NCBI RefSeq assembly: GCF_030013205.1
Contig: NZ_CP122648.1
Length of the DNA: 64,000 bases
Strand: one strand, 5' to 3'
DNA from: Escherichia coli
GTDB taxonomy: Bacteria > Pseudomonadota > Gammaproteobacteria > Enterobacterales > Enterobacteriaceae
In this document: positions 1 to 64,000 of the stretch, one piece after another
Position numbering within the stretch: the first letter of the stretch is position 1
Layout of the letters: every line of letters begins with the position of its first letter
Program-made: the position numbers and the translations under genes
The notes under the pieces: generated by a model
What the model was told of the DNA's origin: nothing
Databases searched by the model: none
Seen by the model: the letters and a program-made list of their open reading frames with translations, nothing else

Positions 1-63
1 AGTTCCGGCCAGCAGGTTATAAATTTTTACAGTACGTGATTGTTCACTCATTCTGAATGCCAT
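1..63 (-). CDS. tfa: Tail fibre assembly protein Tfa, N-terminal 21 codons only (gene runs off window start)
   Basis: Reverse complement of 1-63 translates [21 protein letters not shown], matching lambda-type Tfa N-terminus; ATG overlaps stf stop (TAATG). Confidence 0.7.
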   Translation of the reverse strand, partial: MAFRMSEQSRTVKIYNLLAGT

Positions 64-1724
64 TATGCAAGCCTCACAATATAATTAAATGCGATGTTTT
101 TAACGGTGTTTTCCGCGTTACCAGCAGCGTTAACGGTGATGGTGTGTCCATGTGAACCAATCGCAACAGAGTGCGTATGAGCGCCAATACCAACAGTGTG
201 TGCATGTGCCCCAGCACTTGTAGCGGTACCTGATACTGAGTGGGTATGTGCGCCAGAAGAAGGCACAGTTCCATTCCCCACCACCGTGCCACTTGATGCA
301 CCATCAAGCCAGTCGAAATTCATACCTCCACTGTTTGGTCTCCTTAATGGAACGGTATGTGTATGTGCGCCAGCACTATTTGCAGTACCAGATACATTGT
401 GGGTATGTGCACCAGTGTTATTCGTTGATTTAGTACCGTAATCAAACGACGATGTGGTTTTCGTACCCAAATCCGTACTGGATGCGCTGGCACTGTGGGT
501 GTGCGATTTAATGCCATCCTGTTCCTGAGACAATACGGCCCGACCACTGGCGGGTTTGCCCTTGATTGTCCAGCCGCGCATATCTGGAATAACACCAGAA
601 GGATAGGCAATAGCCAGTTTCGGATATGCTGCCTTATCAAACGTCTGCCCCTGCATGATTGCATAACCTGCAGGTGGCGTATCTGATGGCCACGGCAGCG
701 GAACACCTGGCGGAAACGCTTCAATATTTGCCGAGCCGTCAAATTTTACGCCGTTAATTGTCCTTGCCGTTTTCAGCTTTGTTGCTGTAGCAGCATTGCC
801 GGATAGTTCGCCAGAAAGACCACCGCTGAATGTCTGTTTCGCCGCCCATGTCTGAGCTTCGTCGATAATTGGCACACGTCTTGTCGTAATCGTGCGGCTT
901 CCCGGATTTCCTGAAATGCGAACCATAAAAAAGCGGTAATTCGCTTTACTTGCAGTGCTGCGCCATACATGCATTGAGCGCCCCGTACCGAAATCATCAC
1001 TCGGACCAACTGCGATGTTTATCAGGTTGCCATCAATGACGCCCCAGTCCATACCGTCGGGAATATTGGTCATGTTATCAAGCCGAACGGTTATCAGACT
1101 GCCCGGCACAAAATCGTAGGTCTGCCAGTCCAGGCTGGTGAGTTTTGCCACTGCGCCACCGATCCCCATATTCAGGGGCAACGAAAAGGAGTTATACACT
1201 TCTCGCCATTCGGTCCATGTGCTCCCGGCGTAGACGCGCTCAAAAGTGCGCCCCTGTGTGGTTTCTGATTTCCCTGTGGTTGTGTAACGCTGCCAGACAG
1301 ATACACCATCAAAACGCCTGATTACTTCCAGTATCCCAAGCAATGTCGCCCCAGCAGCGTCCAGCATCGGACCGTTTGTCGCCTTTCCTGTAACACTGTA
1401 AATACCGGGGTCGGTTAGAACATTCAAATCACCTTCGTAATAACGGCTCTCTGACTGATGACCGACTCTTAACCACGGTTCCCACTGCGGATTTGATGCA
1501 TCCCAGCTTGCCGCAAGGCAGCGAACGTACATATTCCCACGACGAGTGGTATAACGTTGCGTTCTTCCATAATTCCCGCCTTCGAGGATCTCAAGCGTCC
1601 CCTGAGCAAAGCCGCCTTCCTCTGGATAATTGCGTTCATATGAAGCTATAGCCGAGCTACTGTTACGCCATAAACCAAGATGCTCAGCGGCTCCAAGCGT
1701 ATTCAGGTCTATAGTCGTACTCAA
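63..1724 (-). CDS. Side tail fibre protein, lambda Stf-like C-terminal region
   Basis: 553-aa ORF; C-terminal half has [52 protein letters not shown], His-rich GAHTH/GAHAH boxes and ends NYIVRLA; followed by tfa. Confidence 0.8.
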
Positions 1725-2000
1725 AGGGCGGGTAGTTCAAGAAGCTGTTCCGGAGCGTTTGTTGATGATCCCGATCTGCATAAAAATATTCTTATTTGCT
1801 ATCCGTATGGTAACTATGAATATGACAATATTATCTATGTTGAAAAGAAAACTAATGCATTGGGCGTTGTTGTGACGTATGCACAGACTGCACGAGACGA
1901 TGCTGAATAAGATACTACAGAGATAGTCCACTTTTTTGTTTATTTGTCGGGATAAAAACAAATTACCCCGACTCACCATGTATTAATCTTCCGCTTTAAG

Positions 2001-2384
2001 TTAGTCTTGTAGCTGCGCTGTCCTGCTATGCAGCAAAGCGGCGTACTTTAATGCGTCCTGTGCTTTCTGGAATTTAAGTGCATAGTCAGTGGCGATTTTT
2101 TCCAGTTCAGCGATTCGGTTGTCTTTGGTTTCCAGCCAATCAAGTAGCGCCAATACTTCAGGATCCCCGACATCCAACACTGTTACGCGTGATTTTTCAT
2201 AATGTTCGTCGGCAAGAGTTCGACCAATTTTGAAATCTCCATCATCACCATAACCGGAGCAGCCATAAACAACCTGTGCTCCAGATATTCGCTGAATTGA
2301 CATTTCTTCGCCGCAAATAGGGCATTTTGGTACTGGTGCAGGTGAATAACGTTCACGTAATGCCTGATAGTTGATTTTGCTCAT
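2001..2384 (-). CDS. Hypothetical protein, CPxCG zinc-ribbon-like motif plus predicted C-terminal coiled coil
   Basis: 127-aa ORF with ATG start, same strand as stf; no recognisable family. Confidence 0.4.
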   Translation of the reverse strand: MSKINYQALRERYSPAPVPKCPICGEEMSIQRISGAQVVYGCSGYGDDGDFKIGRTLADEHYEKSRVTVLDVGDPEVLALLDWLETKDNRIAELEKIATDYALKFQKAQDALKYAALLHSRTAQLQD

Positions 2385-2447
2385 TAAGTCGCTCTTCTTG
2401 TTTATGTTCTGAGATGGAGATCAGGGCGAACTCGCCCTGACGTTGTG

Positions 2448-2876
2448 TTATTCAGGAAATAACGCCCTGATATTTCCGGCCATCTGACTGGTTATCTGTG
2501 CGGTTGGTACTGGCTGTGACAGGGGGCGTTCTGTCCTGGTTTGTGTCACTGATAACGCCTCATCGTCAGCCCATGCAGCCAGTCGGTAAGCCTCTGCCGG
2601 ATTCATTTTCAGAAGTGCCAGCCCGGCCAGAAAAGCCACGCGTTGGCCGCTTTTGCGGGCTTCCGGTGTAAGGCTGTCCAGCCAGGCGCATGCTTCGCTT
2701 TCGTTCTTGACGGCCGCAGGCTTCAGATAGAAACTTATCTGAGTAAGTCTGAATGTGTTCAGTTGCTGGATGCACTGGCTGAAAATCCCGATGAACGGCT
2801 GGCTGTCGAAATCCTTCTGTCGACCGGGGCGCGATGGGGCGAGGTAGCGGTACTGGAGCAGCGCCGTGTTCTTCAT
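2448..2876 (-). CDS. Hypothetical ORF, possibly an orphan 3' gene fragment; 5' part is antisense to integrase fragment
   Basis: 142-aa ORF; only the part below ~2700 lies outside the integrase fragment; no convincing RBS for internal starts. Confidence 0.2.
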   Translation of the reverse strand: MKNTALLQYRYLAPSRPGRQKDFDSQPFIGIFSQCIQQLNTFRLTQISFYLKPAAVKNESEACAWLDSLTPEARKSGQRVAFLAGLALLKMNPAEAYRLAAWADDEALSVTQTRTERPLSQPVPTAQITSQMAGNIRALFPE

Positions 2877-3221
2877 TGTCGAATCACTTTTTCAAAAACG
2901 AAGAACAGCAAAAACCGTACCGTTCCTATTTCTGAAAGCCTGTTTGAAAAGATCAAAAAACGGGGCGGGAAACTGGTGTTTCCGACGCTGGATTATCCAT
3001 TGGTTCGCGATGTCATCAAAACGGTCGCATCTGATGTTCCTGACGGCCAGGCTGTTCATGCGCTGCGCCACACCTTCGCCAGTCATTTCATGATGAACGG
3101 CGGCAATATTCTGACGCTCCAGAAAATTCTGGGGCACGCAAAGATTCAGACAACGATGATTTATGCCCATCTTGCGCCGGATTACTTGCAGGATGCGGTG
3201 AGATTTAATCCAATAGCTTGA
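2730..3221 (+). pseudogene. Tyrosine recombinase (P2 Int family), C-terminal catalytic domain only; N-terminal half absent
   Basis: Motifs LSTGARWGE, HALRHTFASHFM, LGHAKIQTTMIYAHL resemble P2 integrase C-terminal half; frames upstream of ~2700 show no integrase-like sequence. Confidence 0.65.
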
Positions 3222-3231
3222 AGGTAGGAAA

Positions 3232-3615
3232 ATGAAAGATATTGAACATTCAGGGGAAATGGAAAAGAAAAAACGGGAGTTTATTAAAAAACTGGAATCG
3301 ATAACGCCAAGAGAATTCTTCCGTTTTTTAAATGAAAAAAACGTCACTGTGGTTTGCCTTGGGTGCGGACTGAAAGATACCCAGATAACTGCCACTACAG
3401 GTAAGTTAAATCTCCAACAACTCCTGGATGGTGAAAAAGGGGAAGAGTTTATGACGTACTTCAGGCTTGAACCAGGTCACCCAGGTGATAGTGATGCGAA
3501 TTATTACTACAAATCTTTTTGTGAGAACTGCGGTTATATAACTATGCATGCAGTGACTCCGGTATTGAACTGGTTGGGATCGCAAAAAAACCAGGAAGGG
3601 TCAGGTGATGAATGA
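3232..3615 (+). CDS. Hypothetical protein with two CxxC pairs (zinc-ribbon-like), low-GC cargo gene
   Basis: 127-aa ORF, AGGTAGGA RBS 5-12 nt upstream of ATG, 10 nt after integrase stop; CLGC and CENC motifs. Confidence 0.55.
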   Translation: MKDIEHSGEMEKKKREFIKKLESITPREFFRFLNEKNVTVVCLGCGLKDTQITATTGKLNLQQLLDGEKGEEFMTYFRLEPGHPGDSDANYYYKSFCENCGYITMHAVTPVLNWLGSQKNQEGSGDE

Positions 3616-3907
3616 GTATACTTATATCACGGGTTTTTCCATTCCGTATCCAGGAGGAATTCAGGTGAGCAATCGCAGAAGTCAGGCAAGTCGTGATGAG
3701 TTCGCTCTTGATAGCCGTGTTGCACGAATGGAGTCTGATATCTCATACATCAAGAGAGATATTGAAGAGCTGAAGAGCGATCTCAAGGATGTGAGAGGCG
3801 ATATTGATAAGATACGCACAACAGATTTCAGGCTCATGTTTGGTGCGTTGATTACTACAGCCTTGGGGTTAGCTGGCTTAATGGCGAGAGGTTTTCACTG
3901 GATTTAA
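3605..3907 (+). CDS. Hypothetical small membrane protein: coiled coil plus C-terminal transmembrane anchor
   Basis: 99-100-aa ORF (GTG 3605 or ATG 3608) overlapping upstream stop (ATGAATGA); AGGAAGG RBS; hydrophobic C-terminus FGALITTALGLAGLMARGF. Confidence 0.55.
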   Translation: MMNEYTYITGFSIPYPGGIQVSNRRSQASRDEFALDSRVARMESDISYIKRDIEELKSDLKDVRGDIDKIRTTDFRLMFGALITTALGLAGLMARGFHWI

Positions 3908-4015
3908 GATCCACAAAGTGACCACATCTCTGTTATTTGTTGTGGTTGGCTGTGTTTTTGTGTGTCTGTAAGTCTTTGATAATTATCTAACTTATTGATT
4001 TTTGTTTGTGTTTAT

Positions 4016-4040
4016 GGCCGCTCTGCGGCCTTTTTTCTTT
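4016..4040 (+). terminator. Rho-independent terminator-like hairpin upstream of btuC
   Basis: GGCCGC-TCTG-CGGCC stem-loop followed by TTTTTTCTTTT. Confidence 0.45.
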
Positions 4041-4098
4041 TCACTGTCGAAGAGTCACCGTAAAATCAACGCCATGACACTTCAGCAGAACGGATACC

Positions 4099-5079
4099 AT
4101 GCTGACACTTGCCCGCCAACAACAGCGACAAAATATTCGCTGGTTATTATGCCTGTCAGTTTTGATGCTGCTGGCGCTTCTCTTAAGCCTTTGCGCCGGT
4201 GAACAATGGATCTCGCCAGGTGACTGGTTTTCTCCTCGAGGCGAACTGTTCGTCTGGCAGATTCGCCTGCCACGTACGCTGGCTGTATTGCTGGTTGGTG
4301 CGGCGTTGGCTATATCCGGCGCTGTAATGCAGGCGTTATTTGAAAATCCTCTGGCAGAACCTGGACTACTTGGCGTCTCTAATGGCGCAGGCGTGGGGCT
4401 TATCGCCGCGGTATTGCTTGGGCAAGGGCAACTCCCCAACTGGGCGCTGGGGCTGTGTGCGATTGCTGGCGCGCTTATCATCACTTTAATACTCTTACGT
4501 TTCGCCCGTCGTCATCTTTCGACCAGTCGGTTATTGCTGGCTGGCGTTGCATTAGGGATTATCTGTAGCGCACTAATGACGTGGGCTATCTACTTTTCCA
4601 CCTCTGTTGATTTACGTCAGCTGATGTACTGGATGATGGGCGGTTTTGGCGGCGTAGACTGGCGGCAAAGCTGGCTGATGCTGGCATTGATCCCCGTGTT
4701 GTTGTGGATCTGTTGTCAGTCCAGACCGATGAATATGTTAGCACTTGGCGAGATCTCGGCGCGGCAACTGGGTTTACCCCTGTGGTTCTGGCGCAATGTG
4801 CTGGTGGCAGCGACCGGCTGGATGGTTGGCGTCAGTGTGGCGTTGGCGGGTGCTATCGGCTTTATTGGTCTGGTGATCCCACATATTCTCCGGTTATGTG
4901 GTTTGACCGATCATCGCGTATTACTTCCCGGCTGCGCGCTGGCAGGGGCGAGCGCATTGCTGCTGGCCGATGTTGTAGCGCGCCTGGCATTAGCTGCTGC
5001 AGAGCTGCCTATTGGCGTGGTCACCGCAACGTTGGGTGCGCCGGTGTTTATCTGGTTATTGTTAAAAGCAGGACGTTAG
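4099..5079 (+). CDS. btuC: Vitamin B12 ABC transporter permease
   Basis: 326-aa ORF matching K-12 BtuC; btuCED order. Confidence 0.95.
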
Positions 5080-5141
5080 CCGCAAAAAGACGGTCTATGA
5101 TTAAAAGCTAAGATTTTTACTGACCACACCCAGGAGAAACG

Positions 5142-5693
5142 ATGCAAGATTCCATTCTGACGACCGTAGTGAAAGATATCGACGGTGAAGTGACCACGCT
5201 GGAGAAGTACGCCGGTAATGTGCTGTTGATTGTCAATGTCGCCTCAAAGTGTGGCTTAACGCCGCAATATGAGCAGTTGGAGAATATTCAGAAAGCCTGG
5301 GCCGATCGTGGTTTTGTGGTGCTGGGATTCCCGTGCAACCAGTTTCTGGAGCAAGAACCGGGCAGCGATGAAGAGATTAAAACTTACTGCACCACTACAT
5401 GGGGGGTGACGTTCCCGATGTTCAGTAAGATTGAAGTTAATGGTGAAGGACGCCATCCGCTGTATCAAAAATTGATTGCCGCAGCGCCGACCGCAGTCGC
5501 GCCGGAAGAGAGCGGATTCTATGCCCGTATGGTCAGCAAAGGTCGTGCACCGCTGTACCCTGATGATATCTTATGGAATTTTGAGAAATTTTTAGTTGGC
5601 AGGGACGGATTGGTCATCCAGCGTTTTTCCCCGGATATGACGCCGGAAGATCCCATTGTGATGGAAAGCATTAAACTGGCGTTGGCAAAATAA
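5142..5693 (+). CDS. btuE: Thioredoxin/glutathione peroxidase
   Basis: 183-aa ORF, glutathione peroxidase family, between btuC and btuD. Confidence 0.95.
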
Positions 5694-6442
5694 TGTCTAT
5701 TGTGATGCAGTTACAGGATGTTGCGGAGTCTACCCGCCTGGGGCCGCTTTCTGGCGAGGTTCGGGCTGGGGAGATCCTGCACCTGGTGGGGCCGAATGGC
5801 GCGGGTAAGAGTACCTTACTGGCGCGAATGGCCGGAATGACCAGCGGTAAGGGAAGCATTCAGTTCGCGGGGCAACCACTGGAAGCATGGTCCGCAACAA
5901 AACTCGCGCTGCATCGCGCCTATCTTTCACAACAACAGACGCCACCGTTTGCAATGCCGGTCTGGCACTACCTGACACTGCATCAGCACGATAAAACGCG
6001 TACCGAACTACTGAATGATGTCGCAGGGGCGCTGGCTCTTGATGACAAACTCGGACGTAGCACCAAGCAACTTTCCGGCGGCGAATGGCAACGCGTACGT
6101 CTTGCTGCGGTGGTGCTGCAAATCACACCACAAGCCAATCCCGCAGGCCAATTGCTGCTTCTTGATGAGCCGATGAACAGTCTTGATGTTGCGCAACAAA
6201 GTGCATTAGACAAAATTCTGAGCGCGCTGTGTCAGCAAGGACTGGCGATTGTGATGAGCAGTCACGATCTCAACCATACATTGCGTCATGCGCATCGGGC
6301 GTGGTTGCTAAAAGGTGGAAAAATGCTGGCCAGTGGACGCAGGGAAGAGGTGCTCACGCCGCCAAATCTGGCGCAGGCCTATGGGATGAATTTTCGCCGT
6401 CTGGATATCGAAGGTCACAGAATGCTGATTTCGACCATCTGA
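5693..6442 (+). CDS. btuD: Vitamin B12 ABC transporter ATP-binding protein
   Basis: 249-aa ORF with Walker [10 protein letters not shown]; start overlaps btuE stop. Confidence 0.95.
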
Positions 6443-6519
6443 TTTCATTAGTATCTTGAAAATCGGGTAATTACGACGCTAAATTAATGCAAGAATAAAA
6501 AACAGAGGAACCGTACGGA

Positions 6520-6984
6520 ATGCGTTTCTGCCTTATTTTGATCACAGCACTGTTTCTGGCCGGGTGTAGCCACCATAAAGCACCGCCGCCAAATGCCAGA
6601 CTTTCTGATTCGATTACCGTTATTGCCGGTTTGAACGACCAGCTACAGAGCTGGCATGGCACGCCGTATCGTTATGGTGGCATGACGCGGCGCGGTGTGG
6701 ACTGTTCGGGGTTTGTGGTTGTGACGATGCGCGATCGTTTCGATTTGCAGCTGCCCCGAGAAACTAAAGAACAAGCCTCTATCGGCACGCAAATTGATAA
6801 AGACGAGTTGCTGCCAGGTGACCTGGTCTTTTTCAAAACGGGCTCCGGACAAAATGGTTTGCATGTAGGTATTTACGATACCAACAACCAATTTATCCAC
6901 GCCTCTACCAGCAAGGGAGTGATGCGTTCCTCACTTGATAATGTCTATTGGCAGAAAAATTTCTGGCAGGCGAGACGAATCTAG
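6520..6984 (+). CDS. nlpC: NlpC/P60 family lipoprotein (putative peptidoglycan endopeptidase)
   Basis: 154-aa ORF, lipobox LAGC, NlpC/P60 Cys motif. Confidence 0.9.
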   Translation: MRFCLILITALFLAGCSHHKAPPPNARLSDSITVIAGLNDQLQSWHGTPYRYGGMTRRGVDCSGFVVVTMRDRFDLQLPRETKEQASIGTQIDKDELLPGDLVFFKTGSGQNGLHVGIYDTNNQFIHASTSKGVMRSSLDNVYWQKNFWQARRI

Positions 6985-7230
6985 TATGTCGAAAAATTGA
7001 CGGCGATGATACATCGCCGTCAATTTACTCCAGAATACGGTAGTATTTTGCAGACAAAAATTCCGTAAATGGATTATTCGTTTATAATCAGGATAATCTA
7101 AAAAAAGGACCCCTGAAAAAGTGGTTAACATGGAACAAATGAAAGTTACTCCTTCTGTAATTGTTATGTCTTATGGCCTCATCCCTTTTAGCCGGATACT
7201 GAAAAACATCCTTCGAGAGGGACGGTTACC

Positions 7231-7944
7231 ATGAAGATTTTTTTGGAGAATCTTTATCATTCTGATTGCTATTTCCTGCCGATAAGAGATAACCAGCAAG
7301 ACCTTGTCGGCGTTGAGTTAATTACCCATTTCTCCAGTGAAGATGGTACGGTTCGTATCCCGACGAGTCGGGTTATAGCGCAACTTACCGAGGAGCAACA
7401 TTGGCAATTATTTTCAGAGCAGTTGGAATTACTAAAATCATGCCAACACTTTTTTATTCAACATAAACTCTTTGCCTGGCTTAATTTAACGCCACAAGTG
7501 GCTACTTTATTATTAGACAGGGATAATTACGCAGGCGAACTATTAAAATATCCGTTTATTGAACTGTTGATTAATGAGAATTACCCGCATCTCGATGAAG
7601 GAAAAGATAATCGCGATCTTTTTTCCTTATCGCAAATGTATCCCCTTGTGTTAGGTAATTTGGGCGCAGGCAATAGCACAATGAAAGCGGTTTTTGATGG
7701 TCTTTTCACCCGCGTCATGCTGGATAAAAGTTTTATTCAGCAACAAATCACGCATCGCTCCTTCGAACCGTTTATTCGTGCGATCCAGGCGCAAATTTCC
7801 CCATGTTGCAATTGCATCATCGCGGGGGGCATTGATACGCCAGAAATAATGGCACAGATTACCCCCTTTGATTTCCATGCTCTCCAGGGATGCCTGTGGC
7901 CTGCCGTTCCCATAAATCAGATAACGACGTTGGTTCAGCGATAA
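7231..7944 (+). CDS. ydiV: Anti-FlhD4C2 factor, degenerate EAL-like protein
   Basis: 237-aa ORF matching K-12 YdiV; synteny. Confidence 0.9.
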   Translation: MKIFLENLYHSDCYFLPIRDNQQDLVGVELITHFSSEDGTVRIPTSRVIAQLTEEQHWQLFSEQLELLKSCQHFFIQHKLFAWLNLTPQVATLLLDRDNYAGELLKYPFIELLINENYPHLDEGKDNRDLFSLSQMYPLVLGNLGAGNSTMKAVFDGLFTRVMLDKSFIQQQITHRSFEPFIRAIQAQISPCCNCIIAGGIDTPEIMAQITPFDFHALQGCLWPAVPINQITTLVQR

Positions 7945-7967
7945 CCCTCCTGTTTGCTGGTGTTTAA

Positions 7968-9443
<1,476 letters not shown>

Positions 9444-9446
9444 AGG

Positions 9447-9638
9447 CTACTTGGTCAACAGCAGCTTGCCAGCCTGAGTTTTACGGAGCAGATATTCTTG
9501 CCCGTCATGATCGATAATCAGTTTGCCATCCGGACCTAACAGTGTCTGGCTGGTAATTCGCCGAATGGGCTGTGGGGAAGCGGTCTTGTGATTGGCATCC
9601 GTTTCAGGCGTGAGTTTTCTGCTATCCGTATAACGCAT
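9447..9638 (-). CDS. ydiE: HemP-like small protein
   Basis: 63-aa protein from internal ATG of 72-aa ORF (MRYTDSRK...), matches K-12 YdiE. Confidence 0.8.
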
Positions 9639-9769
9639 AAAGATTAATAATAATTGATATAACAATGATTCTTATTATCAATATTATGGCGGGCCAGAGC
9701 AAGCAGTAATTTGTTGAGAAGACAACAAGTTGCGCAGAAATGCCCATTCCGTCAGGAATGGGCACGCAT

Positions 9770-10816
9770 TCAGAAACGGGTATCAACTGCAGAGGCGAGT
9801 TTTTCGACCAGGCGTTCGGTATCTTCCCAGCCCAGACACGGGTCGGTAATCGATTGACCGTAAGTGAGCGGCTGACCGCCGGCGATTTTTTGCGTTCCTT
9901 CGCGCAGGAAACTTTCCGCCATAATTCCAGCAATCGCCGTAGAGCCATTGCGGATTTGCTGACAAATATCCTCACAAACTTCTAACTGGCGACGGTGCTG
10001 CTTCTGGCAGTTACCGTGGCTGAAATCCACCACCAGATGTTCAGGTAAATCAAACTCGTGCAGCGTATCGCAGGCTGCGGCGATATCATCGGCATGATAA
10101 TTCGGTTTTTTGCCGCCACGCATAATAATGTGGCCATACGGGTTGCCGCTGGTCTGATAGATGGTCATCTGACCATTTTTGTCTGGCGAGAGGAACATAT
10201 GGCTGGCGCGGGCTGCGCGGATAGCATCCACGGCAATCCGCGTGTTGCCATCGGTACCATTTTTAAAACCTACCGGACAGGAGAGTGCCGAAGCCATTTC
10301 ACGGTGGATCTGACTTTCGGTAGTACGTGCGCCAATCGCACCCCAACTGATTAAATCAGCAATAAACTGACCGGTCACCATATCGAGGAACTCAGTCGCG
10401 GTAGGGACGCCCAGCTCATTTACCTGTAAAAGTAATTTGCGCGCCAGCTCCAGACCGTGATTTACCCGATAGCTGCCGTTTAAATCTGGATCGGAGATTA
10501 GCCCTTTCCAGCCGACAACAGTTCGTGGTTTTTCAAAATAGGTGCGCATTACGATTTCCAGCCGTGACTGGTACTGGTTGCGCAGCGACTGCAGACGGGT
10601 GGCGTACTCCATTGCAGCGGTGAGATCGTGGATCGAGCAGGGGCCAATAATGACCAACAGTCGCTTATCTTCACCATTCAGTATTTTTTCAATTCTGCGG
10701 CGGGAGTCGGTGACATGGGTGGCGACGCCAGGCGTTACGGGATACCGTAGCGCGAGTTCGGCGGGCGTTACCAGGCTCTCAATACGCGCAGTACGGAGTT
10801 CGTCAGTTCTGTTCAT
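9770..10816 (-). CDS. aroH: DAHP synthase, Trp-sensitive
   Basis: 348-aa ORF matching K-12 AroH. Confidence 0.95.
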   Translation of the reverse strand: MNRTDELRTARIESLVTPAELALRYPVTPGVATHVTDSRRRIEKILNGEDKRLLVIIGPCSIHDLTAAMEYATRLQSLRNQYQSRLEIVMRTYFEKPRTVVGWKGLISDPDLNGSYRVNHGLELARKLLLQVNELGVPTATEFLDMVTGQFIADLISWGAIGARTTESQIHREMASALSCPVGFKNGTDGNTRIAVDAIRAARASHMFLSPDKNGQMTIYQTSGNPYGHIIMRGGKKPNYHADDIAAACDTLHEFDLPEHLVVDFSHGNCQKQHRRQLEVCEDICQQIRNGSTAIAGIMAESFLREGTQKIAGGQPLTYGQSITDPCLGWEDTERLVEKLASAVDTRF

Positions 10817-10961
10817 TACAAGTCTCAGAAATTTGTTGCTTCTACGGCAGGACTACCGGGAAGTGATGCGCATCACGATAAACCAATCGCAGCTGATTTC
10901 AAGTGCGAGGTGTGTCACACCTCGCCGGGTGGTTAGCATGATAACAAAAAAACAAGCTAAT

Positions 10962-10979
10962 GCACTAGTTCTCTAGTAC
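10962..10979. promoter_or_regulatory. TrpR operator-like palindrome in aroH upstream region
   Basis: GCACTAGTTCTCTAGTAC, near-perfect inverted repeat of TrpR-box type upstream of aroH. Confidence 0.5.
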
Positions 10980-11806
10980 ATTCGACGGCTAAGGCCCATG
11001 ATATCGAGGATCTTGGTGGCAATCTCTTCTACCGAATAATTGGTACTGTTAATCCACGGGATCTGATTTTTACGGTACAAGGCTTCTACTTCCGCGACTT
11101 CCATCCTGCACTGACGAAGCGAGGCATAGCGACTGTTCTCCCGACGTTCTTCGCGAATCGCCGCCAGACGTTCCGGGTCGATAGTCAGGCCGAACAATTT
11201 ATGCTGAAGCGGTTTGAGCGACGCGGGTAGCACAAGATTATCCATATCGTCGGCAATAAAGGGGTAGTTTGCCGCGCGGATACCAAATTGCATTGCCAGA
11301 TACAGACTGGTGGGGGTTTTACCACAGCGAGAAACGCCGAGCAGGATCACCTGAGCCTGGTCCAGATTGCGTAACGAAATGCCATCATCGTGGGCGAGGG
11401 TGTAATCAATCGCAGCAATGCGCGCATCATATTTATTGAGATTATTAGGGTTAAGGCCATGGGTACGATGAGCAATCGGCGTTGGATCCAGTTTCATCTC
11501 TTGTTGTAGCGGGGCAACCAGCGCCTGAACGATATCCTGGCAAAAGCCTTCACTTTGCAAGATGATGGCGCGAATCTCCGGCAACACGATGGAGTAGAAG
11601 ACCAGCGGGCGCACACCTGTCTGGTGATAAATTGCGTCAATCTGATCCTTCACTGCCCGTGCACGGCTCTCATTTTCGACAAACGGCAGCGTAATGCTGC
11701 TGATAGTGACGGGAAATTGTGACATTACTGCGTGTCCTAATACCTCCGCAGTTATTGCCGTACCATCAGAAATATAAAAAACGTGGCGATCAACAGCATT
11801 ATCCAT
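10973..11806 (-). CDS. ppsR: PEP synthetase regulatory protein (bifunctional kinase/phosphotransferase)
   Basis: 277-aa ORF matching K-12 PpsR/YdiA; divergent from ppsA. Confidence 0.93.
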
Positions 11807-12138
11807 TTTGTTCTTCCCGTGATGCAGACATAATTCTATGAAAGCATAAATTAAAAACGCACAGAAGCGTAGAACGTTATGTCTGGTTTATAAAATGAAC
11901 CTTCAATTTTATTTTTTATGAAAACAGTATTTCATTTTTACGGTTTCGTTTATACCGATGGTTTATGTGGAAATTGTCGAAGAGAGCAGATTTGCGCAAC
12001 GCTGGGATCAGTCTTAAAAAGTAAAAAAATATATTTGCTTGAACGATTCACCGTTTTTTTCATCCGGTTAAATATGCAAAGATAAATGCGCAGAAATGTG
12101 TTTCTCAAACCGTTCATTTATCACAAAAGGATTGTTCG

Positions 12139-14517
12139 ATGTCCAACAATGGCTCGTCACCGCTGGTGCTTTGGTATAACCAACTCGGCATGAATGATGT
12201 AGACAGGGTTGGGGGCAAAAATGCCTCCCTGGGTGAAATGATTACTAACCTTTCCGGAATGGGTGTTTCCGTTCCGAATGGTTTCGCCACAACCGCCGAC
12301 GCGTTTAACCAGTTTCTGGACCAAAGCGGCGTAAACCAGCGCATTTATGAACTGCTGGATAAAACGGATATTGACGATGTTACCCAGCTTGCGAAAGCGG
12401 GCGCGCAAATCCGCCAGTGGATTATCGACACTCCCTTCCAGCCTGAGCTGGAAAACGCCATCCGCGAAGCCTATGCACAGCTTTCCGCCGATGACGAAAA
12501 CGCCTCGTTTGCGGTGCGTTCCTCCGCTACTGCAGAAGATATGCCGGACGCTTCTTTTGCCGGTCAGCAGGAAACTTTCCTCAACGTTCAGGGTTTTGAC
12601 GCCGTTCTCGTGGCAGTGAAACATGTATTTGCTTCTCTGTTTAACGATCGCGCCATCTCTTATCGTATGCACCAGGGTTACGATCACCGTGGCGTGGCGC
12701 TCTCCGCCGGTGTTCAGCGGATGGTGCGCTCCGACCTCGCATCTTCTGGCGTGATGTTCTCCATTGATACCGAATCCGGCTTTGACCAGGTGGTGTTTAT
12801 CACTTCCGCATGGGGCCTTGGTGAAATGGTCGTGCAGGGCGCGGTTAACCCGGATGAGTTTTACGTGCATAAACCGACACTGGCGGCGAATCGCCCGGCT
12901 ATCGTGCGCCGCACCATGGGGTCGAAAAAAATCCGCATGGTTTACGCGCCGACCCAGGAGCACGGCAAGCAGGTTAAAATCGAAGACGTACCGCAGGAAC
13001 AGCGTGACATCTTCTCGCTGACCAACGAAGAAGTGCAGGAACTGGCAAAACAGGCCGTACAAATTGAGAAACACTACGGTCGCCCAATGGATATTGAGTG
13101 GGCGAAAGATGGCCACACCGGCAAACTGTTCATTGTGCAGGCGCGTCCGGAAACCGTGCGCTCACGCGGTCAGGTCATGGAGCGTTATACGCTGCATTCA
13201 CAGGGTAAGATTATCGCCGAAGGCCGTGCTATCGGTCATCGCATCGGCGCGGGTCCGGTGAAAGTCATCCATGACATCAGCGAAATGAACCGCATCGAAC
13301 CTGGCGACGTGCTGGTTACTGACATGACCGACCCGGACTGGGAACCGATCATGAAGAAAGCATCTGCCATCGTCACCAACCGTGGGGGGCGTACCTGTCA
13401 CGCGGCGATCATCGCTCGTGAACTCGGCATTCCGGCGGTAGTGGGCTGTGGTGATGCAACAGAACGGATGAAAGACGGTGAGAACGTCACTGTTTCTTGT
13501 GCCGAAGGTGATACCGGTTATGTCTATGCGGAGTTGCTGGAATTTAGCGTGAAAAGCTCCAGCGTAGAAACGATGCCGGATCTGCCGTTGAAAGTAATGA
13601 TGAACGTCGGTAACCCGGACCGTGCTTTCGACTTCGCCTGCCTGCCGAACGAAGGCGTGGGCCTTGCACGTCTGGAATTTATCATCAACCGTATGATTGG
13701 CGTCCACCCACGCGCACTGCTTGAGTTTGACGATCAGGAACCGCAGTTGCAAAACGAAATCCGCGAGATGATGAAAGGTTTTGATTCTCCGCGTGAATTT
13801 TACGTTGGTCGTCTGACTGAAGGGATCGCGACGCTGGGTGCCGCGTTTTATCCGAAGCGCGTCATTGTCCGTCTCTCTGATTTTAAATCGAACGAATATG
13901 CCAACCTGGTCGGTGGTGAGCGTTACGAGCCAGATGAAGAGAACCCGATGCTCGGCTTCCGTGGCGCGGGCCGCTATGTTTCCGACAGCTTCCGCGACTG
14001 CTTCGCGCTGGAGTGTGAAGCAGTGAAACGTGTGCGCAACGATATGGGGCTGACCAACGTTGAGATCATGATCCCGTTCGTGCGTACCGTAGATCAGGCG
14101 AAAGCGGTGGTTGACGAATTGGCGCGTCAGGGGCTGAAACGTGGTGAGAACGGGCTGAAAATCATCATGATGTGTGAAATTCCGTCCAACGCCTTGCTGG
14201 CAGAGCAGTTCCTCGAATATTTCGACGGCTTCTCAATTGGCTCAAACGACATGACACAGCTGGCGCTCGGTCTGGACCGTGACTCTGGCGTGGTGTCTGA
14301 ACTGTTCGATGAGCGCAACGATGCGGTGAAAGCACTGCTGTCGATGGCGATTCGTGCCGCGAAGAAACAGGGCAAATATGTCGGGATTTGCGGTCAGGGT
14401 CCATCCGACCACGAAGACTTTGCTGCATGGTTGATGGAAGAGGGGATCGATAGCCTGTCTCTGAACCCGGACACCGTGGTGCAAACCTGGTTAAGCCTAG
14501 CTGAACTGAAGAAATAA
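12139..14517 (+). CDS. ppsA: Phosphoenolpyruvate synthase
   Basis: 792-aa ORF matching K-12 PpsA. Confidence 0.97.
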
Positions 14518-14525
14518 AATAAATA

Positions 14526-14548
14526 CCCGGCGGCGTTTTGTCGCCGGG
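14526..14548. terminator. Hairpin between convergent ppsA and fadK (possible bidirectional terminator)
   Basis: CCCGGCG-GCGTTTTGT-CGCCGGG followed by TTTAT. Confidence 0.5.
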
Positions 14549-14573
14549 TTTATGTGATCCCCGAAGATGAAAC

Positions 14574-16274
14574 TTATTCAATCTCTTCACAGACATCCTG
14601 AGTTAATCGCAGCATAATATCTTTCCTTAACAAAAACTTTTGTATTTTACCTGAGGCAGTGCGAGGTAGTTTTTCGATTACCACGATATGTTCAGGATAT
14701 TTATATTTCGCGACCCGTTTACGGCTAAAAAAAGTCACCACGTCTTCCAGCGATAATGAATGATGCGGGGCTTTCAGCACGACATAAGCGCATGAGCGTT
14801 CACCTAAACGTTCATCGGGCATCGCAACCACACAGGCATCGTGAATTTTAGGATGCTGCAATAAAATATCTTCTACTTCACGGCTGCTAATATTTTCGCC
14901 ACCGCGGACAATAATATCTTTCTTGCGCCCGGTTATTTTTATATAGCCAGCTTCATCCATGCGGCAGAGATCGCCGCTGTAATACCAGCCTTCTTCATCC
15001 AGCGCACGGGCGGTTAATTCAGGTTCATCAAAATACCCCATAAACACATTGGGGCCACGCGAGGCTTCTTCACCTTCGCAACCTGGCGGTAAGGTCTTGC
15101 GTGCGTCATCGACCACTTTAATCTCAACACCTGCGGCAGCGTAACCATCGGTGTGCATAAAGCGCGACAAAGGATCGTCGAGATTCACCACTGCGTGCGG
15201 CGAACTTTCTGTGGAACCATAAACACTTAATAATTTAATGCCGCGCTGCTGGCATTCACGCGCCACTTTTTTGGGGATTGTGGTCCCGCCGCAAAGAAAG
15301 AAGCGCAGCGCTGAAAGGTCAGCGGGTTGTTTCTCCAGTAAATTCAAAAGATCATAGACAAACGGCGTTGCGCCGAGCATACAGGTGCAACGCTGCTGCT
15401 CAAGCAACGCGAGACACGCATCAGGAGTGAAAATATCTAACAACACGCTGCGAGCGCCAATTAAGAATGGTGCCGTTACGCCATGCAGAAAGCCCGTTGC
15501 ATGACCAAGTGGCGCAGGCATCATAAAGACATCCTGCCAGGTCAGATTCAACCGCGCGCAATAAGCCCGCTCACTGGCGAGAATATTGTTATGCGTTAGC
15601 ATCACGCCCTTTGGCAGACCCTCGGTTCCGGAGGTAAACAGCACCGCGGCTAATTCATCGCCGTGGACCGTTATCGCCGTGGTCAGAGGAGTATTGTCGG
15701 CGATAATCTGACTTAATGAGAGGGAAGAGGTGGCGGGAGCCAGTTTGTCCACGCCGACAATTTGTTGTAGTTGTAGAAGCTGATTTTGCAGCGGCAGGAT
15801 TAAATCTACCGGACGCGTTTGTTTAAACAACGTCGGTGCAAAGAACATTTTTGCCTGACACTTATTGAGTACCCATACCAGTTCTGCTTCCCGCCAGGAA
15901 GGCAACAGCGGTACGGAAACCGCACCGATTTTCAGGCAGGCAAGATAGATAACGGTAAATTCACACCAGCCAGGCAGTTGAAATGCGATGCGATCGCCTG
16001 ATTCAATACCCTTCGTCAACATCCAGTTTGCCAGACAGCTCGCGGCGTGATCGAGCGCGCTATAGGTGTACGATGCTCCATGATTATCGACCACGGCAAT
16101 TTTGTCTGGCATCGCACGAGCGGTCTGCTGCCAGTAATCGGCCAGCGAAGCATCGCCCCATAGCCCTTGCTGACGATACGCCGCACGACGTTGTTCGTTA
16201 AACGTTAATGTCACTTTCATTTTGAACTCTCGAGACAGAACATCAGGCCCGAGATGCGGGCCTGTGGGATGCAT
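14574..16274 (-). CDS. fadK: Short-chain acyl-CoA synthetase (anaerobic)
   Basis: 566-aa ORF, AMP-binding family; alternative start at 16220 (MKVTLTF) would give 548 aa. Confidence 0.9.
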   Translation of the reverse strand: MHPTGPHLGPDVLSREFKMKVTLTFNEQRRAAYRQQGLWGDASLADYWQQTARAMPDKIAVVDNHGASYTYSALDHAASCLANWMLTKGIESGDRIAFQLPGWCEFTVIYLACLKIGAVSVPLLPSWREAELVWVLNKCQAKMFFAPTLFKQTRPVDLILPLQNQLLQLQQIVGVDKLAPATSSLSLSQIIADNTPLTTAITVHGDELAAVLFTSGTEGLPKGVMLTHNNILASERAYCARLNLTWQDVFMMPAPLGHATGFLHGVTAPFLIGARSVLLDIFTPDACLALLEQQRCTCMLGATPFVYDLLNLLEKQPADLSALRFFLCGGTTIPKKVARECQQRGIKLLSVYGSTESSPHAVVNLDDPLSRFMHTDGYAAAGVEIKVVDDARKTLPPGCEGEEASRGPNVFMGYFDEPELTARALDEEGWYYSGDLCRMDEAGYIKITGRKKDIIVRGGENISSREVEDILLQHPKIHDACVVAMPDERLGERSCAYVVLKAPHHSLSLEDVVTFFSRKRVAKYKYPEHIVVIEKLPRTASGKIQKFLLRKDIMLRLTQDVCEEIE

Positions 16275-16276
16275 GA

Positions 16277-16570
16277 TTAGCCGTAGCGAAAATCAATACC
16301 GAAGGTGCCTGCGGGATATTGCCACTGTTCGAGAATAGTGTTGCCGCACAGCACCCGACAGGTGCCGCATTCCAGACAACCGGCGGGATCGAAATGAATG
16401 TTTCCTGCGTCATCCTGCTTATAAAGTCCGGCAGGGCAGGCTTTCATTAATTTACGGAATTCATTGATATCGGGATTTGCCGCCAAAATGATATGCGGGT
16501 GGCCCTCATCAACATGGAATTTATTGACGCCTAATTTGATGTCGACGTTAACCGTAGCGTTCTGGCTCAT
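16277..16570 (-). CDS. ydiT: Ferredoxin-like protein (FixX-like)
   Basis: 97-aa ORF with Cys cluster; overlaps ydiS stop. Confidence 0.9.
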   Translation of the reverse strand: MSQNATVNVDIKLGVNKFHVDEGHPHIILAANPDINEFRKLMKACPAGLYKQDDAGNIHFDPAGCLECGTCRVLCGNTILEQWQYPAGTFGIDFRYG

Positions 16571-17856
16571 AGCGCGGTTGCTCCCTTAATGCCATCTTTC
16601 AGCAAGTTGATCAGCCCAATTTTCTTCGCGTGTCCCATGATCATTTTGCGTACCGGCTGGTTTGGTTTGCCGTCAATGGTGAACATCTCGTTCATGATGT
16701 CGGCTACCATTCGTGGATATTGGCTAAACAGGCGCGGGTTTTCCATGAGCGCCGGGATCTTGCGAAAATGCTGCATATCACGCATGACGCAGCTTTGTTC
16801 CAGCTCACGTTTGTATTGCGCAAGACTGCTGGCGGAGAAATCCGCGCGTTCTTTGGCGGCGATCACCGTTGTGGCGGCAGCCTGAGCCGATGCAATGGCT
16901 AAATCCATGCCGCGAACTGTAAAACCCAAATTCAGGCAGAAGCCTGCGGCGTCACCAACGATCATCACGCCATCGTTAACCAGCTGCGGCACCATTGCCA
17001 GACCGCCTTCCGGCACCATATGCGCGGAATATTCAAGCAGTTTGCCGCCGCTAATCAGCGGGCGAATGGCGGGGTGTTGTTTAAAATCTTCCAGCATTTG
17101 CGGCACGCTTTTTTGCGCATGGGCGATATCACCCAATCCACAAACCAGCCCCAACGATATGGAATCCTTATTGGTATAGAGAAATCCGCCGCCCATCAGG
17201 CCGTCAGAAGGGGAACCGGCAAACAGCCAGGCGGCACCTTCCTCGCCCGTAATATTAAAGCGATCGTTGATCTGTTCTGGTGTGAGGCCAATAACCTCTT
17301 TAACACCAACAGCGTAATGATGCGGATCGGAAGCGGGAACCATTCCCAGCGAGCGGCCAAGCATCGAGTTAACGCCATCAGCCAGAATCACCACATTCGC
17401 TTCGAGAATATCATCCCCGGCCTGGACGCCAGTGACCTTGTTTCCTTCACGAACCAGCGCATCGACGCGAACGCCCGGGATAAACTGTGCGCCCGCCTGC
17501 TCGGCTTGTTCCATCAACCACGGGTCCAGACGATTACGCAATACGGTATAAGATGCGTGTTGCGGAACATCTGGTTGCTCGCGGTGAAAATCGAGGGTAA
17601 CGGCGCTCTCTTCGGTTAAGAAAGAGATTTTCTCGCGTGTGACCTTGCGTTCTACCGGCGCTGATGCTGCAAAGCCTGGAATAATCGCTTCAAGTGTGTG
17701 GGCATAAAGACGCCCGCCGGTCATGTTTTTACATCCGGCACTGTCGCCGCGTTCTATCACCAGGACATCCAGCCCGGCTCGCGCCATGACCTGTGCGGCA
17801 ACGCTACCGGCAACGCCCGCACCGACCACAATGGCATCAAATTTGTCATCCGACAT
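16567..17856 (-). CDS. ydiS: ETF-quinone oxidoreductase-like flavoprotein (FixC-like)
   Basis: 429-aa ORF with FAD-binding GxGxxG N-terminus. Confidence 0.92.
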   Translation of the reverse strand: MSDDKFDAIVVGAGVAGSVAAQVMARAGLDVLVIERGDSAGCKNMTGGRLYAHTLEAIIPGFAASAPVERKVTREKISFLTEESAVTLDFHREQPDVPQHASYTVLRNRLDPWLMEQAEQAGAQFIPGVRVDALVREGNKVTGVQAGDDILEANVVILADGVNSMLGRSLGMVPASDPHHYAVGVKEVIGLTPEQINDRFNITGEEGAAWLFAGSPSDGLMGGGFLYTNKDSISLGLVCGLGDIAHAQKSVPQMLEDFKQHPAIRPLISGGKLLEYSAHMVPEGGLAMVPQLVNDGVMIVGDAAGFCLNLGFTVRGMDLAIASAQAAATTVIAAKERADFSASSLAQYKRELEQSCVMRDMQHFRKIPALMENPRLFSQYPRMVADIMNEMFTIDGKPNQPVRKMIMGHAKKIGLINLLKDGIKGATAL

Positions 17857-17911
17857 GCGTTATGCTCCCTTCCCGCTGCGTTTACAGCGGGAGATGTGGT
17901 TGAAAGGGGAA

Positions 17912-18850
17912 TTAGCTGCTCAACTGGCTAATCAGGGCAGGGACGACTTTGTAGATATCGCCCACCAGACCGTAGTCGGCATAGTTGAAGATTGGCGCAT
18001 TTTTATCTTTATTGATGGCGACAATCACTTTTGCGCCGTTGCCGCCAACCATATGCTGGATCTGCCCGGAAATCCCCAGCGTCAGGTAGAGATCGGATTT
18101 CAGCAACACGCCGGAGACACCGATATAACGTTCACGCTCCATCCAGTTCTCGCCTTCGGCAATTGGACGTGAACAGCCGACTTCAGCATTCAGCACCGCC
18201 GCCAGTTCGTGGACCATTTTCAGGTCATCCTGCGCCGCCAGACCACGACCGACGCCAACCACACGTTTTGCTTTGCTCAGGTCCACGCTGCTTGCGGCTT
18301 TCGCACGGCGTTCGCGACAGAGAATTTCATGACGCGGAGCAACATAAGGTACCGTTTCTGTCGGGCACTGATGAGCGGTATCACTGGTGCACGGTTCCTG
18401 AACACCGGGTGCAAGGGTAATGATCGCCAGCGGGCTGTTGATCTTTTCCTGTGCGAACGCTAACCCGCCATACATCCGGTGTTCGGCGCAAATGTGACCA
18501 TCGACAATATCCACCGCAGTGGCATCGTTCACCAGCGCCGCATTCAGTTGCACACTTAACCGTGCTGCCAGAGCTTTACCACGTTTCGTCGCGGCCAGCA
18601 GCAACATAGAAGGGTGTTTATCTTTCAGCAGGGCAGCAATGCTTTCGGCGTAATTTTCAGTACGTTGCAGCGCATCATTTTGCTCAAGAACATAAATACA
18701 TTTTGGACCATAAGGCATAACTGCCTGCGCCTGGTCGGTATTTTGTACAATGGCATACACCTGTTGGCCCCATTGCTGCGCGCCGCCAAACAGTTCAGCA
18801 TAACGTTCAGGATTATCGCTAAAGACCCAGACGCTGTTTAATTGACTCAT
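17912..18850 (-). CDS. ydiR: Electron transfer flavoprotein alpha subunit (FixB-like)
   Basis: 312-aa ORF matching K-12 YdiR. Confidence 0.92.
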   Translation of the reverse strand: MSQLNSVWVFSDNPERYAELFGGAQQWGQQVYAIVQNTDQAQAVMPYGPKCIYVLEQNDALQRTENYAESIAALLKDKHPSMLLLAATKRGKALAARLSVQLNAALVNDATAVDIVDGHICAEHRMYGGLAFAQEKINSPLAIITLAPGVQEPCTSDTAHQCPTETVPYVAPRHEILCRERRAKAASSVDLSKAKRVVGVGRGLAAQDDLKMVHELAAVLNAEVGCSRPIAEGENWMERERYIGVSGVLLKSDLYLTLGISGQIQHMVGGNGAKVIVAINKDKNAPIFNYADYGLVGDIYKVVPALISQLSS

Positions 18851-18869
18851 CGTTTCTTCTCCGTAGGCT

Positions 18870-19634
18870 TCAGTTCAGGGCTTTCTTCAGATGTTCCGCC
18901 AGCTCGGCAATGGCCTCCGGCGAATCGTTATCGAGAATGATGTGCTTACGTTCTGTTTGCGGCGGTACGCGAATGCCGGTCAGTTCAGCAAGCGGCGCGC
19001 TCTGGCTCCAGCCAATGTCACTTGCCTGCCACTGATTTACCGGTTTTTTACCCGCGCCGAGAATGGCTTTCATCGAAGGAATGCGTGGCATGTTAATATC
19101 GGAGGTGACGCAGAGCACGGCTGGAACAGAGAGCTCAATAACTTCAACATCATCTTCAAGCGTGCGTTCAATCACCAGTGTATTGCCCTGACGCTGAATA
19201 GCACTCACTGCATTAATCACCGGAAGTTGCAGAATTTCTCCGACCAGCAAGCCAACCTGCTGGGCATAAAGGTCGCCGGAACCTTCACCAAAGATCAGTA
19301 AATCGAAGCCGATTTTTTCAACTGCTGCCGCCAGCGCCTTTGCGGTATCGAGAGGCAGTGCATGTTCAAGTTGCGCATCCTGCACCAAATACAGGCTATG
19401 CGGCCCGCGGGATAGCACGTCTTTACGCACTTTCGAGTTCTGCAACAATGAGCCGCCAATGGTCAGCGCGGCTATCTCATCGTCATCTGTTGCAATCTGG
19501 CTTGCAGCTTCAATGGCATTGAGATCGAACTGGCTGATTTTGGCGTCGGCATTGTCGAAATTCAGGGTATATTCTGGAGTGACAACAATGTCCTGTTCTT
19601 CAGGCACCAGCTTAAAGCAGGTTATTATTTTCAT
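18870..19634 (-). CDS. ydiQ: Electron transfer flavoprotein beta subunit (FixA-like)
   Basis: 254-aa protein from internal ATG (MKIITCF) of 287-aa ORF. Confidence 0.9.
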   Translation of the reverse strand: MKIITCFKLVPEEQDIVVTPEYTLNFDNADAKISQFDLNAIEAASQIATDDDEIAALTIGGSLLQNSKVRKDVLSRGPHSLYLVQDAQLEHALPLDTAKALAAAVEKIGFDLLIFGEGSGDLYAQQVGLLVGEILQLPVINAVSAIQRQGNTLVIERTLEDDVEVIELSVPAVLCVTSDINMPRIPSMKAILGAGKKPVNQWQASDIGWSQSAPLAELTGIRVPPQTERKHIILDNDSPEAIAELAEHLKKALN

Positions 19635-19948
19635 GATTTCTCCTGTGAGTCGCATACGGAACCATCTCCGATGGAAGGTAAAAATGGCCTGAAAATAGTG
19701 TGCGATAGCAGGGCGGGGGGTTCGACGGAGCAAGCTGTTTTCCTTGCCAACAATCTTGCAAAAAAATGCGATCGCTAAAACAAAAGTGCAATTTGCGGCA
19801 ATATAGTTATTCCATGACCGTACAATCTTGCATTCAGTGTAAATAATCTTGTTTAGCTCTCGCTAAACGCGGTTGTATAACCGCAATACACGCCGTATTT
19901 TATCCGGCATATATTGTTTTTGCTTGCTCATGGAATAGGGAGGTTGTC

Positions 19949-20860
19949 ATGTATCAACGCTGTTTTGATAACGCCAGCGAAACGCTGTTTGTTGCCGGTA
20001 AAACGCCACGGCTTTCACGTTTTGCATTTAGCGATGATCCAAAATGGGAGTCCGGACATCACGTTCATGACAATGAAACCGAGTTGATTTACGTCAAGAA
20101 AGGGGTAGCAAGGTTTACCATCGATTCTTCGTTATATGTCGCGCACGCCGATGACATTGTGGTGATAGAACGTGGCAGGCTGCATGCGGTGGCCTCTGAC
20201 GTTAACGATCCGGCAACGACGTGTACCTGTGCGCTGTACGGCTTTCAGTTTCAGGGGGCTGAGGAAAATCAGCTACTGCAACCGCATTCTTGCCCGGTAA
20301 TTGCCGCAGGGCAGGGAAAAGAAGTCATTAAAACCTTATTTAATGAGCTAAGTGTGATTTTGCCGCAAAGTAAAAATAGCCAAACATCTTCGTTATGGGA
20401 CGCCTTTGCCTATACGTTAGCAATTCTTTACTATGAAAACTTTAAAAATGCTTATCGTTCGGAGCAGGGATATATTAAAAAAGATGTTCTGATAAAAGAT
20501 ATTCTTTTCTATCTGAATAATAACTATCGCGAAAAAATCACTTTAGAGCAGTTATCGAAAAAGTTTCGTGCCAGCGTCAGTTATATTTGCCATGAATTTA
20601 CCAAAGAGTATCGTATTTCCCCTATTAACTATGTTATTCAACGGCGTATGACGGAAGCGAAATGGTCACTCACTAATACTGAATTATCACAGGCAGAGAT
20701 CTCCTGGCGTGTGGGTTATGAAAATGTCGATCACTTTGCCAAACTGTTTTTGCGCCATGTCGGCTGTTCGCCCAGCGATTACCGCAGGCAATTTAAAAAC
20801 TGTTTTGCGGAACAAGAAATCTTATCTGAATTTCCTCAACCGGTAAGTCTTGCCGGATAA
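19949..20860 (+). CDS. ydiP: AraC-family transcriptional regulator
   Basis: 303-aa ORF with C-terminal AraC-type HTH. Confidence 0.9.
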   Translation: MYQRCFDNASETLFVAGKTPRLSRFAFSDDPKWESGHHVHDNETELIYVKKGVARFTIDSSLYVAHADDIVVIERGRLHAVASDVNDPATTCTCALYGFQFQGAEENQLLQPHSCPVIAAGQGKEVIKTLFNELSVILPQSKNSQTSSLWDAFAYTLAILYYENFKNAYRSEQGYIKKDVLIKDILFYLNNNYREKITLEQLSKKFRASVSYICHEFTKEYRISPINYVIQRRMTEAKWSLTNTELSQAEISWRVGYENVDHFAKLFLRHVGCSPSDYRRQFKNCFAEQEILSEFPQPVSLAG

Positions 20861-20902
20861 ATCTGGCGGCGCAGTTTGTTAAGAAGCTGCGCCGCCTGCA
20901 GA

Positions 20903-22054
20903 TTATTTGTTCTGATAATCTTTCAGGATCTGCCGACCCGCTACGTAAATCATAATTTCGTCTGTACCGCCGCCGATACGTTCACAACGGACATCACGCC
21001 AGAAGCGAGAGACGCGCGCCTCATCGGTATAGCCCAGACCGCCCATGATTTGAATCGCATCATCAATAACTTCCATTGCGGTACGTGCGCAGTACAGTTT
21101 TGCCAGCGCCGCGCTGGTGCGCAGTGACTGATGCTGATCGGCTTGCCATGCCACTTTCAACACCATGTTGCGCATGTTGTCGATCTTAATCGCCATCAGC
21201 GCCAGTTTTTCCTGGATCATCTGGTTATGACCAATGGGCTTACCAAAAGCGATACGTTGGTTGGCATAGCGGGCGGCATCTTCAAAGGCACACTCGGCAA
21301 AGCCGGTGCTGCGCGCGGCGTTGATCAGGCGCTCCATCTCAAAGTTGTACATCACATTGAGGAAACCCATTCCTTCTTCGCCCACCATGTCGCTCTCTTC
21401 AACTTCCACGTTGTCGAGATAGACTTCGCAGGTGCTGAGCATATGCCAGCCGATTTTATGCAGCGGGTTAATCTTAATGCCGGGCTTACTGGAGTCGACC
21501 CACCACAGGGTGAAGGCTTTTTGGGGATCTTTCGGTTCTGGATCGCGCGCCAGCACCAGCATATACGGGTACTCTTTCGCGCCGGTAATAAAGGTTTTCT
21601 GGCCGTTGATGTAAACCTTGCCGTTTTTACGCGTGTAAGTGGTGGTGGCGCTGTTGTTATCTGAGCCTGCGCCTGGTTCCGTCAATGCCAGGGCATAGGC
21701 GGGATCACCCGTTTCCAGGGTGCTCTCTGCCGTTTTACGTAGCTGCTCTGCAGAACCGAAACGGCGCATACTGTGAATACATTGACCGTTGGTGATCAAA
21801 AATGCCGGGGCACCGCATTTTGACACTTCCATCAGCGCCAGCATTTGGGTGACGTAATCCGCAGGGATACCACCAAATTCTTCCGGCACGCCAAGCATGG
21901 AAATACCGTTATCCGCCAGTGCCCGCATAAATTCACGCGGGTATGTCCCGTTTTGATCGCAGGTGCGGAAATACTCTTCCGGAAAGTTAGTCGTAATCAG
22001 TTCGCGAATACTGGCCAGCAGCAGTTCTTGTTCTTCAGTTAAAGAAAAATCCAT
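20903..22054 (-). CDS. ydiO: Acyl-CoA dehydrogenase family protein
   Basis: 383-aa protein from internal ATG (MDFSLTEEQ) of 401-aa ORF. Confidence 0.9.
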   Translation of the reverse strand: MDFSLTEEQELLLASIRELITTNFPEEYFRTCDQNGTYPREFMRALADNGISMLGVPEEFGGIPADYVTQMLALMEVSKCGAPAFLITNGQCIHSMRRFGSAEQLRKTAESTLETGDPAYALALTEPGAGSDNNSATTTYTRKNGKVYINGQKTFITGAKEYPYMLVLARDPEPKDPQKAFTLWWVDSSKPGIKINPLHKIGWHMLSTCEVYLDNVEVEESDMVGEEGMGFLNVMYNFEMERLINAARSTGFAECAFEDAARYANQRIAFGKPIGHNQMIQEKLALMAIKIDNMRNMVLKVAWQADQHQSLRTSAALAKLYCARTAMEVIDDAIQIMGGLGYTDEARVSRFWRDVRCERIGGGTDEIMIYVAGRQILKDYQNK

Positions 22055-22067
22055 CGTGATACTCCTG

Positions 22068-23663
22068 TTAATGAGCCGCTTCAGGCAGGACAAAACCCAT
22101 CGCCGCATCGATAAATAATCTTTCGTCCATCAGTTTGAGTTCTGGCGAAATCACTGGGGTGAAATCCATTTTGTCGAGAATATCTTTTTGTAAATCGACG
22201 CCAGGGGCGATTTCGATTAAATGCAGGCCGTCTTCTTTCAGCGTGAATACTGCGCGCTCAGTGATATAACGAACATCCAGCCCTCGCTCGAGAGCGATTT
22301 TTCCGCTGAAAGTAATTTCCGGTAGTTCCCGAATAAATTTCTTCACCCGTCCTTCCTGGACGATATTTAATTTGCCGTCGGTAATTTCTGTTTTTAAACT
22401 GCCCGCAGTTAATGTGCCGCAGAAAACGATTTTCTTCGAAGTGGCACTGATATCAATAAATCCACCGGTGCCCATGATTTTACCATTGAATTTATGCACG
22501 CCGACGTTACCGTGCTGGTCGACTTCAGCAAAACTCAAATAACAAACATCCAGACCGCCACCGTGATAAAAATCAAACTGGGACGTCATATCCAGAATGG
22601 CACGGGTATTCACGTTCGCGCCAAAGGCGATCCCCTGTGAAGTAATTCCGCCAATCGGACCTGTTTCTACCGTCAGAATAAAGTCATCAGCACAACCTTC
22701 TTCTCGGGCGACCAGGCCAATGCCGTCAGCAATACCGACGCCGACATTCCCCACCGCGCCTTTACGCATTTCGAATAATGCGCGCCGCGCAACTAATTTA
22801 CGTTGGTTTAGGGGCAGGCTAAGTTTGGTACTGTCATCAAGGGTGAAGTCACCAGAAATAAAGCGGTTAACCGGTGCACCGCCATACAGTTGGGTTTGAT
22901 CCGGATCGACCACCACAATATCCACCAGATAACCCGGAATACGGACAGATTTAGGATGCAGCGTGGCTTTCTTAACCATTTTCTGCACCTGCATCATCAC
23001 AATACCGCCGTTATTGTGCACCGCCTGGGCAATAACCAATGCGTCGAGATACATCACCTCATCTTCAAAAGTGGCGTAGCCTTCGCTGTCGCAGGTGGTA
23101 GCGCGAATGAAGGCGATATCTGGCGCAATCGCTTTGTAATAGAGATATTCTTTGTTATCAAACTCGACCAGTTTAATCAGGTCTTCTTTAGTGACTTCAT
23201 TCAGTTTGCCGCCATGCTGGCGTGGATCGACAAATGTCCCGATGCCAATATCACTAATAATACCAGGCTGGTGGGCTGCGGCGGCGCGTAAGGTTTGTGT
23301 AAGTACACCTTGTGGATAGTTATAAGCAATAATTTTATTTTGTTCTGCGAGATCAGAAATACGCGGCGATTGTCCCCAGTGACCGCATAATGCCCATTTC
23401 ACCAGACCTTCTTGCGCCAGCGGACTAATACCACGGTCGGCGCGATCGCCAAGCCCTGTCGGACTAATAATCGATAAATTACGTGGCGTTTGAGTCTGTT
23501 TATATTTATCAGCAAGAGCAGTAATTAACGTGGTGGCTTCCAGAATACCGCCGCCAGCGCCTAACACACAAAGTGTTGCTTCGTCGGGAATATAATTCAC
23601 CGCTTCCTGTGCCGACAGGACCGGCACTCGTCCATTAATACGAGGTGGTTTTATAGGTTTCAT
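22068..23663 (-). CDS. ydiF: Acyl-CoA:acetate CoA-transferase (fused alpha/beta)
   Basis: 531-aa ORF matching K-12 YdiF. Confidence 0.92.
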   Translation of the reverse strand: MKPIKPPRINGRVPVLSAQEAVNYIPDEATLCVLGAGGGILEATTLITALADKYKQTQTPRNLSIISPTGLGDRADRGISPLAQEGLVKWALCGHWGQSPRISDLAEQNKIIAYNYPQGVLTQTLRAAAAHQPGIISDIGIGTFVDPRQHGGKLNEVTKEDLIKLVEFDNKEYLYYKAIAPDIAFIRATTCDSEGYATFEDEVMYLDALVIAQAVHNNGGIVMMQVQKMVKKATLHPKSVRIPGYLVDIVVVDPDQTQLYGGAPVNRFISGDFTLDDSTKLSLPLNQRKLVARRALFEMRKGAVGNVGVGIADGIGLVAREEGCADDFILTVETGPIGGITSQGIAFGANVNTRAILDMTSQFDFYHGGGLDVCYLSFAEVDQHGNVGVHKFNGKIMGTGGFIDISATSKKIVFCGTLTAGSLKTEITDGKLNIVQEGRVKKFIRELPEITFSGKIALERGLDVRYITERAVFTLKEDGLHLIEIAPGVDLQKDILDKMDFTPVISPELKLMDERLFIDAAMGFVLPEAAH

Positions 23664-23807
23664 TGTTAATTCCTGATTCAGGTGTGATTTTCCCTACGCC
23701 AGATGGAGAATTAGCGCACAGAGACTCACGAAATATTTTTATTAAATACGGTTAAATATATTTTTTTAGTTCGGCGGGGGAGGATATTCCCGCCGAAATA
23801 TTATTGC

Positions 23808-24566
23808 TTATGCCTGATGTAAAATAGTTAACACTGTGCGCAAATCATTTACCGAGATTTGCCCTGGTGCAGAGGCTTTTTTTACCGCACCAAAAGTTGC
23901 CGCCGAGCCAAATACTTCACCAGCCAGACGAGAAATTACGCCAGTTTTTGCCATTGACATCGTGATGATTGGACGATCGGCATACTGCTCCTGCATCTCC
24001 AGGGTCGCGGCAAGCAACGTCAGCACATCGCTGGTACTTTGCGGCATCAGCGCAATCTTAGGAATATCGGCGTCGAAGGATTGCATTTTGCGCAGACGGG
24101 CAATGATTTCTTCGGCTTCCGGCGTTTTATGGAAGTCATGGTTGGACATGACAACTTTCACATCATGCGCGTGGGCGTAGGCGACGGTTTCTTTAACCTG
24201 ATCATCGCCGGTAAATAACTCCAGATCGATCATATCAACCAGGCCACTATCGATGGCTGCACGATTGAGTGCAATATATGCCTCGGTGGAAATCGCCTGC
24301 TCGCCGCCTTCTTTGGCACTGCGGAAGGTAAACAGCAGCGGTTTTTCTGGCATGGTTTCACGGAGAATTTTTGCTGCCGCCATGACAGACTCCACATTGG
24401 AGAGATCGGCATAGTGGTCCACACGCCATTCCAGAATATCAAAGTCCGCTTCACGATAGGCGAGAGCTTCGGATTTCACGCTGGCGATATCTTTCGCCAT
24501 CAGCGAGACGATGATTTTAGGTGCGCCCGTACCAATGACGAGATCTTTTACAGTTACGGTTTTCAT
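23808..24566 (-). CDS. aroD: 3-dehydroquinate dehydratase type I
   Basis: 252-aa ORF matching K-12 AroD. Confidence 0.95.
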
Positions 24567-24596
24567 TTTTTACCCTTTCTGCACGCGGTCAGCCTG

Positions 24597-25463
24597 TCAG
24601 GCACCGAACCCCATGACCTGTTTAACATATTCCAGAGGGAAATCTTTGCCAGTCCATAACGTGAACTGTTCAGCCCCTTGCCACAACAACATGCCGTATC
24701 CATCAATCGTTTTGCAACCAGCTTGTTGCGCCTGCTGCAATAACTTCGTCATATGCGGGTTATACACGCATTCAGTGACCAGAAGTCCCGGATGTAACAG
24801 ACTGATATCATTAACCAATGATTCATTCTCAAGGGGTTTCATGCCCACTTTTGTGCCATTGGTTAAAATGTCGGCGGAAGCCAGGGCTTCAGCAAAGGCT
24901 TGCTGATCGGCGAGATCGGTAACCGTGACGACACAATCGGTGTTTTCGTTAACCCGCTGCGCGAAGGCGAGGGCTTTATCGAAGAACTCATCCCGACGGT
25001 TAAAGAGTTTAATTTCTTTTAAACCTTCAATTGCCCCCTGCGCGCCAATCGCCGTTGAGGCACCTCCGGCCCCTAACAGCACCATCGTTTTGCCTTTGAT
25101 ATCAAAACCGCTCTCTTTAATGGCGCGAATATGGCCCGTGCCGTCGGTGTTATAGCCACGCAGATAGCCATCATCATTAACGATGGTGTTGATGGCCCCC
25201 ACCAGTTTGGCCGCTGGCGTTAATTCATCAACATATTCACACGCCAGTTGTTTGTTCGGCATTGATACACCAGTTCCGCGCATTTTGAGGGCTTTTAATC
25301 CTTCAATTGCTCCGGGAAAACTATCGTTATCCACTTCAAAGGCCATATAGGTAAATGGCAATCCCGCTTTTTCTAAGGCTTTATTCTGCATTTCAGGCGA
25401 TAAACTGTGGCGGATAGGATAAGCCATCAGCCCAATCAATTCGTATTTTGCGGTAACATCCAT
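24597..25463 (-). CDS. ydiB: Quinate/shikimate dehydrogenase
   Basis: 288-aa ORF matching K-12 YdiB. Confidence 0.95.
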
Positions 25464-25474
25464 AATTAACTCCT

Positions 25475-26740
25475 TTAACCTCTATGCTTAATTGTGTTTA
25501 ACCGGGTGCTAAATTTACGCTCGCCAAACCGCACATCATTTTCAGGAATAATGAAAACGCGGTAATAGCGGATAAAGACAATAATTGCGGTAATCAGGGC
25601 CAGCAGCGAGAAAGTAAAATCGAGAGCAATGATATATTGCAGGCCGATGTTCGACAGATAACCGGTAATCAGCGGAATAACAAAGTTAGCCAGTCCACCC
25701 ATCATCATATAAATACTGGTGACTTTGGCTTTGCTTTTGGGGAAAAACTCTGACATGACCGAAACGCCGAGCTGTAAAATGCCGCCAGCTGCTGAGAAAC
25801 CGATAACAAAGGCTCCGGCATTACACACCAGTGGAGAAGGGTACAGGTAGATAATGGCTGCTGTTATTGTTGCCAGTGCAGAGTTAAATACATTAGCCCA
25901 GATGGGCCGGACCATTTTTTTCAGTAGTGCGGCAAAAATAAAGACACAGACCAACGAGCCCATACTGTAATAAGAGATGGTTTTTAATGCTTCAGCTTCT
26001 GACATACCAGCAAAAGCCATCGCATATTTGGGCATCCACACCACAATCACATAAAAGGTCGAGAATGCGGCTACACCGAACAGTACCGATGAAACACCTT
26101 CCAGCCAGACTAACGGTTTGCTGTTCATTTGCGGTAATTCATGAGCTACGCTGGCGTCCACCAACTGGCTGGGGAATTTGCTTTTCAACAGCATCAGTGT
26201 GATCAGTACAAACAGAATACCCGGAATAATCAGCCCATAGCCGTACCAGATGTTATTGAGCAACATATAGCTCACCAGCATTGGGTAGAACATTTGCCCG
26301 AATGACACCATCGCTTTAACCAGTATGACCGCCGAACCAGAGGCTTTCGGAAAGCATTCCATGAGCGCGGGGTAGCCACCCGTATCCAGCGCTGAGTTAG
26401 CGATACCTACGCACACTGCCAGACAGTAGGCGAGAGTTAAATTCGGGCAAGCAGGGATACCAAAGAAGAATAGCAGATACATTATTACTGCCATTAATAT
26501 TACCGCCCGACGACCAAACTTATCGGAGAACACACCGAAGAATAAAATACTGATCAATCGCCCCAAACCGATACCGGAAATTAAATAGGCAATGCCCGCG
26601 TTGTCAGTGGAAAACTTTTCTGCCAGAGATGACATATTTTGGGCAAGCGTAATAACACTAATGCCGTGCAGGAAATAGCTGAAGTAAATACAAAGAACAG
26701 CCAGGATAAATGGCGTGCTGAAAGCCTTATTTTGAGACAT
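25475..26740 (-). CDS. ydiN: MFS transporter
   Basis: 421-aa protein (ORF extends 2 codons further to 26746); polytopic membrane protein. Confidence 0.9.
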
Positions 26741-26966
26741 TTTCACAGCTCCTTGCTGAAAGATAATTTCGTTACCGTACGTATTGTTCTCCGACGGTTT
26801 ACATAATTACTATACTGAAGATGATTTTCCCTGGGTACATGGCATAAAGTTTATGTTTCCAGGAATATTGCATGTCATAGTTTGTTTTTTATCGCGATTT
26901 TCCTTAGTTGGTGCAGAAAGAGTTATTTATCCGTAAGATCTTGCATGACCTGAAAAGAATATTGCA

Positions 26967-28181
26967 TTACCCACCCGGAGCGACATTTTCCTTTAGCGAG
27001 TGATGCTGCGTTTCTTTGCGGCTGCGTAAGCCGATAAACAGTGCCAGTAAAAAGCCGATGGCAGCGATGGCGGTATCGAACCACATAATATCGGCAATAC
27101 TTCTTTGGGACAGATGAGCCGTAATCAACGGAATAGTAAAGGTCGCAATACTGCCCGCACTGTAATAGATCCCTGTAGCTTTACCTTTAGCGTAGGGGAA
27201 ACGTTCAGCCATTAATGTCAGGTCAATTTGCACAACACCTCCAGCAGAGGTAAAACCAATGACAAAAGCAAATATTATCACCACATAAAATGTGGGATGC
27301 AGACAGACGGTAAACAGAGCAATAAATGAGATAAAAGTGTACAGCATCAGTAATGTTGTTGGGCGAACGGTATTACGAATGAGTGGAGCGGTAATAAATA
27401 CACAAAGCAGCGAACCCACGGTGTAGATACTGAGTAGTTTGATCGACATGGTGTATGACATGCCTGCAACAAATTGTCCGTACTGTGCCAGCCACTGGCT
27501 AACCAGATAAAAGGTTGCCATTGAGATATAACCATATAAGGTATAACTGGCTAAATCGATAATTGAACAGCGATGTTCCGTAGAGTTGGTGGTTTTCTTT
27601 ATGACAGGTAAGCGACGACCCGGATGGGGTGGGAACGTACAACGGTATAAAAACAGAGCGTTAATAAACATAATGCCTGCGGCAATCATAAAGGACCAAC
27701 CGAACCACAGTTCAGCCCACACTAACAGGCTAATGATTAGCGGTAATAAAAATTGCCCGCTGGAAACAAATGCTTTAATTAAAATATTGGCTGTACCCGG
27801 TGAGCGTGGAAAAGCTTCCATCAAACTGGGATAGGTGCCTGCATCGAGAAAACTGTTTGCCATTCCCGCCAGAAAGCCAAAAACATAAGCGATAATGATG
27901 TTATTGGTGTGCAGGATGCCAAAAAAGAAGGCCATATAGCAGCACATCCCGAGCATGATAAAAGGGCGGCGACCAAAGCGATCGGATAATAATCCTGCAA
28001 AAAGCAAGACACTTAATCGACCAATGCCCAGTGATGAGATAACTATCGAGACGCCCGCGGCATTAGTCTGCCAAAGCGTCTCCAGCGAGGCCATATTCAG
28101 GCTCATCAAAATGACGCCCATACCATGCACCAGGTAATTAAAATACAACCCCAGTGCGGTAGGGTAATAGGGATTTTTCAT
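26967..28181 (-). CDS. ydiM: MFS transporter
   Basis: 404-aa ORF matching K-12 YdiM. Confidence 0.9.
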   Translation of the reverse strand: MKNPYYPTALGLYFNYLVHGMGVILMSLNMASLETLWQTNAAGVSIVISSLGIGRLSVLLFAGLLSDRFGRRPFIMLGMCCYMAFFFGILHTNNIIIAYVFGFLAGMANSFLDAGTYPSLMEAFPRSPGTANILIKAFVSSGQFLLPLIISLLVWAELWFGWSFMIAAGIMFINALFLYRCTFPPHPGRRLPVIKKTTNSTEHRCSIIDLASYTLYGYISMATFYLVSQWLAQYGQFVAGMSYTMSIKLLSIYTVGSLLCVFITAPLIRNTVRPTTLLMLYTFISFIALFTVCLHPTFYVVIIFAFVIGFTSAGGVVQIDLTLMAERFPYAKGKATGIYYSAGSIATFTIPLITAHLSQRSIADIMWFDTAIAAIGFLLALFIGLRSRKETQHHSLKENVAPGG

Positions 28182-28279
28182 AGGTTCTACTTAGCAAAGG
28201 TGCTTTAAAAAGTGAAGCGATGTTGTGTCAGCATCCGTTCATTATTGTTGTAACAACGACAATTCCTTTCTTTGGAAAA

Positions 28280-28636
28280 TTAACAAAGGCGCTCCAGATC
28301 GTGTGCATATAATTCAGCGGCTACCGATTGATAGATCTTCCAGTCAATAAAATTGCCATCAGGGTAGACTTGTTGAAACGCGGTTAAGTCGGGGAAAAAA
28401 CGCATGGTGTTGTTGCCGATGCGGTTATTTATTTTCTCTATGATGGCATGAAGATGTTTTTTTCTTTGCTGACGCATAGCCAACAGTTGCTCGACTACAC
28501 GATCAGGAATGGCGTATTTGCCATTTTCCCATTGACGCCAGCTTTCACTGTCACCGGTCTGGGCAATCCAGGTCGCGCATTCATCAATAGTCATGGCAAA
28601 AATATGGCGGAGTGCCTGGAGTTCATAAGCGTTCAT
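28280..28636 (-). CDS. ydiL: Uncharacterised protein YdiL
   Basis: 118-aa protein from internal ATG (MNAYELQ) of 127-aa ORF. Confidence 0.85.
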   Translation of the reverse strand: MNAYELQALRHIFAMTIDECATWIAQTGDSESWRQWENGKYAIPDRVVEQLLAMRQQRKKHLHAIIEKINNRIGNNTMRFFPDLTAFQQVYPDGNFIDWKIYQSVAAELYAHDLERLC

Positions 28637-28773
28637 CGTGTAATGGCTGCATGAAATAAACAATAAAATATAAATAACATTATCAGCCTGCTGACGGCTT
28701 GAAGAGAGTCACAGTATCTTGTGCAACATTATTGGAAAGCGTGAGGGGCGAGGTAGCGAAGCGGAAAAATGTT

Positions 28774-28879
28774 AAAAAAAAGCCCATCGTGGGAGATGGG
28801 CAAAGACTACACACAGCAATTCGTTGTTTCACTCAGGGGATTTCCATGCTTATAAATCAATATGTTGATTTATAACCGT
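28774..28879 (-). ncRNA. rprA: Small regulatory RNA RprA
   Basis: Reverse complement matches RprA (ACGGTTATAAATCAACATATTGATTTATAAGCATGG ... GCCCATCTCCCACGATGGGCTTTTTTTT), between ydiK and ydiL. Confidence 0.85.
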
Positions 28880-29064
28880 GAGCTAATAGTAGGCATACGG
28901 ACTTTTTGCGTCGATCAGATTCGTCTCATTAGTTTAAAAACTGTAAAGAATTTGCGACAGGTACTACCAGCTGAATGGCGGTAAGCAGGAAAATATGGGG
29001 AAGAGCAAGCAAATATCAATTAGCGGTGGTTAACAATCAGGCGGCAGAGCCGCCTGATGAGAAA

Positions 29065-30177
29065 TTACTTATTCGGTTTCTCGGTTTCGCCAAGTTCTTC
29101 GAGAATTTCTTCCGGTTGGTCCGTCGGCGGTGGGACCTCTTCCACCCACGCGGCAAACAGACGCCAGGAAACGGCTAAAAGAACCGGACCAATAAATAGA
29201 CCGATCATCCCGAAAGCAATCAAACCACCAATAACACCAGAGAGGATCAGGATCAGCGGTAAATCGGCACCCATGCGAATTAACATTGGGCGGATGACGT
29301 TATCCAGCGTGCCAACCACACCGCTCCACACTAACAATACCGTTCCCCAGGTGGTATCACCGGTCCAGTAGAGCCAGATAATCGCCGGAATCAGTACCGG
29401 CAACGGTCCAAGCTGGACAAGGCAGGAGAGGATCATTAACACCGTGAGCAACGTTGCATAAGGTACGCCGGATACGGCGAGGCCGATACCGCCAAGCACT
29501 GCCTGTACTAACGCTGTCACCACAACACCCAGCGCCACCGCGCGGATAGCTTGTGCCGCTAGCAGCACGGCGGCATCTCCACGAACGCCTGCCAGACGGG
29601 TTGCAAAATGGCGAATGCCTTGCCCCACTTGTTCACCGCGCCAGTACAGCAGGGCGCTGAAGAGAAGCATCAGCGCACAATGCACCATAAAGCGCCCGAT
29701 ATGCGCCGCCTGCCCAACGAACCAGGTGGTGGTGGTGCCAATATAAGGACGGACTTTTGCCATGATCGCCGTCCCCCCCATATCCAGCAAGTTGTGCCAG
29801 CCTGCATACAGCTTCGCGCCAATCACCGGAATGGTATTAAGCCACGCCAGATCGGGTAACGTCATGTCACCGCTGGAAATGGCTTTAATTAGCGGGCCGC
29901 TGCCGTCGACGATACTGTTAACCAGCAAAGCAATAGGGATGATAAACACCATCACTAATAACAGCGTCATCACCAGAACGGCGAGAGAGCGGCGGCCAAA
30001 CATGATCTTTTGCAAACGTAACAATACCGGCCAGGTGGCGATAACCACCGTACCGGCCCATGCAAAGCCGAGAATAAAGGGTTGAACAATCCACAGACAT
30101 GCCACAATCATGATGGCTAAAAACAGCACCGAAAGCAGAATTTGTGCGACATCCCTGGGCTGACGAACATTTACCAT
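29065..30177 (-). CDS. ydiK: AI-2E family transporter
   Basis: 370-aa ORF matching K-12 YdiK. Confidence 0.92.
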   Translation of the reverse strand: MVNVRQPRDVAQILLSVLFLAIMIVACLWIVQPFILGFAWAGTVVIATWPVLLRLQKIMFGRRSLAVLVMTLLLVMVFIIPIALLVNSIVDGSGPLIKAISSGDMTLPDLAWLNTIPVIGAKLYAGWHNLLDMGGTAIMAKVRPYIGTTTTWFVGQAAHIGRFMVHCALMLLFSALLYWRGEQVGQGIRHFATRLAGVRGDAAVLLAAQAIRAVALGVVVTALVQAVLGGIGLAVSGVPYATLLTVLMILSCLVQLGPLPVLIPAIIWLYWTGDTTWGTVLLVWSGVVGTLDNVIRPMLIRMGADLPLILILSGVIGGLIAFGMIGLFIGPVLLAVSWRLFAAWVEEVPPPTDQPEEILEELGETEKPNK

Positions 30178-30565
30178 AACAACTTTTCACCTTTTTTGTG
30201 CGTCAAATCGTCGACGCGACGTGAACACGCGAAACTCACCTGCATAATGATGAGCAATTTCAGCGGTTTTTAACAGGCCGATTCTGCCCTTAATTCTGAT
30301 GGGCGTGTTAGAAAAAAATGTGGTACAACAACTCAGGCAACACGCAAACGATTTACTCGTCGTATTTCAAGTTGCATGTGCTGCGGCTACGTTCGTTCAC
30401 CCCAGTCACTTACTATTGTAAGCTCCTGGAGTTCACTCGCTTGCCGCCTTTCTGCAACACGAAATCCATAGAGTAAACAAACATCACCTTTCAGTGCGCT
30501 ATTGCAGCAGCCTGAAAGAATAGTGTATCGACCTACATCACAGACCGCAGGAAAGGGTCAATATA

Positions 30566-33500
30566 ATGATTCCACAGATTTCCCAGGCACCCGGCGTCGT
30601 TCAACTGGTGCTTAATTTTTTGCAAGAGCTGGAGCAACAGGGGTTTACCGGCGATACGGCGACAAGTTATGCCGATCGTCTGACAATGTCGACCGACAAC
30701 AGTATTTACCAACTTCTCCCCGATGCGGTGGTATTTCCGCGTTCAACCGCAGATGTGGCGCTGATCGCCCGTCTTGCCGCGCAGGAACGCTATTCATCGC
30801 TGATCTTTACCCCCCGCGGCGGCGGCACCGGCACTAACGGTCAGGCGCTCAACCAGGGGATTATTGTTGATATGTCCCGCCATATGAACCGCATCATCGA
30901 AATTAACCCTGAAGAGGGCTGGGTGCGCGTTGAGGCCGGGGTGATAAAAGATCAACTCAATCAGTACCTGAAACCGTTCGGCTACTTTTTTGCGCCGGAA
31001 CTTTCGACCAGCAACCGGGCAACGCTCGGTGGGATGATCAATACCGATGCATCCGGTCAGGGATCGCTGGTCTATGGCAAAACGTCAGATCACGTACTTG
31101 GCGTACGCGCGGTGTTGTTGGGGGGCGATATTCTCGATACGCAACCTTTACCCGTCGAGCTGGCGGAAACGCTGGGTAAATCCAATACCACAATCGGGCG
31201 AATTTATAACACGGTTTATCAACGTTGCCGTCAGCAACGCCAGTTAATCATCGACAACTTCCCCAAACTTAACCGCTTTCTTACCGGTTACGATCTGCGT
31301 CATGTCTTTAACGACGAGATGACCGAGTTTGACCTGACGCGCATTCTGACGGGTTCAGAAGGGACGCTGGCCTTTATTACCGAAGCGCGGCTGGATATTA
31401 CGCCCTTGCCTAAAGTGCGCCGTCTGGTGAACGTCAAATATGACTCTTTTGACTCCGCGCTGCGTAACGCGCCGTTTATGGTTGAGGCGCGGGCGCTTTC
31501 GGTAGAGACGGTGGACTCAAAAGTGCTGAATCTGGCGCGGGAAGATATTGTCTGGCATTCCGTCAGCGAGTTGATTACCGATGTGCCTGACAAAGAAATG
31601 CTCGGGCTGAACATTGTGGAATTTGCTGGTGATGATGAGACGCTGATTGATGAGCGAGTAAATGCACTCTGTGCGCGGCTGGATGAACTTATCGCCAGTC
31701 AGCAAGCAGGTGTGATCGGCTGGCAGGTATGCAGTGAGCTGGCAGGTGTTGAGCGTATTTATGCGATGCGCAAAAAAGCTGTCGGCCTGCTCGGTAATGC
31801 CAAAGGAGCAGCCAAGCCAATTCCGTTTGCTGAGGATACCTGCGTACCGCCGGAACATCTGGCAGATTATATTGCTGAATTTCGCGCGCTGCTCGACAGC
31901 CACGGCTTAAGCTACGGTATGTTTGGTCACGTCGATGCAGGTGTCCTGCACGTCCGTCCGGCACTGGATATGTGCGATCCGCAACAAGAGATTTTGATGA
32001 AGCAAATCTCTGATGATGTAGTGGCGCTTACCGCGAAATACGGTGGTTTGTTGTGGGGCGAGCACGGCAAAGGTTTTCGCGCCGAATACAGCCCGGCGTT
32101 TTTCGGTGAGGAACTTTTTGCAGAACTGCGTAAAGTGAAAGCGGCATTTGACCCGCATAACCGACTCAACCCAGGGAAGATTTGCCCGCCAGAAGGTCTC
32201 GATGCACCGATGATGAAAGTGGACGCGGTGAAGCGTGGCACATATGATCGACAGATCCCCATTGCGGTACGCCAGCAGTGGCGTGGTGCGATGGAGTGTA
32301 ACGGCAACGGTTTATGCTTCAACTTTGATGCCCGCAGTCCGATGTGCCCGTCGATGAAGATTACCCAGAACCGGATTCATTCACCGAAAGGGCGCGCAAC
32401 GCTGGTGCGTGAATGGCTGCGTTTGTTGGCAGATCGCGGTGTTGACCCAGTCAAACTGGAACAAGAGCTGCCTGAATCAGGCGTCAGTTTGCGGACGTTA
32501 ATTGCCCGCACGCGCAATAGCTGGCATGCGAATAAAGGCGAATATGACTTCTCCCACGAAGTCAAAGAGGCGATGTCGGGCTGTCTGGCCTGTAAAGCTT
32601 GTTCGACCCAGTGCCCAATCAAAATTGACGTGCCTGAGTTTCGTTCTCGCTTTCTGCAACTCTATCACACCCGTTATTTGCGCCCGCTGCGCGACCACCT
32701 CGTCGCCACGGTCGAGAGCTACGCACCGCTGATGGCACGCGCGCCGAAAACCTTTAACTTCTTCATTAACCAGCCGCTGGTGCGCAAACTCTCGGAAAAA
32801 CATATCGGCATGGTTGATTTGCCGCTGCTGTCGGTCCCCTCGCTACAACAACAAATGGTGGGGCATCGCTCGGCAAACATGACGCTGGAACAGCTTGAAG
32901 CTCTCAGTGCAGAGCAGAAAGCGCGCACGGTGCTGGTGGTGCAGGACCCCTTTACCAGCTATTACGATGCGCAAGTGGTGGCGGATTTTGTCCGTCTGGT
33001 CGAAAAATTAGGTTTCCAGCCGGTGTTACTGCCATTTTCGCCAAATGGCAAAGCCCAGCATATCAAAGGCTTTCTTAATCGTTTTGCGAAGACGGCGAAA
33101 AAGACGGCGGATTTCCTCAACCGTGTGGCGAAGCTGGGGATGCCAATGGTGGGCGTCGATCCGGCGCTGGTACTTTGTTATCGCGATGAATATAAACTGG
33201 CGCTGGGCGAGGAACGTGGCGAGTTTAACGTCTTACTGGCGAATGAATGGCTGGCAAGCGCACTTGACTCACAGCCAGTGGCTACAGTCAGCGGTGAATC
33301 ATGGTATTTCTTTGGTCACTGTACCGAAGTTACCGCTTTGCCGGGCGCGCCAGCACAATGGGCCGCGATATTTGCCCGTTTTGGCGCGAAACTGGAAAAT
33401 GTCAGCGTGGGTTGCTGCGGCATGGCAGGGACTTACGGACATGAAGCGAAAAACCATAAAAATTCGCTCGGGATCTATGAGTTATCCTGGCATCAGGCGA

Positions 33501-33622
33501 TGCAGCGACTGCCGCGTAACCGCTGTCTGGCGACCGGATATTCCTGCCGTAGTCAGGTCAAACGGGTTGAAGGCACGGGGGTACGCCATCCTGTGCAGGC
33601 TTTACTGGAGATTATTAAATGA
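30566..33622 (+). CDS. ydiJ: FAD-linked oxidase with Fe-S domain (reported D-2-hydroxyglutarate dehydrogenase)
   Basis: 1018-aa ORF; N-terminal FAD-binding domain, C-terminal Cys clusters. Confidence 0.93.
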   Translation: MIPQISQAPGVVQLVLNFLQELEQQGFTGDTATSYADRLTMSTDNSIYQLLPDAVVFPRSTADVALIARLAAQERYSSLIFTPRGGGTGTNGQALNQGIIVDMSRHMNRIIEINPEEGWVRVEAGVIKDQLNQYLKPFGYFFAPELSTSNRATLGGMINTDASGQGSLVYGKTSDHVLGVRAVLLGGDILDTQPLPVELAETLGKSNTTIGRIYNTVYQRCRQQRQLIIDNFPKLNRFLTGYDLRHVFNDEMTEFDLTRILTGSEGTLAFITEARLDITPLPKVRRLVNVKYDSFDSALRNAPFMVEARALSVETVDSKVLNLAREDIVWHSVSELITDVPDKEMLGLNIVEFAGDDETLIDERVNALCARLDELIASQQAGVIGWQVCSELAGVERIYAMRKKAVGLLGNAKGAAKPIPFAEDTCVPPEHLADYIAEFRALLDSHGLSYGMFGHVDAGVLHVRPALDMCDPQQEILMKQISDDVVALTAKYGGLLWGEHGKGFRAEYSPAFFGEELFAELRKVKAAFDPHNRLNPGKICPPEGLDAPMMKVDAVKRGTYDRQIPIAVRQQWRGAMECNGNGLCFNFDARSPMCPSMKITQNRIHSPKGRATLVREWLRLLADRGVDPVKLEQELPESGVSLRTLIARTRNSWHANKGEYDFSHEVKEAMSGCLACKACSTQCPIKIDVPEFRSRFLQLYHTRYLRPLRDHLVATVESYAPLMARAPKTFNFFINQPLVRKLSEKHIGMVDLPLLSVPSLQQQMVGHRSANMTLEQLEALSAEQKARTVLVVQDPFTSYYDAQVVADFVRLVEKLGFQPVLLPFSPNGKAQHIKGFLNRFAKTAKKTADFLNRVAKLGMPMVGVDPALVLCYRDEYKLALGEERGEFNVLLANEWLASALDSQPVATVSGESWYFFGHCTEVTALPGAPAQWAAIFARFGAKLENVSVGCCGMAGTYGHEAKNHKNSLGIYELSWHQAMQRLPRNRCLATGYSCRSQVKRVEGTGVRHPVQALLEIIK

Positions 33623-34029
33623 TATGGAAACGAAAAATCACCCTGGAAGCACTGAATGCTATGGGTGAAGGAAACATGGTGGGGTTGCTGGATATTCGCT
33701 TTGAACATATTGGTGATGACACCCTTGAAGCGACAATGCCAGTAGACTCGCGGACAAAGCAGCCTTTCGGGTTGCTGCATGGAGGAGCATCCGTGGTACT
33801 GGCCGAAAGTATCGGTTCCGTTGCCGGTTATTTATGTACCGAAGGTGAGCAAAAAGTGGTTGGTCTGGAAATCAATGCTAACCACGTCCGCTCGGCACGA
33901 GAAGGGCGGGTGCGCGGCGTATGCAAACCGTTGCATCTCGGTTCGCGTCACCAGGTCTGGCAGATTGAAATCTTCGATGAGAAAGGGCGTTTGTGCTGTT
34001 CGTCACGATTAACGACCGCCATTTTGTGA
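33619..34029 (+). CDS. menI: 1,4-dihydroxy-2-naphthoyl-CoA thioesterase (hotdog fold)
   Basis: 136-aa ORF; start overlaps ydiJ stop. Confidence 0.92.
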   Translation: MIWKRKITLEALNAMGEGNMVGLLDIRFEHIGDDTLEATMPVDSRTKQPFGLLHGGASVVLAESIGSVAGYLCTEGEQKVVGLEINANHVRSAREGRVRGVCKPLHLGSRHQVWQIEIFDEKGRLCCSSRLTTAIL

Positions 34030-34128
34030 CGTTGTCACCAGAAAAGTGTGACGCATATTGCTTTTGGTCATTATCTGCACAGTAAACGGTGGTATACTGT
34101 GCAGGTCTTGTCTAAAAGCGAGGATGCT

Positions 34129-34317
34129 ATGTCTACTCAACTTGATCCCACCCAGCTGGCCATTGAATTTTTACGCCGTGACCAGAGCAATCTTTCACCT
34201 GCCCAATATCTCAAACGTCTGAAACAACTAGAACTTGAATTTGCTGACCTGCTTACTCTCTCTTCTGCTGAATTAAAAGAAGAAATCTACTTTGCCTGGC
34301 GTCTGGGCGTGCATTGA
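34129..34317 (+). CDS. ydiH: Uncharacterised small protein YdiH
   Basis: 62-aa protein from internal ATG (MSTQLDPTQ) of 89-aa ORF. Confidence 0.8.
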   Translation: MSTQLDPTQLAIEFLRRDQSNLSPAQYLKRLKQLELEFADLLTLSSAELKEEIYFAWRLGVH

Positions 34318-34510
34318 TTCTGACTTAATGCCGCAATTTCGCCAAATCGACCTGGATTAACCTCCGTCCAGGTTCGATAACCTTCTTAATACTGCTTATC
34401 TACCCGCCTGATATTGTTCAAAAATAATACTAATCGCAGTTTGTGTTAAAACGGCGGGTTAGCTTTATGAGATTATTCTTATCGCCCCTTCAAGAGCTAA
34501 GCCACTGAGA

Positions 34511-34583
34511 GTGCCGGAGATAAGCGCCGGATGGGGTAGAAACCCTTAAGCCTGTGTCGCACAGACTTAAGGGTTTTCTTATT
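34511..34583 (+). ncRNA. rydB: Candidate small RNA (position and structure consistent with RydB)
   Basis: Structured segment ending in CCCTTAAG...CTTAAGGG hairpin plus TTTTCTT, between ydiH and sufA; RydB sequence not recalled, ends approximate. Confidence 0.4.
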
Positions 34584-34670
34584 TCTGAACGCTGCACTTT
34601 TTTACCTATCTCTTAAATAGTCATTTTCAATACAACTTTTTCTTTTTCATCACAGCCTTAATGCTCCTTA

Positions 34671-34686
34671 GATAATAATCATTATC
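34671..34686. promoter_or_regulatory. Fur-box-like palindrome, distal, suf upstream region
   Basis: GATAATAATCATTATC resembles Fur consensus GATAATGATAATCATTATC. Confidence 0.45.
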
Positions 34687-34803
34687 TAACAATGAGATAC
34701 CTAATTCTTAGCGTGCCTGTTAACCCACACATCAGGGTCTATGCTTATTAAAAGCAGGAAAAAAGCATGTTTTACGGTAAAGCCCCTGCGTTTGCTGGGT
34801 TGA

Positions 34804-34820
34804 ACTGATAATCATTATCA
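34804..34820. promoter_or_regulatory. Fur box at the sufA promoter
   Basis: CTGATAATCATTATCAC about 50 bp upstream of sufA ATG; suf operon is Fur-repressed. Confidence 0.6.
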
Positions 34821-34865
34821 CTAACATGCTGTTATACGCTGAAAGCGATGAAGTGAGGTAAATCG

Positions 34866-35234
34866 ATGGACATGCATTCAGGAACCTTTAATCCACAGGA
34901 TTTCGCCTGGCAGGGCTTAACGCTGACACCCGCAGCCGCTGTCCACATACGCGAGCTGGTGGCAAAGCAGCCGGGTATGGTCGGCGTGCGCTTAGGCGTG
35001 AAGCAAACGGGCTGCGCGGGCTTTGGCTATGTGCTCGACAGTGTTAGCGAGCCGGACAAAGACGATCTGCTGTTTGAACACGACGGCGCGAAGCTGTTTG
35101 TCCCGCTGCAAGCGATGCCGTTTATTGATGGCACGGAAGTCGATTTCGTTCGTGAAGGACTTAATCAGATATTCAAATTTCACAACCCTAAAGCCCAGAA
35201 TGAATGTGGCTGTGGCGAAAGCTTTGGGGTATAG
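34866..35234 (+). CDS. sufA: Fe-S cluster assembly A-type carrier
   Basis: 122-aa ORF with C-terminal CGCGESF motif. Confidence 0.95.
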
Positions 35235-35242
35235 GCGGTACT

Positions 35243-36730
35243 ATGTCTCGTAATACTGAAGCAACTGACGATGTCAAAACCTGGACCGGCGGCCCACTGA
35301 ATTATAAAGAAGGATTCTTCACCCAGTTAGCCACCGATGAGCTGGCAAAGGGGATAAACGAAGAGGTGGTGCGCGCAATTTCGGCGAAGCGTAATGAGCC
35401 GGAGTGGATGCTGGAGTTTCGTCTCAACGCCTATCGCGCATGGCTGGAGATGGAAGAACCGCACTGGTTGAAAGCGCACTACGACAAGCTGAATTATCAG
35501 GATTACAGCTACTACTCAGCACCATCGTGCGGTAATTGTGACGACAACTGCGCGTCTGAACCCGGCGTGGTGCAGCAAACTGGCGCGAACGCCTTTTTAA
35601 GTAAAGAGGTGGAGGCGGCGTTTGAGCAGTTGGGCGTTCCCGTGCGGGAAGGCAAAGAGGTGGCGGTGGATGCCATTTTCGACTCTGTTTCGGTTGCCAC
35701 CACTTATCGCGAAAAACTGGCGGAGCAGGGAATTATTTTCTGTTCCTTTGGCGAGGCGATCCACGATCACCCGGAACTGGTGCGTAAATATCTCGGCACC
35801 GTGGTGCCGGGGAATGACAACTTCTTTGCCGCACTTAATGCGGCGGTAGCCTCTGACGGTACGTTTATTTATGTGCCTAAAGGCGTGCGCTGCCCGATGG
35901 AACTTTCCACCTATTTTCGTATTAACGCGGAAAAAACCGGGCAGTTTGAGCGCACCATTCTGGTGGCCGACGAAGACAGCTACGTTAGCTACATTGAAGG
36001 CTGTTCCGCTCCGGTGCGTGACAGCTATCAGTTACACGCGGCGGTGGTGGAAGTCATCATCCATAAAAACGCCGAGGTGAAATATTCCACGGTACAAAAC
36101 TGGTTCCCTGGCGATAACAACACCGGCGGTATTCTCAACTTCGTCACCAAGCGTGCTTTGTGCGAAGGCGAAAACAGCAAAATGTCATGGACGCAATCAG
36201 AAACCGGGTCAGCGATTACGTGGAAATATCCCAGCTGTATTTTGCGCGGCGATAACTCCATTGGTGAGTTTTACTCAGTGGCGCTGACCAGCGGTCATCA
36301 GCAAGCGGATACCGGCACCAAGATGATCCACATCGGTAAAAACACTAAATCGACCATTATCTCGAAAGGGATCTCTGCCGGACATAGTCAGAACAGTTAT
36401 CGCGGCTTAGTGAAAATCATGCCGACGGCAACCAATGCGCGCAATTTCACTCAGTGCGACTCAATGCTGATTGGCGCTAATTGTGGGGCGCATACCTTCC
36501 CGTATGTCGAATGTCGCAATAACAGCGCACAACTGGAGCACGAGGCAACGACATCACGTATTGGTGAAGATCAACTGTTTTACTGCCTGCAACGCGGGAT
36601 CAGCGAAGAAGACGCCATCTCGATGATTGTTAACGGTTTCTGCAAAGACGTGTTCTCAGAACTGCCGCTGGAATTTGCCGTTGAAGCACAAAAACTCCTC
36701 GCCATCAGTCTTGAACACAGCGTCGGATAA
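35243..36730 (+). CDS. sufB: Fe-S cluster assembly scaffold SufB
   Basis: 495-aa protein from ATG at 35243 ([10 protein letters not shown]); ORF track extends 13 codons upstream. Confidence 0.95.
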
Positions 36731-36739
36731 GGAATAAAC

Positions 36740-37486
36740 ATGTTAAGTATTAAAGATTTACACGTCAGCGTGGAAGATAAAGCTATCCTGCGTGGATTAA
36801 GCCTCGACGTTCGTCCCGGCGAAGTTCACGCCATTATGGGGCCAAACGGTTCTGGCAAAAGTACCTTATCGGCAACGCTTGCCGGGCGAGAAGATTATGA
36901 GGTGACGGGCGGCACGGTTGAGTTCAAAGGCAAAGATTTGCTTGCGCTGTCGCCGGAAGATCGTGCAGGTGAAGGCATCTTTATGGCCTTCCAGTATCCG
37001 GTGGAAATTCCCGGCGTCAGTAACCAGTTTTTCCTGCAAACGGCACTTAATGCGGTGCGCAGCTATCGCGGCCAGGAAACGCTCGACCGCTTTGATTTTC
37101 AGGATTTGATGGAAGAGAAAATCGCTCTCCTGAAGATGCCGGAAGATTTATTAACCCGTTCGGTAAACGTTGGTTTTTCCGGCGGCGAGAAAAAGCGCAA
37201 CGATATTTTGCAAATGGCGGTGCTGGAACCGGAGTTATGTATTCTTGATGAGTCGGACTCCGGGCTGGATATTGACGCATTAAAAGTGGTTGCCGATGGC
37301 GTGAACTCGCTGCGTGACGGCAAGCGCTCATTCATCATTGTTACGCACTACCAACGCATTCTCGACTACATCAAGCCTGATTACGTCCATGTACTATATC
37401 AGGGACGAATTGTGAAATCCGGCGATTTCACGTTGGTCAAACAACTGGAGGAGCAGGGTTATGGCTGGCTTACCGAACAGCAGTAA
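36740..37486 (+). CDS. sufC: Fe-S cluster assembly ATPase SufC
   Basis: 248-aa ORF with Walker A GPNGSGKST. Confidence 0.96.
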   Translation: MLSIKDLHVSVEDKAILRGLSLDVRPGEVHAIMGPNGSGKSTLSATLAGREDYEVTGGTVEFKGKDLLALSPEDRAGEGIFMAFQYPVEIPGVSNQFFLQTALNAVRSYRGQETLDRFDFQDLMEEKIALLKMPEDLLTRSVNVGFSGGEKKRNDILQMAVLEPELCILDESDSGLDIDALKVVADGVNSLRDGKRSFIIVTHYQRILDYIKPDYVHVLYQGRIVKSGDFTLVKQLEEQGYGWLTEQQ

Positions 37487-38732
37487 CGCGCTGCAACAGT
37501 GGCATCACTTGTTTGAAGCTGAAGGGACAAAACGCTCACCGCAAGCACAGCAGCATTTACAACAATTGCTGCGTACCGGACTGCCGACACGGAAACATGA
37601 AAACTGGAAATATACGCCGCTGGAAGGGCTGACCAATAGCCAGTTTGTCAGCATTGCGGGAGAGATATCCCCACAGCAGCGTGATGCCTTAGCGTTAACG
37701 TTAGACGCCGTGCGGCTGGTGTTTGTTGATGGACGTTACGTGCCCGCGCTGAGCGATGCAACTGAAGGCAGCGGATATGAAGTGAGCATTAACGACGACC
37801 GTCAGGGGTTACCCGACGCTATTCAGGCGGAAGTGTTTCTGCATTTGACGGAAAGCCTGGCACAAAGCGTGACGCATATCGCCGTGAAGCGCGGTCAACG
37901 ACCGGCAAAGCGATTGCTGTTAATGCATATAACCCAGGGCGTGGCAGGTGAAGAGGTGAACACTGCCCATTACCGACATCATCTGGATCTGGCGGAAGGT
38001 GCCGAAGCAACGGTGATCGAACATTTTGTCAGCCTTAATGATGCTCGTCATTTTACTGGGGCACGGTTCACTATCAATGTCGCAGCGAACGCCCACTTGC
38101 AGCATATCAAGCTGGCGTTTGAAAACCCGCTCAGTCACCACTTTGCCCATAACGATTTGTTGCTGGCAGACGATGCCACCGCATTTAGCCACAGTTTCCT
38201 GCTGGGTGGCGCAGTGTTACGACACAACACCAGTTCGCAACTCAATGGCGAAAACAGCACGCTGCGGATCAATAGCCTGGCGATGCCGGTGAAAAACGAG
38301 GTGTGTGATACCCGTACCTGGCTGGAACACAATAAAGGTTTTTGTAACAGCCGACAGTTGCACAAAACTATCGTCAGCGACAAAGGCCGCGCGGTATTTA
38401 ACGGTTTGATCAACGTCGCGCAGCACGCCATCAAAACGGATGGTCAGATGACCAACAATAATCTGCTGATGGGCAAACTGGCGGAAGTGGATACGAAACC
38501 ACAGCTGGAAATCTATGCAGATGATGTGAAATGCAGCCACGGCGCGACGGTGGGGCGTATTGATGACGAACAGATGTTTTATCTGCGCTCGCGCGGGATC
38601 AATCAGCAAGATGCCCAGCAGATGATCATCTACGCCTTTGCTGCTGAACTGACGGAAGCACTGCGTGATGAGGGGCTTAAACAGCAGGTGCTGGCCCGAA
38701 TCGGTCAACGACTGCCAGGAGGTGCAAGATGA
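37461..38732 (+). CDS. sufD: Fe-S cluster assembly protein SufD
   Basis: 423-aa ORF; 26-nt overlap with sufC. Confidence 0.95.
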
Positions 38733-39949
38733 CTTTTTCCGTCGACAAAGTGCGGGCCGACTTTCCGGTGCTTTCTCGTGAGGTAAACGGTTTGCCGCTG
38801 GCTTATCTCGACAGCGCCGCCAGTGCGCAGAAACCGAGCCAGGTAATTGACGCCGAGGCCGAGTTTTATCGTCACGGCTACGCCGCGGTGCATCGCGGTA
38901 TTCATACCTTAAGCGCCCAGGCGACCGAGAAAATGGAGAACGTGCGCAAGCGGGCATCGCTGTTTATTAATGCCCGTTCGGCGGAAGAGCTGGTGTTCGT
39001 CCGCGGCACGACGGAAGGGATCAATCTGGTCGCCAATAGCTGGGGCAACAGCAATGTGCGGGCGGGCGATAACATCATCATCAGTCAGATGGAGCACCAC
39101 GCTAACATTGTCCCCTGGCAGATGCTTTGCGCACGCGTTGGCGCAGAGCTGCGTGTGATCCCGCTCAATCCCGACGGTACGTTGCAACTGGAGACGCTAC
39201 CTACGCTGTTTGATGAGAAAACTCGCCTGCTGGCAATTACTCATGTCTCCAACGTGCTGGGAACGGAAAATCCGCTGGCGGAAATGATCACGCTTGCGCA
39301 TCAGCATGGCGCAAAAGTACTGGTGGATGGCGCTCAGGCGGTGATGCATCATCCGGTGGACGTTCAGGCGCTGGATTGCGATTTTTACGTGTTCTCCGGG
39401 CATAAACTGTATGGCCCCACTGGGATTGGCATTCTTTATGTCAAAGAAGCCTTGCTACAGGAGATGCCGCCGTGGGAAGGGGGCGGTTCTATGATCGCCA
39501 CCGTCAGCCTGAGTGAAGGCACTACCTGGACCAAAGCACCATGGCGGTTTGAAGCCGGTACACCCAATACCGGGGGCATCATTGGTCTTGGCGCGGCGCT
39601 GGAGTATGTGTCGGCGCTGGGGCTTAATAACATAGCCGAGTATGAACAGAATCTGATGCACTACGCGCTATCACAGCTGGAATCTGTACCGGATCTCACT
39701 CTCTATGGCCCGCAGAACAGGCTTGGCGTTATTGCTTTTAATCTCGGTAAACACCACGCCTATGATGTTGGCAGTTTTCTCGATAACTACGGCATTGCTG
39801 TGCGTACCGGACATCACTGCGCTATGCCATTAATGGCCTATTACAACGTTCCTGCTATGTGTCGGGCGTCGCTGGCCATGTATAACACCCATGAAGAAGT
39901 GGATCGTCTGGTGACCGGCCTGCAACGAATTCACCGTTTGCTGGGATAA
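38729..39949 (+). CDS. sufS: Cysteine desulfurase SufS
   Basis: 406-aa ORF, PLP aminotransferase class V; 4-nt overlap with sufD. Confidence 0.96.
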
Positions 39950-39961
39950 CAGGGAGGCACT

Positions 39962-40378
39962 ATGGCTTTATTGCCGGATAAAGAAAAATTGCTGCGTAAT
40001 TTTTTACGCTGCGCCAACTGGGAAGAGAAATATCTCTACATTATTGAGCTGGGCCAGCGTCTGCCAGAATTACGCGACGAAGACCGAAGCCCACAAAATA
40101 GCATTCAGGGTTGCCAGAGTCAGGTGTGGATTGTGATGCGTCAGAATGCCCAGGGAATTATTGAATTACAGGGCGACAGCGATGCGGCGATTGTGAAAGG
40201 GCTTATTGCGGTCGTCTTTATTCTCTATGATCAAATGACGCCGCAGGATATTGTCAATTTCGATGTGCGTCCGTGGTTTGAAAAAATGGCGCTCACCCAA
40301 CATCTCACCCCATCTCGTTCACAAGGTCTGGAAGCGATGATTCGCGCAATTCGCGCCAAAGCCGCTGCACTTAGCTAA
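39962..40378 (+). CDS. sufE: Sulfur acceptor SufE
   Basis: 138-aa ORF matching K-12 SufE. Confidence 0.95.
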
Positions 40379-40526
40379 ACTAAAGGGACAGCTTTCATCC
40401 GGTTGGCTCACATTGCCGGATGGTCAATGTTTACACTGACCTGCACAGGAGTGTTTCGGTTTCAGGTGAACATAAGTGCCATCCGACGTTTCAGCGTGAG
40501 TCTCCGGCAAATACAGGAGGTTTACA

Positions 40527-41531
40527 ATGAAACGCGCGTCTTTGCTTACACTCACGCTTATCGGCGCTTTTAGCGCCATCCAGGCTGCCTGGGCGGTTGA
40601 TTATCCGCTACCTCCAACCGGAAGCCGACTGGTTGGGCAAAATCAAACGTATACGGTGCAAGAAGGGGATAAAAACCTTCAGGCCATCGCCCGACGTTTT
40701 GATACTGCGGCAATGTTGATCCTTGAAGCCAATAACACTATCGCCCCGGTGCCAAAACCTGGTACGACGATAACTATTCCTTCGCAACTGTTATTACCTG
40801 ATGCGCCGCGTCAGGGGATTATCGTTAACCTGGCAGAGCTGCGCCTTTATTATTATCCGCCGGGAGAAAATATCGTGCAGGTCTATCCGATAGGTATTGG
40901 TTTGCAGGGGCTGGAAACGCCAGTGATGGAAACGCGTGTGGGGCAGAAAATCCCTAACCCAACCTGGACGCCTACGGCGGGCATTCGTCAGCGTTCGTTG
41001 GAGCGTGGCATTAAATTACCGCCAGTCGTTCCTGCCGGGCCAAATAACCCACTAGGACGTTACGCACTGCGCCTCGCGCATGGTAATGGCGAATACCTCA
41101 TTCATGGCACCAGTGCGCAGGACAGCGTCGGTTTGCGCGTCAGTTCGGGCTGTATTCGCATGAATGCGCCGGATATTAAAGCCTTATTCTCCAGCGTGCG
41201 GACGGGAACGCCGGTGAAAGTGATCAACGAACCGGTGAAATATTCCGTGGAACCGAACGGGATGCGTTATGTTGAAGTACATCGACCACTATCAGCAGAA
41301 GAACAGCAGAACGTTCAGACAATGCCATACACACTGCCAGCAGGCTTTACGCAATTTAAAGACAATAAGGGTGTAGATCAGAAATTAGTCGATAAAGCGT
41401 TGTATCGTCGGGCAGGGTATCCGGTTGCGGTGAGCAGTGGAGCAACTCCCGCAGCCAGCAATGCGCCTTCAGTAGAGTCAGCGCAGAATGGTGAACCAGA
41501 GCAAGGGAATATGTTACGCGCGACGCAGTAG
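40527..41531 (+). CDS. ldtE: L,D-transpeptidase (YkuD family)
   Basis: 334-aa ORF with signal peptide and LHGT..SSGCIRM catalytic motif. Confidence 0.93.
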
Positions 41532-41546
41532 CGGTAAATGGCAGGC

Positions 41547-41578
41547 AAAAAAAATGGCGCACAATGTGCGCCATTTTT
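41547..41578. terminator. Bidirectional rho-independent terminator shared by convergent ldtE and lpp
   Basis: AAAAAAA-ATGGCGCACAATGTGCGCCAT-TTTTT, symmetric A/T-flanked hairpin. Confidence 0.85.
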
Positions 41579-41594
41579 CACTTCACAGGTACTA

Positions 41595-41843
<249 letters not shown>

Positions 41844-42141
41844 CTAGATTGAGTTAATCTCCATGTAGCGTTACAAGTATTACACAAACTTTTTTATGTT
41901 GAGAATATTTTTTTGATGGGAAGGCACTTATTTTTGATCGTTCGCTCAAAGAAGCATCGAACGCTGGGTTTTAGATAAAAAAATTGAGAGAAAACAGGAT
42001 GCTTCCATCGGATTCATCTTAGATAAAGTGAGATTATATAGTGAAATCCGATTTGATTTTTTATTGCTTCTGGTTATCGATTAAATAAAAAAAGCGCCCA
42101 TCAGGGCGCTTCGATATACAAATTAATTCACAAAAGCAATA

Positions 42142-43554
42142 TTACAGGACGTGAACAGATGCTGTGTTAGTAGTGCCGCTCGGTACCAGTGCACCAGAAA
42201 CCATAACTACAACGTCACCTTTGTGTGCCAGACCGCTCTGCAGAGCCAGTTCTTTACCCAGACGGTAGAAATCATCAGTAGAAGTGATCTCTTTAACCAG
42301 TTGCGGTACAACGCCTTTGCTCAGTACCAACTGATGAGCCGTTTTTTCGTTGGTGGTCAGTGCCAGGATGGTGGCATCCGGGAAGTATTTACGTACTGCG
42401 CGAGCAGATTTACCGCCCTGGGTAGCAACCACGATCAGCGGGGCATCCAGTTTTTCAGCAGTTTCAACGGCACCACGGCATACCGCTTCGGTAATGCGCA
42501 GTTTACGGTTGTCATTGTTGAACTCGAGACGGCTGTTCATCACGCGGTCGGTACGTTCGCAGATGGTCGCCATGATAGAAACCGCTTCCAGCGGGTATTT
42601 ACCTTTTGCGGATTCACCAGACAGCATCACTGCGTCAGTACCGTCGAGGATGGCGTTTGCAACGTCACCGGCTTCTGCGCGAGTCGGGCGTGGGTTTTTG
42701 ATCATGGAATCCAGCATCTGGGTCGCAGTGATAACGACTTTACGTGCACGGATACATTTTTCGATCATCATCTTCTGGGCGAAGATAACTTCTTCTACCG
42801 GGATTTCTACACCCAGGTCGCCACGCGCAACCATGATGCCGTCAGAGGCTTCGAGGATTTCGTCGAAGTTGTTGAGGCCTTCCTGGTTTTCGATTTTGGA
42901 GATGATGTGGATGTTTTCGCCGCCGTGCGCTTTCAGGTGCTCACGGATTTCGATAACGTCAGAACGCTTACGAATAAAGGAAGCAGCGACAAAGTCTACG
43001 CCTTGTTCGCAACCAAAGATCAGGTCCTGTTTGTCTTTTTCAGCCAGTGCTGGCAGGGCAATGGAAACGCCAGGCAGGTTCACACCTTTGTTTTCACCCA
43101 GGTCGCCGTTGTTCAGCACTTTACAGATAACTTTGTTACCTTCAATGGCAGTAACTTCCATACCGATCAGACCATCGTCAACCAGTACGGTGTTGCCAAC
43201 AGACAGGTCAGTTGTGAAACCTTCATACGTTACCGCAACCATTTCGCTGTTGCCGATAACAGATTTATCAGTGGTGAAAGTAAAGGTCTGACCCGCTTTC
43301 AGAGAAACGTCGTTACCGCCTTCCAGTTTCATGGTGCGGATTTCCGGACCTTTGGTATCAAGCAGGATAGCGGCGGTTTTACCAGTTTTGCTCATCACGT
43401 TGCGCAGATTCTGAATGCGCTGACCGTGTTCTGCATAGTCACCATGAGAGAAGTTCAGACGCATAACGTTCATGCCAGCGTCCAGCATTTTAGCTAACAT
43501 CTCTTCAGATTCGGTTTTCGGTCCGATGGTGCAAACAATTTTGGTCTTTTTCAT
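42142..43554 (-). CDS. pykF: Pyruvate kinase I
   Basis: 470-aa protein from ATG at 43554 ([16 protein letters not shown]); ORF track extends 72 codons upstream. Confidence 0.97.
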
Positions 43555-44110
43555 GACAGTCTTAGTCTTTAAGTTGAGAAGGATGGGAGAAACTTGCTTT
43601 CTGGGCGCACTGCCGGAAAGCGAATCCGGTATTACGAAAGTGGTGGTGCCTCGCTCTAAGGATAGGTGACATCGAAAAAGCGTGCAGAGGAATGTGTGCT
43701 TGTGTCTCAGCCCAACGTGAGTGCCTGTTTTTGAGTCGTTGAGTTCTACAGTCCAAAGTGCTGAAACCATTCAAGAGTCAATTGGCGCGCATTATACGCT
43801 GAAATTAATCCAAAAGGAAAACAAAAACAGCGTTTCAAAAAATATACAACTTGTTAGACAATAAATTGTTATCAAAGATTTAACGTTCCAGGGAAAAGGT
43901 TACGCAAAAACTTCGCTGTTTGCGCAACGTCTGGTGCCGGGGTTGTCACTGTGAAGATAAGTGAAAGTTCATCCGGTGTATAAATACATCATCGCTCAAT
44001 TGCTACAGTTAAAATAATTTATCGCGTTATTTGTCTGATTTTGTTTGATTTTTGTCTAATTGGTTAGATTGATATATGCTGATAGTTGGCATGATAAATA
44101 GGTATAAAGA

Positions 44111-44320
44111 ATGGGAAACCGGACAAAAGAGGATGAACTGTACCGAGAAATGTGCAGAGTTGTCGGTAAAGTTGTGCTGGAAATGCGCGATCTGGGGCAG
44201 GAACCAAAGCATATTGTTATCGCAGGCGTATTACGTACAGCATTAGCCAATAAACGCATTCAGCGCAGTGAGCTGGAAAAGCAGGCGATGGAAACCGTCA
44301 TTAACGCACTGGTAAAATGA
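44111..44320 (+). CDS. fumD: Small fumarase-like protein FumD (YdhZ)
   Basis: 69-aa ORF matching K-12 YdhZ. Confidence 0.85.
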   Translation: MGNRTKEDELYREMCRVVGKVVLEMRDLGQEPKHIVIAGVLRTALANKRIQRSELEKQAMETVINALVK

Positions 44321-44560
44321 CCATTCAGGATGAGGCGATAAGCTTCATCCTGATATTCTTGCTTCAGTTGCGGTCCAGTTAATCATTCTAAATAACAACT
44401 GCTGAAATTATACGAATTTCGGTATGTATTTTAATTTATAACGATAATGTTATTTTTATTTTCTGCAATGAACGTCACAAATAATTGTCGTTTAAGTTAA
44501 ATTTATTTCAAATGATAATAAATATCAGTTCACTTATAATTTCTTGCTTTGTGATTTTAA

Positions 44561-44574
44561 TTGATAACGATCAA
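44561..44574. promoter_or_regulatory. FNR-binding site upstream of ydhY
   Basis: TTGATAACGATCAA, perfect match to FNR consensus TTGAT-N4-ATCAA, about 200 bp upstream of ydhY. Confidence 0.6.
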
Positions 44575-44776
44575 TGTTAAGAGCTCAGAATAATCACATT
44601 ATTTTTTTCTCCTAACCATAAAGGATTAGTTTATCAGCGTTAAGTTTTTTCTCATACACTATCGGGTTAGGGAAAATATCTGGTGTTGGGGACAGAGTCA
44701 GCAGCGTATTAGTTGAATGCTTAATATCAGTCTGCTGAATTGTCAGCACTGTGTTTGCGAAGAGGATGCGAAATAA

Positions 44777-47526
<2,750 letters not shown>

Positions 47527-47529
47527 GGA

Positions 47530-48177
47530 ATGGGTGAGATGAACCATCAGGATGAATTGCCGTTAGCGAAAGTCAGCGAAGTTGATGAGGCGAAGCGGCA
47601 ATGGTTGCAGGGGATGCGTCACCCCGTTGATACGGTAACCGAACCAGAACCTGCTGAAATCCTGGCAGAGTTCATTCGTCAGCATTCTGCGGCTGGGCAG
47701 CTGGTGGCGCGCGCCGTGTTTCTCTCGCCACCCTATTCGGTTGCAGAAGAGGAACTGTCAGTTTTGCTGGAAAGCATTAAGCAGAACGGAGACCACGCGG
47801 ATATCGCTTGTTTGACGGGAAGCCAGGATGATTACTATTACTCAACTCAGGCCATGAGTGAAAACTACGCGGCGATGTCTTTGCAAGTTGTGGAGCAGGA
47901 CATTTGTCGCGCCATTGCACACGCCGTTCGTTTTGAGTGCCAGACGTATCCTCGTCCTTACAAAGTCGCCATGCTGATGCAAGCGCCATATTACTTCCAG
48001 GAAGCGCAGATCGAATCCGCGATCGCCGCGATGGATATTGCACCTGAATATGCTGATATACGGCAGGTGGAGTCATCGACGGCGGTGTTGTACTTGTTTA
48101 GCGAGCGATTTATGACCTATGGCAAGGCGTATGGCTTATGCGAATGGTTCGAGGTAGAGCAGTTTCAGAACCCCTGA
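47530..48177 (+). CDS. ydhW: Uncharacterised protein YdhW
   Basis: 215-aa ORF matching K-12 YdhW. Confidence 0.88.
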   Translation: MGEMNHQDELPLAKVSEVDEAKRQWLQGMRHPVDTVTEPEPAEILAEFIRQHSAAGQLVARAVFLSPPYSVAEEELSVLLESIKQNGDHADIACLTGSQDDYYYSTQAMSENYAAMSLQVVEQDICRAIAHAVRFECQTYPRPYKVAMLMQAPYYFQEAQIESAIAAMDIAPEYADIRQVESSTAVLYLFSERFMTYGKAYGLCEWFEVEQFQNP

Positions 48178-48240
48178 AATTTCAGGGAGATGTCATGGAT
48201 AGGGTGGACAGTTGCAGCCACTGCATTAGGGGATAATCAG

Positions 48241-48909
48241 ATGTCCTTCACTCGACGCAAATTTGTTCTGGGGATGGGAACAGTAATCTTTTTTACTGGT
48301 TCTGCGTCTTCTCTGTTAGCGAACACGAGGCAAGAAAAGGAAGTTCGGTATGCCATGATTCATGACGAGTCACGGTGCAATGGCTGTAATATTTGCGCCC
48401 GCGCATGCCGTAAAACTAACCACGTCCCCGCTCAGGGAAGCCGTTTATCGATAGCACACATTCCAGTCACCGATAACGACAACGAAACGCAGTATCACTA
48501 TTTTCGCCAGTCATGCCAGCACTGTGAAGATGCTCCTTGCATCGATGTTTGCCCGACAGGGGCGTCGTGGCGTGATGAGCAGGGGATCGTGCGGGTAGAA
48601 AAATCGCAGTGCATCGGCTGCAGTTATTGCATTGGCGCTTGCCCGTACCAGGTTCGCTACCTTAACCCTGTCACTAAAGTGGCAGATAAATGTGATTTCT
48701 GCGCTGAGTCCCGACTGGCAAAAGGCTTTCCGCCCATTTGCGTCAGCGCCTGCCCGGAACACGCCTTGATCTTTGGTCGCGAAGATAGCCCAGAAATTCA
48801 GGCGTGGTTGCAGGAAAATAAATACTATCAATATCAGCTACCTGGTGCCGGGAAACCGCATCTGTATCGCCGATTCGGTCAACATTTGATTAAAAAGGAA
48901 AATGTATGA
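48241..48909 (+). CDS. ydhX: Tat-signal ferredoxin-like 4Fe-4S protein
   Basis: 222-aa protein from ATG at 48241 (MSFTRRKFVLG twin-arginine signal); four Cys clusters. Confidence 0.9.
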   Translation: MSFTRRKFVLGMGTVIFFTGSASSLLANTRQEKEVRYAMIHDESRCNGCNICARACRKTNHVPAQGSRLSIAHIPVTDNDNETQYHYFRQSCQHCEDAPCIDVCPTGASWRDEQGIVRVEKSQCIGCSYCIGACPYQVRYLNPVTKVADKCDFCAESRLAKGFPPICVSACPEHALIFGREDSPEIQAWLQENKYYQYQLPGAGKPHLYRRFGQHLIKKENV

Positions 48910-49691
48910 ACCCGTCGCAACATGCTGAACAGTTTCAGAGCCTGTTGGCGAACTATGTGCCACAGTTCACTCCCGAATTTTGGCCGGTGTGGTTGATCAT
49001 TGCCGGACTATTGCTGGTTGGGATGTGCTTGGTGCTGGGGCTGCATGCCTTGCTTCGTGCTCGTGGCGTGAAGAAATCAGCCACCGATCATGGTGAGAAG
49101 ATTTATCTTTACAGCAAAGCGGTCAGATTATGGCACTGGTCGAATGCGTTACTCTTTGTATTGTTGCTGGCAAGTGGGCTGATAAATCACTTTGCGCTGG
49201 TGGGCGCAACTGCGGTTAAAAGTCTGGTTGCGGTGCATGAAGTTTGCGGATTTTTGTTACTGGCATGCTGGCTTGGCTTTGTTCTGATCAATGCCGTTGG
49301 GGGTAATGGTCACCACTATCGCATTCGTCGTCAGGGTTGGCTGGAGCGAGCGGCAAAACAAACGCGATTTTATTTGTTTGGTATTATGCAGGGGGAAGAA
49401 CATCCTTTCCCGGCAACAACACAGTCTAAATTTAATCCCTTACAGCAGGTCGCCTATGTTGGTGTCATGTATGGATTGCTGCCGTTGTTACTATTGACGG
49501 GGCTGCTGTGTCTCTATCCGCAAGCCGTGGGAGATGTGTTTCCTGGCGTAAGATACTGGTTATTGCAGGCGCATTTTGCTCTGGCATTTATAAGCCTCTT
49601 TTTTATCTTCGGTCATCTTTATCTTTGCACCACGGGGCGTACGCCACACGAAACCTTTAAAAGCATGGTCGATGGCTATCACCGGCACTAA
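48906..49691 (+). CDS. ydhU: Membrane cytochrome b-type subunit (PhsC-like)
   Basis: 261-aa polytopic ORF; 4-nt overlap with ydhX. Confidence 0.9.
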   Translation: MNPSQHAEQFQSLLANYVPQFTPEFWPVWLIIAGLLLVGMCLVLGLHALLRARGVKKSATDHGEKIYLYSKAVRLWHWSNALLFVLLLASGLINHFALVGATAVKSLVAVHEVCGFLLLACWLGFVLINAVGGNGHHYRIRRQGWLERAAKQTRFYLFGIMQGEEHPFPATTQSKFNPLQQVAYVGVMYGLLPLLLLTGLLCLYPQAVGDVFPGVRYWLLQAHFALAFISLFFIFGHLYLCTTGRTPHETFKSMVDGYHRH

Positions 49692-49694
49692 CGA

Positions 49695-50507
49695 ATGATC
49701 ATTACACGAGCAGACCTGCGAGAATGGCGTATCGGAGCGGTGATGTATCGCTGGTTCCTGCGCCATTTCCCACGCGGCGGTAGTTATGCCGATATTCATC
49801 ATGCACTGATTGAGGAAGGATATACGGACTGGGCGGAGAGTCTGGTTGAGTATGCGTGGAAAAAATGGCTGGCGGATGAAAACTTCGCGCATCAGGAAGT
49901 TTCCTCTATGCAAAAATTGGCCACAGATCCCGGAGAGAGAGCATTTTGTAGTCAGTTTGCCCGCAGCGACGATCATGCTCGCATCGGCTGTTGTGACGAT
50001 AACGCCAGAATCGCAACCGCTGGGTATGCTGCACAAATTGCCAGTATGGGTTATAGCGTGCGGATTGGAAGTGTCGGCTTTAACAGTCACATTGGCAGCT
50101 CCGGTGAGCGTGCACGGGTTGCTGTAACCGGCAATTCTTCGCGGATAAGCAGCGCTGGAGATAGTAGTCGGATTGCGAATACCGGAATGCGAGTACGCGT
50201 TTGTACATTGGGTGAACGGTGTCATGTCGCCAGTAATGGTGACCTGGTGCAAATCGCCAGCTTTGGCGCAAACGCCAGAATTGCCAACAGCGGCGACAAT
50301 GTATACATCATTGCCAGCGGTGAAGATTCAACAGTAGTGAGCACGGGCGTGGTCGACTCAATTATTCTCGGGCCAGGGGGAAGCGCCGCACTGGCATATC
50401 ATGACGGCGAAAGAGTTCGCTTCGCCGTCGCCATTGAAGGTGAAAACAATATTCGAGCCGGAGTCCGCTATCGCCTTAATGAACAGCATCAGTTTGTTGA
50501 GTGCTGA
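49695..50507 (+). CDS. ydhT: Uncharacterised protein YdhT with tandem nonapeptide repeats
   Basis: 270-aa ORF; residues ~93-227 show 9-residue periodicity (xxxR[IV]xxxG). Confidence 0.9.
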   Translation: MIITRADLREWRIGAVMYRWFLRHFPRGGSYADIHHALIEEGYTDWAESLVEYAWKKWLADENFAHQEVSSMQKLATDPGERAFCSQFARSDDHARIGCCDDNARIATAGYAAQIASMGYSVRIGSVGFNSHIGSSGERARVAVTGNSSRISSAGDSSRIANTGMRVRVCTLGERCHVASNGDLVQIASFGANARIANSGDNVYIIASGEDSTVVSTGVVDSIILGPGGSAALAYHDGERVRFAVAIEGENNIRAGVRYRLNEQHQFVEC

Positions 50508-50512
50508 TAGCT

Positions 50513-52123
50513 TTACATTTGATTAAACGAAAGACGCTGACGAGCACGGGATGCAGGCTTTACGACCGCCTGAGCCATCGCCTCACCAATTTCTGCACAT
50601 GCCGTAAGTCCCTGTACGAATGGCTGGTCGTGCATCAACCAGGGCAACGCGCCGAACGCTACGCGCCCACGAATTTCTTCGGGTTGCTGTAGCGTATAAT
50701 CTTCGCCAACATCAGGGATTTCATCCCCTGTTTTCTGTAATTGTTCGCGTAGTCCAGGGAAAGGAATATCTTTCACTTTAAGCGGACGCTGCCCGCGGGC
50801 ATCAATAAAAACGTCAAACGAGTAGCTGTTGTCTTCCGTTTTCAGGACGGTGCGCGACTCATTAATTTCCATTTCGTAGTCTTCACCGAGGGCGAGAATA
50901 TGAATGATTCCCGCTTCACGTAAGGCCAGCAGCCGACGAATAGACTCTGAAGGGATTGCCGCATAATTATCGATGAAAACCCGGGCAAGGCTTTTACTGA
51001 ACCGTTTATGGTCGAGTTCATTCAGATGAGGAACAATTTCCTGTACGGCTTCATGCAGGCGCAGAATGACATAACGCCAGGGAACAGTATGTTTTTCTCG
51101 TTTATTGCGTTCGACTTCCTGGAGATTTTTTTCTGCCCAGTCGAACGGGTCGCGTTGTTTGCGCTCGGCAAACCAGGCTTGAGCAAAGGAATCGACATTC
51201 AGGCTTTCTAAGGCTATGCGTTGGCTCCAGTCTGGATCAGCAAATTTGATTTCCTCTACTATCAATCTAAATACCCGATCCAAAAGGCCCTCTTCGCCTT
51301 TTTGAATCTCAGCATTTAATGCTTGATCAGTGACGATGTGTAAGGGCTCGTAGGGAATAGGGCAATAGAAATCGGCTTCGGGTAGAATACCTGTGCGCGA
51401 CATTAACGTAATATTTAGCTTTTCACTTGCGTTATCGCGGTGAAAAATGACGTGTTGTTTATCATCTTCAATGAACGAACCATGCTGAATAGCCACTGCC
51501 ATTGCCGCATCTAGTCCGCTCAAGGATGTTCCCATAATACCCACGTTACACGCATCGACCTTTGCTTCCATCAGGCCTGACCACGGGCTGGGAAAATACG
51601 TTCTGGTTGCTTCTTCTTCATCAGGCCAGACGTGACCCGTCGCGATCACTGCTAAATCAAACGTCTCGCTGGGTAAATCCTGATTTGTAGCGAGCATGAC
51701 GCCAGCATTTATAATTTGCAGATCGGTAACCTGGCATGATTCATAAACAGCCACTGCAAATTTTTGCTGTCGTGCCTGGTCTACTAATCGTAAAAATTGA
51801 TCGCGGAAATATTCGCCCAGCAGAATTCGCGGTAAAAACTGACGATCGTGCAAGGTTTCTTTTTTAACGCCATAACGCTGGAGATGGCTGGCTTCTTGCT
51901 TTTGTAGCCATTCGAGATACGTACAATAAATCGGCGGTATTTCAATACTGGCAATATTTGCCAGCATCATTTTTGAGTTTTCCTCATCACTGTATGGCAT
52001 CCCGACACCGGCTTCATCAGCCTGCTCGAAGATAGAAATAGAAAGTGGAGTTTGTTGCTGTAGAAGCGAGAATAAGGTGTAGATCCCCGTAGGCCCGGCA
52101 CCCACAATAGCAATTTTTTTCAT
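50513..52123 (-). CDS. ydhS: FAD/NAD(P)-binding protein of unknown function
   Basis: 536-aa ORF with N-terminal GAGPTG dinucleotide-binding motif. Confidence 0.9.
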   Translation of the reverse strand: MKKIAIVGAGPTGIYTLFSLLQQQTPLSISIFEQADEAGVGMPYSDEENSKMMLANIASIEIPPIYCTYLEWLQKQEASHLQRYGVKKETLHDRQFLPRILLGEYFRDQFLRLVDQARQQKFAVAVYESCQVTDLQIINAGVMLATNQDLPSETFDLAVIATGHVWPDEEEATRTYFPSPWSGLMEAKVDACNVGIMGTSLSGLDAAMAVAIQHGSFIEDDKQHVIFHRDNASEKLNITLMSRTGILPEADFYCPIPYEPLHIVTDQALNAEIQKGEEGLLDRVFRLIVEEIKFADPDWSQRIALESLNVDSFAQAWFAERKQRDPFDWAEKNLQEVERNKREKHTVPWRYVILRLHEAVQEIVPHLNELDHKRFSKSLARVFIDNYAAIPSESIRRLLALREAGIIHILALGEDYEMEINESRTVLKTEDNSYSFDVFIDARGQRPLKVKDIPFPGLREQLQKTGDEIPDVGEDYTLQQPEEIRGRVAFGALPWLMHDQPFVQGLTACAEIGEAMAQAVVKPASRARQRLSFNQM

Positions 52124-52248
52124 TGTTACTTACCTGTACGCATTCTTTCGAATTTAGTGTTATCAGATAAGTTTGGTTGAGATTTTTAGAATTTGAGAAA
52201 TTTCAGACAGGGATGAAAAGGGCGCTAACCGCCCTTGATTAAATTCTG

Positions 52249-52554
52249 TCAGGCGAGTTTTGCCTGACTGATTTGACTAAGTGGCTCATTGACATCGAAA
52301 ACTTTGGCGACAACTTCCTCAACGCCGAGATTTTTCAGTCGGGCAGTATGTTTTTCCAGATAGGCAAGGGCGTTTTTTTCATCAGTAAAAAGGTAGATCC
52401 CACCGGCTTCGTGGTTCTTTTCACTTTCTGTCCATACCTTCCACAGAAAACCAGGTTCCTGATTAATCGACTCAGCAAGCGGTTTAAGCTGCTCAGCCAT
52501 TGCGTCGCCAAATGGGCCATTGAAAGAAAAATGAAGTTGTAACAAAGTTGCCAT
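52249..52554 (-). CDS. ydhR: Putative monooxygenase YdhR
   Basis: 101-aa ORF matching K-12 YdhR. Confidence 0.88.
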
Positions 52555-52662
52555 AGCGATTCTCCTTCTGATAACGCATACGAAGACAGTGTAAATCTTT
52601 TAACGTATTGGATACAGAGAAGAAACAGAGGGAAAAAAGGAGAAGACCAGATTAAGAAAATC

Positions 52663-52739
52663 TGGTGCGTCCGAGTGGACTCGAACCACCGACCCCCACC
52701 ATGTCAAGGTGGTGCTCTAACCAACTGAGCTACGGACGC
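52663..52739 (-). tRNA. valW: tRNA-Val (anticodon GAC)
   Basis: Reverse complement reads GCGTCCGTAGCTCAGTTGGTTAGAGCACCACCTTGACATGGTGGGGGTCGGTGGTTCGAGTCCACTCGGACGCACCA; valV/valW label by synteny. Confidence 0.93.
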
Positions 52740-52743
52740 AGGA

Positions 52744-52820
52744 TGGTGCGTTCAATTGGACTCGAACCAACGACCCCCACCATGTCAAGGTGGTGCTCTA
52801 ACCAACTGAGCTATGAACGC
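52744..52820 (-). tRNA. valV: tRNA-Val (anticodon GAC)
   Basis: Reverse complement reads GCGTTCATAGCTCAGTTGGTTAGAGCACCACCTTGACATGGTGGGGGTCGTTGGTTCGAGTCCAATTGAACGCACCA; 4-nt spacer to neighbour. Confidence 0.93.
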
Positions 52821-53128
52821 AACGTTGTAGGTGACAACGGGGACGAATATTAGCGGCAGAGTGGGAAGGTGGCAAGAGGCAAAACGTAATTTTCTGCGCT
52901 ATTTCGACCGTTTGCAGAGCTTTTAAGCAAATTGGCTATATTTTGTTGATTTGCAAGGGCGATTTTTATTCAGGATCGCATTTACATCTGACACAACCCA
53001 ATAATCTGTGTATCAGAGTTTAAACAGAGTTGTTTGCCACCATCTCAAAATCTGTCGTGGATAAATCCTCCGTAGCCTTTACACTTAGGTAGCAATAAAG
53101 GCACACAGATGCAGCAAAGGAATAAATC

Positions 53129-54385
53129 ATGGGATCTGATGCGAAAAACTTGATGAGCGACGGGAACGTGCAAATTGTTAAGACCGGCGAGGTCATTGGC
53201 GCGACGCAACTTACTGAAGGTGAGTTAATTGTTGAAGCTGGCGCAAGAGCCGAAAATACCGTGGTCACGGGGGCTGGCTGGTTGAAAGTGGCAACCGGTG
53301 GGATCGCCAAATGTACACAGTACGGCAACAATGGCACGCTATCGGTCAGTGACGGTGCCATTGCCACAGATATTGTTCAGTCAGAGGGAGGCGCAATTAG
53401 TCTCTCTACGCTCGCTACGGTTAATGGCCGCCATCCCGAAGGTGAATTTAGCGTTGATCAGGGTTATGCCTGCGGTTTGTTGCTGGAAAATGGCGGTAAC
53501 CTGCGTGTACTGGAAGGCCATCGCGCGGAAAAAATCATTCTCGATCAAGAGGGCGGCCTGTTGGTCAATGGGACAACCTCAGCGGTCGTGGTAGATGAAG
53601 GTGGTGAATTGTTGGTGTATCCAGGTGGGGAAGCCAGCAATTGTGAGATTAATCAGGGCGGCGTTTTTATGCTGGCCGGGAAAGCCAGTGATACGTTGCT
53701 TGCTGGTGGTACCATGAATAATCTCGGTGGTGAAGACTCTGACACTATTGTTGAGAATGGAGCCATTTATCGTCTGGGGACGGATGGCCTTCAGCTCTAT
53801 AGTTCCGGTAAGACGCAAAACCTGTCCGTTAATGTGGGTGGTCGGGCTGAAGTGCATGCCGGTACGCTGGAAAACGCGGTAATACAAGGTGGGACAGTGA
53901 TCTTGTTGTCACCCACCAGCGCGGACGAAAATTTTGTCGTAGAGGAAGATCGCGCACCGGTTGAACTGACCGGGAGTGTTGCATTACTGGACGGCGCTTC
54001 AATGATTATTGGCTATGGCGCAGATCTGCAACAATCAACGATTACTGTACAGCAGGGCGGTGTGTTGATTCTCGACGGCAGTACGGTAAAAGGTGACAGT
54101 GTCACTTTCAGTGTTGGTAACATCAATCTGAATGGCGGAAAACTGTGGCTGATCACTGATGCGGCAACGCAGGTGCATCTGAAAGTGAAACGCCTGCGTG
54201 GAGAGGGAGCGATTTGCCTGCAAACCAGTGCGAAAGAAATTTCACCTGACTTCATCAATGTGAAAGGGGAAGTTACTGGTGATATACACGTTGAGATAAC
54301 AGATGCCAGTCGGCAAACTCTGTGTAACGCACTGAAACTACAGCCAGACGAAGACGGGATTGGCGCAACGCTCCAGCCTGCGTAA
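53129..54385 (+). CDS. ydhQ: Autotransporter passenger-like beta-helical repeat protein (no signal peptide or barrel evident)
   Basis: 418-aa ORF rich in Gly-containing beta-helix-type repeats. Confidence 0.9.
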   Translation: MGSDAKNLMSDGNVQIVKTGEVIGATQLTEGELIVEAGARAENTVVTGAGWLKVATGGIAKCTQYGNNGTLSVSDGAIATDIVQSEGGAISLSTLATVNGRHPEGEFSVDQGYACGLLLENGGNLRVLEGHRAEKIILDQEGGLLVNGTTSAVVVDEGGELLVYPGGEASNCEINQGGVFMLAGKASDTLLAGGTMNNLGGEDSDTIVENGAIYRLGTDGLQLYSSGKTQNLSVNVGGRAEVHAGTLENAVIQGGTVILLSPTSADENFVVEEDRAPVELTGSVALLDGASMIIGYGADLQQSTITVQQGGVLILDGSTVKGDSVTFSVGNINLNGGKLWLITDAATQVHLKVKRLRGEGAICLQTSAKEISPDFINVKGEVTGDIHVEITDASRQTLCNALKLQPDEDGIGATLQPA

Positions 54386-54425
54386 AAACACAGGCGCAAC
54401 CCGTGAAGGTTGCGCCTTGTCTTTA

Positions 54426-55820
<1,395 letters not shown>

Positions 55821-56013
55821 TTATATGAGAGACTAAAAAGCCGCCTGAATGGGCAGCAAAAAGAAGAAGCAGGGGAAATTCAGTCTATTGTAGCGAGGAT
55901 TTATTAATTCTCCAGTGAAAAAATAGTCATTCTTACCCCTTCACTGGTAAGGGCGTTTGCCACCTGCTATTGTGCTGAACAGAATGTCTTAACTGATTTC
56001 AGGAGTTGTAAGT

Positions 56014-56655
56014 ATGTTTACGGGGATTGTACAGGGCACCGCAAAACTGGTGTCGATTGACGAGAAACCAAATTTTCGCACGCATGTGGTGGAGTTACCC
56101 GACCACATGCTGGACGGCCTGGAAACCGGTGCGTCCGTGGCGCATAACGGTTGCTGCCTGACCGTGACGGAAATTAACGGCAACCATGTCAGTTTTGACC
56201 TGATGAAAGAAACGTTACGCATTACTAATCTTGGCGATTTAAAAGTGGGGGATTGGGTAAACGTTGAGCGTGCGGCGAAATTCAGTGATGAAATTGGCGG
56301 ACACTTAATGTCAGGTCATATTATGACCACCGCTGAAGTGGCGAAAATATTAACCTCGGAAAATAATCGCCAGATCTGGTTTAAAGTCCAGGATAGTCAG
56401 TTGATGAAATATATTCTGTACAAAGGATTTATTGGCATCGACGGTATTAGCCTGACCGTCGGCGAAGTCACGCCAACGCGTTTTTGCGTCCATTTAATTC
56501 CGGAAACACTGGAACGCACGACTCTTGGGAAGAAAAAACTTGGCGCACGCGTCAACATTGAAATCGATCCACAAACTCAGGCAGTGGTAGATACGGTAGA
56601 ACGAGTGCTGGCGGCACGAGAAAATGCCATGAATCAACCAGGTACAGAAGCCTGA
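56014..56655 (+). CDS. ribC: Riboflavin synthase
   Basis: 213-aa [16 protein letters not shown]..., lumazine-binding repeats. Confidence 0.95.
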
Positions 56656-56694
56656 TCTGAAATCGCCCCCGGAGAGGGGGCGATAGAATAGCCT

Positions 56695-57843
56695 TTAGCG
56701 AGCCACTCGAAGGCCGTTTTCAACACCGCGTGAGAACACGACCTGCCAGAGCTGAATATCACGGGCGCGGAAAGCACCTGCACAGGCATTCAGATAATAG
56801 GTAAACATCCGTTTAAAGCGTTCACTGTAGTTATCTGCAATTTCTGGCCATGCGGCGAGGAATCGTTCATACCACGCCATCAAGGTAGTATCGTAATCAG
56901 CACCGAAGTTATGCCAGTCTTCCATCACAAAGTGGGGTTCGCTGGACTGAGCAATCTGGCGTACAGAGGGCAGGCAACCGTTCGGAAAAATATATTTATT
57001 AATCCAGGGATCAACATTCAGATCGGTTTTTTTCGAACCGATAGTATGGAGCAGGAATATGCCTTCCGGTTTCAAATTACGATCCACCACCGCAAAATAA
57101 GTATCGTAATTTTTCGGTCCGACGTGCTCGAACATCCCCACAGAAACAATACGATCAAACTGGTCGTTCAGGTCACGATAATCTTGCAGCAAAATGGTGA
57201 CATCCAGGCCTTCGCAGCGTTCCTGAGCCATTTTTTGCTGTTCGGCAGAAATGGTGACGCCAACCACGCTTACGTCATAATTAGATGCCATGTAGTGCGC
57301 CAGTCCGCCCCAGCCGCAGCCAATATCCAGTACGCGCATCCCTGGTTTTAACTGCAATTTTTCACAAATCATTTTGAGCTTCGCCTGCTGGGCAGATTCC
57401 AGATTATCGGCATCTTTCCAGTAAGCGCAGGAATATTGCATGAAGGGATCAAGCATGCGGCTGAACAAGTCATTACCCAAATCGTAATGCTCTTTGCCGA
57501 CTATCCAGGCACGTTTTTTACTCTGCAGATTGAAGAGACGAGCGCCGGCAATACGCAGCGTGTCTTTGAAATGATGGGGGAGTTGGTTCTCGAGACCTGC
57601 GCGTAAGACTTTGCTAAAAAACATATCCAGTCGGTCACATTCCCACCAGCCATCCATATAACTTTCGCCTAACCCCAACGATCCTTCCTGCAGAACGCGT
57701 TTAAAAAAATCGGGGTTTTTCACATGAATATCCGCCGGGGCAGAACCGTTAATGGCTATACCGGCACGGCTAAGTAATTCGTTGGCGATACGGTACCAGT
57801 TGTCATCCGGTACACTGACTTCTTCTATACACGATGAACTCAT
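56695..57843 (-). CDS. cfa: Cyclopropane fatty acyl phospholipid synthase
   Basis: 382-aa ORF with SAM-binding VLDIGCGWG motif. Confidence 0.96.
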   Translation of the reverse strand: MSSSCIEEVSVPDDNWYRIANELLSRAGIAINGSAPADIHVKNPDFFKRVLQEGSLGLGESYMDGWWECDRLDMFFSKVLRAGLENQLPHHFKDTLRIAGARLFNLQSKKRAWIVGKEHYDLGNDLFSRMLDPFMQYSCAYWKDADNLESAQQAKLKMICEKLQLKPGMRVLDIGCGWGGLAHYMASNYDVSVVGVTISAEQQKMAQERCEGLDVTILLQDYRDLNDQFDRIVSVGMFEHVGPKNYDTYFAVVDRNLKPEGIFLLHTIGSKKTDLNVDPWINKYIFPNGCLPSVRQIAQSSEPHFVMEDWHNFGADYDTTLMAWYERFLAAWPEIADNYSERFKRMFTYYLNACAGAFRARDIQLWQVVFSRGVENGLRVAR

Positions 57844-58133
57844 AGTTTCTCCATCACTGGTCGGTGATCAGAACCTTAAAACAGCGTAGACGCTTTTTGG
57901 GCTTTGTGAGAAATCTCGCAGAAAAAACCGCGAGTCTATAATCCGACGTAGAACAGAGGGAAAGGAGGAACCCTTGCCGAAATGACCATCCATAGCGAGT
58001 CGGGAACGATCCTGTCCCCGTAAAAACATAATATTTATCGTAGCTTTAACAACTCGAAATTAGTATAGGCCGCTAATTTCAATCATACAACAAAATTTTG
58101 TTAGCAGCCTAAGTATAATCATATCGATATAGA

Positions 58134-59345
58134 TCAGTGTGATTCGCTATGAGCGACTTCGGCATTGCCATGATTCTGACAGTCTACTTCTTCACAACGT
58201 TGCATCATGTAACCCAGAGCAACCAGCACTACTGTTGATAACATCACGCTGGTGGTGGTGAGCAATGGCGTGCTGATACTGATAAGCCAGGAAACTACCA
58301 GACTTGCGAGGAAGCACAGACCCAGTTGTAGAGTGTTCTGCAACGCTGCGGCGCGACCAGTTGCATGTGGGAAGGGACGCAGCGCCTGGGCGACAACAAT
58401 CGGGTAGATCGCGCCATTGGCAATCGCCATCACACAGAATGGGATCAGGATTTCGACTAGCGACACATGGCTAATGAAGCCCGCAGCCCAGGTCGCAATG
58501 ACGCTGACAGCAAACAGTACCAGCAACCACGGTAATAACTGCTTGCCTTGCCATTTCTGCAGTGCGGCGCGACAGCCATAACCACCAATCAGAAACGCGA
58601 TAGTTTGCGGGACATAACTTAAACCAATAACTGCCGGGCTGTAGCCCATTTCACTAAGGATGAACGGTGAGCCGGTCAGCCATGCAAAAAAACTGGCTGA
58701 ACAGGCCGCATATATCAGCACGTTGCCGCGATAGGTTTTAGAACGTAGCAGGTCGGTAAAGGTCAGACCATCCTGACTATTGTTACGGGCCTTCGTCGTG
58801 GGTTTGAGCCAGAAAATAGGCAGAATCAGCACCACGGTAATGGCAAACAGGGTGGCGAAAATCGCCTGCCAGGAAAAATGGACCAGCAGCCAGCTTCCTA
58901 ACAGAGGAGCCAGTGCCGGAGATAGACCCACCAGCGGCATGATGGTCGCAAAAATACGGTTAACTTTCTGTGAAGGATAATAATCCGTCACTAACGCTTG
59001 CCAGATAACCGCCGCGGCGCAGACACCCACAGCCTGTACAAAACGCAATACCAGCAGCGTAGCGGCGTTTTCTACCCACAGCATCCCCAGACTACCTAAC
59101 GCAAAAATTGTCAGGCCGATTAATAATACCGGTTTACGACCATAACGGTCGGAGAGCGGCCCCCACAGAAGCTGGGCTGCGGCAAAACCGGCAAGGAACA
59201 GACTAAGGCTGGCACTGACAGCAGACGCAGGCGTTTGCAGGTCGGCCTGTATGGCGGCGAAAGCAGGCAGATACATATCGGTTGCCAGAAAACCGAGTAC
59301 GCTCAAACCCGCCAGCCAGACTAAAAATCTTTTCCCAGGTTGCAT
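58134..59345 (-). CDS. ydhC: MFS transporter (purine nucleoside transporter)
   Basis: 403-aa polytopic ORF, divergent from punR. Confidence 0.92.
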
Positions 59346-59457
59346 GTATATTCTCTAAATCTCTCAATTAAACACCGCCGCAAAGTGTAGGGAGTGAAAT
59401 TAGTGTTGTGAAACGGTAATATTTGATGACTGGTTTCAAAAATTTTGCAGGCAGACT

Positions 59458-60390
59458 ATGTGGTCAGAATATTCACTCGAAGTTGTTGATGCGGTAGCGC
59501 GTAATGGTAGTTTTAGCGCTGCGGCACAGGAGTTGCATCGCGTTCCTTCTGCGGTCAGCTATACCGTGCGTCAGCTGGAAGAGTGGCTGGCGGTGCCGCT
59601 GTTTGAACGACGTCACCGTGATGTGGAACTGACCGCTGCCGGGGCGTGGTTTCTCAAAGAAGGGCGCTCTGTTGTCAAAAAAATGCAGATCACCCGGCAG
59701 CAATGTCAGCAGATAGCGAACGGCTGGCGCGGTCAGTTAGCTATCGCAGTGGATAATATTGTCAGGCCAGAACGTACACGGCAGATGATCGTTGATTTTT
59801 ATCGCCATTTTGATGATGTCGAACTTCTTGTCTTTCAGGAAGTGTTCAACGGTGTCTGGGATGCGCTTTCCGACGGGCGCGTGGAACTGGCGATTGGCGC
59901 AACACGCGCGATTCCGGTAGGCGGTCGTTATGCCTTCCGCGATATGGGGATGCTAAGCTGGAGTTGCGTTGTTGCCAGTCACCACCCGCTGGCGTTGATG
60001 GATGGCCCGTTCAGCGATGATACGTTGCGCAACTGGCCCTCGTTGGTGCGCGAAGACACCTCGCGAACGCTACCTAAACGTATTACCTGGTTGCTGGATA
60101 ACCAAAAAAGACTTGTCGTGCCTGACTGGGAATCATCGGCAACCTGTATCTCGGCAGGATTATGCATAGGGATGGTGCCAACACATTTCGCCAAACCGTG
60201 GCTTAATGAGGGGAAGTGGGTGGCACTAGAACTGGAAAACCCCTTCCCGGATTCGGCATGTTGTCTGACATGGCAGCAAAATGATATGTCGCCTGCGTTA
60301 ACCTGGTTGCTTGAGTATCTCGGCGATAGTGAGACGCTGAATAAGGAGTGGCTGCGGGAGCCGGAAGAGACTCCCGCAACGGGTGATTAA
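59458..60390 (+). CDS. punR: LysR-family transcriptional regulator
   Basis: 310-aa ORF with N-terminal LysR HTH. Confidence 0.92.
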
Positions 60391-61412
60391 CGACGATAGT
60401 CGCGGAACGGGCCGTCAGCCACGGAGCGGCGTTCAATCAACCGCGGATGCACTTCAATGGATTGCGGTTCTTCGCGTTTATTGACGATACGATCCAACAG
60501 CATGTTGAACGCCGTTTCGCCCAGCGAATCTTTTGGCTGATGGATCGTGGTCAGCGCCGGCGTAAAATAGCGGGCGTTGCGCACGTTATCATACCCGATC
60601 AGCGAAACATCCTGCGGGACGCGCAGACCCATTTCATCAGCAGCACAAAGTGCGCCCATTGCCATGATATCGCCACCACAGAAGACGGCAGTAGGGCGAT
60701 GCGGCTGCGACAGGATTTGCTGCATGGCGCGATAACCAGATTCGGGTTCAAAGTCACCCTGCACAATCCAGCTTTCCGGCACCTTGATCATCGCTTCTTC
60801 CATCGCCTTCATAAAACCGGCAAGGCGGCCTGCGCCGGTGTTACGTTCCAGCGGGCCGGGGATAACGCCGATTTCGCGGTGACCGCGTTCAATCAGATAA
60901 CGCCCGGCCATGTAGCCGCCTTCGAACGCGTTATCAATGACCGCATCGGTGAAGTCAGCTTTTGCTTCACCCCAGTCCATCACTACCATTGGGATATGGC
61001 GATACTCTTCCAGCATCGCCAGCAACGGCTCTGGGTACTCAGAACACATCACCAGCAGACCATCGACGCGTTTTTGCGCCATCATCGACAGATAAGCCCG
61101 CTGTTTCTCAAGATTGTTCCACGCATTGCCCAGAATCAGGGTGTAACCTTTCTGGAAGCAATTTTTTTCAACCGCTTCAATGATCTCGGCAAAATAGGCC
61201 GCTTCGCTGCTGGTCGCCAGCAAACCGATAGACTTGGTGTGGTTAACCTTCAGACTACGCGCCACCGCGCTAGGGGAGTAGTGTAATTCTTTGATCGCTG
61301 CCCACACGGCGTTGCGCGTTTCTTCAGCGACGAAACGTGTTTTGTTGATCACGTGTGACACAGTTGTAGTGGAAACGTTTGCTCGTTTCGCTACATCTTT
61401 TATTGTTGCCAT
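60387..61412 (-). CDS. purR: Purine repressor (LacI family)
   Basis: 341-aa [26 protein letters not shown]... Confidence 0.97.
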
Positions 61413-61710
61413 TCCATTTCACTCCAGACCCTAACTTCAGCTCCTGCAAAATCGCAAGGTAAACGTTTGCCTTTACACACCTTACGCACAACAAAAGTGT
61501 TGCGGTACGCCGGAAAAACGACACGGAGCGTCAGGAAGGGGTCAATGGCCAGTACGCAAATAGTGTAAGCGTGGAATTTTGGCCGATCTTGACGAAAAGG
61601 GGAAGTGGTAAAAACACTTATCATTATAAATGACGGGAGATTTTTTCATCACAGTGTGTAAAAATGCGTAATATCACTTTTTGTGTGGTAATAAAAAAGG
61701 AGAAAACTTG

Positions 61711-61800
61711 ATGAGCACCGACCTTAAATTTTCACTGGTAACAACGATTATCGTCCTCGGTTTGATCGTGGCCGTGGGTTTGACTGCCGCGCTGCACTGA
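61711..61800 (+). CDS. ynhF: Small membrane protein YnhF (29 aa)
   Basis: ATG at 61711 after GGAGAAAA RBS encodes MSTDLKFSLVTTIIVLGLIVAVGLTAALH; below ORF-track size cutoff. Confidence 0.7.
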   Translation: MSTDLKFSLVTTIIVLGLIVAVGLTAALH

Positions 61801-61965
61801 TTTCCTCTCGAGGGAGCGCGTTCTCCCTCGCATCTCCTTCCTGTTTGTTAGCAAAATGGCAAAAGTGTTTTCTCTTTTTGTTATTTTCATTTTTTTGTGA
61901 TTGCTGTCATGCTTTCGCCACTTTAATGAATATCGCGTAATGACGCGAAGAGGTGGAGATAAGGC

Positions 61966-63135
61966 ATGAAAATTAACTATCCGTTGCTGGCGCTGGCGAT
62001 TGGTGCGTTTGGTATTGGGACAACGGAGTTCTCGCCAATGGGCTTATTGCCCGTCATTGCGCGCGGTGTGGATGTCTCGATTCCCGCTGCCGGAATGTTA
62101 ATCAGTGCCTATGCAGTTGGCGTAATGGTTGGCGCGCCGCTGATGACGCTTCTACTTTCTCATCGTGCTCGCCGCAGTGCGTTGATTTTCCTAATGGCGA
62201 TTTTCACGCTCGGCAACGTACTTTCCGCCATCGCGCCGGATTATATGACCCTGATGCTTTCTCGCATTTTGACCAGCCTGAATCACGGAGCATTTTTTGG
62301 TTTGGGTTCAGTCGTGGCCGCAAGCGTGGTGCCAAAACATAAACAGGCCAGCGCAGTTGCCACTATGTTTATGGGGTTAACCCTGGCAAATATCGGTGGC
62401 GTGCCGGCGGCGACCTGGTTGGGTGAAACCATCGGCTGGCGGATGTCATTTCTGGCAACGGCGGTGCTGGGAGTGATTTCAATGGTAAGTCTGTTCTTCT
62501 CATTACCTAAAGGTGGTGCAGGGGCACGACCTGAAGTGAAAAAAGAGCTGGCGGTATTAATGCGTCCGCAGGTGCTGTCTGCATTGCTGACGACGGTACT
62601 GGGAGCTGGTGCAATGTTTACCCTCTACACCTATATCTCTCCGGTACTGCAAAGTATTACCCACGCAACGCCGGTGTTCGTCACAGCAATGCTGGTGCTG
62701 ATTGGTGTCGGATTCTCTATCGGTAACTATCTCGGCGGCAAACTGGCAGATCGTTCAGTTAACGGCACGTTGAAAGGCTTTTTGTTGCTGCTGATGGTGA
62801 TTATGCTGGCAATCCCGTTCCTGGCCCGCAATGAGTTCGGCGCAGCTATTAGCATGGTGGTGTGGGGCGCTGCAACCTTTGCGGTCGTACCGCCGTTACA
62901 GATGCGCGTGATGCGTGTCGCCAGTGAAGCGCCAGGTCTGTCTTCATCAGTCAATATTGGTGCCTTTAATCTTGGAAATGCGCTGGGAGCAGCTGCTGGT
63001 GGTGCGGTAATTTCCGCTGGGCTGGGATACAGCTTTGTGCCGGTGATGGGGGCGATTGTCGCGGGACTGGCATTATTGCTGGTGTTTATGTCAGCCAGAA
63101 AACAACCTGAAACAGTTTGCGTTGCCAACAGCTAA
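61966..63135 (+). CDS. ydhP: MFS transporter
   Basis: 389-aa polytopic ORF matching K-12 YdhP. Confidence 0.92.
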   Translation: MKINYPLLALAIGAFGIGTTEFSPMGLLPVIARGVDVSIPAAGMLISAYAVGVMVGAPLMTLLLSHRARRSALIFLMAIFTLGNVLSAIAPDYMTLMLSRILTSLNHGAFFGLGSVVAASVVPKHKQASAVATMFMGLTLANIGGVPAATWLGETIGWRMSFLATAVLGVISMVSLFFSLPKGGAGARPEVKKELAVLMRPQVLSALLTTVLGAGAMFTLYTYISPVLQSITHATPVFVTAMLVLIGVGFSIGNYLGGKLADRSVNGTLKGFLLLLMVIMLAIPFLARNEFGAAISMVVWGAATFAVVPPLQMRVMRVASEAPGLSSSVNIGAFNLGNALGAAAGGAVISAGLGYSFVPVMGAIVAGLALLLVFMSARKQPETVCVANS

Positions 63136-63280
63136 TTAAACAAAAACGCAGAAGGATAACCTTCTGCGTTACAGTTGCTGACAACGTGCGATTTATCTTG
63201 CCGGATGCGGTGTTAACGACTCATCCGTGTTGGCATGGTAAGCGAAGCGCATCAGGCAATGCTGCATTTGCCATCAGTTA

Positions 63281-63862
63281 TTATGCAGCGAGATTTTTCG
63301 CTACGAATTCCCAGTTCACCAGCGCCCAGAAGTGCTCCAGATAGCCAGGACGTGCATTGCGATAGTCGATGTAATAAGCGTGTTCCCAGACATCAACGGT
63401 CAGCAGCGGAGTCGCATCGGTGGTCAGTGGAGTACCCGCGTTAGAGGTTGAAACGATAGCCAGTTTGCCATCGCTGTTTTTCACCAGCCAGGTCCAGCCA
63501 GAACCAAAGTTTTTGATCGCTGCATCAGTAAACTGAGCTTTGAAATCGGCAAAGCTGCCAAAAGATGCGGCGATAGCTTCAGCGACTTTTCCAGTCGGTT
63601 CGCCACCCGCGTTCGGTGCCAGGCAGTTCCAGTAGAAAGTATGGTTCCAGACCTGAGCTGCGTTGTTGAATACGCCACCTTCAGAGCTGCGAATAATCTC
63701 TTCCAGTGATTTACCTTCAAACGCGGTACCTTTAATCAGGTTGTTCAGGTTAGTCACATAAGTCTGATGATGCTTGCCGTAGTGATACTCGATGGTTTCC
63801 GCAGAAATGTGCGGTGCCAGAGCATCTTTAGCATATGGTAGTGCAGGTAATTCGAATGACAT
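63281..63862 (-). CDS. sodB: Superoxide dismutase [Fe]
   Basis: 193-aa [35 protein letters not shown]... Confidence 0.98.
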
Positions 63863-64000
63863 TGCTACTCTCCTTTATTATTAATTTGCATACGTACAAT
63901 AGCCTTATTGTGCGTATGGATAGGGTAGCAAATTAAAAGGTGAGACAAAAGATGAACTTACCCTGTTGCCGTAACAACAGGGTAAAGTTTTAGCGAAGTG

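Follow-up and report, generated by a model that had tools for sequence, protein, structure and literature searches.

Two short, co-oriented genes, here called ORF1 and ORF2, lie between a truncated P2-type integrase gene and a prophage/chromosome junction in the window, i.e. the whole 64,000-nt stretch of Escherichia coli DNA analysed here (Table 1). In the initial annotation, they had been described as two small, low-GC ORFs at 3232-3907, each with a Shine-Dalgarno sequence and with the second start overlapping the first stop, and all of these points held up. The RefSeq annotation of identical DNA has both CDSs as given here. The genes overlap by 8 nt (ATGAATGA), with the ORF2 ATG at 3608-3610 and the ORF1 TGA at 3613-3615, and an alternative GTG start at 3605 would give an ORF2 product of 100 aa. 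Shine-Dalgarno-like motifs precede both genes, that of ORF2 being GGAAGGG at 3594-3600, and the GC content of the pair is 40-45% vs 50-58% in the flanks. The 10-nt gap between the int stop codon (TGA, 3219-3221) and ORF1 is too short to hold a separate promoter. The dN/dS ratio is 0.09-0.23 across ORF1 and ORF2 and 0.15-0.23 for ORF2 alone, and purifying selection acts on both genes. Given these ratios and the many homologues found for each gene, ORF1 and ORF2 are more than chance ORFs.

Table 1. Features of the ORF1-ORF2 locus (window coordinates)
Feature	Position	Strand	Remarks
P2-type tyrosine integrase, 3' half	2760..3221	+	5'-truncated; in the same transcription unit as the pair in intact relatives
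ORF1 Shine-Dalgarno-like motif	3221..3229	+	AAGG/AGGA, read from the sequence
ORF1	3232..3615	+	127 aa; predicted cytoplasmic zinc-ribbon-like protein
ORF2	3608..3907	+	99 aa from ATG; predicted tail-anchored membrane protein
attP-derived prophage-side arm	3908..4015	+	marker of this P2-like prophage lineage
att core	4016..4040	+	25 bp; ihfA intrinsic terminator, hairpin and T-run (GGCCGCTCTGCGGCCTTTTTTCTTT)

The identification of the upstream gene as a P2-family integrase fragment was correct, and the fragment is the 3' half of the gene. Homology to the intact TUM9803 prophage starts at 2760 with 91.7% nt identity, while the encoded fragment has 86% aa identity to a P2-type integrase and matches the phrog_1 integrase family (8e-45) as well as XerC/D-type NCBIfam models; RefSeq has a tyrosine-type recombinase at 2763-3221. 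On the other side, btuC, rightly named as the downstream chromosomal gene, starts at 4099. The attP-derived arm that follows ORF2 is found in 298 of 5,426 E. coli genomes, every time beside btuC, and in prophage-free genomes the match to the window begins only at 4016. A second copy of the 25-bp att core is present directly after ihfA at the opposite end of the island. Downstream of ORF2, the hairpin in the att core is the sole + strand site resembling a terminator, and 3221-3907 contains none; the int-ORF1-ORF2 transcript likely ends at this terminator. The last 41 nt of ORF2 were considered as a part of the att core and rejected, as the core is the 25-bp ihfA terminator located 108 nt downstream. 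Similarly, a match between strain ETEC4068 and the end of ORF2 turned out to be a deletion scar instead of att evidence; in this sister strain, ORF1 and most of ORF2 have been lost together, an event that speaks neither for nor against a toxin-antitoxin role. The window copy of the prophage is without both C and Pc as well as the 5' half of int, a loss that is absent from the initial annotation, and a search of the + strand upstream of the pair found no sigma70-like promoter. Because the native promoter has been lost, the cassette in the window may be silent.

In the predicted fold of ORF1, a beta core resembling a four-Cys zinc ribbon follows two N-terminal helices and precedes a C-terminal helix with an invariant Trp114. 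The assignment of its two CxxC pairs to the zinc-ribbon type agrees with the pattern of conservation, i.e. C42, C45, C97 and C100 are invariant across 96 diverse homologues in which the mean column identity is 20%. The family corresponds to phrog_4293, which is uncharacterised. Weak matches of ORF1 to Lar, YnfU, ComFB and eL42 were attributed to zinc-knuckle composition and discarded.

ORF2 starts with a variable, non-coiled N-terminus (residues 1-33), which is followed by a predicted coiled coil (approximately residues 34-72, nt 3707-3823), a single C-terminal TM helix rich in small residues (approximately residues 76-93, nt 3833-3886) and another 5-6 or so residues with a conserved GFHWI end. 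Thus, the single C-terminal hydrophobic helix described initially is present, while the coiled coil, described as N-terminal, is central. Mean pairwise identity is 78% in the TM helix and tail, 53% in the coiled coil and 33% in the N-terminus. A coiled coil followed by one C-terminal TM helix is the architecture of XhlA-type proteins, and the proposed likeness of ORF2 to XhlA is supported at a low level. Specifically, the match of ORF2 itself to Pfam XhlA (PF10779) is weak and sub-threshold (i-E 0.0045, 17.6 bits), 8 of 27 ORF2 relatives match PF10779 at E<=1e-3 and 17 of 27 at E<=0.1 (best 5.5e-7), and a precomputed PF10779 match is available for several ORF2 database homologues. XhlA is also the best-matching Pfam family for the ORF2 group, and we suggest that ORF2 is a weak member of this family. 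None of the loci examined has a holin or endolysin gene adjoining the pair. Weak matches of ORF2 or its alleles to SMC, Rad50, Lpp, SlyX, ZorA and LmuB were attributed to coiled-coil composition and rejected.

By eye, neither product had been matched to a known toxin-antitoxin, holin or defence family, and the profile searches had the same outcome. NCBIfam and Pfam gave no above-threshold match for ORF1 or ORF2, the XhlA match being sub-threshold, and in PHROGs the pair matched only the unknown-function families phrog_4293, phrog_3556 and phrog_20262. No toxin or antitoxin family in NCBIfam, Pfam or PADLOC matched either product, no RexA or RexB homology was detected in PADLOC, NCBIfam, Pfam or PHROG, and a profile search against PDB sequences returned nothing below E 0.1. 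The PADLOC search that had been recommended for the locus was also negative: no defence family in PADLOC-DB v2.0.0 matched ORF1, ORF2 or their neighbours, and the alternative alleles and partners described below gave only weak coiled-coil matches to ZorA and LmuB. Literature searches found nothing tying XhlA-type proteins to defence, nothing on the RefSeq accessions of the pair and nothing on DUF1640 with phage.

The two genes had been read as a co-expressed pair, and conservation as a unit had been singled out as a point to check. All 54 loci with sequence beyond the ORF1 homologue have a same-strand gene for a protein with a coiled coil and a C-terminal TM helix, starting between -10 and +4 nt from the ORF1 stop; co-orientation, overlap and this constant linkage fit the reading as a co-expressed pair. 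The pairing persists at 20-35% ORF1 identity, and most relatives of ORF2 are likewise spaced by -13 to +7 nt from their partner. In E. coli, Raoultella, Klebsiella and Serratia, intact P2-like prophages show the order C(HTH)-int-ORF1-ORF2-att, and Aeromonas-type prophages the order C-(X)-ORF1-ORF2-int. In lambdoid Enterobacter phages, the pair is found directly behind cI, with two different cI alleles. For the ORF2 family, a same-strand gene for a CI-like S24 repressor lies immediately upstream in 33 of 82 viral loci, a count that, as for the partner types below, was obtained with crude ORF calling and, in this case, a crude repressor HMM on IMG/VR loci that are partly redundant; PHROG searches confirmed the repressor identity of 13 of 20 sampled upstream neighbours. 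The locus scans used the narrower alignments, two others being too diverse. In SPN3UB-type siphoviruses, there is no repressor operon around the pair, which is instead part of a tail-region moron block that separates the tail chaperone region from the tape-measure gene.

The site between int and att is variable, with four alleles over the 298 E. coli genomes. Three highly diverged ORF1/coiled-coil-TM alleles are present in 16, 39 and 86 genomes (141 of 5,426 in total), while the fourth allele, found in 158 genomes, is one unrelated single gene. In other words, three of the four slot alleles are diverged versions of one system. The initial annotation had placed the pair in an integrase-proximal cargo slot that is an established hotspot for anti-phage systems in P2-like prophages. 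The variable cargo slot is real, but the int-att site in P2 is not itself an established hotspot. The defence hotspot of P2 in E. coli is gpA-gpQ, beside cos, and the hotspots adjacent to integrase genes are psu-int, described for P4 satellites, and cI-int, described for phages of the K139/PhiO18P type (PMC9122126). Among the loci collected here, the pair is located between C and int only in the Aeromonas-type relatives L006 and L025 and in L015. The position in a lysogenic C-int operon or after cI is a stronger contextual argument than the hotspot. This post-repressor site is occupied by rexAB and bstA, which use the repressor promoter (PMC8585504).

The ORF2 family comprises at least 1,711 protein clusters. 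Its core is coupled to no fewer than five unrelated types of upstream partner: besides the zinc-ribbon proteins of the ORF1 family, there are short zinc-binding proteins of a second family, beta-rich proteins of ~140 aa, small helical proteins and others. Within this larger, widespread cassette, ORF2 is the constant component and the upstream partner is highly variable. This modular family around ORF2 had gone unnoticed in the initial annotation. A few ORF2 relatives (loci L132 and L114) are found behind the repressor without a separate partner, and therefore a two-component logic of sensor and effector is not universal.

Based on these data, we suggest a model, to which we give a probability of roughly 0.4, in which the pair is an allele of a moron cassette that would be expressed in the lysogen and provide Rex-like protection against other phages. 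In this model, Pc or PRM would drive expression of the cassette in the lysogen. ORF2 would be the constant effector, tail-anchored in the inner membrane and oligomerising via its cytoplasmic coiled coil, and ORF1 would be the variable cytoplasmic partner docking on the variable N-terminal part of ORF2. ORF1 would either keep ORF2 inactive or sense a cue of infection. Once released, ORF2 could perturb or permeabilise the membrane by means of its conserved, small-residue-rich TM helix. We infer the anti-phage phenotype from context and by analogy: the strict pairing, the position in lysogeny operons, the swapping of partners, the diversification in the slot and the function of the XhlA family all suggest such a role, as does the finding that no terminator separates int from ORF2, the first one downstream being the hairpin in the att core. 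Several points argue against it. The argument from lysogeny operons is one of guilt by association, and morons with functions other than defence share such slots. PADLOC has no homologue of the pair or of the alternative partners, and the XhlA match of ORF2 itself is sub-threshold. Moreover, the SPN3UB-type pair is outside a repressor operon, and in the window copy C, Pc and half of int are missing. A broader version, in which ORF1-ORF2 would be the first member to be noticed of a large, as yet unrecognised class of modular immune cassettes carried by proteobacterial prophages, with an XhlA-like pore- or lesion-forming effector, interchangeable small sensors, expression from repressor/integrase operons and partner-specific phage triggers, is on balance doubtful.

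The same arrangement could also serve superinfection exclusion, with ORF2 anchoring a variable partner on the cytoplasmic side of the inner membrane and the complex keeping incoming phage DNA or ejection proteins out while the cell survives. The lysogeny-operon placement fits exclusion as well as it fits Rex-like protection, a variable partner would suit recognition of fast-evolving phage ejection proteins, and the location of the SPN3UB-type pair among tail-region morons is one that we take to be analogous to that of the HK97 gp15 exclusion moron. However, with ~5 residues of ORF2 beyond the TM helix, almost nothing would be periplasmic, and SieA, SieB, Imm, gp15 and the exclusion-annotated PHROGs show no homology to the pair. 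The TM helix is also the most conserved part of ORF2, which suggests a role beyond that of an anchor, and we regard exclusion as rather unlikely. An addiction module that stabilises the prophage, with ORF2 as small membrane toxin, the upstream partner as its labile or stoichiometric neutraliser and defence as a secondary effect, would account for the classical layout of two small genes with a stop/start overlap and the putative neutraliser first, and for the location at the extreme end of the prophage beside att. Toxin-antitoxin pairs evolve by mix-and-match of their components, and the combination of a conserved downstream protein with many unrelated upstream proteins resembles this pattern. 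Against this proposal, which we consider unlikely, NCBIfam and Pfam contain no matching toxin-antitoxin family, ORF1 has no recognisable DNA-binding autoregulator domain, some ORF2 relatives are apparently partnerless, and the intact TUM9803 prophage has RelE-type and TumE-type toxin-antitoxin genes elsewhere.

Alternatively, the pair might act in the phage's own cycle, either as a holin-accessory or lysis-timing factor or as a membrane-tethered regulator of lysis-lysogeny or induction. The family membership of ORF2 points in this direction, given that lysis by PBSX needs XhlA as well as the holin XhlB and the amidase XlyA (PMC5589764), as does the tight linkage of the cassette to repressor and integrase genes. 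By contrast, the pair is never beside a holin or endolysin gene in the loci examined and belongs to a leftward lysogenic operon, not to a late operon; its distribution is sporadic, and its hypervariable partner is hard to square with a housekeeping role. The unrelated slot gene (the single gene of the 158 genomes) takes the place of the pair in related prophages integrated at this site, which rules out an essential phage function for the pair, and a function in the phage's own cycle is improbable overall. A secreted or surface haemolysin, or a virulence factor, finds its only argument in the Pfam name 'Haemolysin XhlA' and in annotations derived from it, e.g. in the lambda-like phages of Mannheimia haemolytica, where the haemolysin annotation cites the Xenorhabdus XhlA (PMC4553209). 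ORF2 has no signal peptide and is predicted to be tail-anchored with its bulk in the cytoplasm, and the characterised small XhlA is the membrane protein of PBSX. The Xenorhabdus XhlA on which that annotation relies is a large secreted protein that is unrelated to these XhlA-like proteins of ~100 aa, and the haemolysin reading is hardly credible.

Among known systems, the cassette with its proposed Rex-like function invites comparison with RexA/RexB of lambda. Both are prophage gene pairs for one cytoplasmic and one inner-membrane protein, the lambdoid relatives of our pair also follow cI directly, in the same orientation (PMC8585504), and the proposed logic of a sensor or regulator that would control a membrane effector is shared. 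However, neither sequence nor profile similarity connects the two systems: RexB, a channel protein, spans the membrane several times and ORF2 would do so only once, by a single C-terminal TM helix that follows a coiled coil, and ORF1, a 127-aa protein of the zinc-ribbon type, is unlike RexA. The order also differs, in that the partner comes first and the membrane protein second, with translational coupling. A position downstream of the repressor as in RexAB is seen in the lambdoid relatives and, after C-int, in the P2-like prophages, not in the window copy. With XhlA of the Bacillus subtilis phage PBSX, which acts at the membrane together with the holin (PMC5589764), ORF2 shares small size and the coiled coil followed by one C-terminal TM helix. 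PBSX XhlA is encoded in the xhlA-xhlB-xlyA lysis cassette, whereas ORF2 is found in lysogeny operons and has an additional variable N-terminus and a dedicated upstream partner.

Type II toxin-antitoxin systems with small membrane toxins resemble the pair in having two short overlapping genes with a conserved product and interchangeable upstream partners, while the pair has neither known toxin or antitoxin homology nor a DNA-binding antitoxin domain. A further comparison is with gp30/gp31 of the mycobacteriophage Sbash, and with similar prophage defence pairs located between integrase and repressor; for gp30/gp31, Dedrick et al. in 2017 (cited in PMC8585504) reportedly demonstrated lysogen-expressed defence against heterotypic phages. 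That module likewise consists of two genes, for a membrane and a cytoplasmic protein, in the integrase/repressor region of a prophage. Its protein families are unrelated and its host belongs to another phylum, and defence was demonstrated there, whereas it is inferred for ORF1-ORF2. Finally, the hotspots of P2, P4 and K139 (Rousset et al. 2022, PMC9122126) are comparable in that they represent variable accessory slots in P2-family prophages, and the Aeromonas-type relatives sit exactly in the described cI-int hotspot; the pair in the window differs in being located in int-att, outside gpA-gpQ, psu-int and cI-int. PADLOC, which includes the candidate systems from that work, does not contain the pair.

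If the pair acts in defence or exclusion, the arsenal of prophages would gain a system that is common, highly modular and, at ~0.7 kb, compact, and the pair would account for the recurrent annotations of a 'hypothetical protein' or 'haemolysin XhlA' beside cI, C and int in phages of Enterobacterales, Aeromonas, Pseudomonas-like and other Proteobacteria. Among E. coli pathogens, lineages such as O157:H7 strains and porcine ETEC carry diverged alleles, which could therefore affect phage susceptibility, phage typing and phage therapy. Should the pair instead prove to be an addiction module or a regulator of the phage cycle, it would still define a widespread gene pair and correct the 'haemolysin' annotation. 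The design with a constant effector and a variable partner would offer a natural system for studying the gating of a single-helix membrane effector by small sensors and, if the model is true, the XhlA family would gain a function outside lysis cassettes.

ORF1, encoding the zinc-ribbon-type protein, and ORF2, encoding the coiled-coil, tail-anchored membrane protein, are real genes because their dN/dS values relative to relatives of 56-96% identity are low (0.09-0.21 for ORF1 and 0.15-0.23 for ORF2). The two co-oriented genes are present where the initial annotation had placed them (see the table). Their start/stop overlap reads ATGAATGA on direct reading, as described, and the proposed Shine-Dalgarno sequences correspond to purine-rich ribosome-binding motifs ahead of each gene. 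The 3' half of int, a P2-type tyrosine integrase gene, ends 10 nt upstream of ORF1, btuC starts at 4099, and the GC content of the pair is 40-45% versus 50-58% in the flanks. In the identical DNA of strain K_EC180, RefSeq calls both products hypothetical proteins.

Coordinates of the gene pair, of the alternative alleles between int and att, and of a second partner family of ORF2 (L-numbers denote collected comparison loci)
Feature	Location	Strand	Content	Genomes	Basis or remark
ORF1	window 3232-3615	+	127 aa		ORF listing and direct sequence reading
ORF2	window 3608 (ATG)-3907	+	99 aa		ORF listing and direct sequence reading
Window allele			ORF1 (127 aa) + ORF2 (99 aa)	16	
O157:H7 FRIK2069 allele	L141 1461-2499		166-aa protein + 145-aa 'DUF1640' coiled-coil/TM protein	39	
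DLI.5a allele	L143 1684-2483		120-aa protein + 145-aa coiled-coil/TM protein	86	
E2348/69 allele	L142 2107-2502		Unrelated single 131-aa gene (phrog_14142)	158	
Short zinc-type partner	L059 4765-5001; L072 2682-2921; L076 2540-2899; L124 2720-2944; L139 2725-2955				Second small ORF2 partner family

The description of the ORF1 product as a zinc-ribbon-type protein agrees with an alignment of 96 sequences (mean identity 20%), in which four Cys residues are invariant, as is Trp114. An AlphaFold2 model based on this alignment is confident (pLDDT 88.9, pTM 0.76) and predicts two N-terminal helices followed by a beta core bearing the Cys pairs and a C-terminal helix. An ORF1 profile matched 196 of 1.84 billion cluster representatives at E<=1e-3, every one a stand-alone protein of about 100-170 aa. 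ORF1 has no match in Pfam, NCBIfam, PADLOC or PDB sequences, and its PHROGs assignment, phrog_4293, is of unknown function.

The ORF2 protein consists of a variable N-terminus, a heptad-repeat segment, one hydrophobic helix and a six-residue tail. The suggested likeness to XhlA holds in that XhlA is its best Pfam family, with a weak match for the query itself (i-E 0.0045) and significant matches for 8/27 relatives. Among 36 diverse members, mean identity is 78% over the last 26 residues, i.e. the TM helix and tail, 53% at the start of the coiled coil and 33% in the N-terminal part. Because the TM helix lies in the best-conserved segment and is rich in small residues (FGAIIAVALGLAGLMAKGF), the sequence suggests that it does more than anchor the protein. 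In a 5.8-billion-protein collection, a profile of the ORF2 core matched at least 1,711 clusters, named either hypothetical or, automatically, 'Haemolysin XhlA', and nothing else. In Mannheimia lambda-like phages, an XhlA-domain single-TM gene adjoins cI and is recorded without function (PMC4553209).

Loci were gathered from RefSeq E. coli genomes, GenBank phages, public assemblies and IMG/VR, and each ORF1 homologue was checked by script. In all 54 loci with DNA past ORF1, a same-strand gene begins at an offset of -10 to +4 nt relative to the ORF1 stop; its product has a Gly-rich N-terminus, then a coiled coil, and a TM helix at the C-terminal end. This pairing persists at ORF1 identities of 20-35%, where the ORF2-type partner is scarcely alignable. 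Thus, co-occurrence in 54/54 informative loci identifies the pair as a conserved cargo unit. When IMG/VR was scanned with the conserved ORF2 core, 79 loci were obtained in which a closely coupled small gene almost always lies 5' of the ORF2-type gene, and the identity of this gene varies: members of the ORF1 zinc-ribbon family in about 22 loci, and elsewhere a shorter zinc-type protein with 'CRYGHG...CxxCGYxELFD', a ~140-aa beta-rich protein (phrog_5893), several small helical proteins and others. ORF2 is thus the constant half of a larger cassette. The short zinc-type family conserves the motifs 'C(R/P)YGHG' and 'W(R/V)C..CGY.ELFD', has no match in PHROG or PADLOC and is probably another zinc-binding fold. 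At two loci (L132 2962-3213 and L114 2929-3186), ORF2-family genes follow a repressor or an antirepressor-like gene and lack a small partner gene of their own; in these loci the partner may be dispensable, present as a fusion, or missed.

Intact P2-like prophages of E. coli TUM9803, Raoultella, Klebsiella and Serratia carry C (the HTH repressor gene)-int-ORF1-ORF2-att on one strand, and Aeromonas-type P2 relatives carry C-(another gene)-ORF1-ORF2-int. In an Aeromonas hydrophila prophage, a 267-aa gene between C and the pair (L006 5188-5991) encodes a coiled coil, a probable TM segment and a weak Flk_N match, and is extra cargo of the cI-int hotspot. The Aeromonas-type position between C and int has been reported as a defence hotspot of K139/PhiO18P-like phages (Rousset et al., PMC9122126). 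The initial annotation had invoked an established integrase-proximal hotspot of P2-like prophages; this wording is imprecise. Lambdoid Enterobacter phages carry the pair immediately after a cI-like S24 repressor gene, of which two different alleles occur in this position. SPN3UB-type siphoviruses of Salmonella and Klebsiella have the pair in a mosaic block of morons that also holds arc/ant genes and is flanked by the tail chaperone region and the tape-measure gene. A lipoprotein gene (SPN3UB gp27, L003 6042-6356) lies two genes 3' of the pair beside arc/ant, and the block may be a cluster of exclusion-type morons. A same-strand CI-like repressor is the upstream neighbour of the cassette in 13/20 sampled loci by PHROG search and in 33/82 loci by a home-made repressor HMM; this HMM and the ORF calls are crude.

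In a P2 lysogen, C and int are co-transcribed from the promoter Pc. The region after cI, which holds rexAB in lambda and bstA in BTP1, is a known mosaic hotspot and shares the highly active repressor promoter (PMC8585504). Downstream of int in the window, the first terminator-like site is the att-core hairpin, beyond the end of ORF2. Because C and int are on Pc, the cI promoter is shared and no terminator precedes the ORF2 end, we reasonably infer that the pair would be expressed with the lysogenic operon in intact prophages.

Nearly all E. coli genomes align to the window from 4016 onward only. The 25 bp at 4016-4040 comprise the ihfA terminator hairpin and T-run, and a second copy follows ihfA directly, at the island's other end. 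Therefore, 4016-4040 is the att core, and the pair is the final coding sequence of a prophage inserted in the ihfA terminator. Since the core consists of the hairpin and T-run, a terminator copy is restored at each end of the prophage, behind ihfA as well as behind ORF2. This intrinsic terminator is the integration site of the P2-like lineage (L001 3800-3824 in K_EC180 and 4016-4040 in the window). From ORF2 to the core, 108 nt (3908-4015) form the phage-side att arm, which is carried by 298 of 5,426 complete E. coli genomes. Among these 298 genomes, the int-att interval holds four alternatives. In the FRIK2069 and DLI.5a alleles, the first gene clearly belongs to the ORF1 family (E 2e-36 and 3e-23, respectively) and the second matches the ORF2 profile; thus, this position in one phage lineage is occupied alternately by three strongly diverged versions of one system, which together occur in 141 genomes (2.6%).

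The element in the window is degraded. Homology with an intact relative begins only at ~2760, within int, and the C gene, Pc and the 5' half of int are missing. To the left of the int remnant, the opposite strand encodes a plasmid-type partition protein, an Ea22-like protein and a tail-fibre protein. The cut int is fused to the partition/stability gene (2448-2762, -). The ORF at 2001-2384 (-), also of 127 aa, matches phrog_368 and is named ead/Ea22-like in RefSeq. Its N-terminus is Cys-rich and resembles a zinc ribbon (CPICG...GCSG), its tail is a coiled coil, and it has no relation to ORF1. The 553-aa tail-fibre-like ORF (63-1724, -) has His-rich 'GAHTH(S/T)V' repeats near its C-terminus and a called TTG start, and may therefore be truncated or a pseudogene. 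In the sister strain ETEC4068, which retains parM and a fragment of gpA (replication endonuclease; L011 4275-6013), a separate deletion took int', ORF1 and ORF2 except 41 nt. The two deletions arose independently, and the element is composite and decaying. Beyond the window, the far end of the K_EC180 island (L001 4088-8329) encodes a Hok/Gef toxin, an ogr/Delta zinc-finger protein and a complete HxsDBCA (His-Xaa-Ser radical-SAM) system, and an IS66 element lies within tail genes there. Upstream of the pair, no sigma70-like promoter was found on the + strand of the window; given the loss of C, Pc and the 5' int half, the pair may be silent here.

Six features of the pair fit an accessory module that lysogens express and that takes part in conflict with other phages: it lies in the lysogenic operon, occurs sporadically, diverges extremely between alleles, has a conserved membrane component and partners that can be swapped, and each allele is under purifying selection. 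For its mechanism, a Rex-like action is the most economical. ORF2 would oligomerise via its coiled coil, and the oligomers would depolarise or damage the inner membrane; ORF1 or another partner would dock on the variable N-terminus and gate this activity upon infection. Of the relatives, XhlA alone has been studied; this membrane protein is needed together with holin and endolysin for PBSX lysis (PMC5589764), and on this basis a role of ORF2 in making membrane lesions is plausible. Against the Rex-like model, some ORF2 relatives appear from their sequences to have no separate partner, and the siphovirus tail-region context does not fit a repressor operon; a literature search gave no support for it. 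Alternatively, the pair could block entry of other phages non-lethally, form an addiction module of the toxin-antitoxin type, or help the phage's own lysis or lysogeny control, while the 'haemolysin' reading of ORF2 has the family name as its sole basis.

The pair, its alternative alleles and its partners have no homology to defence models, and the claim that the pair belongs to no characterised family is borne out in Pfam, NCBIfam and PADLOC, with PHROGs giving unknown-function families only. Overall, the observation of the initial annotation is confirmed and its interpretation holds in part, apart from the hotspot wording: the pair is a conserved, unmatched XhlA-like/zinc-ribbon-like unit with a function that is inferred. 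We rate the pair as belonging among the membrane-acting modules of prophage lysogeny operons, which are known as a kind, and the ORF2 family to which it adds is large and modular.

What the first reader, a model, noticed from the sequence alone, without database searches (positions are those of the whole stretch)
14574..23663. ETF-based anaerobic acyl-CoA module (ydiF-ydiO, ydiP, ydiQRST-fadK)
The cluster combines a CoA-transferase, an acyl-CoA dehydrogenase, an AraC regulator, a FixABCX-like electron-transfer flavoprotein set and a short-chain acyl-CoA synthetase, with translational coupling (ydiS/ydiT overlap). This parallels the cai/fix carnitine arrangement and is linked to anaerobic fatty-acid use, but the in vivo substrate and the role of YdiP are only partly resolved.
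Basis: established knowledge. Interest (0 to 1): 0.3.

Follow-up and report, generated by a model that had tools for sequence, protein, structure and literature searches.

The report
E. coli ydi acyl-CoA/ETF cluster
This is the already-catalogued E. coli ydiF-ydiO / ydiP / ydiQRST-fadK gene cluster, correctly read, but comparison with other bacteria shows it always travels with the neighbouring quinate/shikimate genes, so it may really be a system for using plant-derived shikimate as an anaerobic electron sink rather than for burning fatty acids.

Summary
Window 14574-23663 holds eight intact genes: fadK, ydiT, ydiS, ydiR, ydiQ (- strand), ydiP (+), and ydiO, ydiF (-). The stretch is 100% identical to pig ETEC chromosomes and present in 5425 of 5426 complete E. 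coli genomes. The locus is known and only partly characterised.

The stated boundary is probably too narrow. In 41 of 42 informative loci from more than ten genera, ydiF-ydiO lies directly downstream of ydiN-ydiB-aroD (MFS transporter, quinate/shikimate dehydrogenase, dehydroquinase). That block, together with ydiQRST, was transferred into Sutterella (Betaproteobacteria) without fadK or ydiP. Two unidentified ~43% GC contigs have aroD, one of them also ydiB, embedded between the ETF and fixCX-like genes of a single operon. Sutterella wadsworthensis is reported to respire shikimate to hydroshikimate.

My best reading (about 0.55) is a cai/fix-like CoA loop that reduces shikimoyl-CoA. The main rival is anaerobic short-chain fatty-acid oxidation, which has genetic support in Salmonella.

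The parts
14574..16220 (-). fadK (ydiD), an AMP-forming short/medium-chain acyl-CoA ligase. It is the proposed primer of the CoA loop and an accessory part of the module.
   Evidence: It is absent from the Sutterella and L049 versions of the module. A 49%-identical ligase ends the L055 operon.
16244..16264 (-). GC-rich hairpin between the ydiT stop and the fadK start. It may be an intra-operon attenuator or stabiliser; this is weak evidence.
   Evidence: -17.7 kcal/mol, z -1.9, not significant.
16277..16570 (-). ydiT, a FixX-like ferredoxin (Cys65/68/71/75 form CxxCxxCxxxC, plus Cys45).
   Evidence: (FixX model 143 bits, below the cutoff of 166), 63% identity to K-12 FixX.
16567..17856 (-). 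ydiS, a FixC-like ETF:quinone oxidoreductase flavoprotein. Its stop overlaps the ydiT start by 4 bp.
   Evidence: (ETFQO_UQ-bd domain), (best PDB hit is FixC 7koe_C at 242 bits, then ETF-QO 2gmh).
17912..18850 (-). ydiR, ETF alpha (FixB-like) subunit.
18870..19634 (-). ydiQ, ETF beta (FixA-like) subunit.
   Evidence: best solved relative is CarD of the caffeyl-CoA reductase-ETF complex.
19635..19948 (.). Divergent ydiQ/ydiP control region, 314 bp.
   Evidence: Its length varies from about 330 to 910 bp in other genera.
19949..20860 (+). ydiP, an AraC/cupin regulator and the probable pathway regulator.
   Evidence: A 45%-identical orthologue lies divergent to the single fused operon in L049. 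Published ChIP studies report no ydi site, none of five in one and none named in the passage read from the other.
20084..20097 (.). FNR-consensus palindrome TTGATTTACGTCAA inside the ydiP coding sequence. It is the site reported under the ydiP/ydiQ FNR ChIP-chip peak in K-12.
   Evidence: It is not conserved outside Escherichia.
20865..20896 (.). Bidirectional terminator-like hairpin between the convergent ydiP and ydiO stop codons.
   Evidence: -29.2 kcal/mol, z -6.2 on +; -23.0 kcal/mol, z -5.4 on -.
20903..22054 (-). ydiO, a CaiA-type acyl-CoA dehydrogenase / enoyl-CoA reductase and the catalytic core of the module.
   Evidence: It is 92-93% identical in Yersinia and 80-84% in Sutterella.
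22068..23663 (-). ydiF, a fused family I CoA-transferase.
   Evidence: A crystal structure of the same protein exists, 2AHU/2AHV/2AHW.
23770..23797 (.). Hairpin just after the aroD stop. In the aroD direction it is followed by an A-run, not a U-tract, so it is a poor terminator and read-through into ydiF is plausible.
   Evidence: -16.6 kcal/mol, z -3.5.
23808..24566 (-). aroD, type I 3-dehydroquinate dehydratase. It lies outside the finding's coordinates but is syntenically part of the module.
24597..25463 (-). ydiB, NAD(P) quinate/shikimate dehydrogenase. It is syntenically part of the module.
25475..26740 (-). ydiN, an MFS transporter and the first gene of the co-directional ydiN-ydiB-aroD-ydiF-ydiO block.

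Best explanation
Shown: the region is the E. coli ydiF-ydiO / ydiP / ydiQRST-fadK locus. It encodes a family I CoA-transferase (YdiF), a CaiA-type flavin acyl-CoA dehydrogenase/enoyl-CoA reductase (YdiO), an electron-transfer flavoprotein (YdiQR), a FixCX-like ETF:quinone oxidoreductase with its ferredoxin (YdiST), an AMP-forming CoA ligase (FadK) and an AraC-type regulator (YdiP).

Inferred: it works together with the adjacent ydiN-ydiB-aroD genes as a cai/fix-like 'CoA loop' acting on a hydroaromatic acid, not primarily on fatty acids. The proposed steps are:
1. YdiN imports quinate or shikimate.
2. YdiB and AroD convert quinate through 3-dehydroquinate and 3-dehydroshikimate to shikimate, with no net redox change.
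3. YdiF puts CoA on shikimate. Shikimoyl-CoA is an alpha,beta-unsaturated (enoyl) thioester.
4. YdiO reduces the ring C1=C2 bond with electrons passed from quinol through YdiST and YdiQR.
5. YdiF hands the CoA to the next shikimate and releases hydroshikimate (3,4,5-trihydroxycyclohexanecarboxylate).
6. FadK supplies the first CoA ester with ATP, as CaiC and CarB do. YdiP, probably with FNR in E. coli, switches the system on.

The direction is not fixed by sequence. Reduction as an electron sink, or oxidation of a saturated ring acid, are both possible. Activity on butyryl- or hexanoyl-CoA may coexist.
For: Identity of the locus.

Linkage to the shikimate genes within relatives of E. coli:
- In 41 of 42 loci with upstream sequence, ydiB-aroD-ydiF-ydiO are contiguous and co-directional with ydiQRST adjacent, preceded by ydiN in all but one end-truncated locus. 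The genera are Escherichia, Citrobacter, Kosakonia, Intestinirhabdus, Yersinia, Dickeya, Brenneria, Serratia, Prodigiosinella and Symbiopectobacterium.

Linkage retained after independent rearrangements:
- Two Sutterella species carry ydiTSRQ(-) and ydiN-ydiB-aroD-ydiF-ydiO(+). YdiO is 80-84% identical there, fadK and ydiP are missing, and the flanks are unrelated and species-specific.
- L049 is one operon: ydiN-ydiF-ydiO-ydiQ-ydiR-ydiB-aroD-ydiS-ydiT, with a 45%-identical YdiP divergent from it.
- L055 is MFS-ydiF-ydiO-ETFbeta-ETFalpha-DHquinase_I-fixC-fixX-ligase.
- L048 has a shikimate dehydrogenase directly upstream of ydiF-ydiO.
- YdiF-like transferases at 63-65% identity lie close to a type II dehydroquinase, one to three genes downstream on the same strand.

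Specificity of the link: sister-clade ACADs at 63-68% identity use a family III CoA-transferase and have no shikimate genes. The link is therefore specific to the YdiO/YdiF clade.

Conservation: between E. coli and Yersinia, YdiO (92-93%), YdiF (87-90%) and YdiB (84-85%) are the most conserved proteins. YdiP (65-67%) and FadK (70-72%) are among the least.

Chemistry: YdiO has GGG where butyryl-CoA dehydrogenase has the catalytic YEG. It also has an invariant Glu241 on the preceding helix, shared with CaiA.

Phenotype elsewhere: S. wadsworthensis grows better with formate plus shikimate and reduces the enoate group to hydroshikimate.

Expression: ydiN-ydiB-aroD are co-induced in shikimate-accumulating E. 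coli. ydiQRST rise 20-32-fold in stationary phase of a shikimate producer.

Precedents for the mechanism: cai/fix and the CarC-CarDE caffeyl-CoA reductase, whose CarD is the best solved relative of YdiQ.
Against: - No experiment links these E. coli genes to shikimate. No paper in the searched library proposes it.
- Secondary citations of Bronner et al. 2018 say Salmonella ydiQRSTD and ydiD are needed for anaerobic butyrate utilisation.
- FadK is most active on C6-C8 fatty acids in vitro and supports anaerobic growth of fadD mutants on fatty acids.
- In E. lenta the shikimate reductase is a fumarate-reductase-type flavoenzyme. S. wadsworthensis has many such enzymes, so its phenotype need not come from the ydi block.
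- aroD is E. coli's biosynthetic dehydroquinase. Part of the synteny within Enterobacterales is simply inherited.
- The ydiQRST induction compares growth phases, not presence and absence of shikimate, and ydiF/ydiO were not reported.
- A hairpin separates aroD from ydiF.
- YdiP ChIP reported no sites in the locus.
Confidence: 0.55

Rival explanations
1. This is the textbook reading. The cluster is the entry and first-oxidation module of anaerobic fatty-acid beta-oxidation. FadK or YdiF activates short- and medium-chain fatty acids. YdiO oxidises acyl-CoA to enoyl-CoA. YdiQR and YdiST pass the electrons to the quinone pool and on to nitrate or other acceptors. FadIJ, encoded elsewhere, finishes the cycle.
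For: - FadK matches the 'medium-chain fatty-acid--CoA ligase' equivalog above its cutoff.
- The review read summarises FadK activity on C6-C8 acids and the fadD fadK double-mutant phenotype.
- Salmonella ydiQRSTD and ydiD are reported as required for anaerobic butyrate utilisation with electron acceptors, and are deleted in S. Typhi.
- An FNR ChIP peak and consensus site lie in the locus.
- The closest solved relatives of YdiO include short-chain and butyryl-CoA dehydrogenases.
Against: - The review states that experimental evidence for YdiQR in fatty-acid growth is lacking. It also says anaerobic induction of fadK was not reproduced and there is no FadR or CRP control.
- The locus has no hydratase, hydroxyacyl-CoA dehydrogenase or thiolase.
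- fadK, the only gene with direct fatty-acid biochemistry, is the part lost when the module moves to other lineages.
- YdiO lacks the YEG catalytic glutamate typical of butyryl-, short- and medium-chain enzymes.
- This reading does not explain why aroD, ydiB and ydiN are kept next to, or inside, the operon in four independent architectures.
Confidence: 0.3
2. The module is hydroaromatic, as in the best explanation, but runs oxidatively. Saturated ring acids made by other gut or plant-associated microbes (hydroshikimate, or cyclohexanecarboxylate derivatives) are activated by YdiF or FadK. YdiO dehydrogenates them, with electrons going to quinone through YdiQRST. YdiB and AroD channel the product into aromatic biosynthesis or onward to quinate or dehydroshikimate. 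This would be salvage or catabolism rather than an electron sink.
For: - The synteny evidence is the same as for the best explanation.
- ACAD to ETF to ETF-QO normally runs in the oxidative direction, and YdiS carries an ETF-QO quinone-binding domain.
- FadK's second-best NCBIfam model is cyclohexanecarboxylate-CoA ligase, and YdiO hits cyclohexane-1-carbonyl-CoA dehydrogenase models. Both hits are far below their cutoffs.
- Salmonella needs an external electron acceptor for the ydi-dependent phenotype.
Against: - The closest characterised paralogue system, CaiA/FixABCX, is reductive.
- S. wadsworthensis reduces shikimate rather than producing it.
- E. coli is not known to grow on such acids.
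- The NCBIfam hits are weak and non-specific.
Confidence: 0.1
3. The cluster has no dedicated substrate. It is a promiscuous, poorly expressed enoyl-CoA reductase/ETF set, as used in engineered reverse beta-oxidation. Its adjacency to aroD-ydiB-ydiN would then be an inherited accident.
For: The genes are used or modelled as an enoyl-CoA reductase with its redox partner in reverse beta-oxidation engineering. Reported expression is low and there is no clear phenotype in K-12.
Against: - YdiO is exceptionally conserved across genera (92-93% between E. coli and Yersinia).
- The locus is retained in 5347 of 5426 E. coli genomes at 80% coverage or more.
- The nine-gene block has been transferred horizontally as a unit.
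- The aroD linkage recurs in reshuffled operons.
Confidence: 0.05

Closest known systems
E. coli caiTABCDE / fixABCX (anaerobic carnitine reduction to gamma-butyrobetaine)
   Same: - The ACAD-family reductase is paralogous (YdiO-CaiA 48%).
- So are the ETF (YdiQ-FixA 55%, YdiR-FixB 44%), the ETF-QO-like flavoprotein (YdiS-FixC 61%) and the ferredoxin (YdiT-FixX 63%).
- Both have an AMP-forming ligase (FadK-CaiC 29%), a CoA-transferase that recycles CoA, a dedicated transporter and a pathway regulator.
- Both have the same 4-bp fixC/fixX-type overlap.
- YdiO and CaiA share the GGG/Glu241 active-site arrangement.
   Different: - The CoA-transferase belongs to family I (PF01144), not family III like CaiB.
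- There is no crotonase-type CoA-ester dehydratase (CaiD). The associated dehydratase is AroD, which acts on the free acid.
- The transporter is MFS (YdiN), not the BCCT antiporter CaiT.
- The regulator is AraC-type, not CaiF.
- The substrate is unknown and is proposed here to be shikimate or quinate.
Acetobacterium woodii caffeate respiration (CarA CoA-transferase, CarB ligase, CarC-CarDE caffeyl-CoA reductase-ETF complex, PDB 6FAH)
   Same: The logic is the same: an enoate is activated by a priming ligase, reduced as its CoA ester by an ACAD-family enzyme with an ETF, and CoA is recycled by a transferase. CarD is the best solved relative of YdiQ (88 bits). CarC and CarE are also among the hits.
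   Different: - CarCDE is a soluble NADH-dependent bifurcating complex that reduces ferredoxin. The ydi set instead has FixCX-like quinone-linked partners.
- The bifurcating-ETF signature DGDTAQVG reads GDLYAQQVG in YdiQ.
- The comparison of pathway components rests on my knowledge of the Car system, apart from the PDB hits.
Salmonella ydiQRSTD 'anaerobic butyrate utilisation' operon (Bronner et al. 2018) and the E. coli anaerobic fatty-acid pathway (Campbell et al. 2003; Morgan-Kiss and Cronan 2004)
   Same: These are orthologous genes. Salmonella YdiF is 92% and YdiO 95% identical. This is the published functional label for this very locus.
   Different: That label does not account for the conserved linkage to aroD-ydiB-ydiN found here. 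The primary papers were not available to me, so it is seen only through secondary citations. For E. coli, the review states that evidence for YdiQR is lacking.
Flavin (fumarate-reductase-like) shikimate reductase of Eggerthella lenta (Little et al.)
   Same: It would catalyse the same net reaction proposed here, shikimate to hydroshikimate as a respiratory electron sink in gut bacteria.
   Different: It is an unrelated enzyme family acting on the free acid, with no CoA esters, ACAD or ETF.
FixABCX of nitrogen fixers and Thermotoga maritima (PDB 7KOE)
   Same: YdiS is clearly FixC-like (242 bits to 7koe_C). YdiR hits FixB 7koe_B. YdiT is FixX-like.
   Different: Those complexes bifurcate NADH electrons to quinone and ferredoxin or flavodoxin. 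Here the partner is an acyl-CoA dehydrogenase, and bifurcation is neither required nor shown.

Membership tests
E. coli ydiF-ydiO / ydiP / ydiQRST-fadK locus (identity with the annotated locus) | Nucleotide identity and the same gene order as annotated E. coli chromosomes. | tested here: met
   100% identity over 10.5 kb to NZ_CP122719 and others. 5425 of 5426 genomes match and 5347 cover 80% or more.
cai/fix-type CoA-loop enoate reduction system | CaiA-like ACAD-family reductase. | tested here: met
   48% identity to K-12 CaiA. The CaiA model NF002885 scores 451.8 bits, below its 540 cutoff, so YdiO is a paralogue and not CaiA itself.
cai/fix-type CoA-loop enoate reduction system | FixABCX-like ETF, ETF-QO and ferredoxin encoded with it. 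| tested here: met
   55, 44, 61 and 63% identity to FixA, B, C and X. The FixA (subfamily, 324.5/219) and FixC (639.6/610) NCBIfam models pass their cutoffs; the FixB (319.5/549) and FixX (143.4/166) models score below theirs. 7koe_C scores 242 bits.
cai/fix-type CoA-loop enoate reduction system | CoA-transferase of the CaiB type (family III) for CoA recycling. | tested here: not met
   YdiF is family I (PF01144). The role may be analogous, but the protein is not homologous to CaiB. The sister clade in E. albertii and Desulfovibrio does use family III.
cai/fix-type CoA-loop enoate reduction system | Priming AMP-forming CoA ligase. | tested here: met
   FadK has AMP-binding domains and is 29% identical to CaiC. 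It is absent from the Sutterella and L049 versions.
cai/fix-type CoA-loop enoate reduction system | Crotonase-type dehydratase acting on the CoA ester (CaiD). | tested here: not met
   No ECH-family gene lies in 14574-28181. The associated dehydratase is AroD (DHquinase_I).
cai/fix-type CoA-loop enoate reduction system | Net reduction of the substrate in vivo under anaerobiosis. | not testable with these tools
   This needs culture and LC-MS. The only indirect support is the S. wadsworthensis shikimate phenotype.
Butyryl-CoA / short-chain acyl-CoA dehydrogenase (Bcd/SCAD type) | Catalytic glutamate in the C-terminal I-Y-E-G-T motif. | tested here: not met
   YdiO reads RIGGGTDEI where 1BUC reads QIYEGTNEV. 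GGG and Glu241 in FEMERL are invariant in YdiO, the Sutterella and L049 orthologues and CaiA. That Glu241 sits at the isovaleryl-/long-chain-type base position is from my own knowledge.
Anaerobic fatty-acid beta-oxidation pathway | Acyl-CoA synthetase of the FadK equivalog. | tested here: met
   NF004758 scores 1084 bits against a cutoff of 736.
Anaerobic fatty-acid beta-oxidation pathway | Hydratase, dehydrogenase and thiolase, or fatty-acid-responsive regulation, linked to the locus. | tested here: not met
   None of these enzymes is in the locus or in any of the related loci. The review reports no FadR or CRP control of fadK.
Anaerobic fatty-acid beta-oxidation pathway | Genetic requirement of ydiO and ydiQRST for anaerobic fatty-acid or butyrate use. 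| not testable with these tools
   It is reported for Salmonella ydiQRSTD/ydiD only through secondary citations. For E. coli the review says 'experimental evidence is lacking'.
Electron-bifurcating ETF (group 2) | Small-subunit signature DGDTAQVG(P) for the second (bifurcating) FAD. | tested here: inconclusive
   YdiQ has GEGSGDLYAQQVG. Bifurcating CarD, LctB and EtfB have (R/K)Q(A/T)(I/T)DGDTAQVG. Human and Paracoccus ETFs have D(D/N)D..(Q/A)TG. Overall similarity is higher to bifurcating ETFs.
Proposed quinate/shikimate CoA-dependent reduction module | Conserved physical linkage of ydiF-ydiO-ETF with dehydroquinase and/or shikimate dehydrogenase across independent rearrangements. | tested here: met
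   41 of 42 genome loci show it, as do the Sutterella transfer, L048, L049 and L055. L050 and L053 have a type II dehydroquinase. The link is absent from the 63-68% sister clade.
Proposed quinate/shikimate CoA-dependent reduction module | Enzymatic activity of YdiF and YdiO on shikimate and shikimoyl-CoA. | not testable with these tools
   No assay was possible, and no report was found in 10 literature searches.

The most novel reading that the evidence does not exclude
ydiN-ydiB-aroD-ydiF-ydiO, ydiQRST and (in Enterobacterales) ydiP and fadK together form a previously unrecognised CoA-dependent, ETF- and quinol-linked pathway. It would let E. coli, Salmonella, Citrobacter, Yersinia, plant-associated Enterobacterales and Sutterella use dietary or plant quinate and shikimate as a respiratory electron acceptor, with hydroshikimate as the product. 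This would assign a function to about ten y-genes and give YdiB its physiological role. It would also be a second, non-homologous route to the shikimate respiration recently found in Eggerthella.
Probability: 0.5. Interest if true: 0.7.

Novelty: new member of a known kind. Interest (0 to 1): 0.45.

Why it matters
The genes themselves are long catalogued, so as an annotation this is ordinary. It matters because their physiological substrate has been an open question for about 20 years. They are cited as 'anaerobic beta-oxidation' or used as a black-box enoyl-CoA reductase in reverse beta-oxidation engineering.

The comparative evidence gathered here gives a specific hypothesis that is cheap to test: shikimate or quinate respiration through a CoA loop. 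If it is right:
- It explains why E. coli keeps a second shikimate dehydrogenase (YdiB).
- It adds an electron acceptor to enterobacterial gut and plant physiology.
- It bears on by-product formation in industrial shikimate strains.
- It reframes the loss of ydiQRSTD in S. Typhi.

If it is wrong, the locus stays a partly characterised fatty-acid module.

Tried and rejected
- Rfam scan of the whole window: nothing inside the region.
- Sigma-70 promoter scan: fewer sites than in shuffles, so uninformative.
- FNR-site conservation: the E. coli site inside ydiP is not conserved in other genera, so FNR control cannot be generalised.
- YdiP targets: one ChIP-exo study lists five sites (sdhC, uxaB, secG, cspA, yihQ) and a ChIP-seq study points to cspE/cspA. 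Neither names a site in the ydi locus, and both used aerobic or cold conditions without a candidate inducer. I do not treat the 'cold-shock regulator' label as excluding a pathway role.
- Bronner 2018: not held under three identifiers, so the Salmonella evidence is second-hand.
- Literature searches for dihydro- or hydroshikimate, shikimoyl-CoA, or ydi genes together with shikimate or quinate: no paper links the two.
- The ydiQRST induction in a shikimate producer: weak support, because the comparison is between growth phases and ydiF, ydiO, fadK and ydiN are not mentioned.
- Bifurcating-ETF membership: inconclusive.
- The YdiF 'ENG' catalytic motif was not found by a simple string search and I did not pursue it.
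- The ydiT-fadK hairpin is not significant (z -1.9).
- Contexts of more distant homologues (L051, L052, L054) carry no shikimate genes, which marks the limit of the association.
- Not run: motif discovery for a shared YdiP operator upstream of ydiQ, ydiF and ydiN (no tool was available, and the intergenic regions are too divergent to align reliably). Structure prediction and docking were judged not decisive.

Full report
**What is there.** Window 14574-23663 contains eight intact reading frames at exactly the positions implied by the finding. A 10.5-kb query around them is 100% identical to several porcine ETEC chromosomes. It matches 5425 of 5426 complete E. coli genomes, and 5347 of them cover at least 80% of it.

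RefSeq annotation of an identical record names the genes as follows:
- fadK 14574-16220 (-)
- ydiT 16277-16570 (-)
- ydiS 16567-17856 (-)
- ydiR 17912-18850 (-)
- ydiQ 18870-19634 (-)
- ydiP 19949-20860 (+)
- ydiO 20903-22054 (-)
- ydiF 22068-23663 (-)

The flanks are ppsA on one side and aroD, ydiB, ydiN and ydiM on the other.

Pfam and NCBIfam scans confirm every family assignment:
- FadK is an AMP-forming ligase and passes the FadK equivalog cutoff.
- YdiT is a FixX-like ferredoxin.
- YdiS is a FixC-like flavoprotein with an ETF-QO quinone-binding domain.
- YdiR and YdiQ are the ETF alpha and beta subunits.
- YdiP is an AraC/cupin regulator.
- YdiO is an acyl-CoA dehydrogenase.
- YdiF is a fused family I CoA-transferase whose crystal structure exists (2AHU/2AHV/2AHW).

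The ydiS/ydiT ATGA overlap is real. ydiF and ydiO are 13 bp apart with a good ribosome-binding site. A strong bidirectional hairpin (-29 kcal/mol, z -6.2) sits between the convergent ydiP and ydiO stops.

**What the literature available to me says.** The locus is known but thinly characterised.
- A 2022 review states that YdiQR are of unknown function and that evidence for a role in anaerobic fatty-acid growth is lacking.
- The same review says FadK is most active on C6-C8 acids and backs up FadD.
- It adds that its reported anaerobic induction was not reproduced in transcriptomes, and that it has no FadR or CRP control.
- The y-ome paper uses ydiO as an example of a gene with limited functional information.
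- In Salmonella, ydiFO, ydiQRST and fadHIJK are described as the anaerobic beta-oxidation pathway.
- Bronner et al. 2018, seen only through secondary citations because the paper is not held, is cited for a ydiQRSTD/ydiD-dependent anaerobic butyrate utilisation that S. Typhi has lost.
- YdiP has been mapped twice. ChIP-exo in glucose minimal medium gave five sites (sdhC, uxaB, secG, cspA, yihQ), none in the ydi locus. A genetic-interaction and ChIP-seq study renamed it csiP and tied it to cold-shock genes.
- An FNR ChIP-chip peak is assigned to ydiP/ydiQ with the site TTGACGTAAATCAA. In the window this palindrome lies at 20084-20097, inside the ydiP coding sequence and about 450 bp upstream of the ydiQ start. 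It is not conserved in other genera.

**Comparative genomics changes the picture.** A scan of one genome per species with YdiO returned 45 loci. I mapped all window proteins onto them by tblastn.

In 41 of the 42 loci that retain upstream sequence, ydiB-aroD-ydiF-ydiO are contiguous and co-directional, preceded by ydiN in 40 (L002 begins inside ydiB), with ydiQRST adjacent where the contig extends that far. The genera are Escherichia, Citrobacter, Kosakonia, Intestinirhabdus, Yersinia, Dickeya, Brenneria, Serratia, Prodigiosinella and Symbiopectobacterium. The remaining locus looks degraded. Synteny among relatives could simply be inherited. Four independent rearrangements argue otherwise.

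1. Two Sutterella species (Betaproteobacteria) carry ydiT-S-R-Q on one strand and ydiN-ydiB-aroD-ydiF-ydiO on the other.
 - YdiO is 80-84% and YdiF 83% identical to E. coli.
 - There is no fadK and no ydiP.
 - The flanks are unrelated and differ between the two species.
 - This is a horizontally moved nine-gene unit.

2. Contig L049 (about 43% GC) has a single operon, ydiN-ydiF-ydiO-ydiQ-ydiR-ydiB-aroD-ydiS-ydiT.
 - All nine are orthologous to the window's genes at 44-83% identity.
 - A 45%-identical YdiP is divergent from it, and there is no fadK.

3. Contig L055 has MFS-ydiF-ydiO-ETFbeta-ETFalpha-DHquinase_I-fixC-fixX followed by a FadK-like ligase.

4. Contig L048 has a shikimate dehydrogenase directly upstream of ydiF-ydiO.

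Further out, YdiF-like transferases at 63-65% identity lie close to a type II dehydroquinase, with a MaoC dehydratase and an ApbA-like reductase. By contrast, the sister clade of YdiO (63-68% identity; E. albertii, Desulfovibrio) uses a family III CoA-transferase and has no shikimate genes. More distant YdiF homologues also lose the association.

Between E. coli and Yersinia the most conserved proteins are YdiO (92-93%), YdiF (87-90%) and YdiB (84-85%). YdiP (65-67%) and FadK (70-72%) are among the least conserved.

The conserved core is therefore transporter, quinate/shikimate dehydrogenase, dehydroquinase, CoA-transferase, ACAD, ETF and FixCX. The ligase and the AraC regulator are lineage-specific additions. 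The finding's right-hand boundary at 23663 cuts this unit.

**Mechanistic reading.** Shikimate is an alpha,beta-unsaturated acid, so its CoA ester is an enoyl-CoA. The closest characterised paralogue system, cai/fix, activates an acid by a CoA-transferase primed by a ligase. It reduces the enoyl-CoA with a CaiA-type flavoenzyme fed by FixABCX and recycles the CoA (pathway logic from established knowledge).

The ydi proteins are paralogous to these:
- 48% identity to CaiA
- 55, 44, 61 and 63% to FixA, FixB, FixC and FixX
- 29% to CaiC

The best solved relative of YdiQ is CarD of the caffeyl-CoA reductase-ETF complex, another enoate-respiration system. YdiS is clearly FixC/ETF-QO-like.

YdiO and CaiA, together with the Sutterella and L049 orthologues, share an active-site arrangement:
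- They have GGG where butyryl-CoA dehydrogenase (1BUC) has the catalytic YEG glutamate.
- They have an invariant Glu241 in FEMERL, where Bcd has glycine.

By my knowledge of the family, Glu241 is at the isovaleryl-/long-chain-type base position, which leaves more room around C2-C3.

I therefore propose the following pathway.
1. YdiN imports quinate or shikimate.
2. YdiB and AroD convert quinate to shikimate, redox-neutrally.
3. YdiF forms shikimoyl-CoA.
4. YdiO reduces it with electrons from quinol through YdiST and YdiQR.
5. YdiF releases hydroshikimate.
6. FadK primes the loop.

Only the gene identities, homologies and synteny are shown. Every catalytic step on shikimate is inference.

**Independent support and its limits.** Little et al. 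report that Sutterella wadsworthensis, the species of locus L037, shows formate-dependent growth stimulation by shikimate and reduces its enoate group to hydroshikimate. Shikimate was also detected in faecal samples. They do not assign the Sutterella enzyme and do not mention acyl-CoA or ETF systems. In E. lenta the responsible enzyme is a fumarate-reductase-type flavoprotein, and Sutterella has many of those, so this is consistent but not specific.

In E. coli, ydiN-ydiB-aroD are co-induced in shikimate-accumulating strains, and the YdiM/YdiN clade is generally linked to shikimate genes. ydiQ, R, S and T rise 20-32-fold in stationary phase of a shikimate producer. That comparison is between growth phases, and ydiF, ydiO, fadK and ydiN are not reported.

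The hairpin after aroD is followed by an A-run rather than a U-tract in the aroD direction. Read-through into ydiF is possible but unproven.

**Rivals.** The published fatty-acid reading keeps real weight, about 0.3. It has genetics in Salmonella and biochemistry for FadK. It does not explain the aroD/ydiB/ydiN linkage, the absence of the other beta-oxidation enzymes, or the dispensability of fadK in transferred modules.

An oxidative hydroaromatic version (salvage of saturated ring acids) cannot be excluded from sequence, about 0.1. A 'no dedicated substrate' view is unlikely given the conservation and horizontal transfer of the block, about 0.05. Whether YdiQR bifurcates is unresolved. Overall similarity favours bifurcating ETFs, but the signature motif is only partly kept.

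**Verdict.** As an annotation the finding is correct and already known. Its interpretation is partly supported. The added value is a specific, testable and, as far as ten searches of the held library show, unpublished hypothesis: this cluster is a CoA-dependent quinate/shikimate reduction system.

I rate overall interest at 0.45. The shikimate-respiration reading has probability about 0.5, and would deserve interest of about 0.7 if true.

Noticed in passing
window 28772-28879 (-), 34484-34544 (+), 61413-61803 (+): Rfam gathering-score hits to the sRNAs RprA, rydB and STnc550, outside the finding.
   Followed up: no
window 52666-52739 and 52747-52820 (-); 52538-52701 (+): Two tRNA genes. An Rfam 'HPnc0260' antisense-RNA family hit on the opposite strand overlaps one of them and is probably a tRNA-related cross-match.
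   Followed up: no
window 44561-44574: A second perfect FNR-type palindrome, TTGATAACGATCAA. Only two such sites occur in the 64-kb window, against 0.38 expected.
   Followed up: no
window 20084-20097: The FNR consensus site attributed to the ydiP/ydiQ ChIP-chip peak lies inside the ydiP coding sequence, 136 bp past its ATG, and not in the intergenic region. It is not conserved outside Escherichia. A FlhDC SELEX peak is also reported inside ydiP.
   Followed up: partly
window 16221-16276: The fadK frame is open up to an ATG at 16274 (566 aa), 2 bp after the ydiT stop, but RefSeq starts at 16220 (548 aa). A GC hairpin (16244-16264) lies in between. Spacer lengths in other genera suggest the extension is not conserved.
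   Followed up: partly
L046 (E. coli strain E69, CP089930.1): ydiF is joined almost directly to ppsA. This is a natural deletion of ydiO through fadK in an E. coli isolate. About 79 of 5426 genomes lack 80% or more of the region.
   Followed up: no
L056 (E. albertii-type contig) 4504-12872; L057 (Desulfovibrio desulfuricans CP036295.1) 5134-17537: This is a sister module of unknown substrate. It has an ACAD 63-68% identical to YdiO, a second ACAD, a family III CoA-transferase, an MFS transporter and an ETF. In Desulfovibrio it also has FixCX, a metallo-beta-lactamase-fold protein and an AMP ligase. In E. albertii it is an island between ung and the SpoU methylase gene.
   Followed up: partly
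L050 10001-14082; L053 10001-14011; L051 2155-13133: Firmicute-type modules consist of a YdiF-like CoA-transferase, a MaoC dehydratase, an ApbA-like reductase, a small unknown protein and a type II dehydroquinase. In Hominifimenecus (L051) the transferase is preceded by four carboxylesterase genes and an MFS transporter. This suggests a chlorogenate-to-quinate-to-CoA-ester route.
   Followed up: no
L026 3335-4237 (-), L022 3281-4282 (-): Yersinia and Dickeya have a LysR-family regulator inserted between ydiM and ydiN, divergent from ydiN. E. coli lacks it, so control of the ydiN-side operon may differ between genera.
   Followed up: no
L030 (record titled Martelella alba): A contig labelled as an alphaproteobacterium carries a typical Enterobacterales ydi locus with 91% YdiO identity. 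This is likely contamination or mislabelling of the assembly.
   Followed up: no

Follow-up and report, generated by a model that had tools for sequence, protein, structure and literature searches.

The genes ydiK and ydiJ lie back to back in the window, by which is meant the whole stretch of 64,000 nucleotides of Escherichia coli DNA that was analysed (contig NZ_CP122648.1), and they are separated by an intergenic gap of 388 bp (30178-30565). This agrees with the original prediction, which gave about 390 bp between divergently transcribed ydiK and ydiJ genes, and the gene order named there for the operon, ydiJ-menI-ydiH, is also correct. The list of open reading frames bears out the statement that the gap holds no frame of at least 60 amino acids; the longest frames touching it are of 52 aa (30318-30476, +) and 59 aa (30533-30712, -, mostly within ydiJ). 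The short inverted repeats that had been mentioned are real, and the dominant pair, with 25-nt arms at 30352-30376 and 30453-30477, is the stem of an ERIC element. The features of the locus are listed below; the mapped 5' ends are those of the entries examined in the 5'-end table of Kim et al. (2012; PMC3415461), which is in U00096.2 coordinates and was converted to positions of the window as 1,799,251 - (coordinate + 1,976).

28772-28879, - strand: RprA sRNA, 118.5 bits (Rfam), outside the gap
29065-30177, - strand: ydiK, its start-codon end being at 30177
30199-30216, - strand: small inverted repeat GCGTC-N8-GACGC, some 10 nt 5' of the Shine-Dalgarno sequence in the ydiK leader
30239-30273, - strand: candidate ydiK promoter TTAAAA-N18-CATTAT (-35 at 30268-30273 and -10 at 30244-30249, in + strand coordinates)
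30239, - strand: ydiK 5' end (U00096.2 1,767,036), 2 reads, 62-nt leader
30281-30298, no strand assigned: direct repeat ATTCTG-N6-ATTCTG between both promoters, -56 to -39 of the ydiJ start
30321-30337, + strand: main ydiJ promoter, with an extended -10 TGgTACAAC at 30321-30329 and the start at 30337, 8 nt after the -10
30337, + strand: main ydiJ 5' end (U00096.2 1,766,938), 49 reads, 229-nt leader
30342-30357, - strand: putative PurR operator AGTAAATCGTTTGCGT (the + strand reads ACGCAAACGATTTACT), +6 to +21 of the ydiJ transcript
30354-30475, + strand: ERIC/IRU miniature inverted-repeat element, 122 bp, or 127 bp (30352-30478) counting the full inverted repeat
30407, - strand: ydiK 5' end (U00096.2 1,766,868), 3 reads, 230-nt leader
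30481-30541, + strand: single-copy insert of about 54 bp, with a 7-bp direct repeat ACATCAC at 30481-30487 and 30535-30541
30486, + strand: second ydiJ 5' end (U00096.2 1,766,789), 25 reads, 80-nt leader
30550-30568, + strand: ydiJ Shine-Dalgarno sequence GGAAAGGG and start codon, common to the long and short alleles
30566-33622, + strand: ydiJ
inside ydiJ: ydiK 5' end (U00096.2 1,766,581), 4 reads, 517-nt leader
34484-34544, + strand: RydB sRNA, 81.6 bits (Rfam), outside the gap

The description of the gap as unusually long could be upheld for the ydiK-ydiJ pair itself, since among 77 Enterobacterales species the gap between these genes has a median of 224 bp (interquartile range 206-277) and is at least 350 bp in only 11. 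It does not hold among the divergent gaps of E. coli. Four others within 50 kb in the same strain, namely ppsR/ppsA (332 bp), ydiQ/ydiP (315 bp), ynhH/fumD (354 bp) and tRNA-Val/ydhQ (308 bp), span 308-354 bp, and the gap of 388 bp, though the longest of the five, is therefore no outlier.

To place the gap among other strains, it was compared by megablast with 5,426 complete E. coli genomes and was matched in 5,423, with 100% identity to strain CFSAN061763 and 99.3% to K-12. The match is of full length in 4,255 genomes (the long allele) and falls into two pieces in about 1,168 of the 5,423 (~21%; for example strain 317 and the ST131 strain EC958), these representing a short allele. On alignment, 185 bp of the window (30354-30538) correspond to only 10 bp (AATCTCTCAT) in the short allele, which gives that allele a gap of 213 bp. 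The ydiJ locus was also taken from one genome per species in 80 species, and the divergent ydiK-ydiJ pair was found to be conserved throughout the Enterobacterales. The outgroup gaps and the short E. coli allele share one linear order, in which a variable spacer of some 10 bp occupies the same position. Given that it is collinear with the Citrobacter gap and of exactly the same length (213 bp), and that the gaps of Enterobacter, Klebsiella and Kosakonia measure 196-206 bp, the short allele is taken to be the ancestral state. E. albertii (L005) and a divergent lineage of Escherichia (L004) carry the long allele as well. The 175 extra base pairs correspond to the ERIC element and a tail that follows it (122 + 63 - 10 = 175 = 388 - 213), and the additional length of the gap is thus due to an inserted mobile repeat and not to regulatory DNA that evolved in place. 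The insert must be dispensable, as ~21% of E. coli do without it. At the same point, Citrobacter sp. R56 carries an unrelated insertion of 89 bp.

Elements of the ERIC (IRU, RU-1) type have been known since 1990-91, reportedly from Sharples & Lloyd (1990) and Hulton et al. (1991), and the copies of E. coli are already catalogued. There is hardly any room for doubt that the inserted element is an ERIC and that it accounts for the length of the gap. Its terminal inverted repeat consists of 25-nt arms that are 76% complementary, and it folds as a single long imperfect hairpin on both the + strand (-39.1 kcal/mol, z -4.5) and the - strand (-56.1 kcal/mol, z -6.3). It could be aligned over its full length with nine other copies, which come from six genera and were found near prfH/yafP, ilvY/ilvC, ybhI/ybhJ, alaS and zapB/rraA, in Pantoea (one), on an E. 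coli plasmid (one) and in Yersinia (two). The termini TACTCGTC...TAGAGTA are common to all of the aligned copies, as is the core CACCCCAGTCACTTACT-loop-GTAAGCTCCTGG. The ERIC2 primer (sequence as quoted in PMC6066780) matches 30394-30415 on the - strand with two mismatches, against zero matches expected by chance. The ERIC1R primer has no ungapped match and, in the multiple alignment, aligns with a 1-nt deletion of this copy. ERIC sequence was detected in 5,425 of the 5,426 E. coli genomes, at a median of 11 places per genome, and 300 records of the plasmid collection match it, from at least 10 genera including Salmonella, Klebsiella, Citrobacter, Enterobacter, Pantoea and Vibrio. As a check of its uniqueness, the element proved to be neither confined to this locus nor unalignable with other ERIC copies. 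The alignments show it neither in the short allele nor in any orthologous ydiK-ydiJ gap outside Escherichia.

The sections consulted of two reviews describe ERIC as a repeat of ~127 bp with terminal inverted repeats and TA flanks, extragenic, transcribed and forming a long RNA stem-loop (PMC2229807, PMC3184786). The ydiJ copy resembles this class in its size (~122-127 bp), in being an imperfect palindrome that forms one hairpin, in its core and termini, in its abundance of about a dozen copies per E. coli genome and in having relatives in Salmonella, Klebsiella, Citrobacter, Pantoea, Yersinia and Vibrio. It is likewise extragenic yet transcribed, placed in the gap between the two genes, where it makes up +18 to +139 of the transcript from 30337. 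It differs from the class in the 1-nt deletion in its ERIC1R site and in the want of clean TA flanks: other copies are flanked as TA|TACTCG...GAGTA|TA, whereas this one is flanked by TT and AA. The ancestral sequence at the insertion point has a TA (GATTAATC). Further differences of this copy are its location, which is a 5' leader instead of an intercistronic site or a 3' UTR, and the overlap of one of its ends with a putative repressor operator.

The remainder of the insert, 63 nt (30476-30538), is not ERIC and is nowhere repeated. A 67-nt query covering this tail (30479-30545) gave one match per genome, in exactly the 4,255 genomes with the long allele, and the segment of ~54 bp is absent from the short allele and from the outgroup gaps in the alignments. 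The direct repeat ACATCAC at the two ends of this segment suggests that it may have arisen by a separate insertion or duplication of ~54 bp. The tail holds a hairpin, CUUUCAG-N17-CUGAAAG (30488-30518), and has an ordinary fold energy (z 0.04); in the minimum-free-energy fold, a CCUUUC resembling an anti-Shine-Dalgarno sequence pairs inside the tail and not with the Shine-Dalgarno sequence of ydiJ. A riboswitch or attenuator in the tail was considered and rejected on the basis of this fold score, the lack of a U-tract after the hairpin, a scan of the gap that gave no terminator-like site, and the lack of a match in Rfam.

The main ydiJ start is supported by published mapping, in which the sequence listed upstream of 1766938 ends ...TGTGGTACAACAACTCAGG among the entries examined of Kim et al. 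(PMC3415461). The promoter block, GAAAAAAATGTGrTAmAA, is nearly invariant in the alignment from Escherichia to Klebsiella. A CRP half-site, TGTGA, in this block was assessed by eye and dismissed, there being no second half-site at N6 and E. coli having TGTGG. With the main start at 30337, the ERIC is transcribed as +18 to +139 of a leader of 229 nt; the same promoter in short-allele strains and other genera would give a leader of ~54 nt. The predicted fold of the full leader retains the ERIC hairpin, and the Shine-Dalgarno and start region folds in it as in the short allele. In this region both E. coli alleles have CACAGACCGCAGGAAAGGGTCA in common with E. albertii and Citrobacter; Enterobacter, Kosakonia and Klebsiella keep GGGTC. 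The second 5' end, at 30486, lies 11 nt past the ERIC and, coming from a library enriched with terminator exonuclease without an untreated control, may represent either a secondary start or a product of processing. A general outward promoter carried by ERIC elements was rejected, since no other ERIC end or core was found ahead of a 5' end among the Kim et al. entries examined.

The 28 sites listed by Cho et al. (2011), which themselves score 11.8-24.9 bits with a median of 20.0, were used to derive a matrix for PurR. With this matrix, the box at 30342-30357 scores 18.4 bits, and of the 127,970 positions in the window only the positive control, the operator of purR itself (61457-61472; 21.9 bits), ranks higher. 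The box falls within a PurR ChIP-chip region (1,766,545-1,767,225 of U00096.2) that is labelled ydiJ/ydiK and has no motif listed (Cho et al., 2011; PMC3159470). The log2 ratio of this region is modest, at 1.08 and only with adenine (PMC3159470), and the resolution of the ChIP-chip data is too coarse to pin binding to the box itself. In 42 of 77 species the best match within the ydiK-ydiJ gap is a corresponding box with a score of 11.8 bits or more, compared with an average of 1-3 bits in shuffled gaps, and this box usually ends 18-37 bp before the ydiJ ATG. Because of this recurrence, PurR control of ydiJ looks to be ancestral. It would also be physiologically fitting, as YdiJ oxidises, and so removes, the D-2-hydroxyglutarate made by SerA (PMC9504171) and PurR already controls glyA, gcvTHP and sdaCB (PMC3159470). 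When compared to the operators of the pur regulon, which are 16-bp palindromes (ACGNAAACGTTTGCNT), the ydiJ box is similar in having a score within the range of known sites, in its intergenic position beside a promoter and in that in vivo occupancy of the ydiJ/ydiK region rises with adenine. It differs in that one half-site is weak and partly derived from the ERIC, and in that it sits at +6 to +21 and not over the -35/-10 region. The box at 30342-30357 is probably a working PurR operator.

The junction with the ERIC is found inside this box, the last four bases of which (30354-30357, TACT) are the terminus of the element. The corresponding box of the short E. coli allele (GATTAATCGTTTGCGT) scores 12.3 bits, against 18.4 bits in the long allele, and that of Citrobacter sp. 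R56, with its own insertion at this point, scores 18.6 bits. This is regarded as an intriguing coincidence and not as a result.

Both parts of the insert have changed slowly when compared with sites that are close to neutral. At third codon positions of ydiK and ydiJ the window diverges by 30.3% from E. albertii (L005) and by 21.9% from the divergent Escherichia lineage (L004). The corresponding values are 5.1 and 1.1% for the promoter part of the gap, 5.7 and 3.3% for the ERIC and 9.5 and 1.6% for the tail, all with p <=3e-4 in Fisher tests against the third codon positions. A rate several-fold lower across the whole gap, insert included, argues for constraint. However, Escherichia lineages may have recombined, or ERIC copies may have undergone gene conversion with one another, and either process could have produced the low divergence in place of selection; substitutions in the ERIC stem in the L004 and L005 comparison follow no clear compensatory pattern.

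The account that we favour is that the ydiJ leader of an ancestral Escherichia received, between its PurR operator and its ribosome-binding site, an ERIC of 122 bp and a single-copy segment of ~54 bp. The ydiJ-menI-ydiH operon is transcribed from the conserved extended -10 promoter with its start at 30337, as published 5'-end mapping shows, and PurR bound to hypoxanthine or guanine would occupy +6 to +21 and presumably hinder RNA polymerase, where we infer both the exact site and the repression. In the mRNA of the long allele the ERIC would form one long imperfect hairpin within the 229-nt leader, and the end at 30486 would be either a product of processing at that hairpin or a weak secondary start. 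The ydiK promoter would occupy the remaining 100 bp and be weak in exponential phase. It is very probable that an inserted ERIC with its tail, in a ydiJ leader linked to PurR, explains the gap overall, and that no separate gene for an sRNA or small protein is needed. Of the possibilities originally put forward, it is thus multi-site regulation that is borne out, in the form of the extended -10 promoter and start of ydiJ, the PurR box under the ChIP-chip peak, the transcribed ERIC hairpin, the 30486 end and the weak ydiK promoter.

By analogy with the copies of Yersinia, the hairpin would most likely modulate the processing or stability of the transcript. In those parts of the reviews that summarise De Gregorio et al. 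(2005), Yersinia ERIC copies are described as controlling mRNA stability (PMC2229807, PMC3184786). As described there, the Yersinia copies are like that of ydiJ in being co-transcribed with a neighbouring gene and in forming a long RNA hairpin, and a 5' end just 3' of the hairpin, as mapped in the ydiJ leader, is what would be expected if the element attracts endonucleolytic processing. The Yersinia effect, as summarised, was shown for intercistronic copies and varies with their orientation and with the ribosome traffic of the upstream gene, whereas the ydiJ copy is in an untranslated leader. That the ERIC hairpin measurably affects the expression of ydiJ is a serious possibility, though not one that we would expect to hold.

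It could instead be proposed that the insert is selfish, neutral filler in a tolerant spot of the leader, with no effect on ydiJ or ydiK. The ~1,168 of 5,423 E. coli genomes that keep the ancestral 213-bp gap, ST131 strains such as EC958 included, would agree with this, as would the unremarkable fold of the tail and the separate insertion at the same point in Citrobacter sp. R56, which suggests a permissive hot spot. We nevertheless consider it somewhat unlikely, given that the ERIC and tail diverge three- to fourteen-fold more slowly than the flanking third codon positions in two Escherichia lineages, and some effect on expression is likely because the insert alters the outer PurR half-box and extends the leader, which would be 54 nt long, to 229 nt. 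If the 30486 end were a true secondary promoter associated with the ERIC, its transcript would start past the PurR operator and so partly escape PurR. RNase E prefers a U at +2, and the sequence flanking 30486 does not fit this preference; there is also a TAAACA at -12 to -7, and the library that yielded the 25 reads of this end had been enriched for triphosphate ends. On the other hand, the -10 is poor (3/6, with no T at -7), as is the -35, the promoter scan finds nothing here, a structured processed end could have survived in a library of this design, and such an end was seen at no other ERIC copy among the Kim et al. entries examined. This promoter is accordingly judged unlikely.

The possibility that the gap encodes an unannotated sRNA, either an RNA of the ERIC hairpin or an antisense RNA from 30407 on the - strand, derives some support from full-length matches on the - strand to the models of two catalogued sRNA families, V_AS5 (RF02818, 32.8 bits) and Ysr49 (RF02766, 25.1 bits), and from the 5' end at 30407, which follows the ERIC loop TACAAT. 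These were the only matches in the gap returned by the sRNA prediction that had been suggested as a check, and their scores are far under the gathering thresholds of 96 and 95, respectively; the window sequence is no member of either family, and the likeness just reflects hairpins of ERIC-like repeats. In addition, the scan of the gap gave no terminator-like site, the MG1655 RefSeq record annotates nothing in it, the 3'-end tables of Adams et al. that were examined hold no 3' end there, and the 3 reads at 30407 are at the level of noise when set against 3012 for rprA in the same table. An sRNA is hence very improbable. A small protein, which had also been suggested, is barely credible. Frames do exist, of 31 aa (30376-30471) and 52 aa (30318-30476), and according to a review ERIC can carry frames that fuse to genes, but the 52-aa frame and another of 40 aa begin upstream of the mapped start at 30337. 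The 31-aa frame, the sole one of at least 20 aa wholly within the ydiJ leader, has its start codon in the ERIC stem and no Shine-Dalgarno sequence, and RefSeq has no annotation in the gap. The conservation analysis that had likewise been suggested showed the promoters and the PurR box to be conserved across genera and the insert to be slow-evolving in L004 and L005.

A bolder reading of the favoured insertion, and one which we find quite improbable, is that it rewired purine control of this D-2-hydroxyglutarate dehydrogenase operon by completing a weak half-site, moving the operator and adding a structured leader. Were this the case, the terminal repeat of the ERIC would complete the outer half-site of the box (12.3 to 18.4 bits), the operator would have been moved 175 bp from the ribosome-binding site with a second 5' end downstream of it, and the long/short polymorphism (~79% vs 21%, the short allele including ST131) would amount to a heritable difference in the purine response of ydiJ-menI-ydiH. 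The slow divergence of the ERIC would then reflect selection on that role.

With ERIC known since 1990-91 and PurR binding in the gap published in 2011, the locus is of little value as a discovery. What is new here is the exact putative PurR operator, its conservation, the ERIC junction inside the box and the long/short polymorphism. The PurR peak for which Cho et al. gave no motif now has a clear, phylogenetically conserved 16-bp box, and the natural polymorphism of E. coli offers a ready-made isogenic test of an ERIC hairpin in a 5' leader. The result is also a useful negative, in that the 388 bp are fully covered by two promoters, an operator, a mobile repeat and a small insert, and the gap is not worth pursuing as a candidate sRNA or small-protein locus.

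A number of minor features were found on the ydiK side of the gap. The block holding the candidate ydiK promoter is conserved in Citrobacter and E. albertii in the alignment, and its -35 and -10 hexamers, assessed by eye, agree with consensus at 8 of 12 positions, which is below the threshold of the promoter scan. A Fur box over this promoter (30243-30261) was rejected, as its 14/19 match is equalled in shuffled gaps, which reach 13-14, and matches of at least 14/19 occur at 17 strand-specific positions of the window; the true Fur box of suf (34807-34825) gave 16/19 in the same scan. Conservation at the rejected match is explained by the core ydiK promoter. In the ydiK leader, RNAalifold returned no consensus structure. 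The arms of the inverted repeat GCGTC-N8-GACGC change in a compensatory way in other genera in the alignment, and when its helix of 5 bp was specified by hand across 23 species, 67% of cells were paired, compared with 25-50% in slid controls, with a modest covariation score of 0.384 against at most 0.256. These values are suggestive only of a possible conserved RNA hairpin. Between the two promoters, the direct repeat ATTCTG-N6-ATTCTG is nearly invariant in the alignment across Escherichia, Citrobacter, Enterobacter, Kosakonia and Klebsiella.

The ydiK-ydiJ-menI-ydiH block was found to be bracketed by two known small RNAs, RprA and RydB, and these are the actual sRNAs of the ydiK-ydiJ neighbourhood. 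A minus-strand 5′ end within the ydiK-ydiJ gap, taken from the supplementary table of Kim et al. 2012 (PMC3415461), would give an RNA running antisense to the ydiJ leader; at 3 reads it is noise-level.
28772-28879, minus strand: RprA, known sRNA, 118.5 bits
34484-34544, plus strand: RydB, known sRNA, 81.6 bits
30407, minus strand: 5′ end (3 reads), 8 nt after TACAAT of the ERIC loop
The TACAAT in the loop of this ydiJ-leader ERIC copy bears a chance likeness to a -10 hexamer.

Two short repeats in the gap were also identified, one in the leader of ydiK and one, from the alignment, lying between the two divergent promoters.
30199-30216, minus strand: inverted repeat GCGTC-N8-GACGC in the ydiK leader, preceding the ribosome-binding site by ~10 nt
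30281-30298: direct repeat ATTCTG-N6-ATTCTG between the ydiK and ydiJ promoters
In the alignment, compensatory changes in the arms of the inverted repeat occur in Citrobacter, Klebsiella, Enterobacter and Escherichia sp. ESNIH1, and across 23 species 67% of cells were paired, compared with 25-50% in slid controls. RNAalifold returned no consensus structure for the ydiK leader. The inverted repeat could represent a small conserved leader hairpin of ydiK. The direct repeat is almost unchanged in the alignment from Escherichia to Klebsiella and looks like a regulator binding site, which we regard as putative.

Insertions around ydiK and ydiJ were not confined to E. coli. The corresponding gap of Citrobacter sp. 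R56 (locus L006) measures 302 bp and carries an 89-bp insertion (about 2399-2487 of that locus) which is unrelated to ERIC, lies in the ydiJ leader just where E. coli has its ERIC element and is adjoined by a PurR-like box scoring 18.6 bits. This point may be an insertion hot spot. ERIC-like copies were also located in Yersinia aldovae (L038, 850-954) and Y. thracica (L049, 820-931), on the opposite flank of ydiK, past the 3′ end of the gene, and therefore represent independent ERIC insertions into the ydiK-ydiJ neighbourhood. The long, ERIC-containing allele itself is present in L004, a record titled Escherichia coli SCPM-O-B-8794, whose ydiK and ydiJ share only 91.5-92% identity with the window and diverge from it by 21.9% at third codon positions. 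Such divergence is far above that usual within E. coli, and this record is therefore probably a member of a cryptic Escherichia lineage.

In CFSAN061763, a 100% identical strain, ydiV is annotated as two pseudogene fragments with an IS1 transposase gene between them (window about 6454-7944, locus coordinates + 5000). YdiV is an anti-FlhDC factor, and its functional form is probably absent from the strain.

Regulator sites elsewhere in the window were sought with a PurR matrix and the Fur consensus, giving the following top matches.
61457-61472: AGGTAAACGTTTGCCT, top PurR-matrix match of the window, 21.9 bits
34801-34825: top Fur-consensus matches of the window (15-16/19), just upstream of sufA
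The former has exactly the sequence that Cho et al. 2011 (PMC3159470) give for the autoregulatory operator of purR, and this places purR near the window end. The latter is the expected suf Fur box, and it served as the positive control for Fur-consensus matching.

Follow-up and report, generated by a model that had tools for sequence, protein, structure and literature searches.

The spacer studied here separates ydiH from sufA in the window, by which we mean the whole stretch of 64,000 nucleotides of Escherichia coli DNA that was analyzed. It covers positions 34318 to 34865 (548 bp), with ydiH ending at 34317 and sufA starting at 34866. The gene order is ydiJ, menI, ydiH, spacer, sufA, and sufB, with every gene on the + strand, and K-12 shares the order ydiJ-menI-ydiH-rydB-sufA. 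The GC content of the spacer is 40%, compared with 49.5% for the window. Its sequence is 100% identical to several E. coli chromosomes and 99% identical to that of K-12 MG1655, and the spacer is found in 5421 of 5426 complete E. coli genomes. For a strain whose sequence is identical to that of the window, PGAP has entered nothing in this spacer. The flanking genes are as follows.

34129-34317, + strand: coding sequence of ydiH, 62 aa (ORF and translation; RefSeq annotation of the identical strain and of K-12)
34866-35234, + strand: coding sequence of sufA, the first gene of sufABCDSE (ORF; RefSeq annotation)

The Shine-Dalgarno sequence of sufA, GAGG, is located at 34855 to 34858. A sequence-only reading of this DNA had described the 548-bp region between ydiH and sufA as carrying two Fur-like boxes, A/T-rich tracts, and a structured segment with a terminator, at a density of signals above that of ordinary intergenic spacers. 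All the sequence features that it listed were found where it had placed them, and the high density was borne out, with OxyR, IHF, IscR, and Fur sites as well as a small RNA (sRNA) gene present within the spacer.

RydB and its transcription unit

The features of the rydB unit are listed below.

34433-34452, + strand: element resembling a mar/sox/rob box, ATCGCAGTTTGTGTTAAAAC, a putative activator site (match to AYNGCACNNWNNRYYAAAY; conservation)
34468-34476, + strand: putative extended -10 element of rydB, TGaGATTAT (conservation in 22 species)
34484-34544, + strand: mature RydB sRNA, 61 nt (Rfam RF00118, Term-seq 3' end, conservation of the core, covariation of the closing stem)
34540-34587, + strand: intrinsic-terminator hairpin and U-tract of the rydB unit (folding, covariation, RepRanger)

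The presence of RydB in the spacer, which the sequence-only reading had suggested, was confirmed by an Rfam scan, in which family RF00118 (rydB) matched positions 34484 to 34544 (+) with 81.6 bits, compared with a gathering score of 50 (E = 9e-18). The match is full length (model positions 1 to 61 of 61). The same reading had assigned the interval from 34543 to 34580 to a structured segment ending in an intrinsic terminator. Both RydB and the terminator exist, but the body of the sRNA, at 34484 to 34544, adjoins this interval on its 5' side and lies outside it. The 3' end of the RNA follows from Term-seq data for K-12 (Adams et al. 2021, PMC7815308 supplement), which contain a single very strong rydB 3' end at 1764708 (-), for which two table entries give 2.2 and 4.1 million reads. 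This nucleotide corresponds to position 34544 of the window (3' sequence ...GGGGUAGAAACC), the register of the Term-seq sequence having been checked against the lpp terminator entry of the same table. The proposed transcript of ~70 nt that ends at the terminator is thus replaced by a 61-nt RydB at 34484 to 34544.

We compared this RNA with its annotated counterpart in K-12 (b4430; synonyms tpe7 and IS082). It gives the same full-length match to RF00118, its gene sequence is identical to that of K-12, it occupies the same position between ydiH and sufA, and it has the same 61-nt extent by Term-seq, so that nothing substantive differs. The differences concern annotation. The K-12 RefSeq record places rydB at NC_000913.3 1764713-1764780 (-), a 68-nt interval that corresponds to 34472 to 34539 of the window and is shifted relative to the ends obtained from Rfam and Term-seq, and PGAP-annotated genomes omit the gene.

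The sufA upstream regions from 80 Enterobacteriaceae species were then compared. The rydB gene was found in 22 of them, namely, in the Escherichia species, a subset of Citrobacter, Salmonella enterica subsp. arizonae, Leclercia, Pseudenterobacter, and Silvania. For 20 further genera, no Rfam rydB match was obtained within the 1.5 kb upstream of sufA to which the flanks were limited. The core of the RNA (34484 to 34536) is almost invariant in the 22 species (majority fraction of 0.95). Compensatory changes were seen in the closing stem, CCCC/GGGG: in 3 species, a C-G pair is replaced by U-A at alignment columns 3/53, in 2 species a G-C pair is replaced by A-U at columns 1/55, and 1 species has a change at columns 2/54. 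The inner hairpins do not vary and are therefore uninformative for covariation.

The terminator is formed by two arms of 17 nt (34540 to 34556 and 34560 to 34576) that pair with one mismatch around a 3-nt loop, with a folding energy of -22 kcal/mol. The hairpin is directly followed by TTTTCTTATTT, with the U-tract given as UUUUCUUAUUU. A hairpin is present downstream of the core in 22 of the 22 species, with compensatory double changes at 11 stem pairs, and in four species the stem sequence is wholly different while its place after the rydB core is the same. The maintenance of this hairpin in all 22 species with covarying pairs identifies it as a conserved structural element of the rydB unit. 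In accordance, the RepRanger entry lists rydB with a rho-independent terminator. A simple terminator scanner, applied to positions 34000 to 35000, returned no terminator, and the internal mismatch of the stem is probably the cause of this miss. The Term-seq tables contain no 3' end in the K-12 interval that corresponds to the U-tract (1764660 to 1764689), the sole end being the upstream one at 1764708. Since the mature 3' end is located at 34544, the hairpin would have to come off after termination, and the missing end at the U-tract is consistent with a rapid removal of the hairpin. We infer from these data that RydB matures by the loss of its terminator hairpin.

Directly upstream of the core, two conserved blocks were noted. 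(i) Block 1, at 34433 to 34451 (ATCGCAGTTTGTGTTAAAA), has 2 mismatches to the mar/sox/rob box AYNGCACNNWNNRYYAAAY, and the number of mismatches is 3 or fewer in 22 of 22 species. In nearly all of the 22 species, the GCAC of the box is replaced by GCAG or GCAA. Matches of this type number 14 in the window versus 17 expected, so that the box match alone is not significant. (ii) The second block is the putative extended -10 element, in which TGAGA..AT is nearly invariant in the 22 species and only the two middle positions of the hexamer, the least constrained ones, vary. The box and the -10 are separated by a fixed distance of 18 bp, whereas the 16 nt that lie between the two blocks vary in sequence, with the majority fraction falling from 0.88 to 0.47. 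Transcription is predicted to start at 34483 to 34484, which is where the Rfam model begins (34484). A possible CRP site upstream of rydB was discarded; only one TGTGT half-site is present, with no TCACA-like partner at the expected spacing.

According to what Martin et al. reportedly described in 1999, class II mar/sox/rob promoters have a spacing of 18 to 19 bp between the box and the -10. The arrangement at rydB resembles promoters of this class, such as those of micF and fumC, in that a marbox-like 20-mer overlaps the position of the missing -35 and lies 18 bp from the -10 hexamer. It differs from them in the replacement of GCAC by GCAG or GCAA and in the statistically unremarkable quality of the match. 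Our tentative proposal, which falls somewhat short of even odds, is that rydB may be driven by a class II mar/sox/rob-type promoter, in which the conserved activator-type box and the extended -10 would together drive transcription. RydB has been implicated in the SoxR-dependent response to paraquat in a microarray study (PMC2064960), and the conserved box at 18 bp from an extended -10 fits this reported SoxR-dependent induction.

An alternative origin for RydB would be the 3' untranslated region of ydiH, of which the sRNA would be a stable decay fragment, with the hairpin acting as the ydiH terminator. The gene ydiH is located 166 nt upstream of RydB on the same strand, the hairpin that follows its stop codon (34346 to 34378, -17 kcal/mol) has no good U-tract, making read-through plausible, and the mature 3' end of RydB is made by processing in any case. 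However, a two-block promoter-like sequence with fixed spacing and a nonconserved spacer lies directly upstream of the RydB core, and the promoter-core-terminator unit of ~155 nt follows different genes depending on the lineage. The unit, which also occurs without ydiH, is preceded by ydiH in Escherichia and Salmonella, by a gene for a LysR-type regulator in C. sedlakii, and by menI in Leclercia and Silvania, which argues against a mere fragment of the ydiH 3' untranslated region. Furthermore, ydiH is present in Intestinirhabdus, where rydB is not detectable. We consider an origin by decay of the ydiH mRNA to be very unlikely.

With rydB as a transcription unit of its own, the primary transcript would be ~100 nt long and would end at the conserved intrinsic terminator. 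Subsequent removal of the terminator hairpin would yield the very abundant 61-nt RNA, whose ends would be paired in the closing stem. A further role of the terminator is probably to keep transcription from upstream out of the suf control region.

As to the function of RydB, the only reported effect that we are aware of is a lowered expression of rpoS. In Salmonella, RydB is annotated with 105 nt, a length that spans the terminator and agrees with the size proposed for the primary transcript, and its enrichment with Hfq is weak (4 reads versus 10) (PMC2515195); such weak enrichment fits an RNA that lacks a 3' U-tail. A 2024 preprint lists RydB without known targets or transcription factors (PMC11230228). 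In predicted duplex energy with the start regions of ydiH and sufB or with the sufA leader, RydB did not outperform its own shuffled sequence, and no antisense match of at least 9 nt to the invariant RydB loop was found elsewhere in the window. A small-protein gene at this position was also considered and rejected, since neither strand of the core contains an ATG and a GTG-initiated frame of 35 aa on the opposite strand is the sole ORF that overlaps it.

The sufABCDSE control region

The ~280 nt upstream of sufA were aligned for 18 species that belong to 6 genera. The resulting features, some of which carry no strand assignment, are given below.

34594-34640, no strand assigned: OxyR site, ORE-I (block CCTATCTCTTAAATAGTCATTTTCnATACA, 18 species of 6 genera)
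34677-34707, no strand assigned: putative IHF site, ORE-II, with the core TAACAATGAGATA at 34687-34699 (conserved block CATTAT.TATCAATG.ATT; 34677-34702 in the alignment)
34729-34760, no strand assigned: conserved block CAGGGTCTATGCTTATTAAAAG... (GTCTATGCTTA invariant in 18 of 18 species)
34779-34804, no strand assigned: IscR type-2 site, ORE-III, overlapping the -35 (consensus match and conserved block)
34800-34827, + strand: sufA core promoter with the proximal Fur operator (putative -35 TTGAAC at 34800-34805, Fur box at 34806-34820, putative -10 TAACAT at 34822-34827)

The conserved blocks coincide with motifs for OxyR, IHF, IscR, and Fur. The transcription start of sufA would lie near 34834, a position that results from fitting the ORE positions to the conserved blocks and that agrees with the -10 TAACAT. 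With a start at ~34834, the three ORE positions reportedly given by Lee et al. in 2004 (-236 to -197, -156 to -127, and -56 to -35) fall on conserved blocks. The individual elements can be described as follows. (i) Positions 34779 to 34804 match, with 0 mismatches, the IscR type-2 consensus, AWARCCCYTSNGTTTGMNGKKKTKWA. The type-2 IscR site of sufA has been located within its -35 (PMC8593673). (ii) The OxyR block has the arrangement CTAT-N7-ATAG-N7-C(A/T)AT, and binding of OxyR far upstream of the suf promoter has been reported (PMC8593673; PMC4155840). (iii) The IHF core reads TATCAATGCATTG in Citrobacter, which corresponds to a perfect WATCAANNNNTTR, and TAACAATGAGATA in E. coli, with 2 mismatches; the block is kept in the 18 species. 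Activation of suf by OxyR requires IHF (PMC8593673). (iv) The core-promoter block at 34800 to 34838 contains the stretch TTGAA-TGATAATCATTATCACTAACATG-GTTAT, which is invariant in the 18 species.

The Fur box that is located between the putative -35 and -10 of sufA reads TGATAATCATTATCA (34806 to 34820) and matches the Fur 7-1-7 consensus TGATAATNATTATCA perfectly (0 mismatches). Of the 80 Enterobacteriaceae species, 79 have a Fur box with 0 to 2 mismatches between -49 and -63 relative to the ATG; in the exception (L058), the sole Fur-box match is found at -158. Repression by Fur via a Fur box in the suf promoter is well documented (PMC12683245; PMC4676285), and chromatin immunoprecipitation sequencing (ChIP-seq) confirmed Fur at sufABCDSE, at a resolution that does not separate sites 133 bp apart (PMC4676285). 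NsrR has also been reported as a suf repressor (PMC8593673). Scans with NsrR motifs gave weak matches only, also at the conserved block at 34729 to 34760; the full site that fits best differs from the motif at 4 positions and overlaps the OxyR site, and the half-site that fits best is found in E. coli alone.

The region thus corresponds to the K-12 sufABCDSE promoter with its Fur operator and ORE-I, ORE-II, and ORE-III. All four elements are present here, they are conserved across genera, and they occur in the order described in reviews for the four suf regulators, with OxyR far upstream, a bend by IHF, IscR at the -35, and Fur (PMC8593673; PMC4155840; PMC12683245). In this scheme, the IHF-induced bend at ORE-II brings OxyR bound at the distant ORE-I to the sufA promoter, apo-IscR activates sufA from the type-2 site at the -35, and Fe-Fur represses it from the perfect operator between the putative -35 and -10.

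The distal Fur-like box

Upstream of the sufA core promoter, two further features overlap each other.

34649-34676, + strand: promoter-like sequence ATCACA-16-GATAAT, whose -10 coincides with the 5' half of the distal box (consensus scan)
34671-34687, no strand assigned: distal sequence resembling a Fur box, GATAATAATCATTATCT, polymorphic at 34679 (consensus scan, allele counts)

The sequence-only reading had proposed two Fur-like boxes in the spacer. Both sequences exist, and the proximal one is the conserved sufA operator (79 of 80 species), but the distal one does not behave as a conserved operator. Its resemblance to a Fur box is real. Positions 34671 to 34686 read GATAATAATCATTATC, with 1 mismatch to the 13-mer GATAAT-N-ATTATC and 2 mismatches to the 15-mer 7-1-7 consensus. 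In the 64-kb window, 4 matches to the 7-1-7 consensus with 2 or fewer mismatches were found versus 0.23 expected, and in 2000 dinucleotide shuffles of the spacer one such match occurred in 0.5% of the cases and two never occurred. The distal box is no chance match (P of about 0.005 in the shuffles). In addition, it shares with the proximal box an exact 12-nt direct repeat, ATAATCATTATC, the starts of which are 133 bp apart.

The distribution of the distal box, in contrast, is narrow. At 3 or fewer mismatches, it was found neither in E. albertii nor, at the corresponding position, in any of ~75 non-Escherichia species, in contrast to the proximal box, which almost all species have. The box also overlaps the 5' flank of the conserved IHF (ORE-II) site, and its 3' half, CATTAT, which is the sole part conserved across genera, is a portion of the IHF block. 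The 5' half, which is the Fur-specific one, differs even among Escherichia sequences. Counted from the putative sufA start, the box occupies about -163 to -147, where the sole promoter feature that it overlaps is a weak promoter-like motif. Position 34679, a key position of the box, is polymorphic in E. coli. Of 5414 E. coli genomes, 1977 (~36%) contain the exact 61-mer with the T allele of the window and 3259 (~60%) contain that with the C allele of K-12, while G occurs in one divergent lineage. Compared with the C of K-12, the T places the 5' flank of the IHF site here one step closer to a Fur box. Among other Escherichia species, three have T and one has C. T may be the older state, in which case the majority allele of E. 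coli would have moved away from the Fur consensus. According to these comparisons, the distal box most likely does not represent a conserved Fur operator, and it is best read as a lineage-specific, drifting resemblance within the A/T-rich sequence that flanks the IHF site on its 5' side.

A different reading of the same box is that of a working second Fur operator, at least in strains with the T allele, from which Fur would compete with IHF at ORE-II or polymerize toward the proximal site. Several properties described above would suit such an operator, namely, the closeness to the Fur consensus beyond chance, including the single mismatch to GATAAT-N-ATTATC, the exact 12-mer in common with the proximal operator, and the overlap with the IHF element. 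The box matches, by our own count, 14 of 19 positions of the classical consensus, and Fur has been reported at many weaker sites in vivo (PMC4676285). Against this stand the absence of the box in E. albertii and outside Escherichia, the location of its variable positions in the Fur-specific 5' half, and the frequency of the weaker C allele, which is carried by ~60% of E. coli genomes, including K-12, in which suf regulation was worked out. A single Fur box is described in the suf review literature (PMC12683245), and the titles and abstracts returned by a literature search for two Fur boxes at sufA included nothing relevant. A second operator is unlikely on this evidence. If it were real, OxyR- and IHF-dependent activation of suf would be blocked when iron is plentiful. 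Slightly less probable still is the more specific proposal that, in T-allele strains (about one-third of E. coli, including the present one), the box forms a functional second operator where iron-loaded Fur competes with IHF and vetoes the OxyR-dependent induction of suf; a single common single nucleotide polymorphism would then have rewired, in these strains only, how iron and peroxide govern Fe-S cluster assembly.

The least probable reading is that sufA has a secondary promoter farther upstream, perhaps repressed by Fur and giving a 5' leader of ~180 nt, and that the box corresponds to the -10 (GATAAT) of this promoter. A consensus scan recovers the hexamer pair ATCACA-16-GATAAT at 34649 to 34676, and genomic SELEX of the RpoD holoenzyme lists exactly this pair as a "constitutive promoter" of sufA (PMC3946193), but SELEX peaks are broad and the pair was assigned there by sequence search, it matches only 9 of 12 promoter positions, promoter-like matches in 34000 to 35000 number 3 versus 1.3 expected, its hexamers are not conserved outside Escherichia while the downstream sufA promoter is invariant, and no transcript start for it was found in the literature searched.

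Overall reading of the spacer

We conclude that the spacer very probably consists of two separate modules, each of them already described: the rydB unit at ~34433 to 34587 (+) and the sufABCDSE control region at ~34594 to 34865, with the distal Fur-like box as a look-alike. The central content, that is, rydB and the control of suf by Fur, OxyR, IHF, and IscR, is already known and has been described for about two decades. The small additions made here are the corrected coordinates of RydB, the population genetics of the distal box, and the hypothesis on the rydB promoter.

These additions have consequences for work on this locus. (i) The distal box should be carried forward as a regulatory site only on the strength of binding data. 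(ii) RydB should be placed at 34484 to 34544, with the hairpin treated as a discarded terminator, given that the RefSeq entry of K-12 is offset and that PGAP-annotated genomes omit the gene. (iii) For RydB as an orphan sRNA, a lead is provided by the conserved mar/sox/rob-type box at class II spacing, together with the observation that mature RydB has no 3' U-tail of the kind that is typical of sRNAs dependent on Hfq.

Annotation and upstream region of rydB

The RefSeq rydB gene of K-12 is 68 nt long, and its 5' and 3' ends are offset by 12 nt and 5 nt, respectively, from those derived from Rfam and Term-seq; rydB is left without annotation in PGAP-annotated E. coli genomes. The gene and the conserved element upstream of it are as follows.

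34472-34544, rydB, RefSeq and Rfam/Term-seq extents together (K-12 NC_000913.3 1764708-1764780)
34433-34476, mar/sox/rob-box-like element and extended -10

The box-like element and the extended -10 are arranged with class II spacing. SoxR-dependent induction of RydB has been reported (PMC2064960), and RydB has also been described as being without a known regulator (PMC11230228). As judged from sequence, the putative mar/sox/rob box and -10 fit the reported induction.

The suf promoter and other matches in the window

The suf promoter has a conserved block (34729-34760, CAGGGTCTATGCTTATTAAAAG...) located between its IHF and IscR sites; in this block, GTCTATGCTTA shows no variation among 18 species from 6 genera. 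Repression of suf by NsrR has been reported (PMC8593673); the matches of the NsrR motif to this block are weak. The scans for the Fur 7-1-7 consensus and for Rfam families (RprA, STnc550, and the tRNAs at gathering level) retrieved the following matches elsewhere.

9666-9680, TGATTCTTATTATCA, Fur 7-1-7, 2 mismatches, 28-42 nt upstream of hemP/ydiE (minus strand)
44513-44527, TGATAATAAATATCA, Fur 7-1-7, 1 mismatch, fumD(ydhZ)-ydhY spacer, ~250 nt upstream of ydhY
28772-28879 (-), RprA
61413-61803 (+), STnc550
52538-52820, two tRNAs
52538-52701, HPnc0260 "antisense RNA"

The first of these is a plausible Fur operator for the haemin-uptake gene hemP/ydiE. The HPnc0260 match is probably no separate feature, since it overlaps one tRNA gene on the opposite strand.

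rydB and suf as modules

In Salmonella enterica subsp. arizonae (L026, 616-1500), rydB still adjoins ydiH, and ~800 bp, holding a 92-amino-acid ORF on the opposite strand, part it from sufA. rydB and the control region of suf are thus separable modules. On the ydiH side, a 12-bp hairpin (34346-34378, -17 kcal/mol) without a clear U-tract is located 29 nt past the ydiH stop codon and may act as a weak ydiH terminator, in which case some transcription would read through toward rydB.

Follow-up and report, generated by a model that had tools for sequence, protein, structure and literature searches.

The described systems closest to the DNA considered here are UP elements of the rrnB P1 class, the tandem operators of the OmpR/PhoB family (PhoP box, pho box and ArcA sites), class II FNR promoters, and the AT-rich, curved promoters bound by H-NS. 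UP elements follow the consensus nnAAAWWTWTTTTnnnAAAnnn at -59 to -38 and are contacted by the alpha-CTDs of RNA polymerase at about -42 and -52. Class II FNR promoters carry TTGAT-N4-ATCAA near -41.5 (the ydhY promoter, a neighbor of the locus described below, is an example). The PhoP box is a direct repeat with the consensus (T/G)GTTTA-N5-(T/G)GTTTA. ArcA sites consist of two to five direct repeats at 11-bp spacing (PMC3798270).

The window analyzed here is a 64,000-nt stretch of Escherichia coli DNA (contig NZ_CP122648.1) in which a spacer of 556 bp (43555-44110) separates pykF from fumD (Table 1). The spacer is 100% identical to that of E. coli FDAARGOS_497 and 98.7% identical to that of K-12 BW25113, and it is present in 5,425 of 5,426 complete E. 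coli genomes. The fumD product, annotated as a fumarase, is barely studied; the literature available gave no defined promoter or regulator for fumD/ydhZ, and a search on "b1675" returned unrelated papers only. Rfam covariance models gave no match at E <= 1 across 43400-44800, and thus no known non-coding RNA there. The 5' UTRs reported for pykF are at most 231 nt long (PMC10469882 supplement), which puts the pykF promoters at least 245 bp from the repeats that concern us. These repeats were picked out in an initial annotation as four imperfect units at roughly helical-turn spacing, just upstream of fumD and divergent from pykF, a placement with which RefSeq agrees. The segments quoted there are present as given (TTTGTCTGATT at 44030-40, TTGTTTGATTT at 44041-51, TTGTCTAATTGG at 44052-63 and TTAGATTGATA at 44064-74). 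Three of the units are real, spaced 10-11 bp apart over 44030-44061, in phase with the helix; the proposed fourth shows no periodic self-similarity.

Table 1. Features of the pykF-fumD region (window coordinates; transcript positions assume +1 near 44087)
Feature	Position	Strand	Basis or remarks
pykF	start codon at 43554	minus	RefSeq annotation; divergent from fumD
ynhH small ORF, protein YnhH (Pfam YnhH-like)	43562-43756	minus	RefSeq; inside the long, highly conserved pykF leader
Upstream edge of fumD module, AAAATAATTTATCGCGTTA	44008-44029	+	Escherichia conservation resumes at ~44008
Repeat unit 1, TTTGTCTGAT	44030-44039	+	Tandem Repeats Finder array; would span ~-57 to -48
Repeat unit 2, TTTGTTTGAT	44040-44049	+	9/10 identical to unit 1; would span ~-47 to -38
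Repeat unit 3, TTTTGTCTAAT	44050-44060	+	holds proposed -35 hexamer
Proposed -35 hexamer TTGTCT	44052-44057	+	in unit 3, within conserved TTTTGTCTAA; 17 bp before conserved -10
Promoter spacer, 17 bp	44058-44074	+	contains the proposed fourth unit, TTAGATTGATA (44064-44074)
Alternative overlapping -10, TATATG	44073-44078	+	same region as TATGCT
Proposed -10 hexamer TATGCT	44075-44080	+	inside TGATATATGCTG (44070-44081), nearly invariant in 25 sequences
Shine-Dalgarno AGGT of fumD	44100-44103	+	feature entry 44100-44320
fumD (ydhZ) coding sequence, 69 aa	44111-44320	+	ORF list and RefSeq annotation
fumD-ydhY spacer, AT-rich	44321-44776		contains perfect ydhY FNR box (44561-44574)

Tandem Repeats Finder, run on the spacer, reports one array only, 44030-44061, with period 10, 3.1 copies, 78% matches, a score of 41 and the consensus TTTGTCTGAT. 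Its three units are T-rich and lie head to tail. Lag-10 self-identity over the array is 0.73. Dinucleotide shuffling of the segment attains this value 25 times in 5000 (p ~0.005), and no other 32-nt stretch in the window does. When the spacer itself was shuffled, 27 of 2000 shuffles (1.35%) contained some Tandem Repeats Finder array with a score of 41 or more; such an array with a period of 9-12 turned up in 8 of 2000 (0.4%). (Over 44062-44100, by comparison, 4131 of 5000 shuffles reach the observed self-similarity; TGAT recurs at 44036, 44046, 44070, 44080 and 44092, a recurrence that is marginal at 244 of 5000 shuffles.) The array is locally unusual, yet judged by statistics alone its significance would not survive a window-wide correction; it is credible because of the conservation data. 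The repeats are, as had been held, not random AT-rich DNA.

For conservation we collected 80 fumD loci from Enterobacteriaceae genomes and, in addition, Salmonella and E. fergusonii contigs. Loss of the repeats in related species, along with no effect of mutation on expression, had been named as what would count against the array, and the alignments show the repeats kept. A 43-nt block covering the repeats is single-copy; of 5,424 E. coli genomes, only 19 fall short of 95% identity over it, and 713 carry the window allele. The one base of the repeat region that separates the window from K-12 lies in unit 3 (TTTGTTTAAT in K-12, TTTGTCTAAT in the window), a C/T polymorphism of the proposed -35 hexamer that reads TTGTTT in K-12 and most E. 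coli and TTGTCT in the window. Among 25-28 Escherichia, Citrobacter and Salmonella sequences, conservation is concentrated in ATTTnTTTGATTTTnnTTG (44028-47), TTTTGTCTAA (44050-59) and TGATATATGCTG (44070-81), while the 10 nt at 44060-44069 are the least conserved columns of the fumD module. Distances between these blocks are constant to within 1 nt in the three genera, and so is the total length of the three units, even where ttrRS rather than pykF lies upstream. Unit 1 is kept as TTTnnTTGAT in Escherichia and Citrobacter, and its identity to unit 2 is 7-10/10 in most species of these two genera vs. 5/10 in Salmonella.

Sharp edges to the conservation mark out a functional module of about 100 bp with the repeats inside it. 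Across Escherichia, a highly conserved pykF-side block (43555-43840) and a variable, unalignable stretch (43930-44005) precede a second conserved block that runs to the fumD start codon. The repeats within it have 16/20 invariant columns per 20-nt window, equal to the -10 region, while DNA 60 bp upstream cannot be aligned. The DNA upstream of the module is common only to genomes that retain pykF beside fumD. In Salmonella and the Citrobacter freundii complex, homology to the E. coli spacer starts immediately past the stop codon of ttrR, and in the Enterobacter clade the fumD promoter directly adjoins a metQ-like gene and its terminator; it is these boundaries at the pykF, ttrR and metQ-like neighbors that define the module. 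(Salmonella and the C. freundii complex (loci L083-L087 and L022) have the tetrathionate sensor genes ttrS-ttrR as the immediate upstream neighbors of fumD, co-oriented with it, and the ttrR stop codon is ~92-97 bp from the fumD start codon. A separate rearrangement is seen in Escherichia sp. MOD1-EC7003, where an insertion of ~125 bp (positions 2862-2988 of locus L006) resembling the enterobacterial repetitive intergenic consensus, ERIC, lies downstream of the predicted fumD -10/start region and ahead of the ribosome-binding site, leaving the three upstream repeats intact.)

The three repeats most likely represent the -35 and the upstream half of a fumD promoter. A conserved block, a variable 17-bp stretch and then an invariant block together make a promoter footprint, and a promoter scan turned up no pair other than TTGTCT-17-TATGCT that combines optimal spacing with A at -11 and T at -7. 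The two hexamers match consensus at 8 of 12 positions; an automatic promoter scan did not call the pair, and found no minus-strand promoter in the repeat block, where none is apparent by eye either. TATGCT, with its C at -8, resembles TATACT, the sigma-S -10. Transcription would start at about 44085-44088, and from a +1 near 44087 unit 3 would hold the -35 while units 1 and 2 would span ~-57 to -38. The parts of published start-site supplements and tables that could be searched have no entry for a fumD start. Shimada 2014 proposed a different K-12 pair, TTGTCT-18-TTTAAT, with a -10 that has no A at -11 and that several Citrobacter species do not conserve. The Enterobacter clade, in which a terminator replaces the upstream DNA and units 1 and 2 are absent, has TTGTAT-17-TAAGCT at the same spacing (TATGCT in one species); units 1 and 2 are therefore not essential to the core promoter.

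Published binding data are consistent with a promoter at this end of the spacer. By genomic SELEX, sigma-70 holoenzyme and H-NS each have a site in the ydhZ/pykF spacer (PMC3946193), and sigma-S holoenzyme gives a peak at 1753168 on the genome map (PMC5493296). The map was calibrated on the PdhR box of fumD/pykF at position 1753987, reported by the same laboratory as the sigma-S peak (PMC7660256), which is window 43281-97. The sigma-S peak then falls at about window 44108, the fumD end of the spacer, an approximate position with SELEX probes every 105 bp; on the same map the repeats occupy about 1,753,215-1,753,246.

In the mechanism we propose, unit 3 would carry a weak -35 set 17 bp from a weak, sigma-S-like -10, and units 1 and 2 would form a T-rich, phased, promoter-proximal element whose TTT runs and TTGA(T) motifs line up along a single helical face, positioned where the alpha-CTDs of polymerase (an UP-like element) or a class I/II activator might touch the DNA. 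The sigma-70 and sigma-S holoenzymes can recognize the region unaided by accessory factors, and H-NS binds the same AT-rich spacer. We give about an even chance to this reading of the repeats, as a -35 plus a phased T-rich upstream element contacted by polymerase or an activator and covered by H-NS. The repeat, its conservation, its fixed length and the footprint come from the present analysis; polymerase and H-NS binding in vitro come from the literature. From these we infer the start point, the contact by alpha-CTD or activator, and any effect on expression. The likeness to UP elements lies in the A/T-rich -57 to -38 region beside a weak -35, with two sub-sites one helical turn apart, and in the binding of the region by polymerase alone in vitro. 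The difference is that units 1 and 2 are G-interrupted T runs rather than A/T tracts, and, compared position by position, match the UP consensus poorly. The repeats are a conserved promoter-proximal cis-element of an ordinary kind, and such findings are unsurprising to a specialist in bacterial promoters. A likely fumD promoter with a conserved upstream element is nevertheless a concrete target for reporter and footprint work.

The initial annotation had taken the repeats for a multi-site regulator binding array. Their non-random, phased and conserved character stands; a multi-site operator for Cra, FNR or NarL/NarP, the regulators it named for comparison, is not supported, and a dedicated multi-site regulator is unproven. 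The consensus used for Cra (FruR) was RSTGAAWCSNTHHW; the spacer matches it once, at 43760-43773, close to pykF and 270 bp away from the repeats. NarL/NarP sites are TACYYMT heptamers, usually paired (7-2-7); the repeats contain none, and an isolated one lies on the minus strand at 44098-104, over the ribosome-binding site. For FNR, the 14-mer homologous to the Salmonella box discussed below, CTGATTTTGTTTGA, has mismatches at 4 of 10 positions and does not fit the FNR box in E. coli. An alternative FNR-like 14-mer at 44045-58 has two mismatches, a level reached at the chance rate (43 found vs. 38 expected), and its K-12 version, TTGATTTTTGTTTA, has three by our own count; the same scan recovered the ydhY box with no mismatch as a positive control. 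The K-12 FNR ChIP supplements of Myers 2013 (PMC3688515), in the portion available, list a peak and a site at ydhY, which is FNR-bound, and the supplement text has no ydhZ/b1675 entry there. (Two further candidates were set aside. For PdhR, the published "box" AgcTGGTcagACCttTa lies at 43281-43297 on the minus strand, ~260 nt inside the pykF coding sequence rather than in the spacer, the half-site AATTGGT at 44058-64 is without a partner, and the full consensus matches nothing in the spacer. For Fur, the best 19-mer match in E. coli has 8 mismatches, which is background.)

It is still conceivable, though unlikely, that the three units are a tandem operator for some direct-repeat-binding regulator, an OmpR/PhoB-family response-regulator dimer or tetramer of the type that occupies 10-11 bp repeats next to, or in place of, a poor -35 and recruits RNA polymerase. 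Direct repeats of 10-11 bp, the last of them overlapping a weak -35, are the architecture of PhoB, PhoP and ArcA sites, and the duplication of TTTnnTTGAT, at the identity and fixed spacing given above, holds in most species of two genera. Against the PhoP consensus the window matches at 10 of 12 positions and the K-12 allele, TGTTTG-ATTTT-TGTTTA, at 11 of 12. Two-mismatch matches of this kind, however, occur at chance (18 found vs. 16.3 expected), and the first PhoP-like half-site is present only in E. coli and the closest clades, being missing from Citrobacter, E. fergusonii and Salmonella. The repeat spacing is compatible with ArcA direct repeats, yet the accessible portion of the ArcA ChIP-seq supplement text has no ydhZ or pykF entry. 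The CpxR half-site GTAAA, by our own reading, is not matched in the repeats; a Salmonella cpxR proteomics paper, as far as it was available, reports changes in FumD abundance. No regulator was identified among those checked, the array has no second copy in E. coli genomes that would hint at a regulon, and the region is bound in vitro by polymerase alone. Compared with OmpR/PhoB-family operators in general, then, the locus is alike in its three 10-11 bp repeats with the promoter-proximal one over a poor -35, and differs in giving no significant match to any consensus compared, no ChIP support and no other genomic copies.

The alignments also show a different arrangement in Salmonella. Three S. 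enterica subspecies carry a perfect FNR consensus, TTGATTTG[C/G]ATCAA (TTGAT-TTG[C/G]-ATCAA, no mismatches), at exactly the columns that units 1 and 2 occupy in E. coli, ~76 nt before fumD (positions 2425-2438 of loci L083 and L084, 2925-2938 of L031, and ~2526-2539 of L085-L087). This suggests anaerobic control of fumD by FNR in Salmonella. The TGAT of unit 1 aligns with the left half-site of the box, and unit 2 in Salmonella carries the right half-site, ATCAA. The same DNA is thus a direct repeat in Escherichia and Citrobacter and an inverted repeat in Salmonella, as the unit identities of 7-10/10 and 5/10 reflect. Citrobacter (TTGATTTTCATTGA) differs from the Salmonella box at three core positions, E. 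coli at more, and one Superficieibacter has TTGATTTGCATCGA at these columns. Against class II FNR promoters, the likeness consists of the perfect Salmonella box at the homologous position, the left half-site TTGAT in most Escherichia and Citrobacter, and the perfect box of the neighboring ydhYVWXUT operon; the differences are that E. coli, with CTGAT-TTTG-TTTGA, reaches only 6/10, that ydhZ is absent from the K-12 FNR ChIP supplement text so far as available, and that the Salmonella box would be centered near -43.5 to -45.5 from the inferred -10, not at -41.5.

Units 1 and 2 of E. coli might accordingly be read as a decayed, functionless FNR site, with the apparent direct repeat arising incidentally when two substitutions (ATCAA to ATTGA/TTTGA) hit T-rich DNA. 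We consider this quite improbable. The homologous Salmonella box, the Superficieibacter and Citrobacter sequences, and the four mismatches of the E. coli homolog (together with the ChIP supplement text just mentioned) all fit it. A remnant should drift, however, and the block is instead nearly invariant in 5,424 E. coli genomes and, in Escherichia, as conserved as the -10 region beside upstream DNA that cannot be aligned; moreover, the FNR box could instead be a Salmonella gain. A related scenario, to which we would also give only an outside chance, makes the Escherichia/Citrobacter element a working operator for a direct-repeat-binding regulator, derived from or replaced by an FNR-type inverted repeat. 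To turn TTGAT...ATCAA into TTGAT...TTGA takes two substitutions, both in the right half-site (ATCAA to ATTGA). If true, this would be a natural switch in the symmetry class of a binding site, and hence in its regulator, with the core promoter fixed.

H-NS provides a further possible explanation, and a doubtful one: the repeats would be a nucleation and spreading surface, in which phased T runs and a near-consensus motif load filaments that silence fumD and the AT-rich fumD-ydhY region. The SELEX H-NS site in the spacer agrees with this, as does GCGATAAATT at 44016-44025 on the minus strand, which matches the high-affinity motif TCGATAAATT at 9 of 10 positions, although matches at that level (10 found vs. 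5.7 expected) are not significant alone. PMC3661553 lists the adjacent ydhY/ydhZ spacer as an H-NS-associated "promoter island", and the absence of a fumD start from the available part of the start-site comparison table would be consistent with silencing. Like other H-NS-bound, AT-rich curved promoters, the locus combines AT-richness, phased T runs, a SELEX-positive spacer and an adjacent near-consensus motif. It differs in that its predicted curvature is moderate and unexceptional, and in that AT-richness suffices for H-NS, which does not need bases and spacing conserved over three genera. H-NS binding is compatible with the promoter reading and is not an alternative to it.

The remaining explanations are dismissed briefly: intrinsic curvature cannot account for the repeats, being predicted only at the 78th-91st percentile of the window (home-made Bolshoy/Trifonov wedge model), a variable-number, slippage-prone repeat is ruled out by the same length (+/- 1 nt) across three genera, concerted evolution of units 1 and 2 by agreement at variable positions 4-5 in ~5 of 20 lineages (chance, as read by eye), and paralogous arrays by BLAST of the 43-nt block, which finds a median of one place per genome.

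To return to the promoter reading, the comparative result is perhaps more useful than the repeat itself. The alignments suggest that enteric lineages have rewired the control of fumD while the core promoter stayed largely conserved. Escherichia and Citrobacter would have phased direct repeats, Salmonella a perfect FNR box, Klebsiella, Raoultella and Kluyvera a different promoter overlaid with Fur-like GATAAT hexamers, and Enterobacter the core promoter alone, preceded by a terminator. Such patterns hint at conditions in which FumD matters, anaerobiosis and iron limitation among them. The promoter of Klebsiella, Raoultella and Kluyvera reads TTGATT-17-AATAAT, and two segments that look like Fur hexamers, GATAATGATAAT and AATAATGAT, overlap it. 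Six loci (L066, L069, L071, L072, L075, L081) share a conserved, Fur-box-like CAATAATGATTTGATTGATAATGATAAT at ~-50 to -20 from the fumD start, in which GATAAT stands twice in perfect tandem; Kluyvera (L070, L073, L076, L077, L079) has it as well. Matches in this clade to the 19-mer Fur consensus reach only 12-13/19, a score equaled by ~5% of background windows, and the hint of a Fur box is a lead, not a call.

Other features of the window were observed in passing. The middle of the spacer between pykF and fumD holds two palindromic octamers, TTACGCAA at 43900-43907 and TTGCGCAA at 43920-43927, with their centers 20 bp apart; E. albertii has TTGCGCAA at both places. Escherichia species keep the octamers but vary in the intervening 12 nt. 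The pair looks like a candidate operator. Upstream of the pykF promoters, at 43857-43886, is a conserved block, CACAATAAAYTGTTATCAAAGATTTAACGT, with an inverted repeat ACAAT..ATTGT. Elsewhere in the window, a Tandem Repeats Finder array at 52663-52821 consists of two 81-nt copies that agree at 92% and resemble two adjacent minus-strand tRNA genes.
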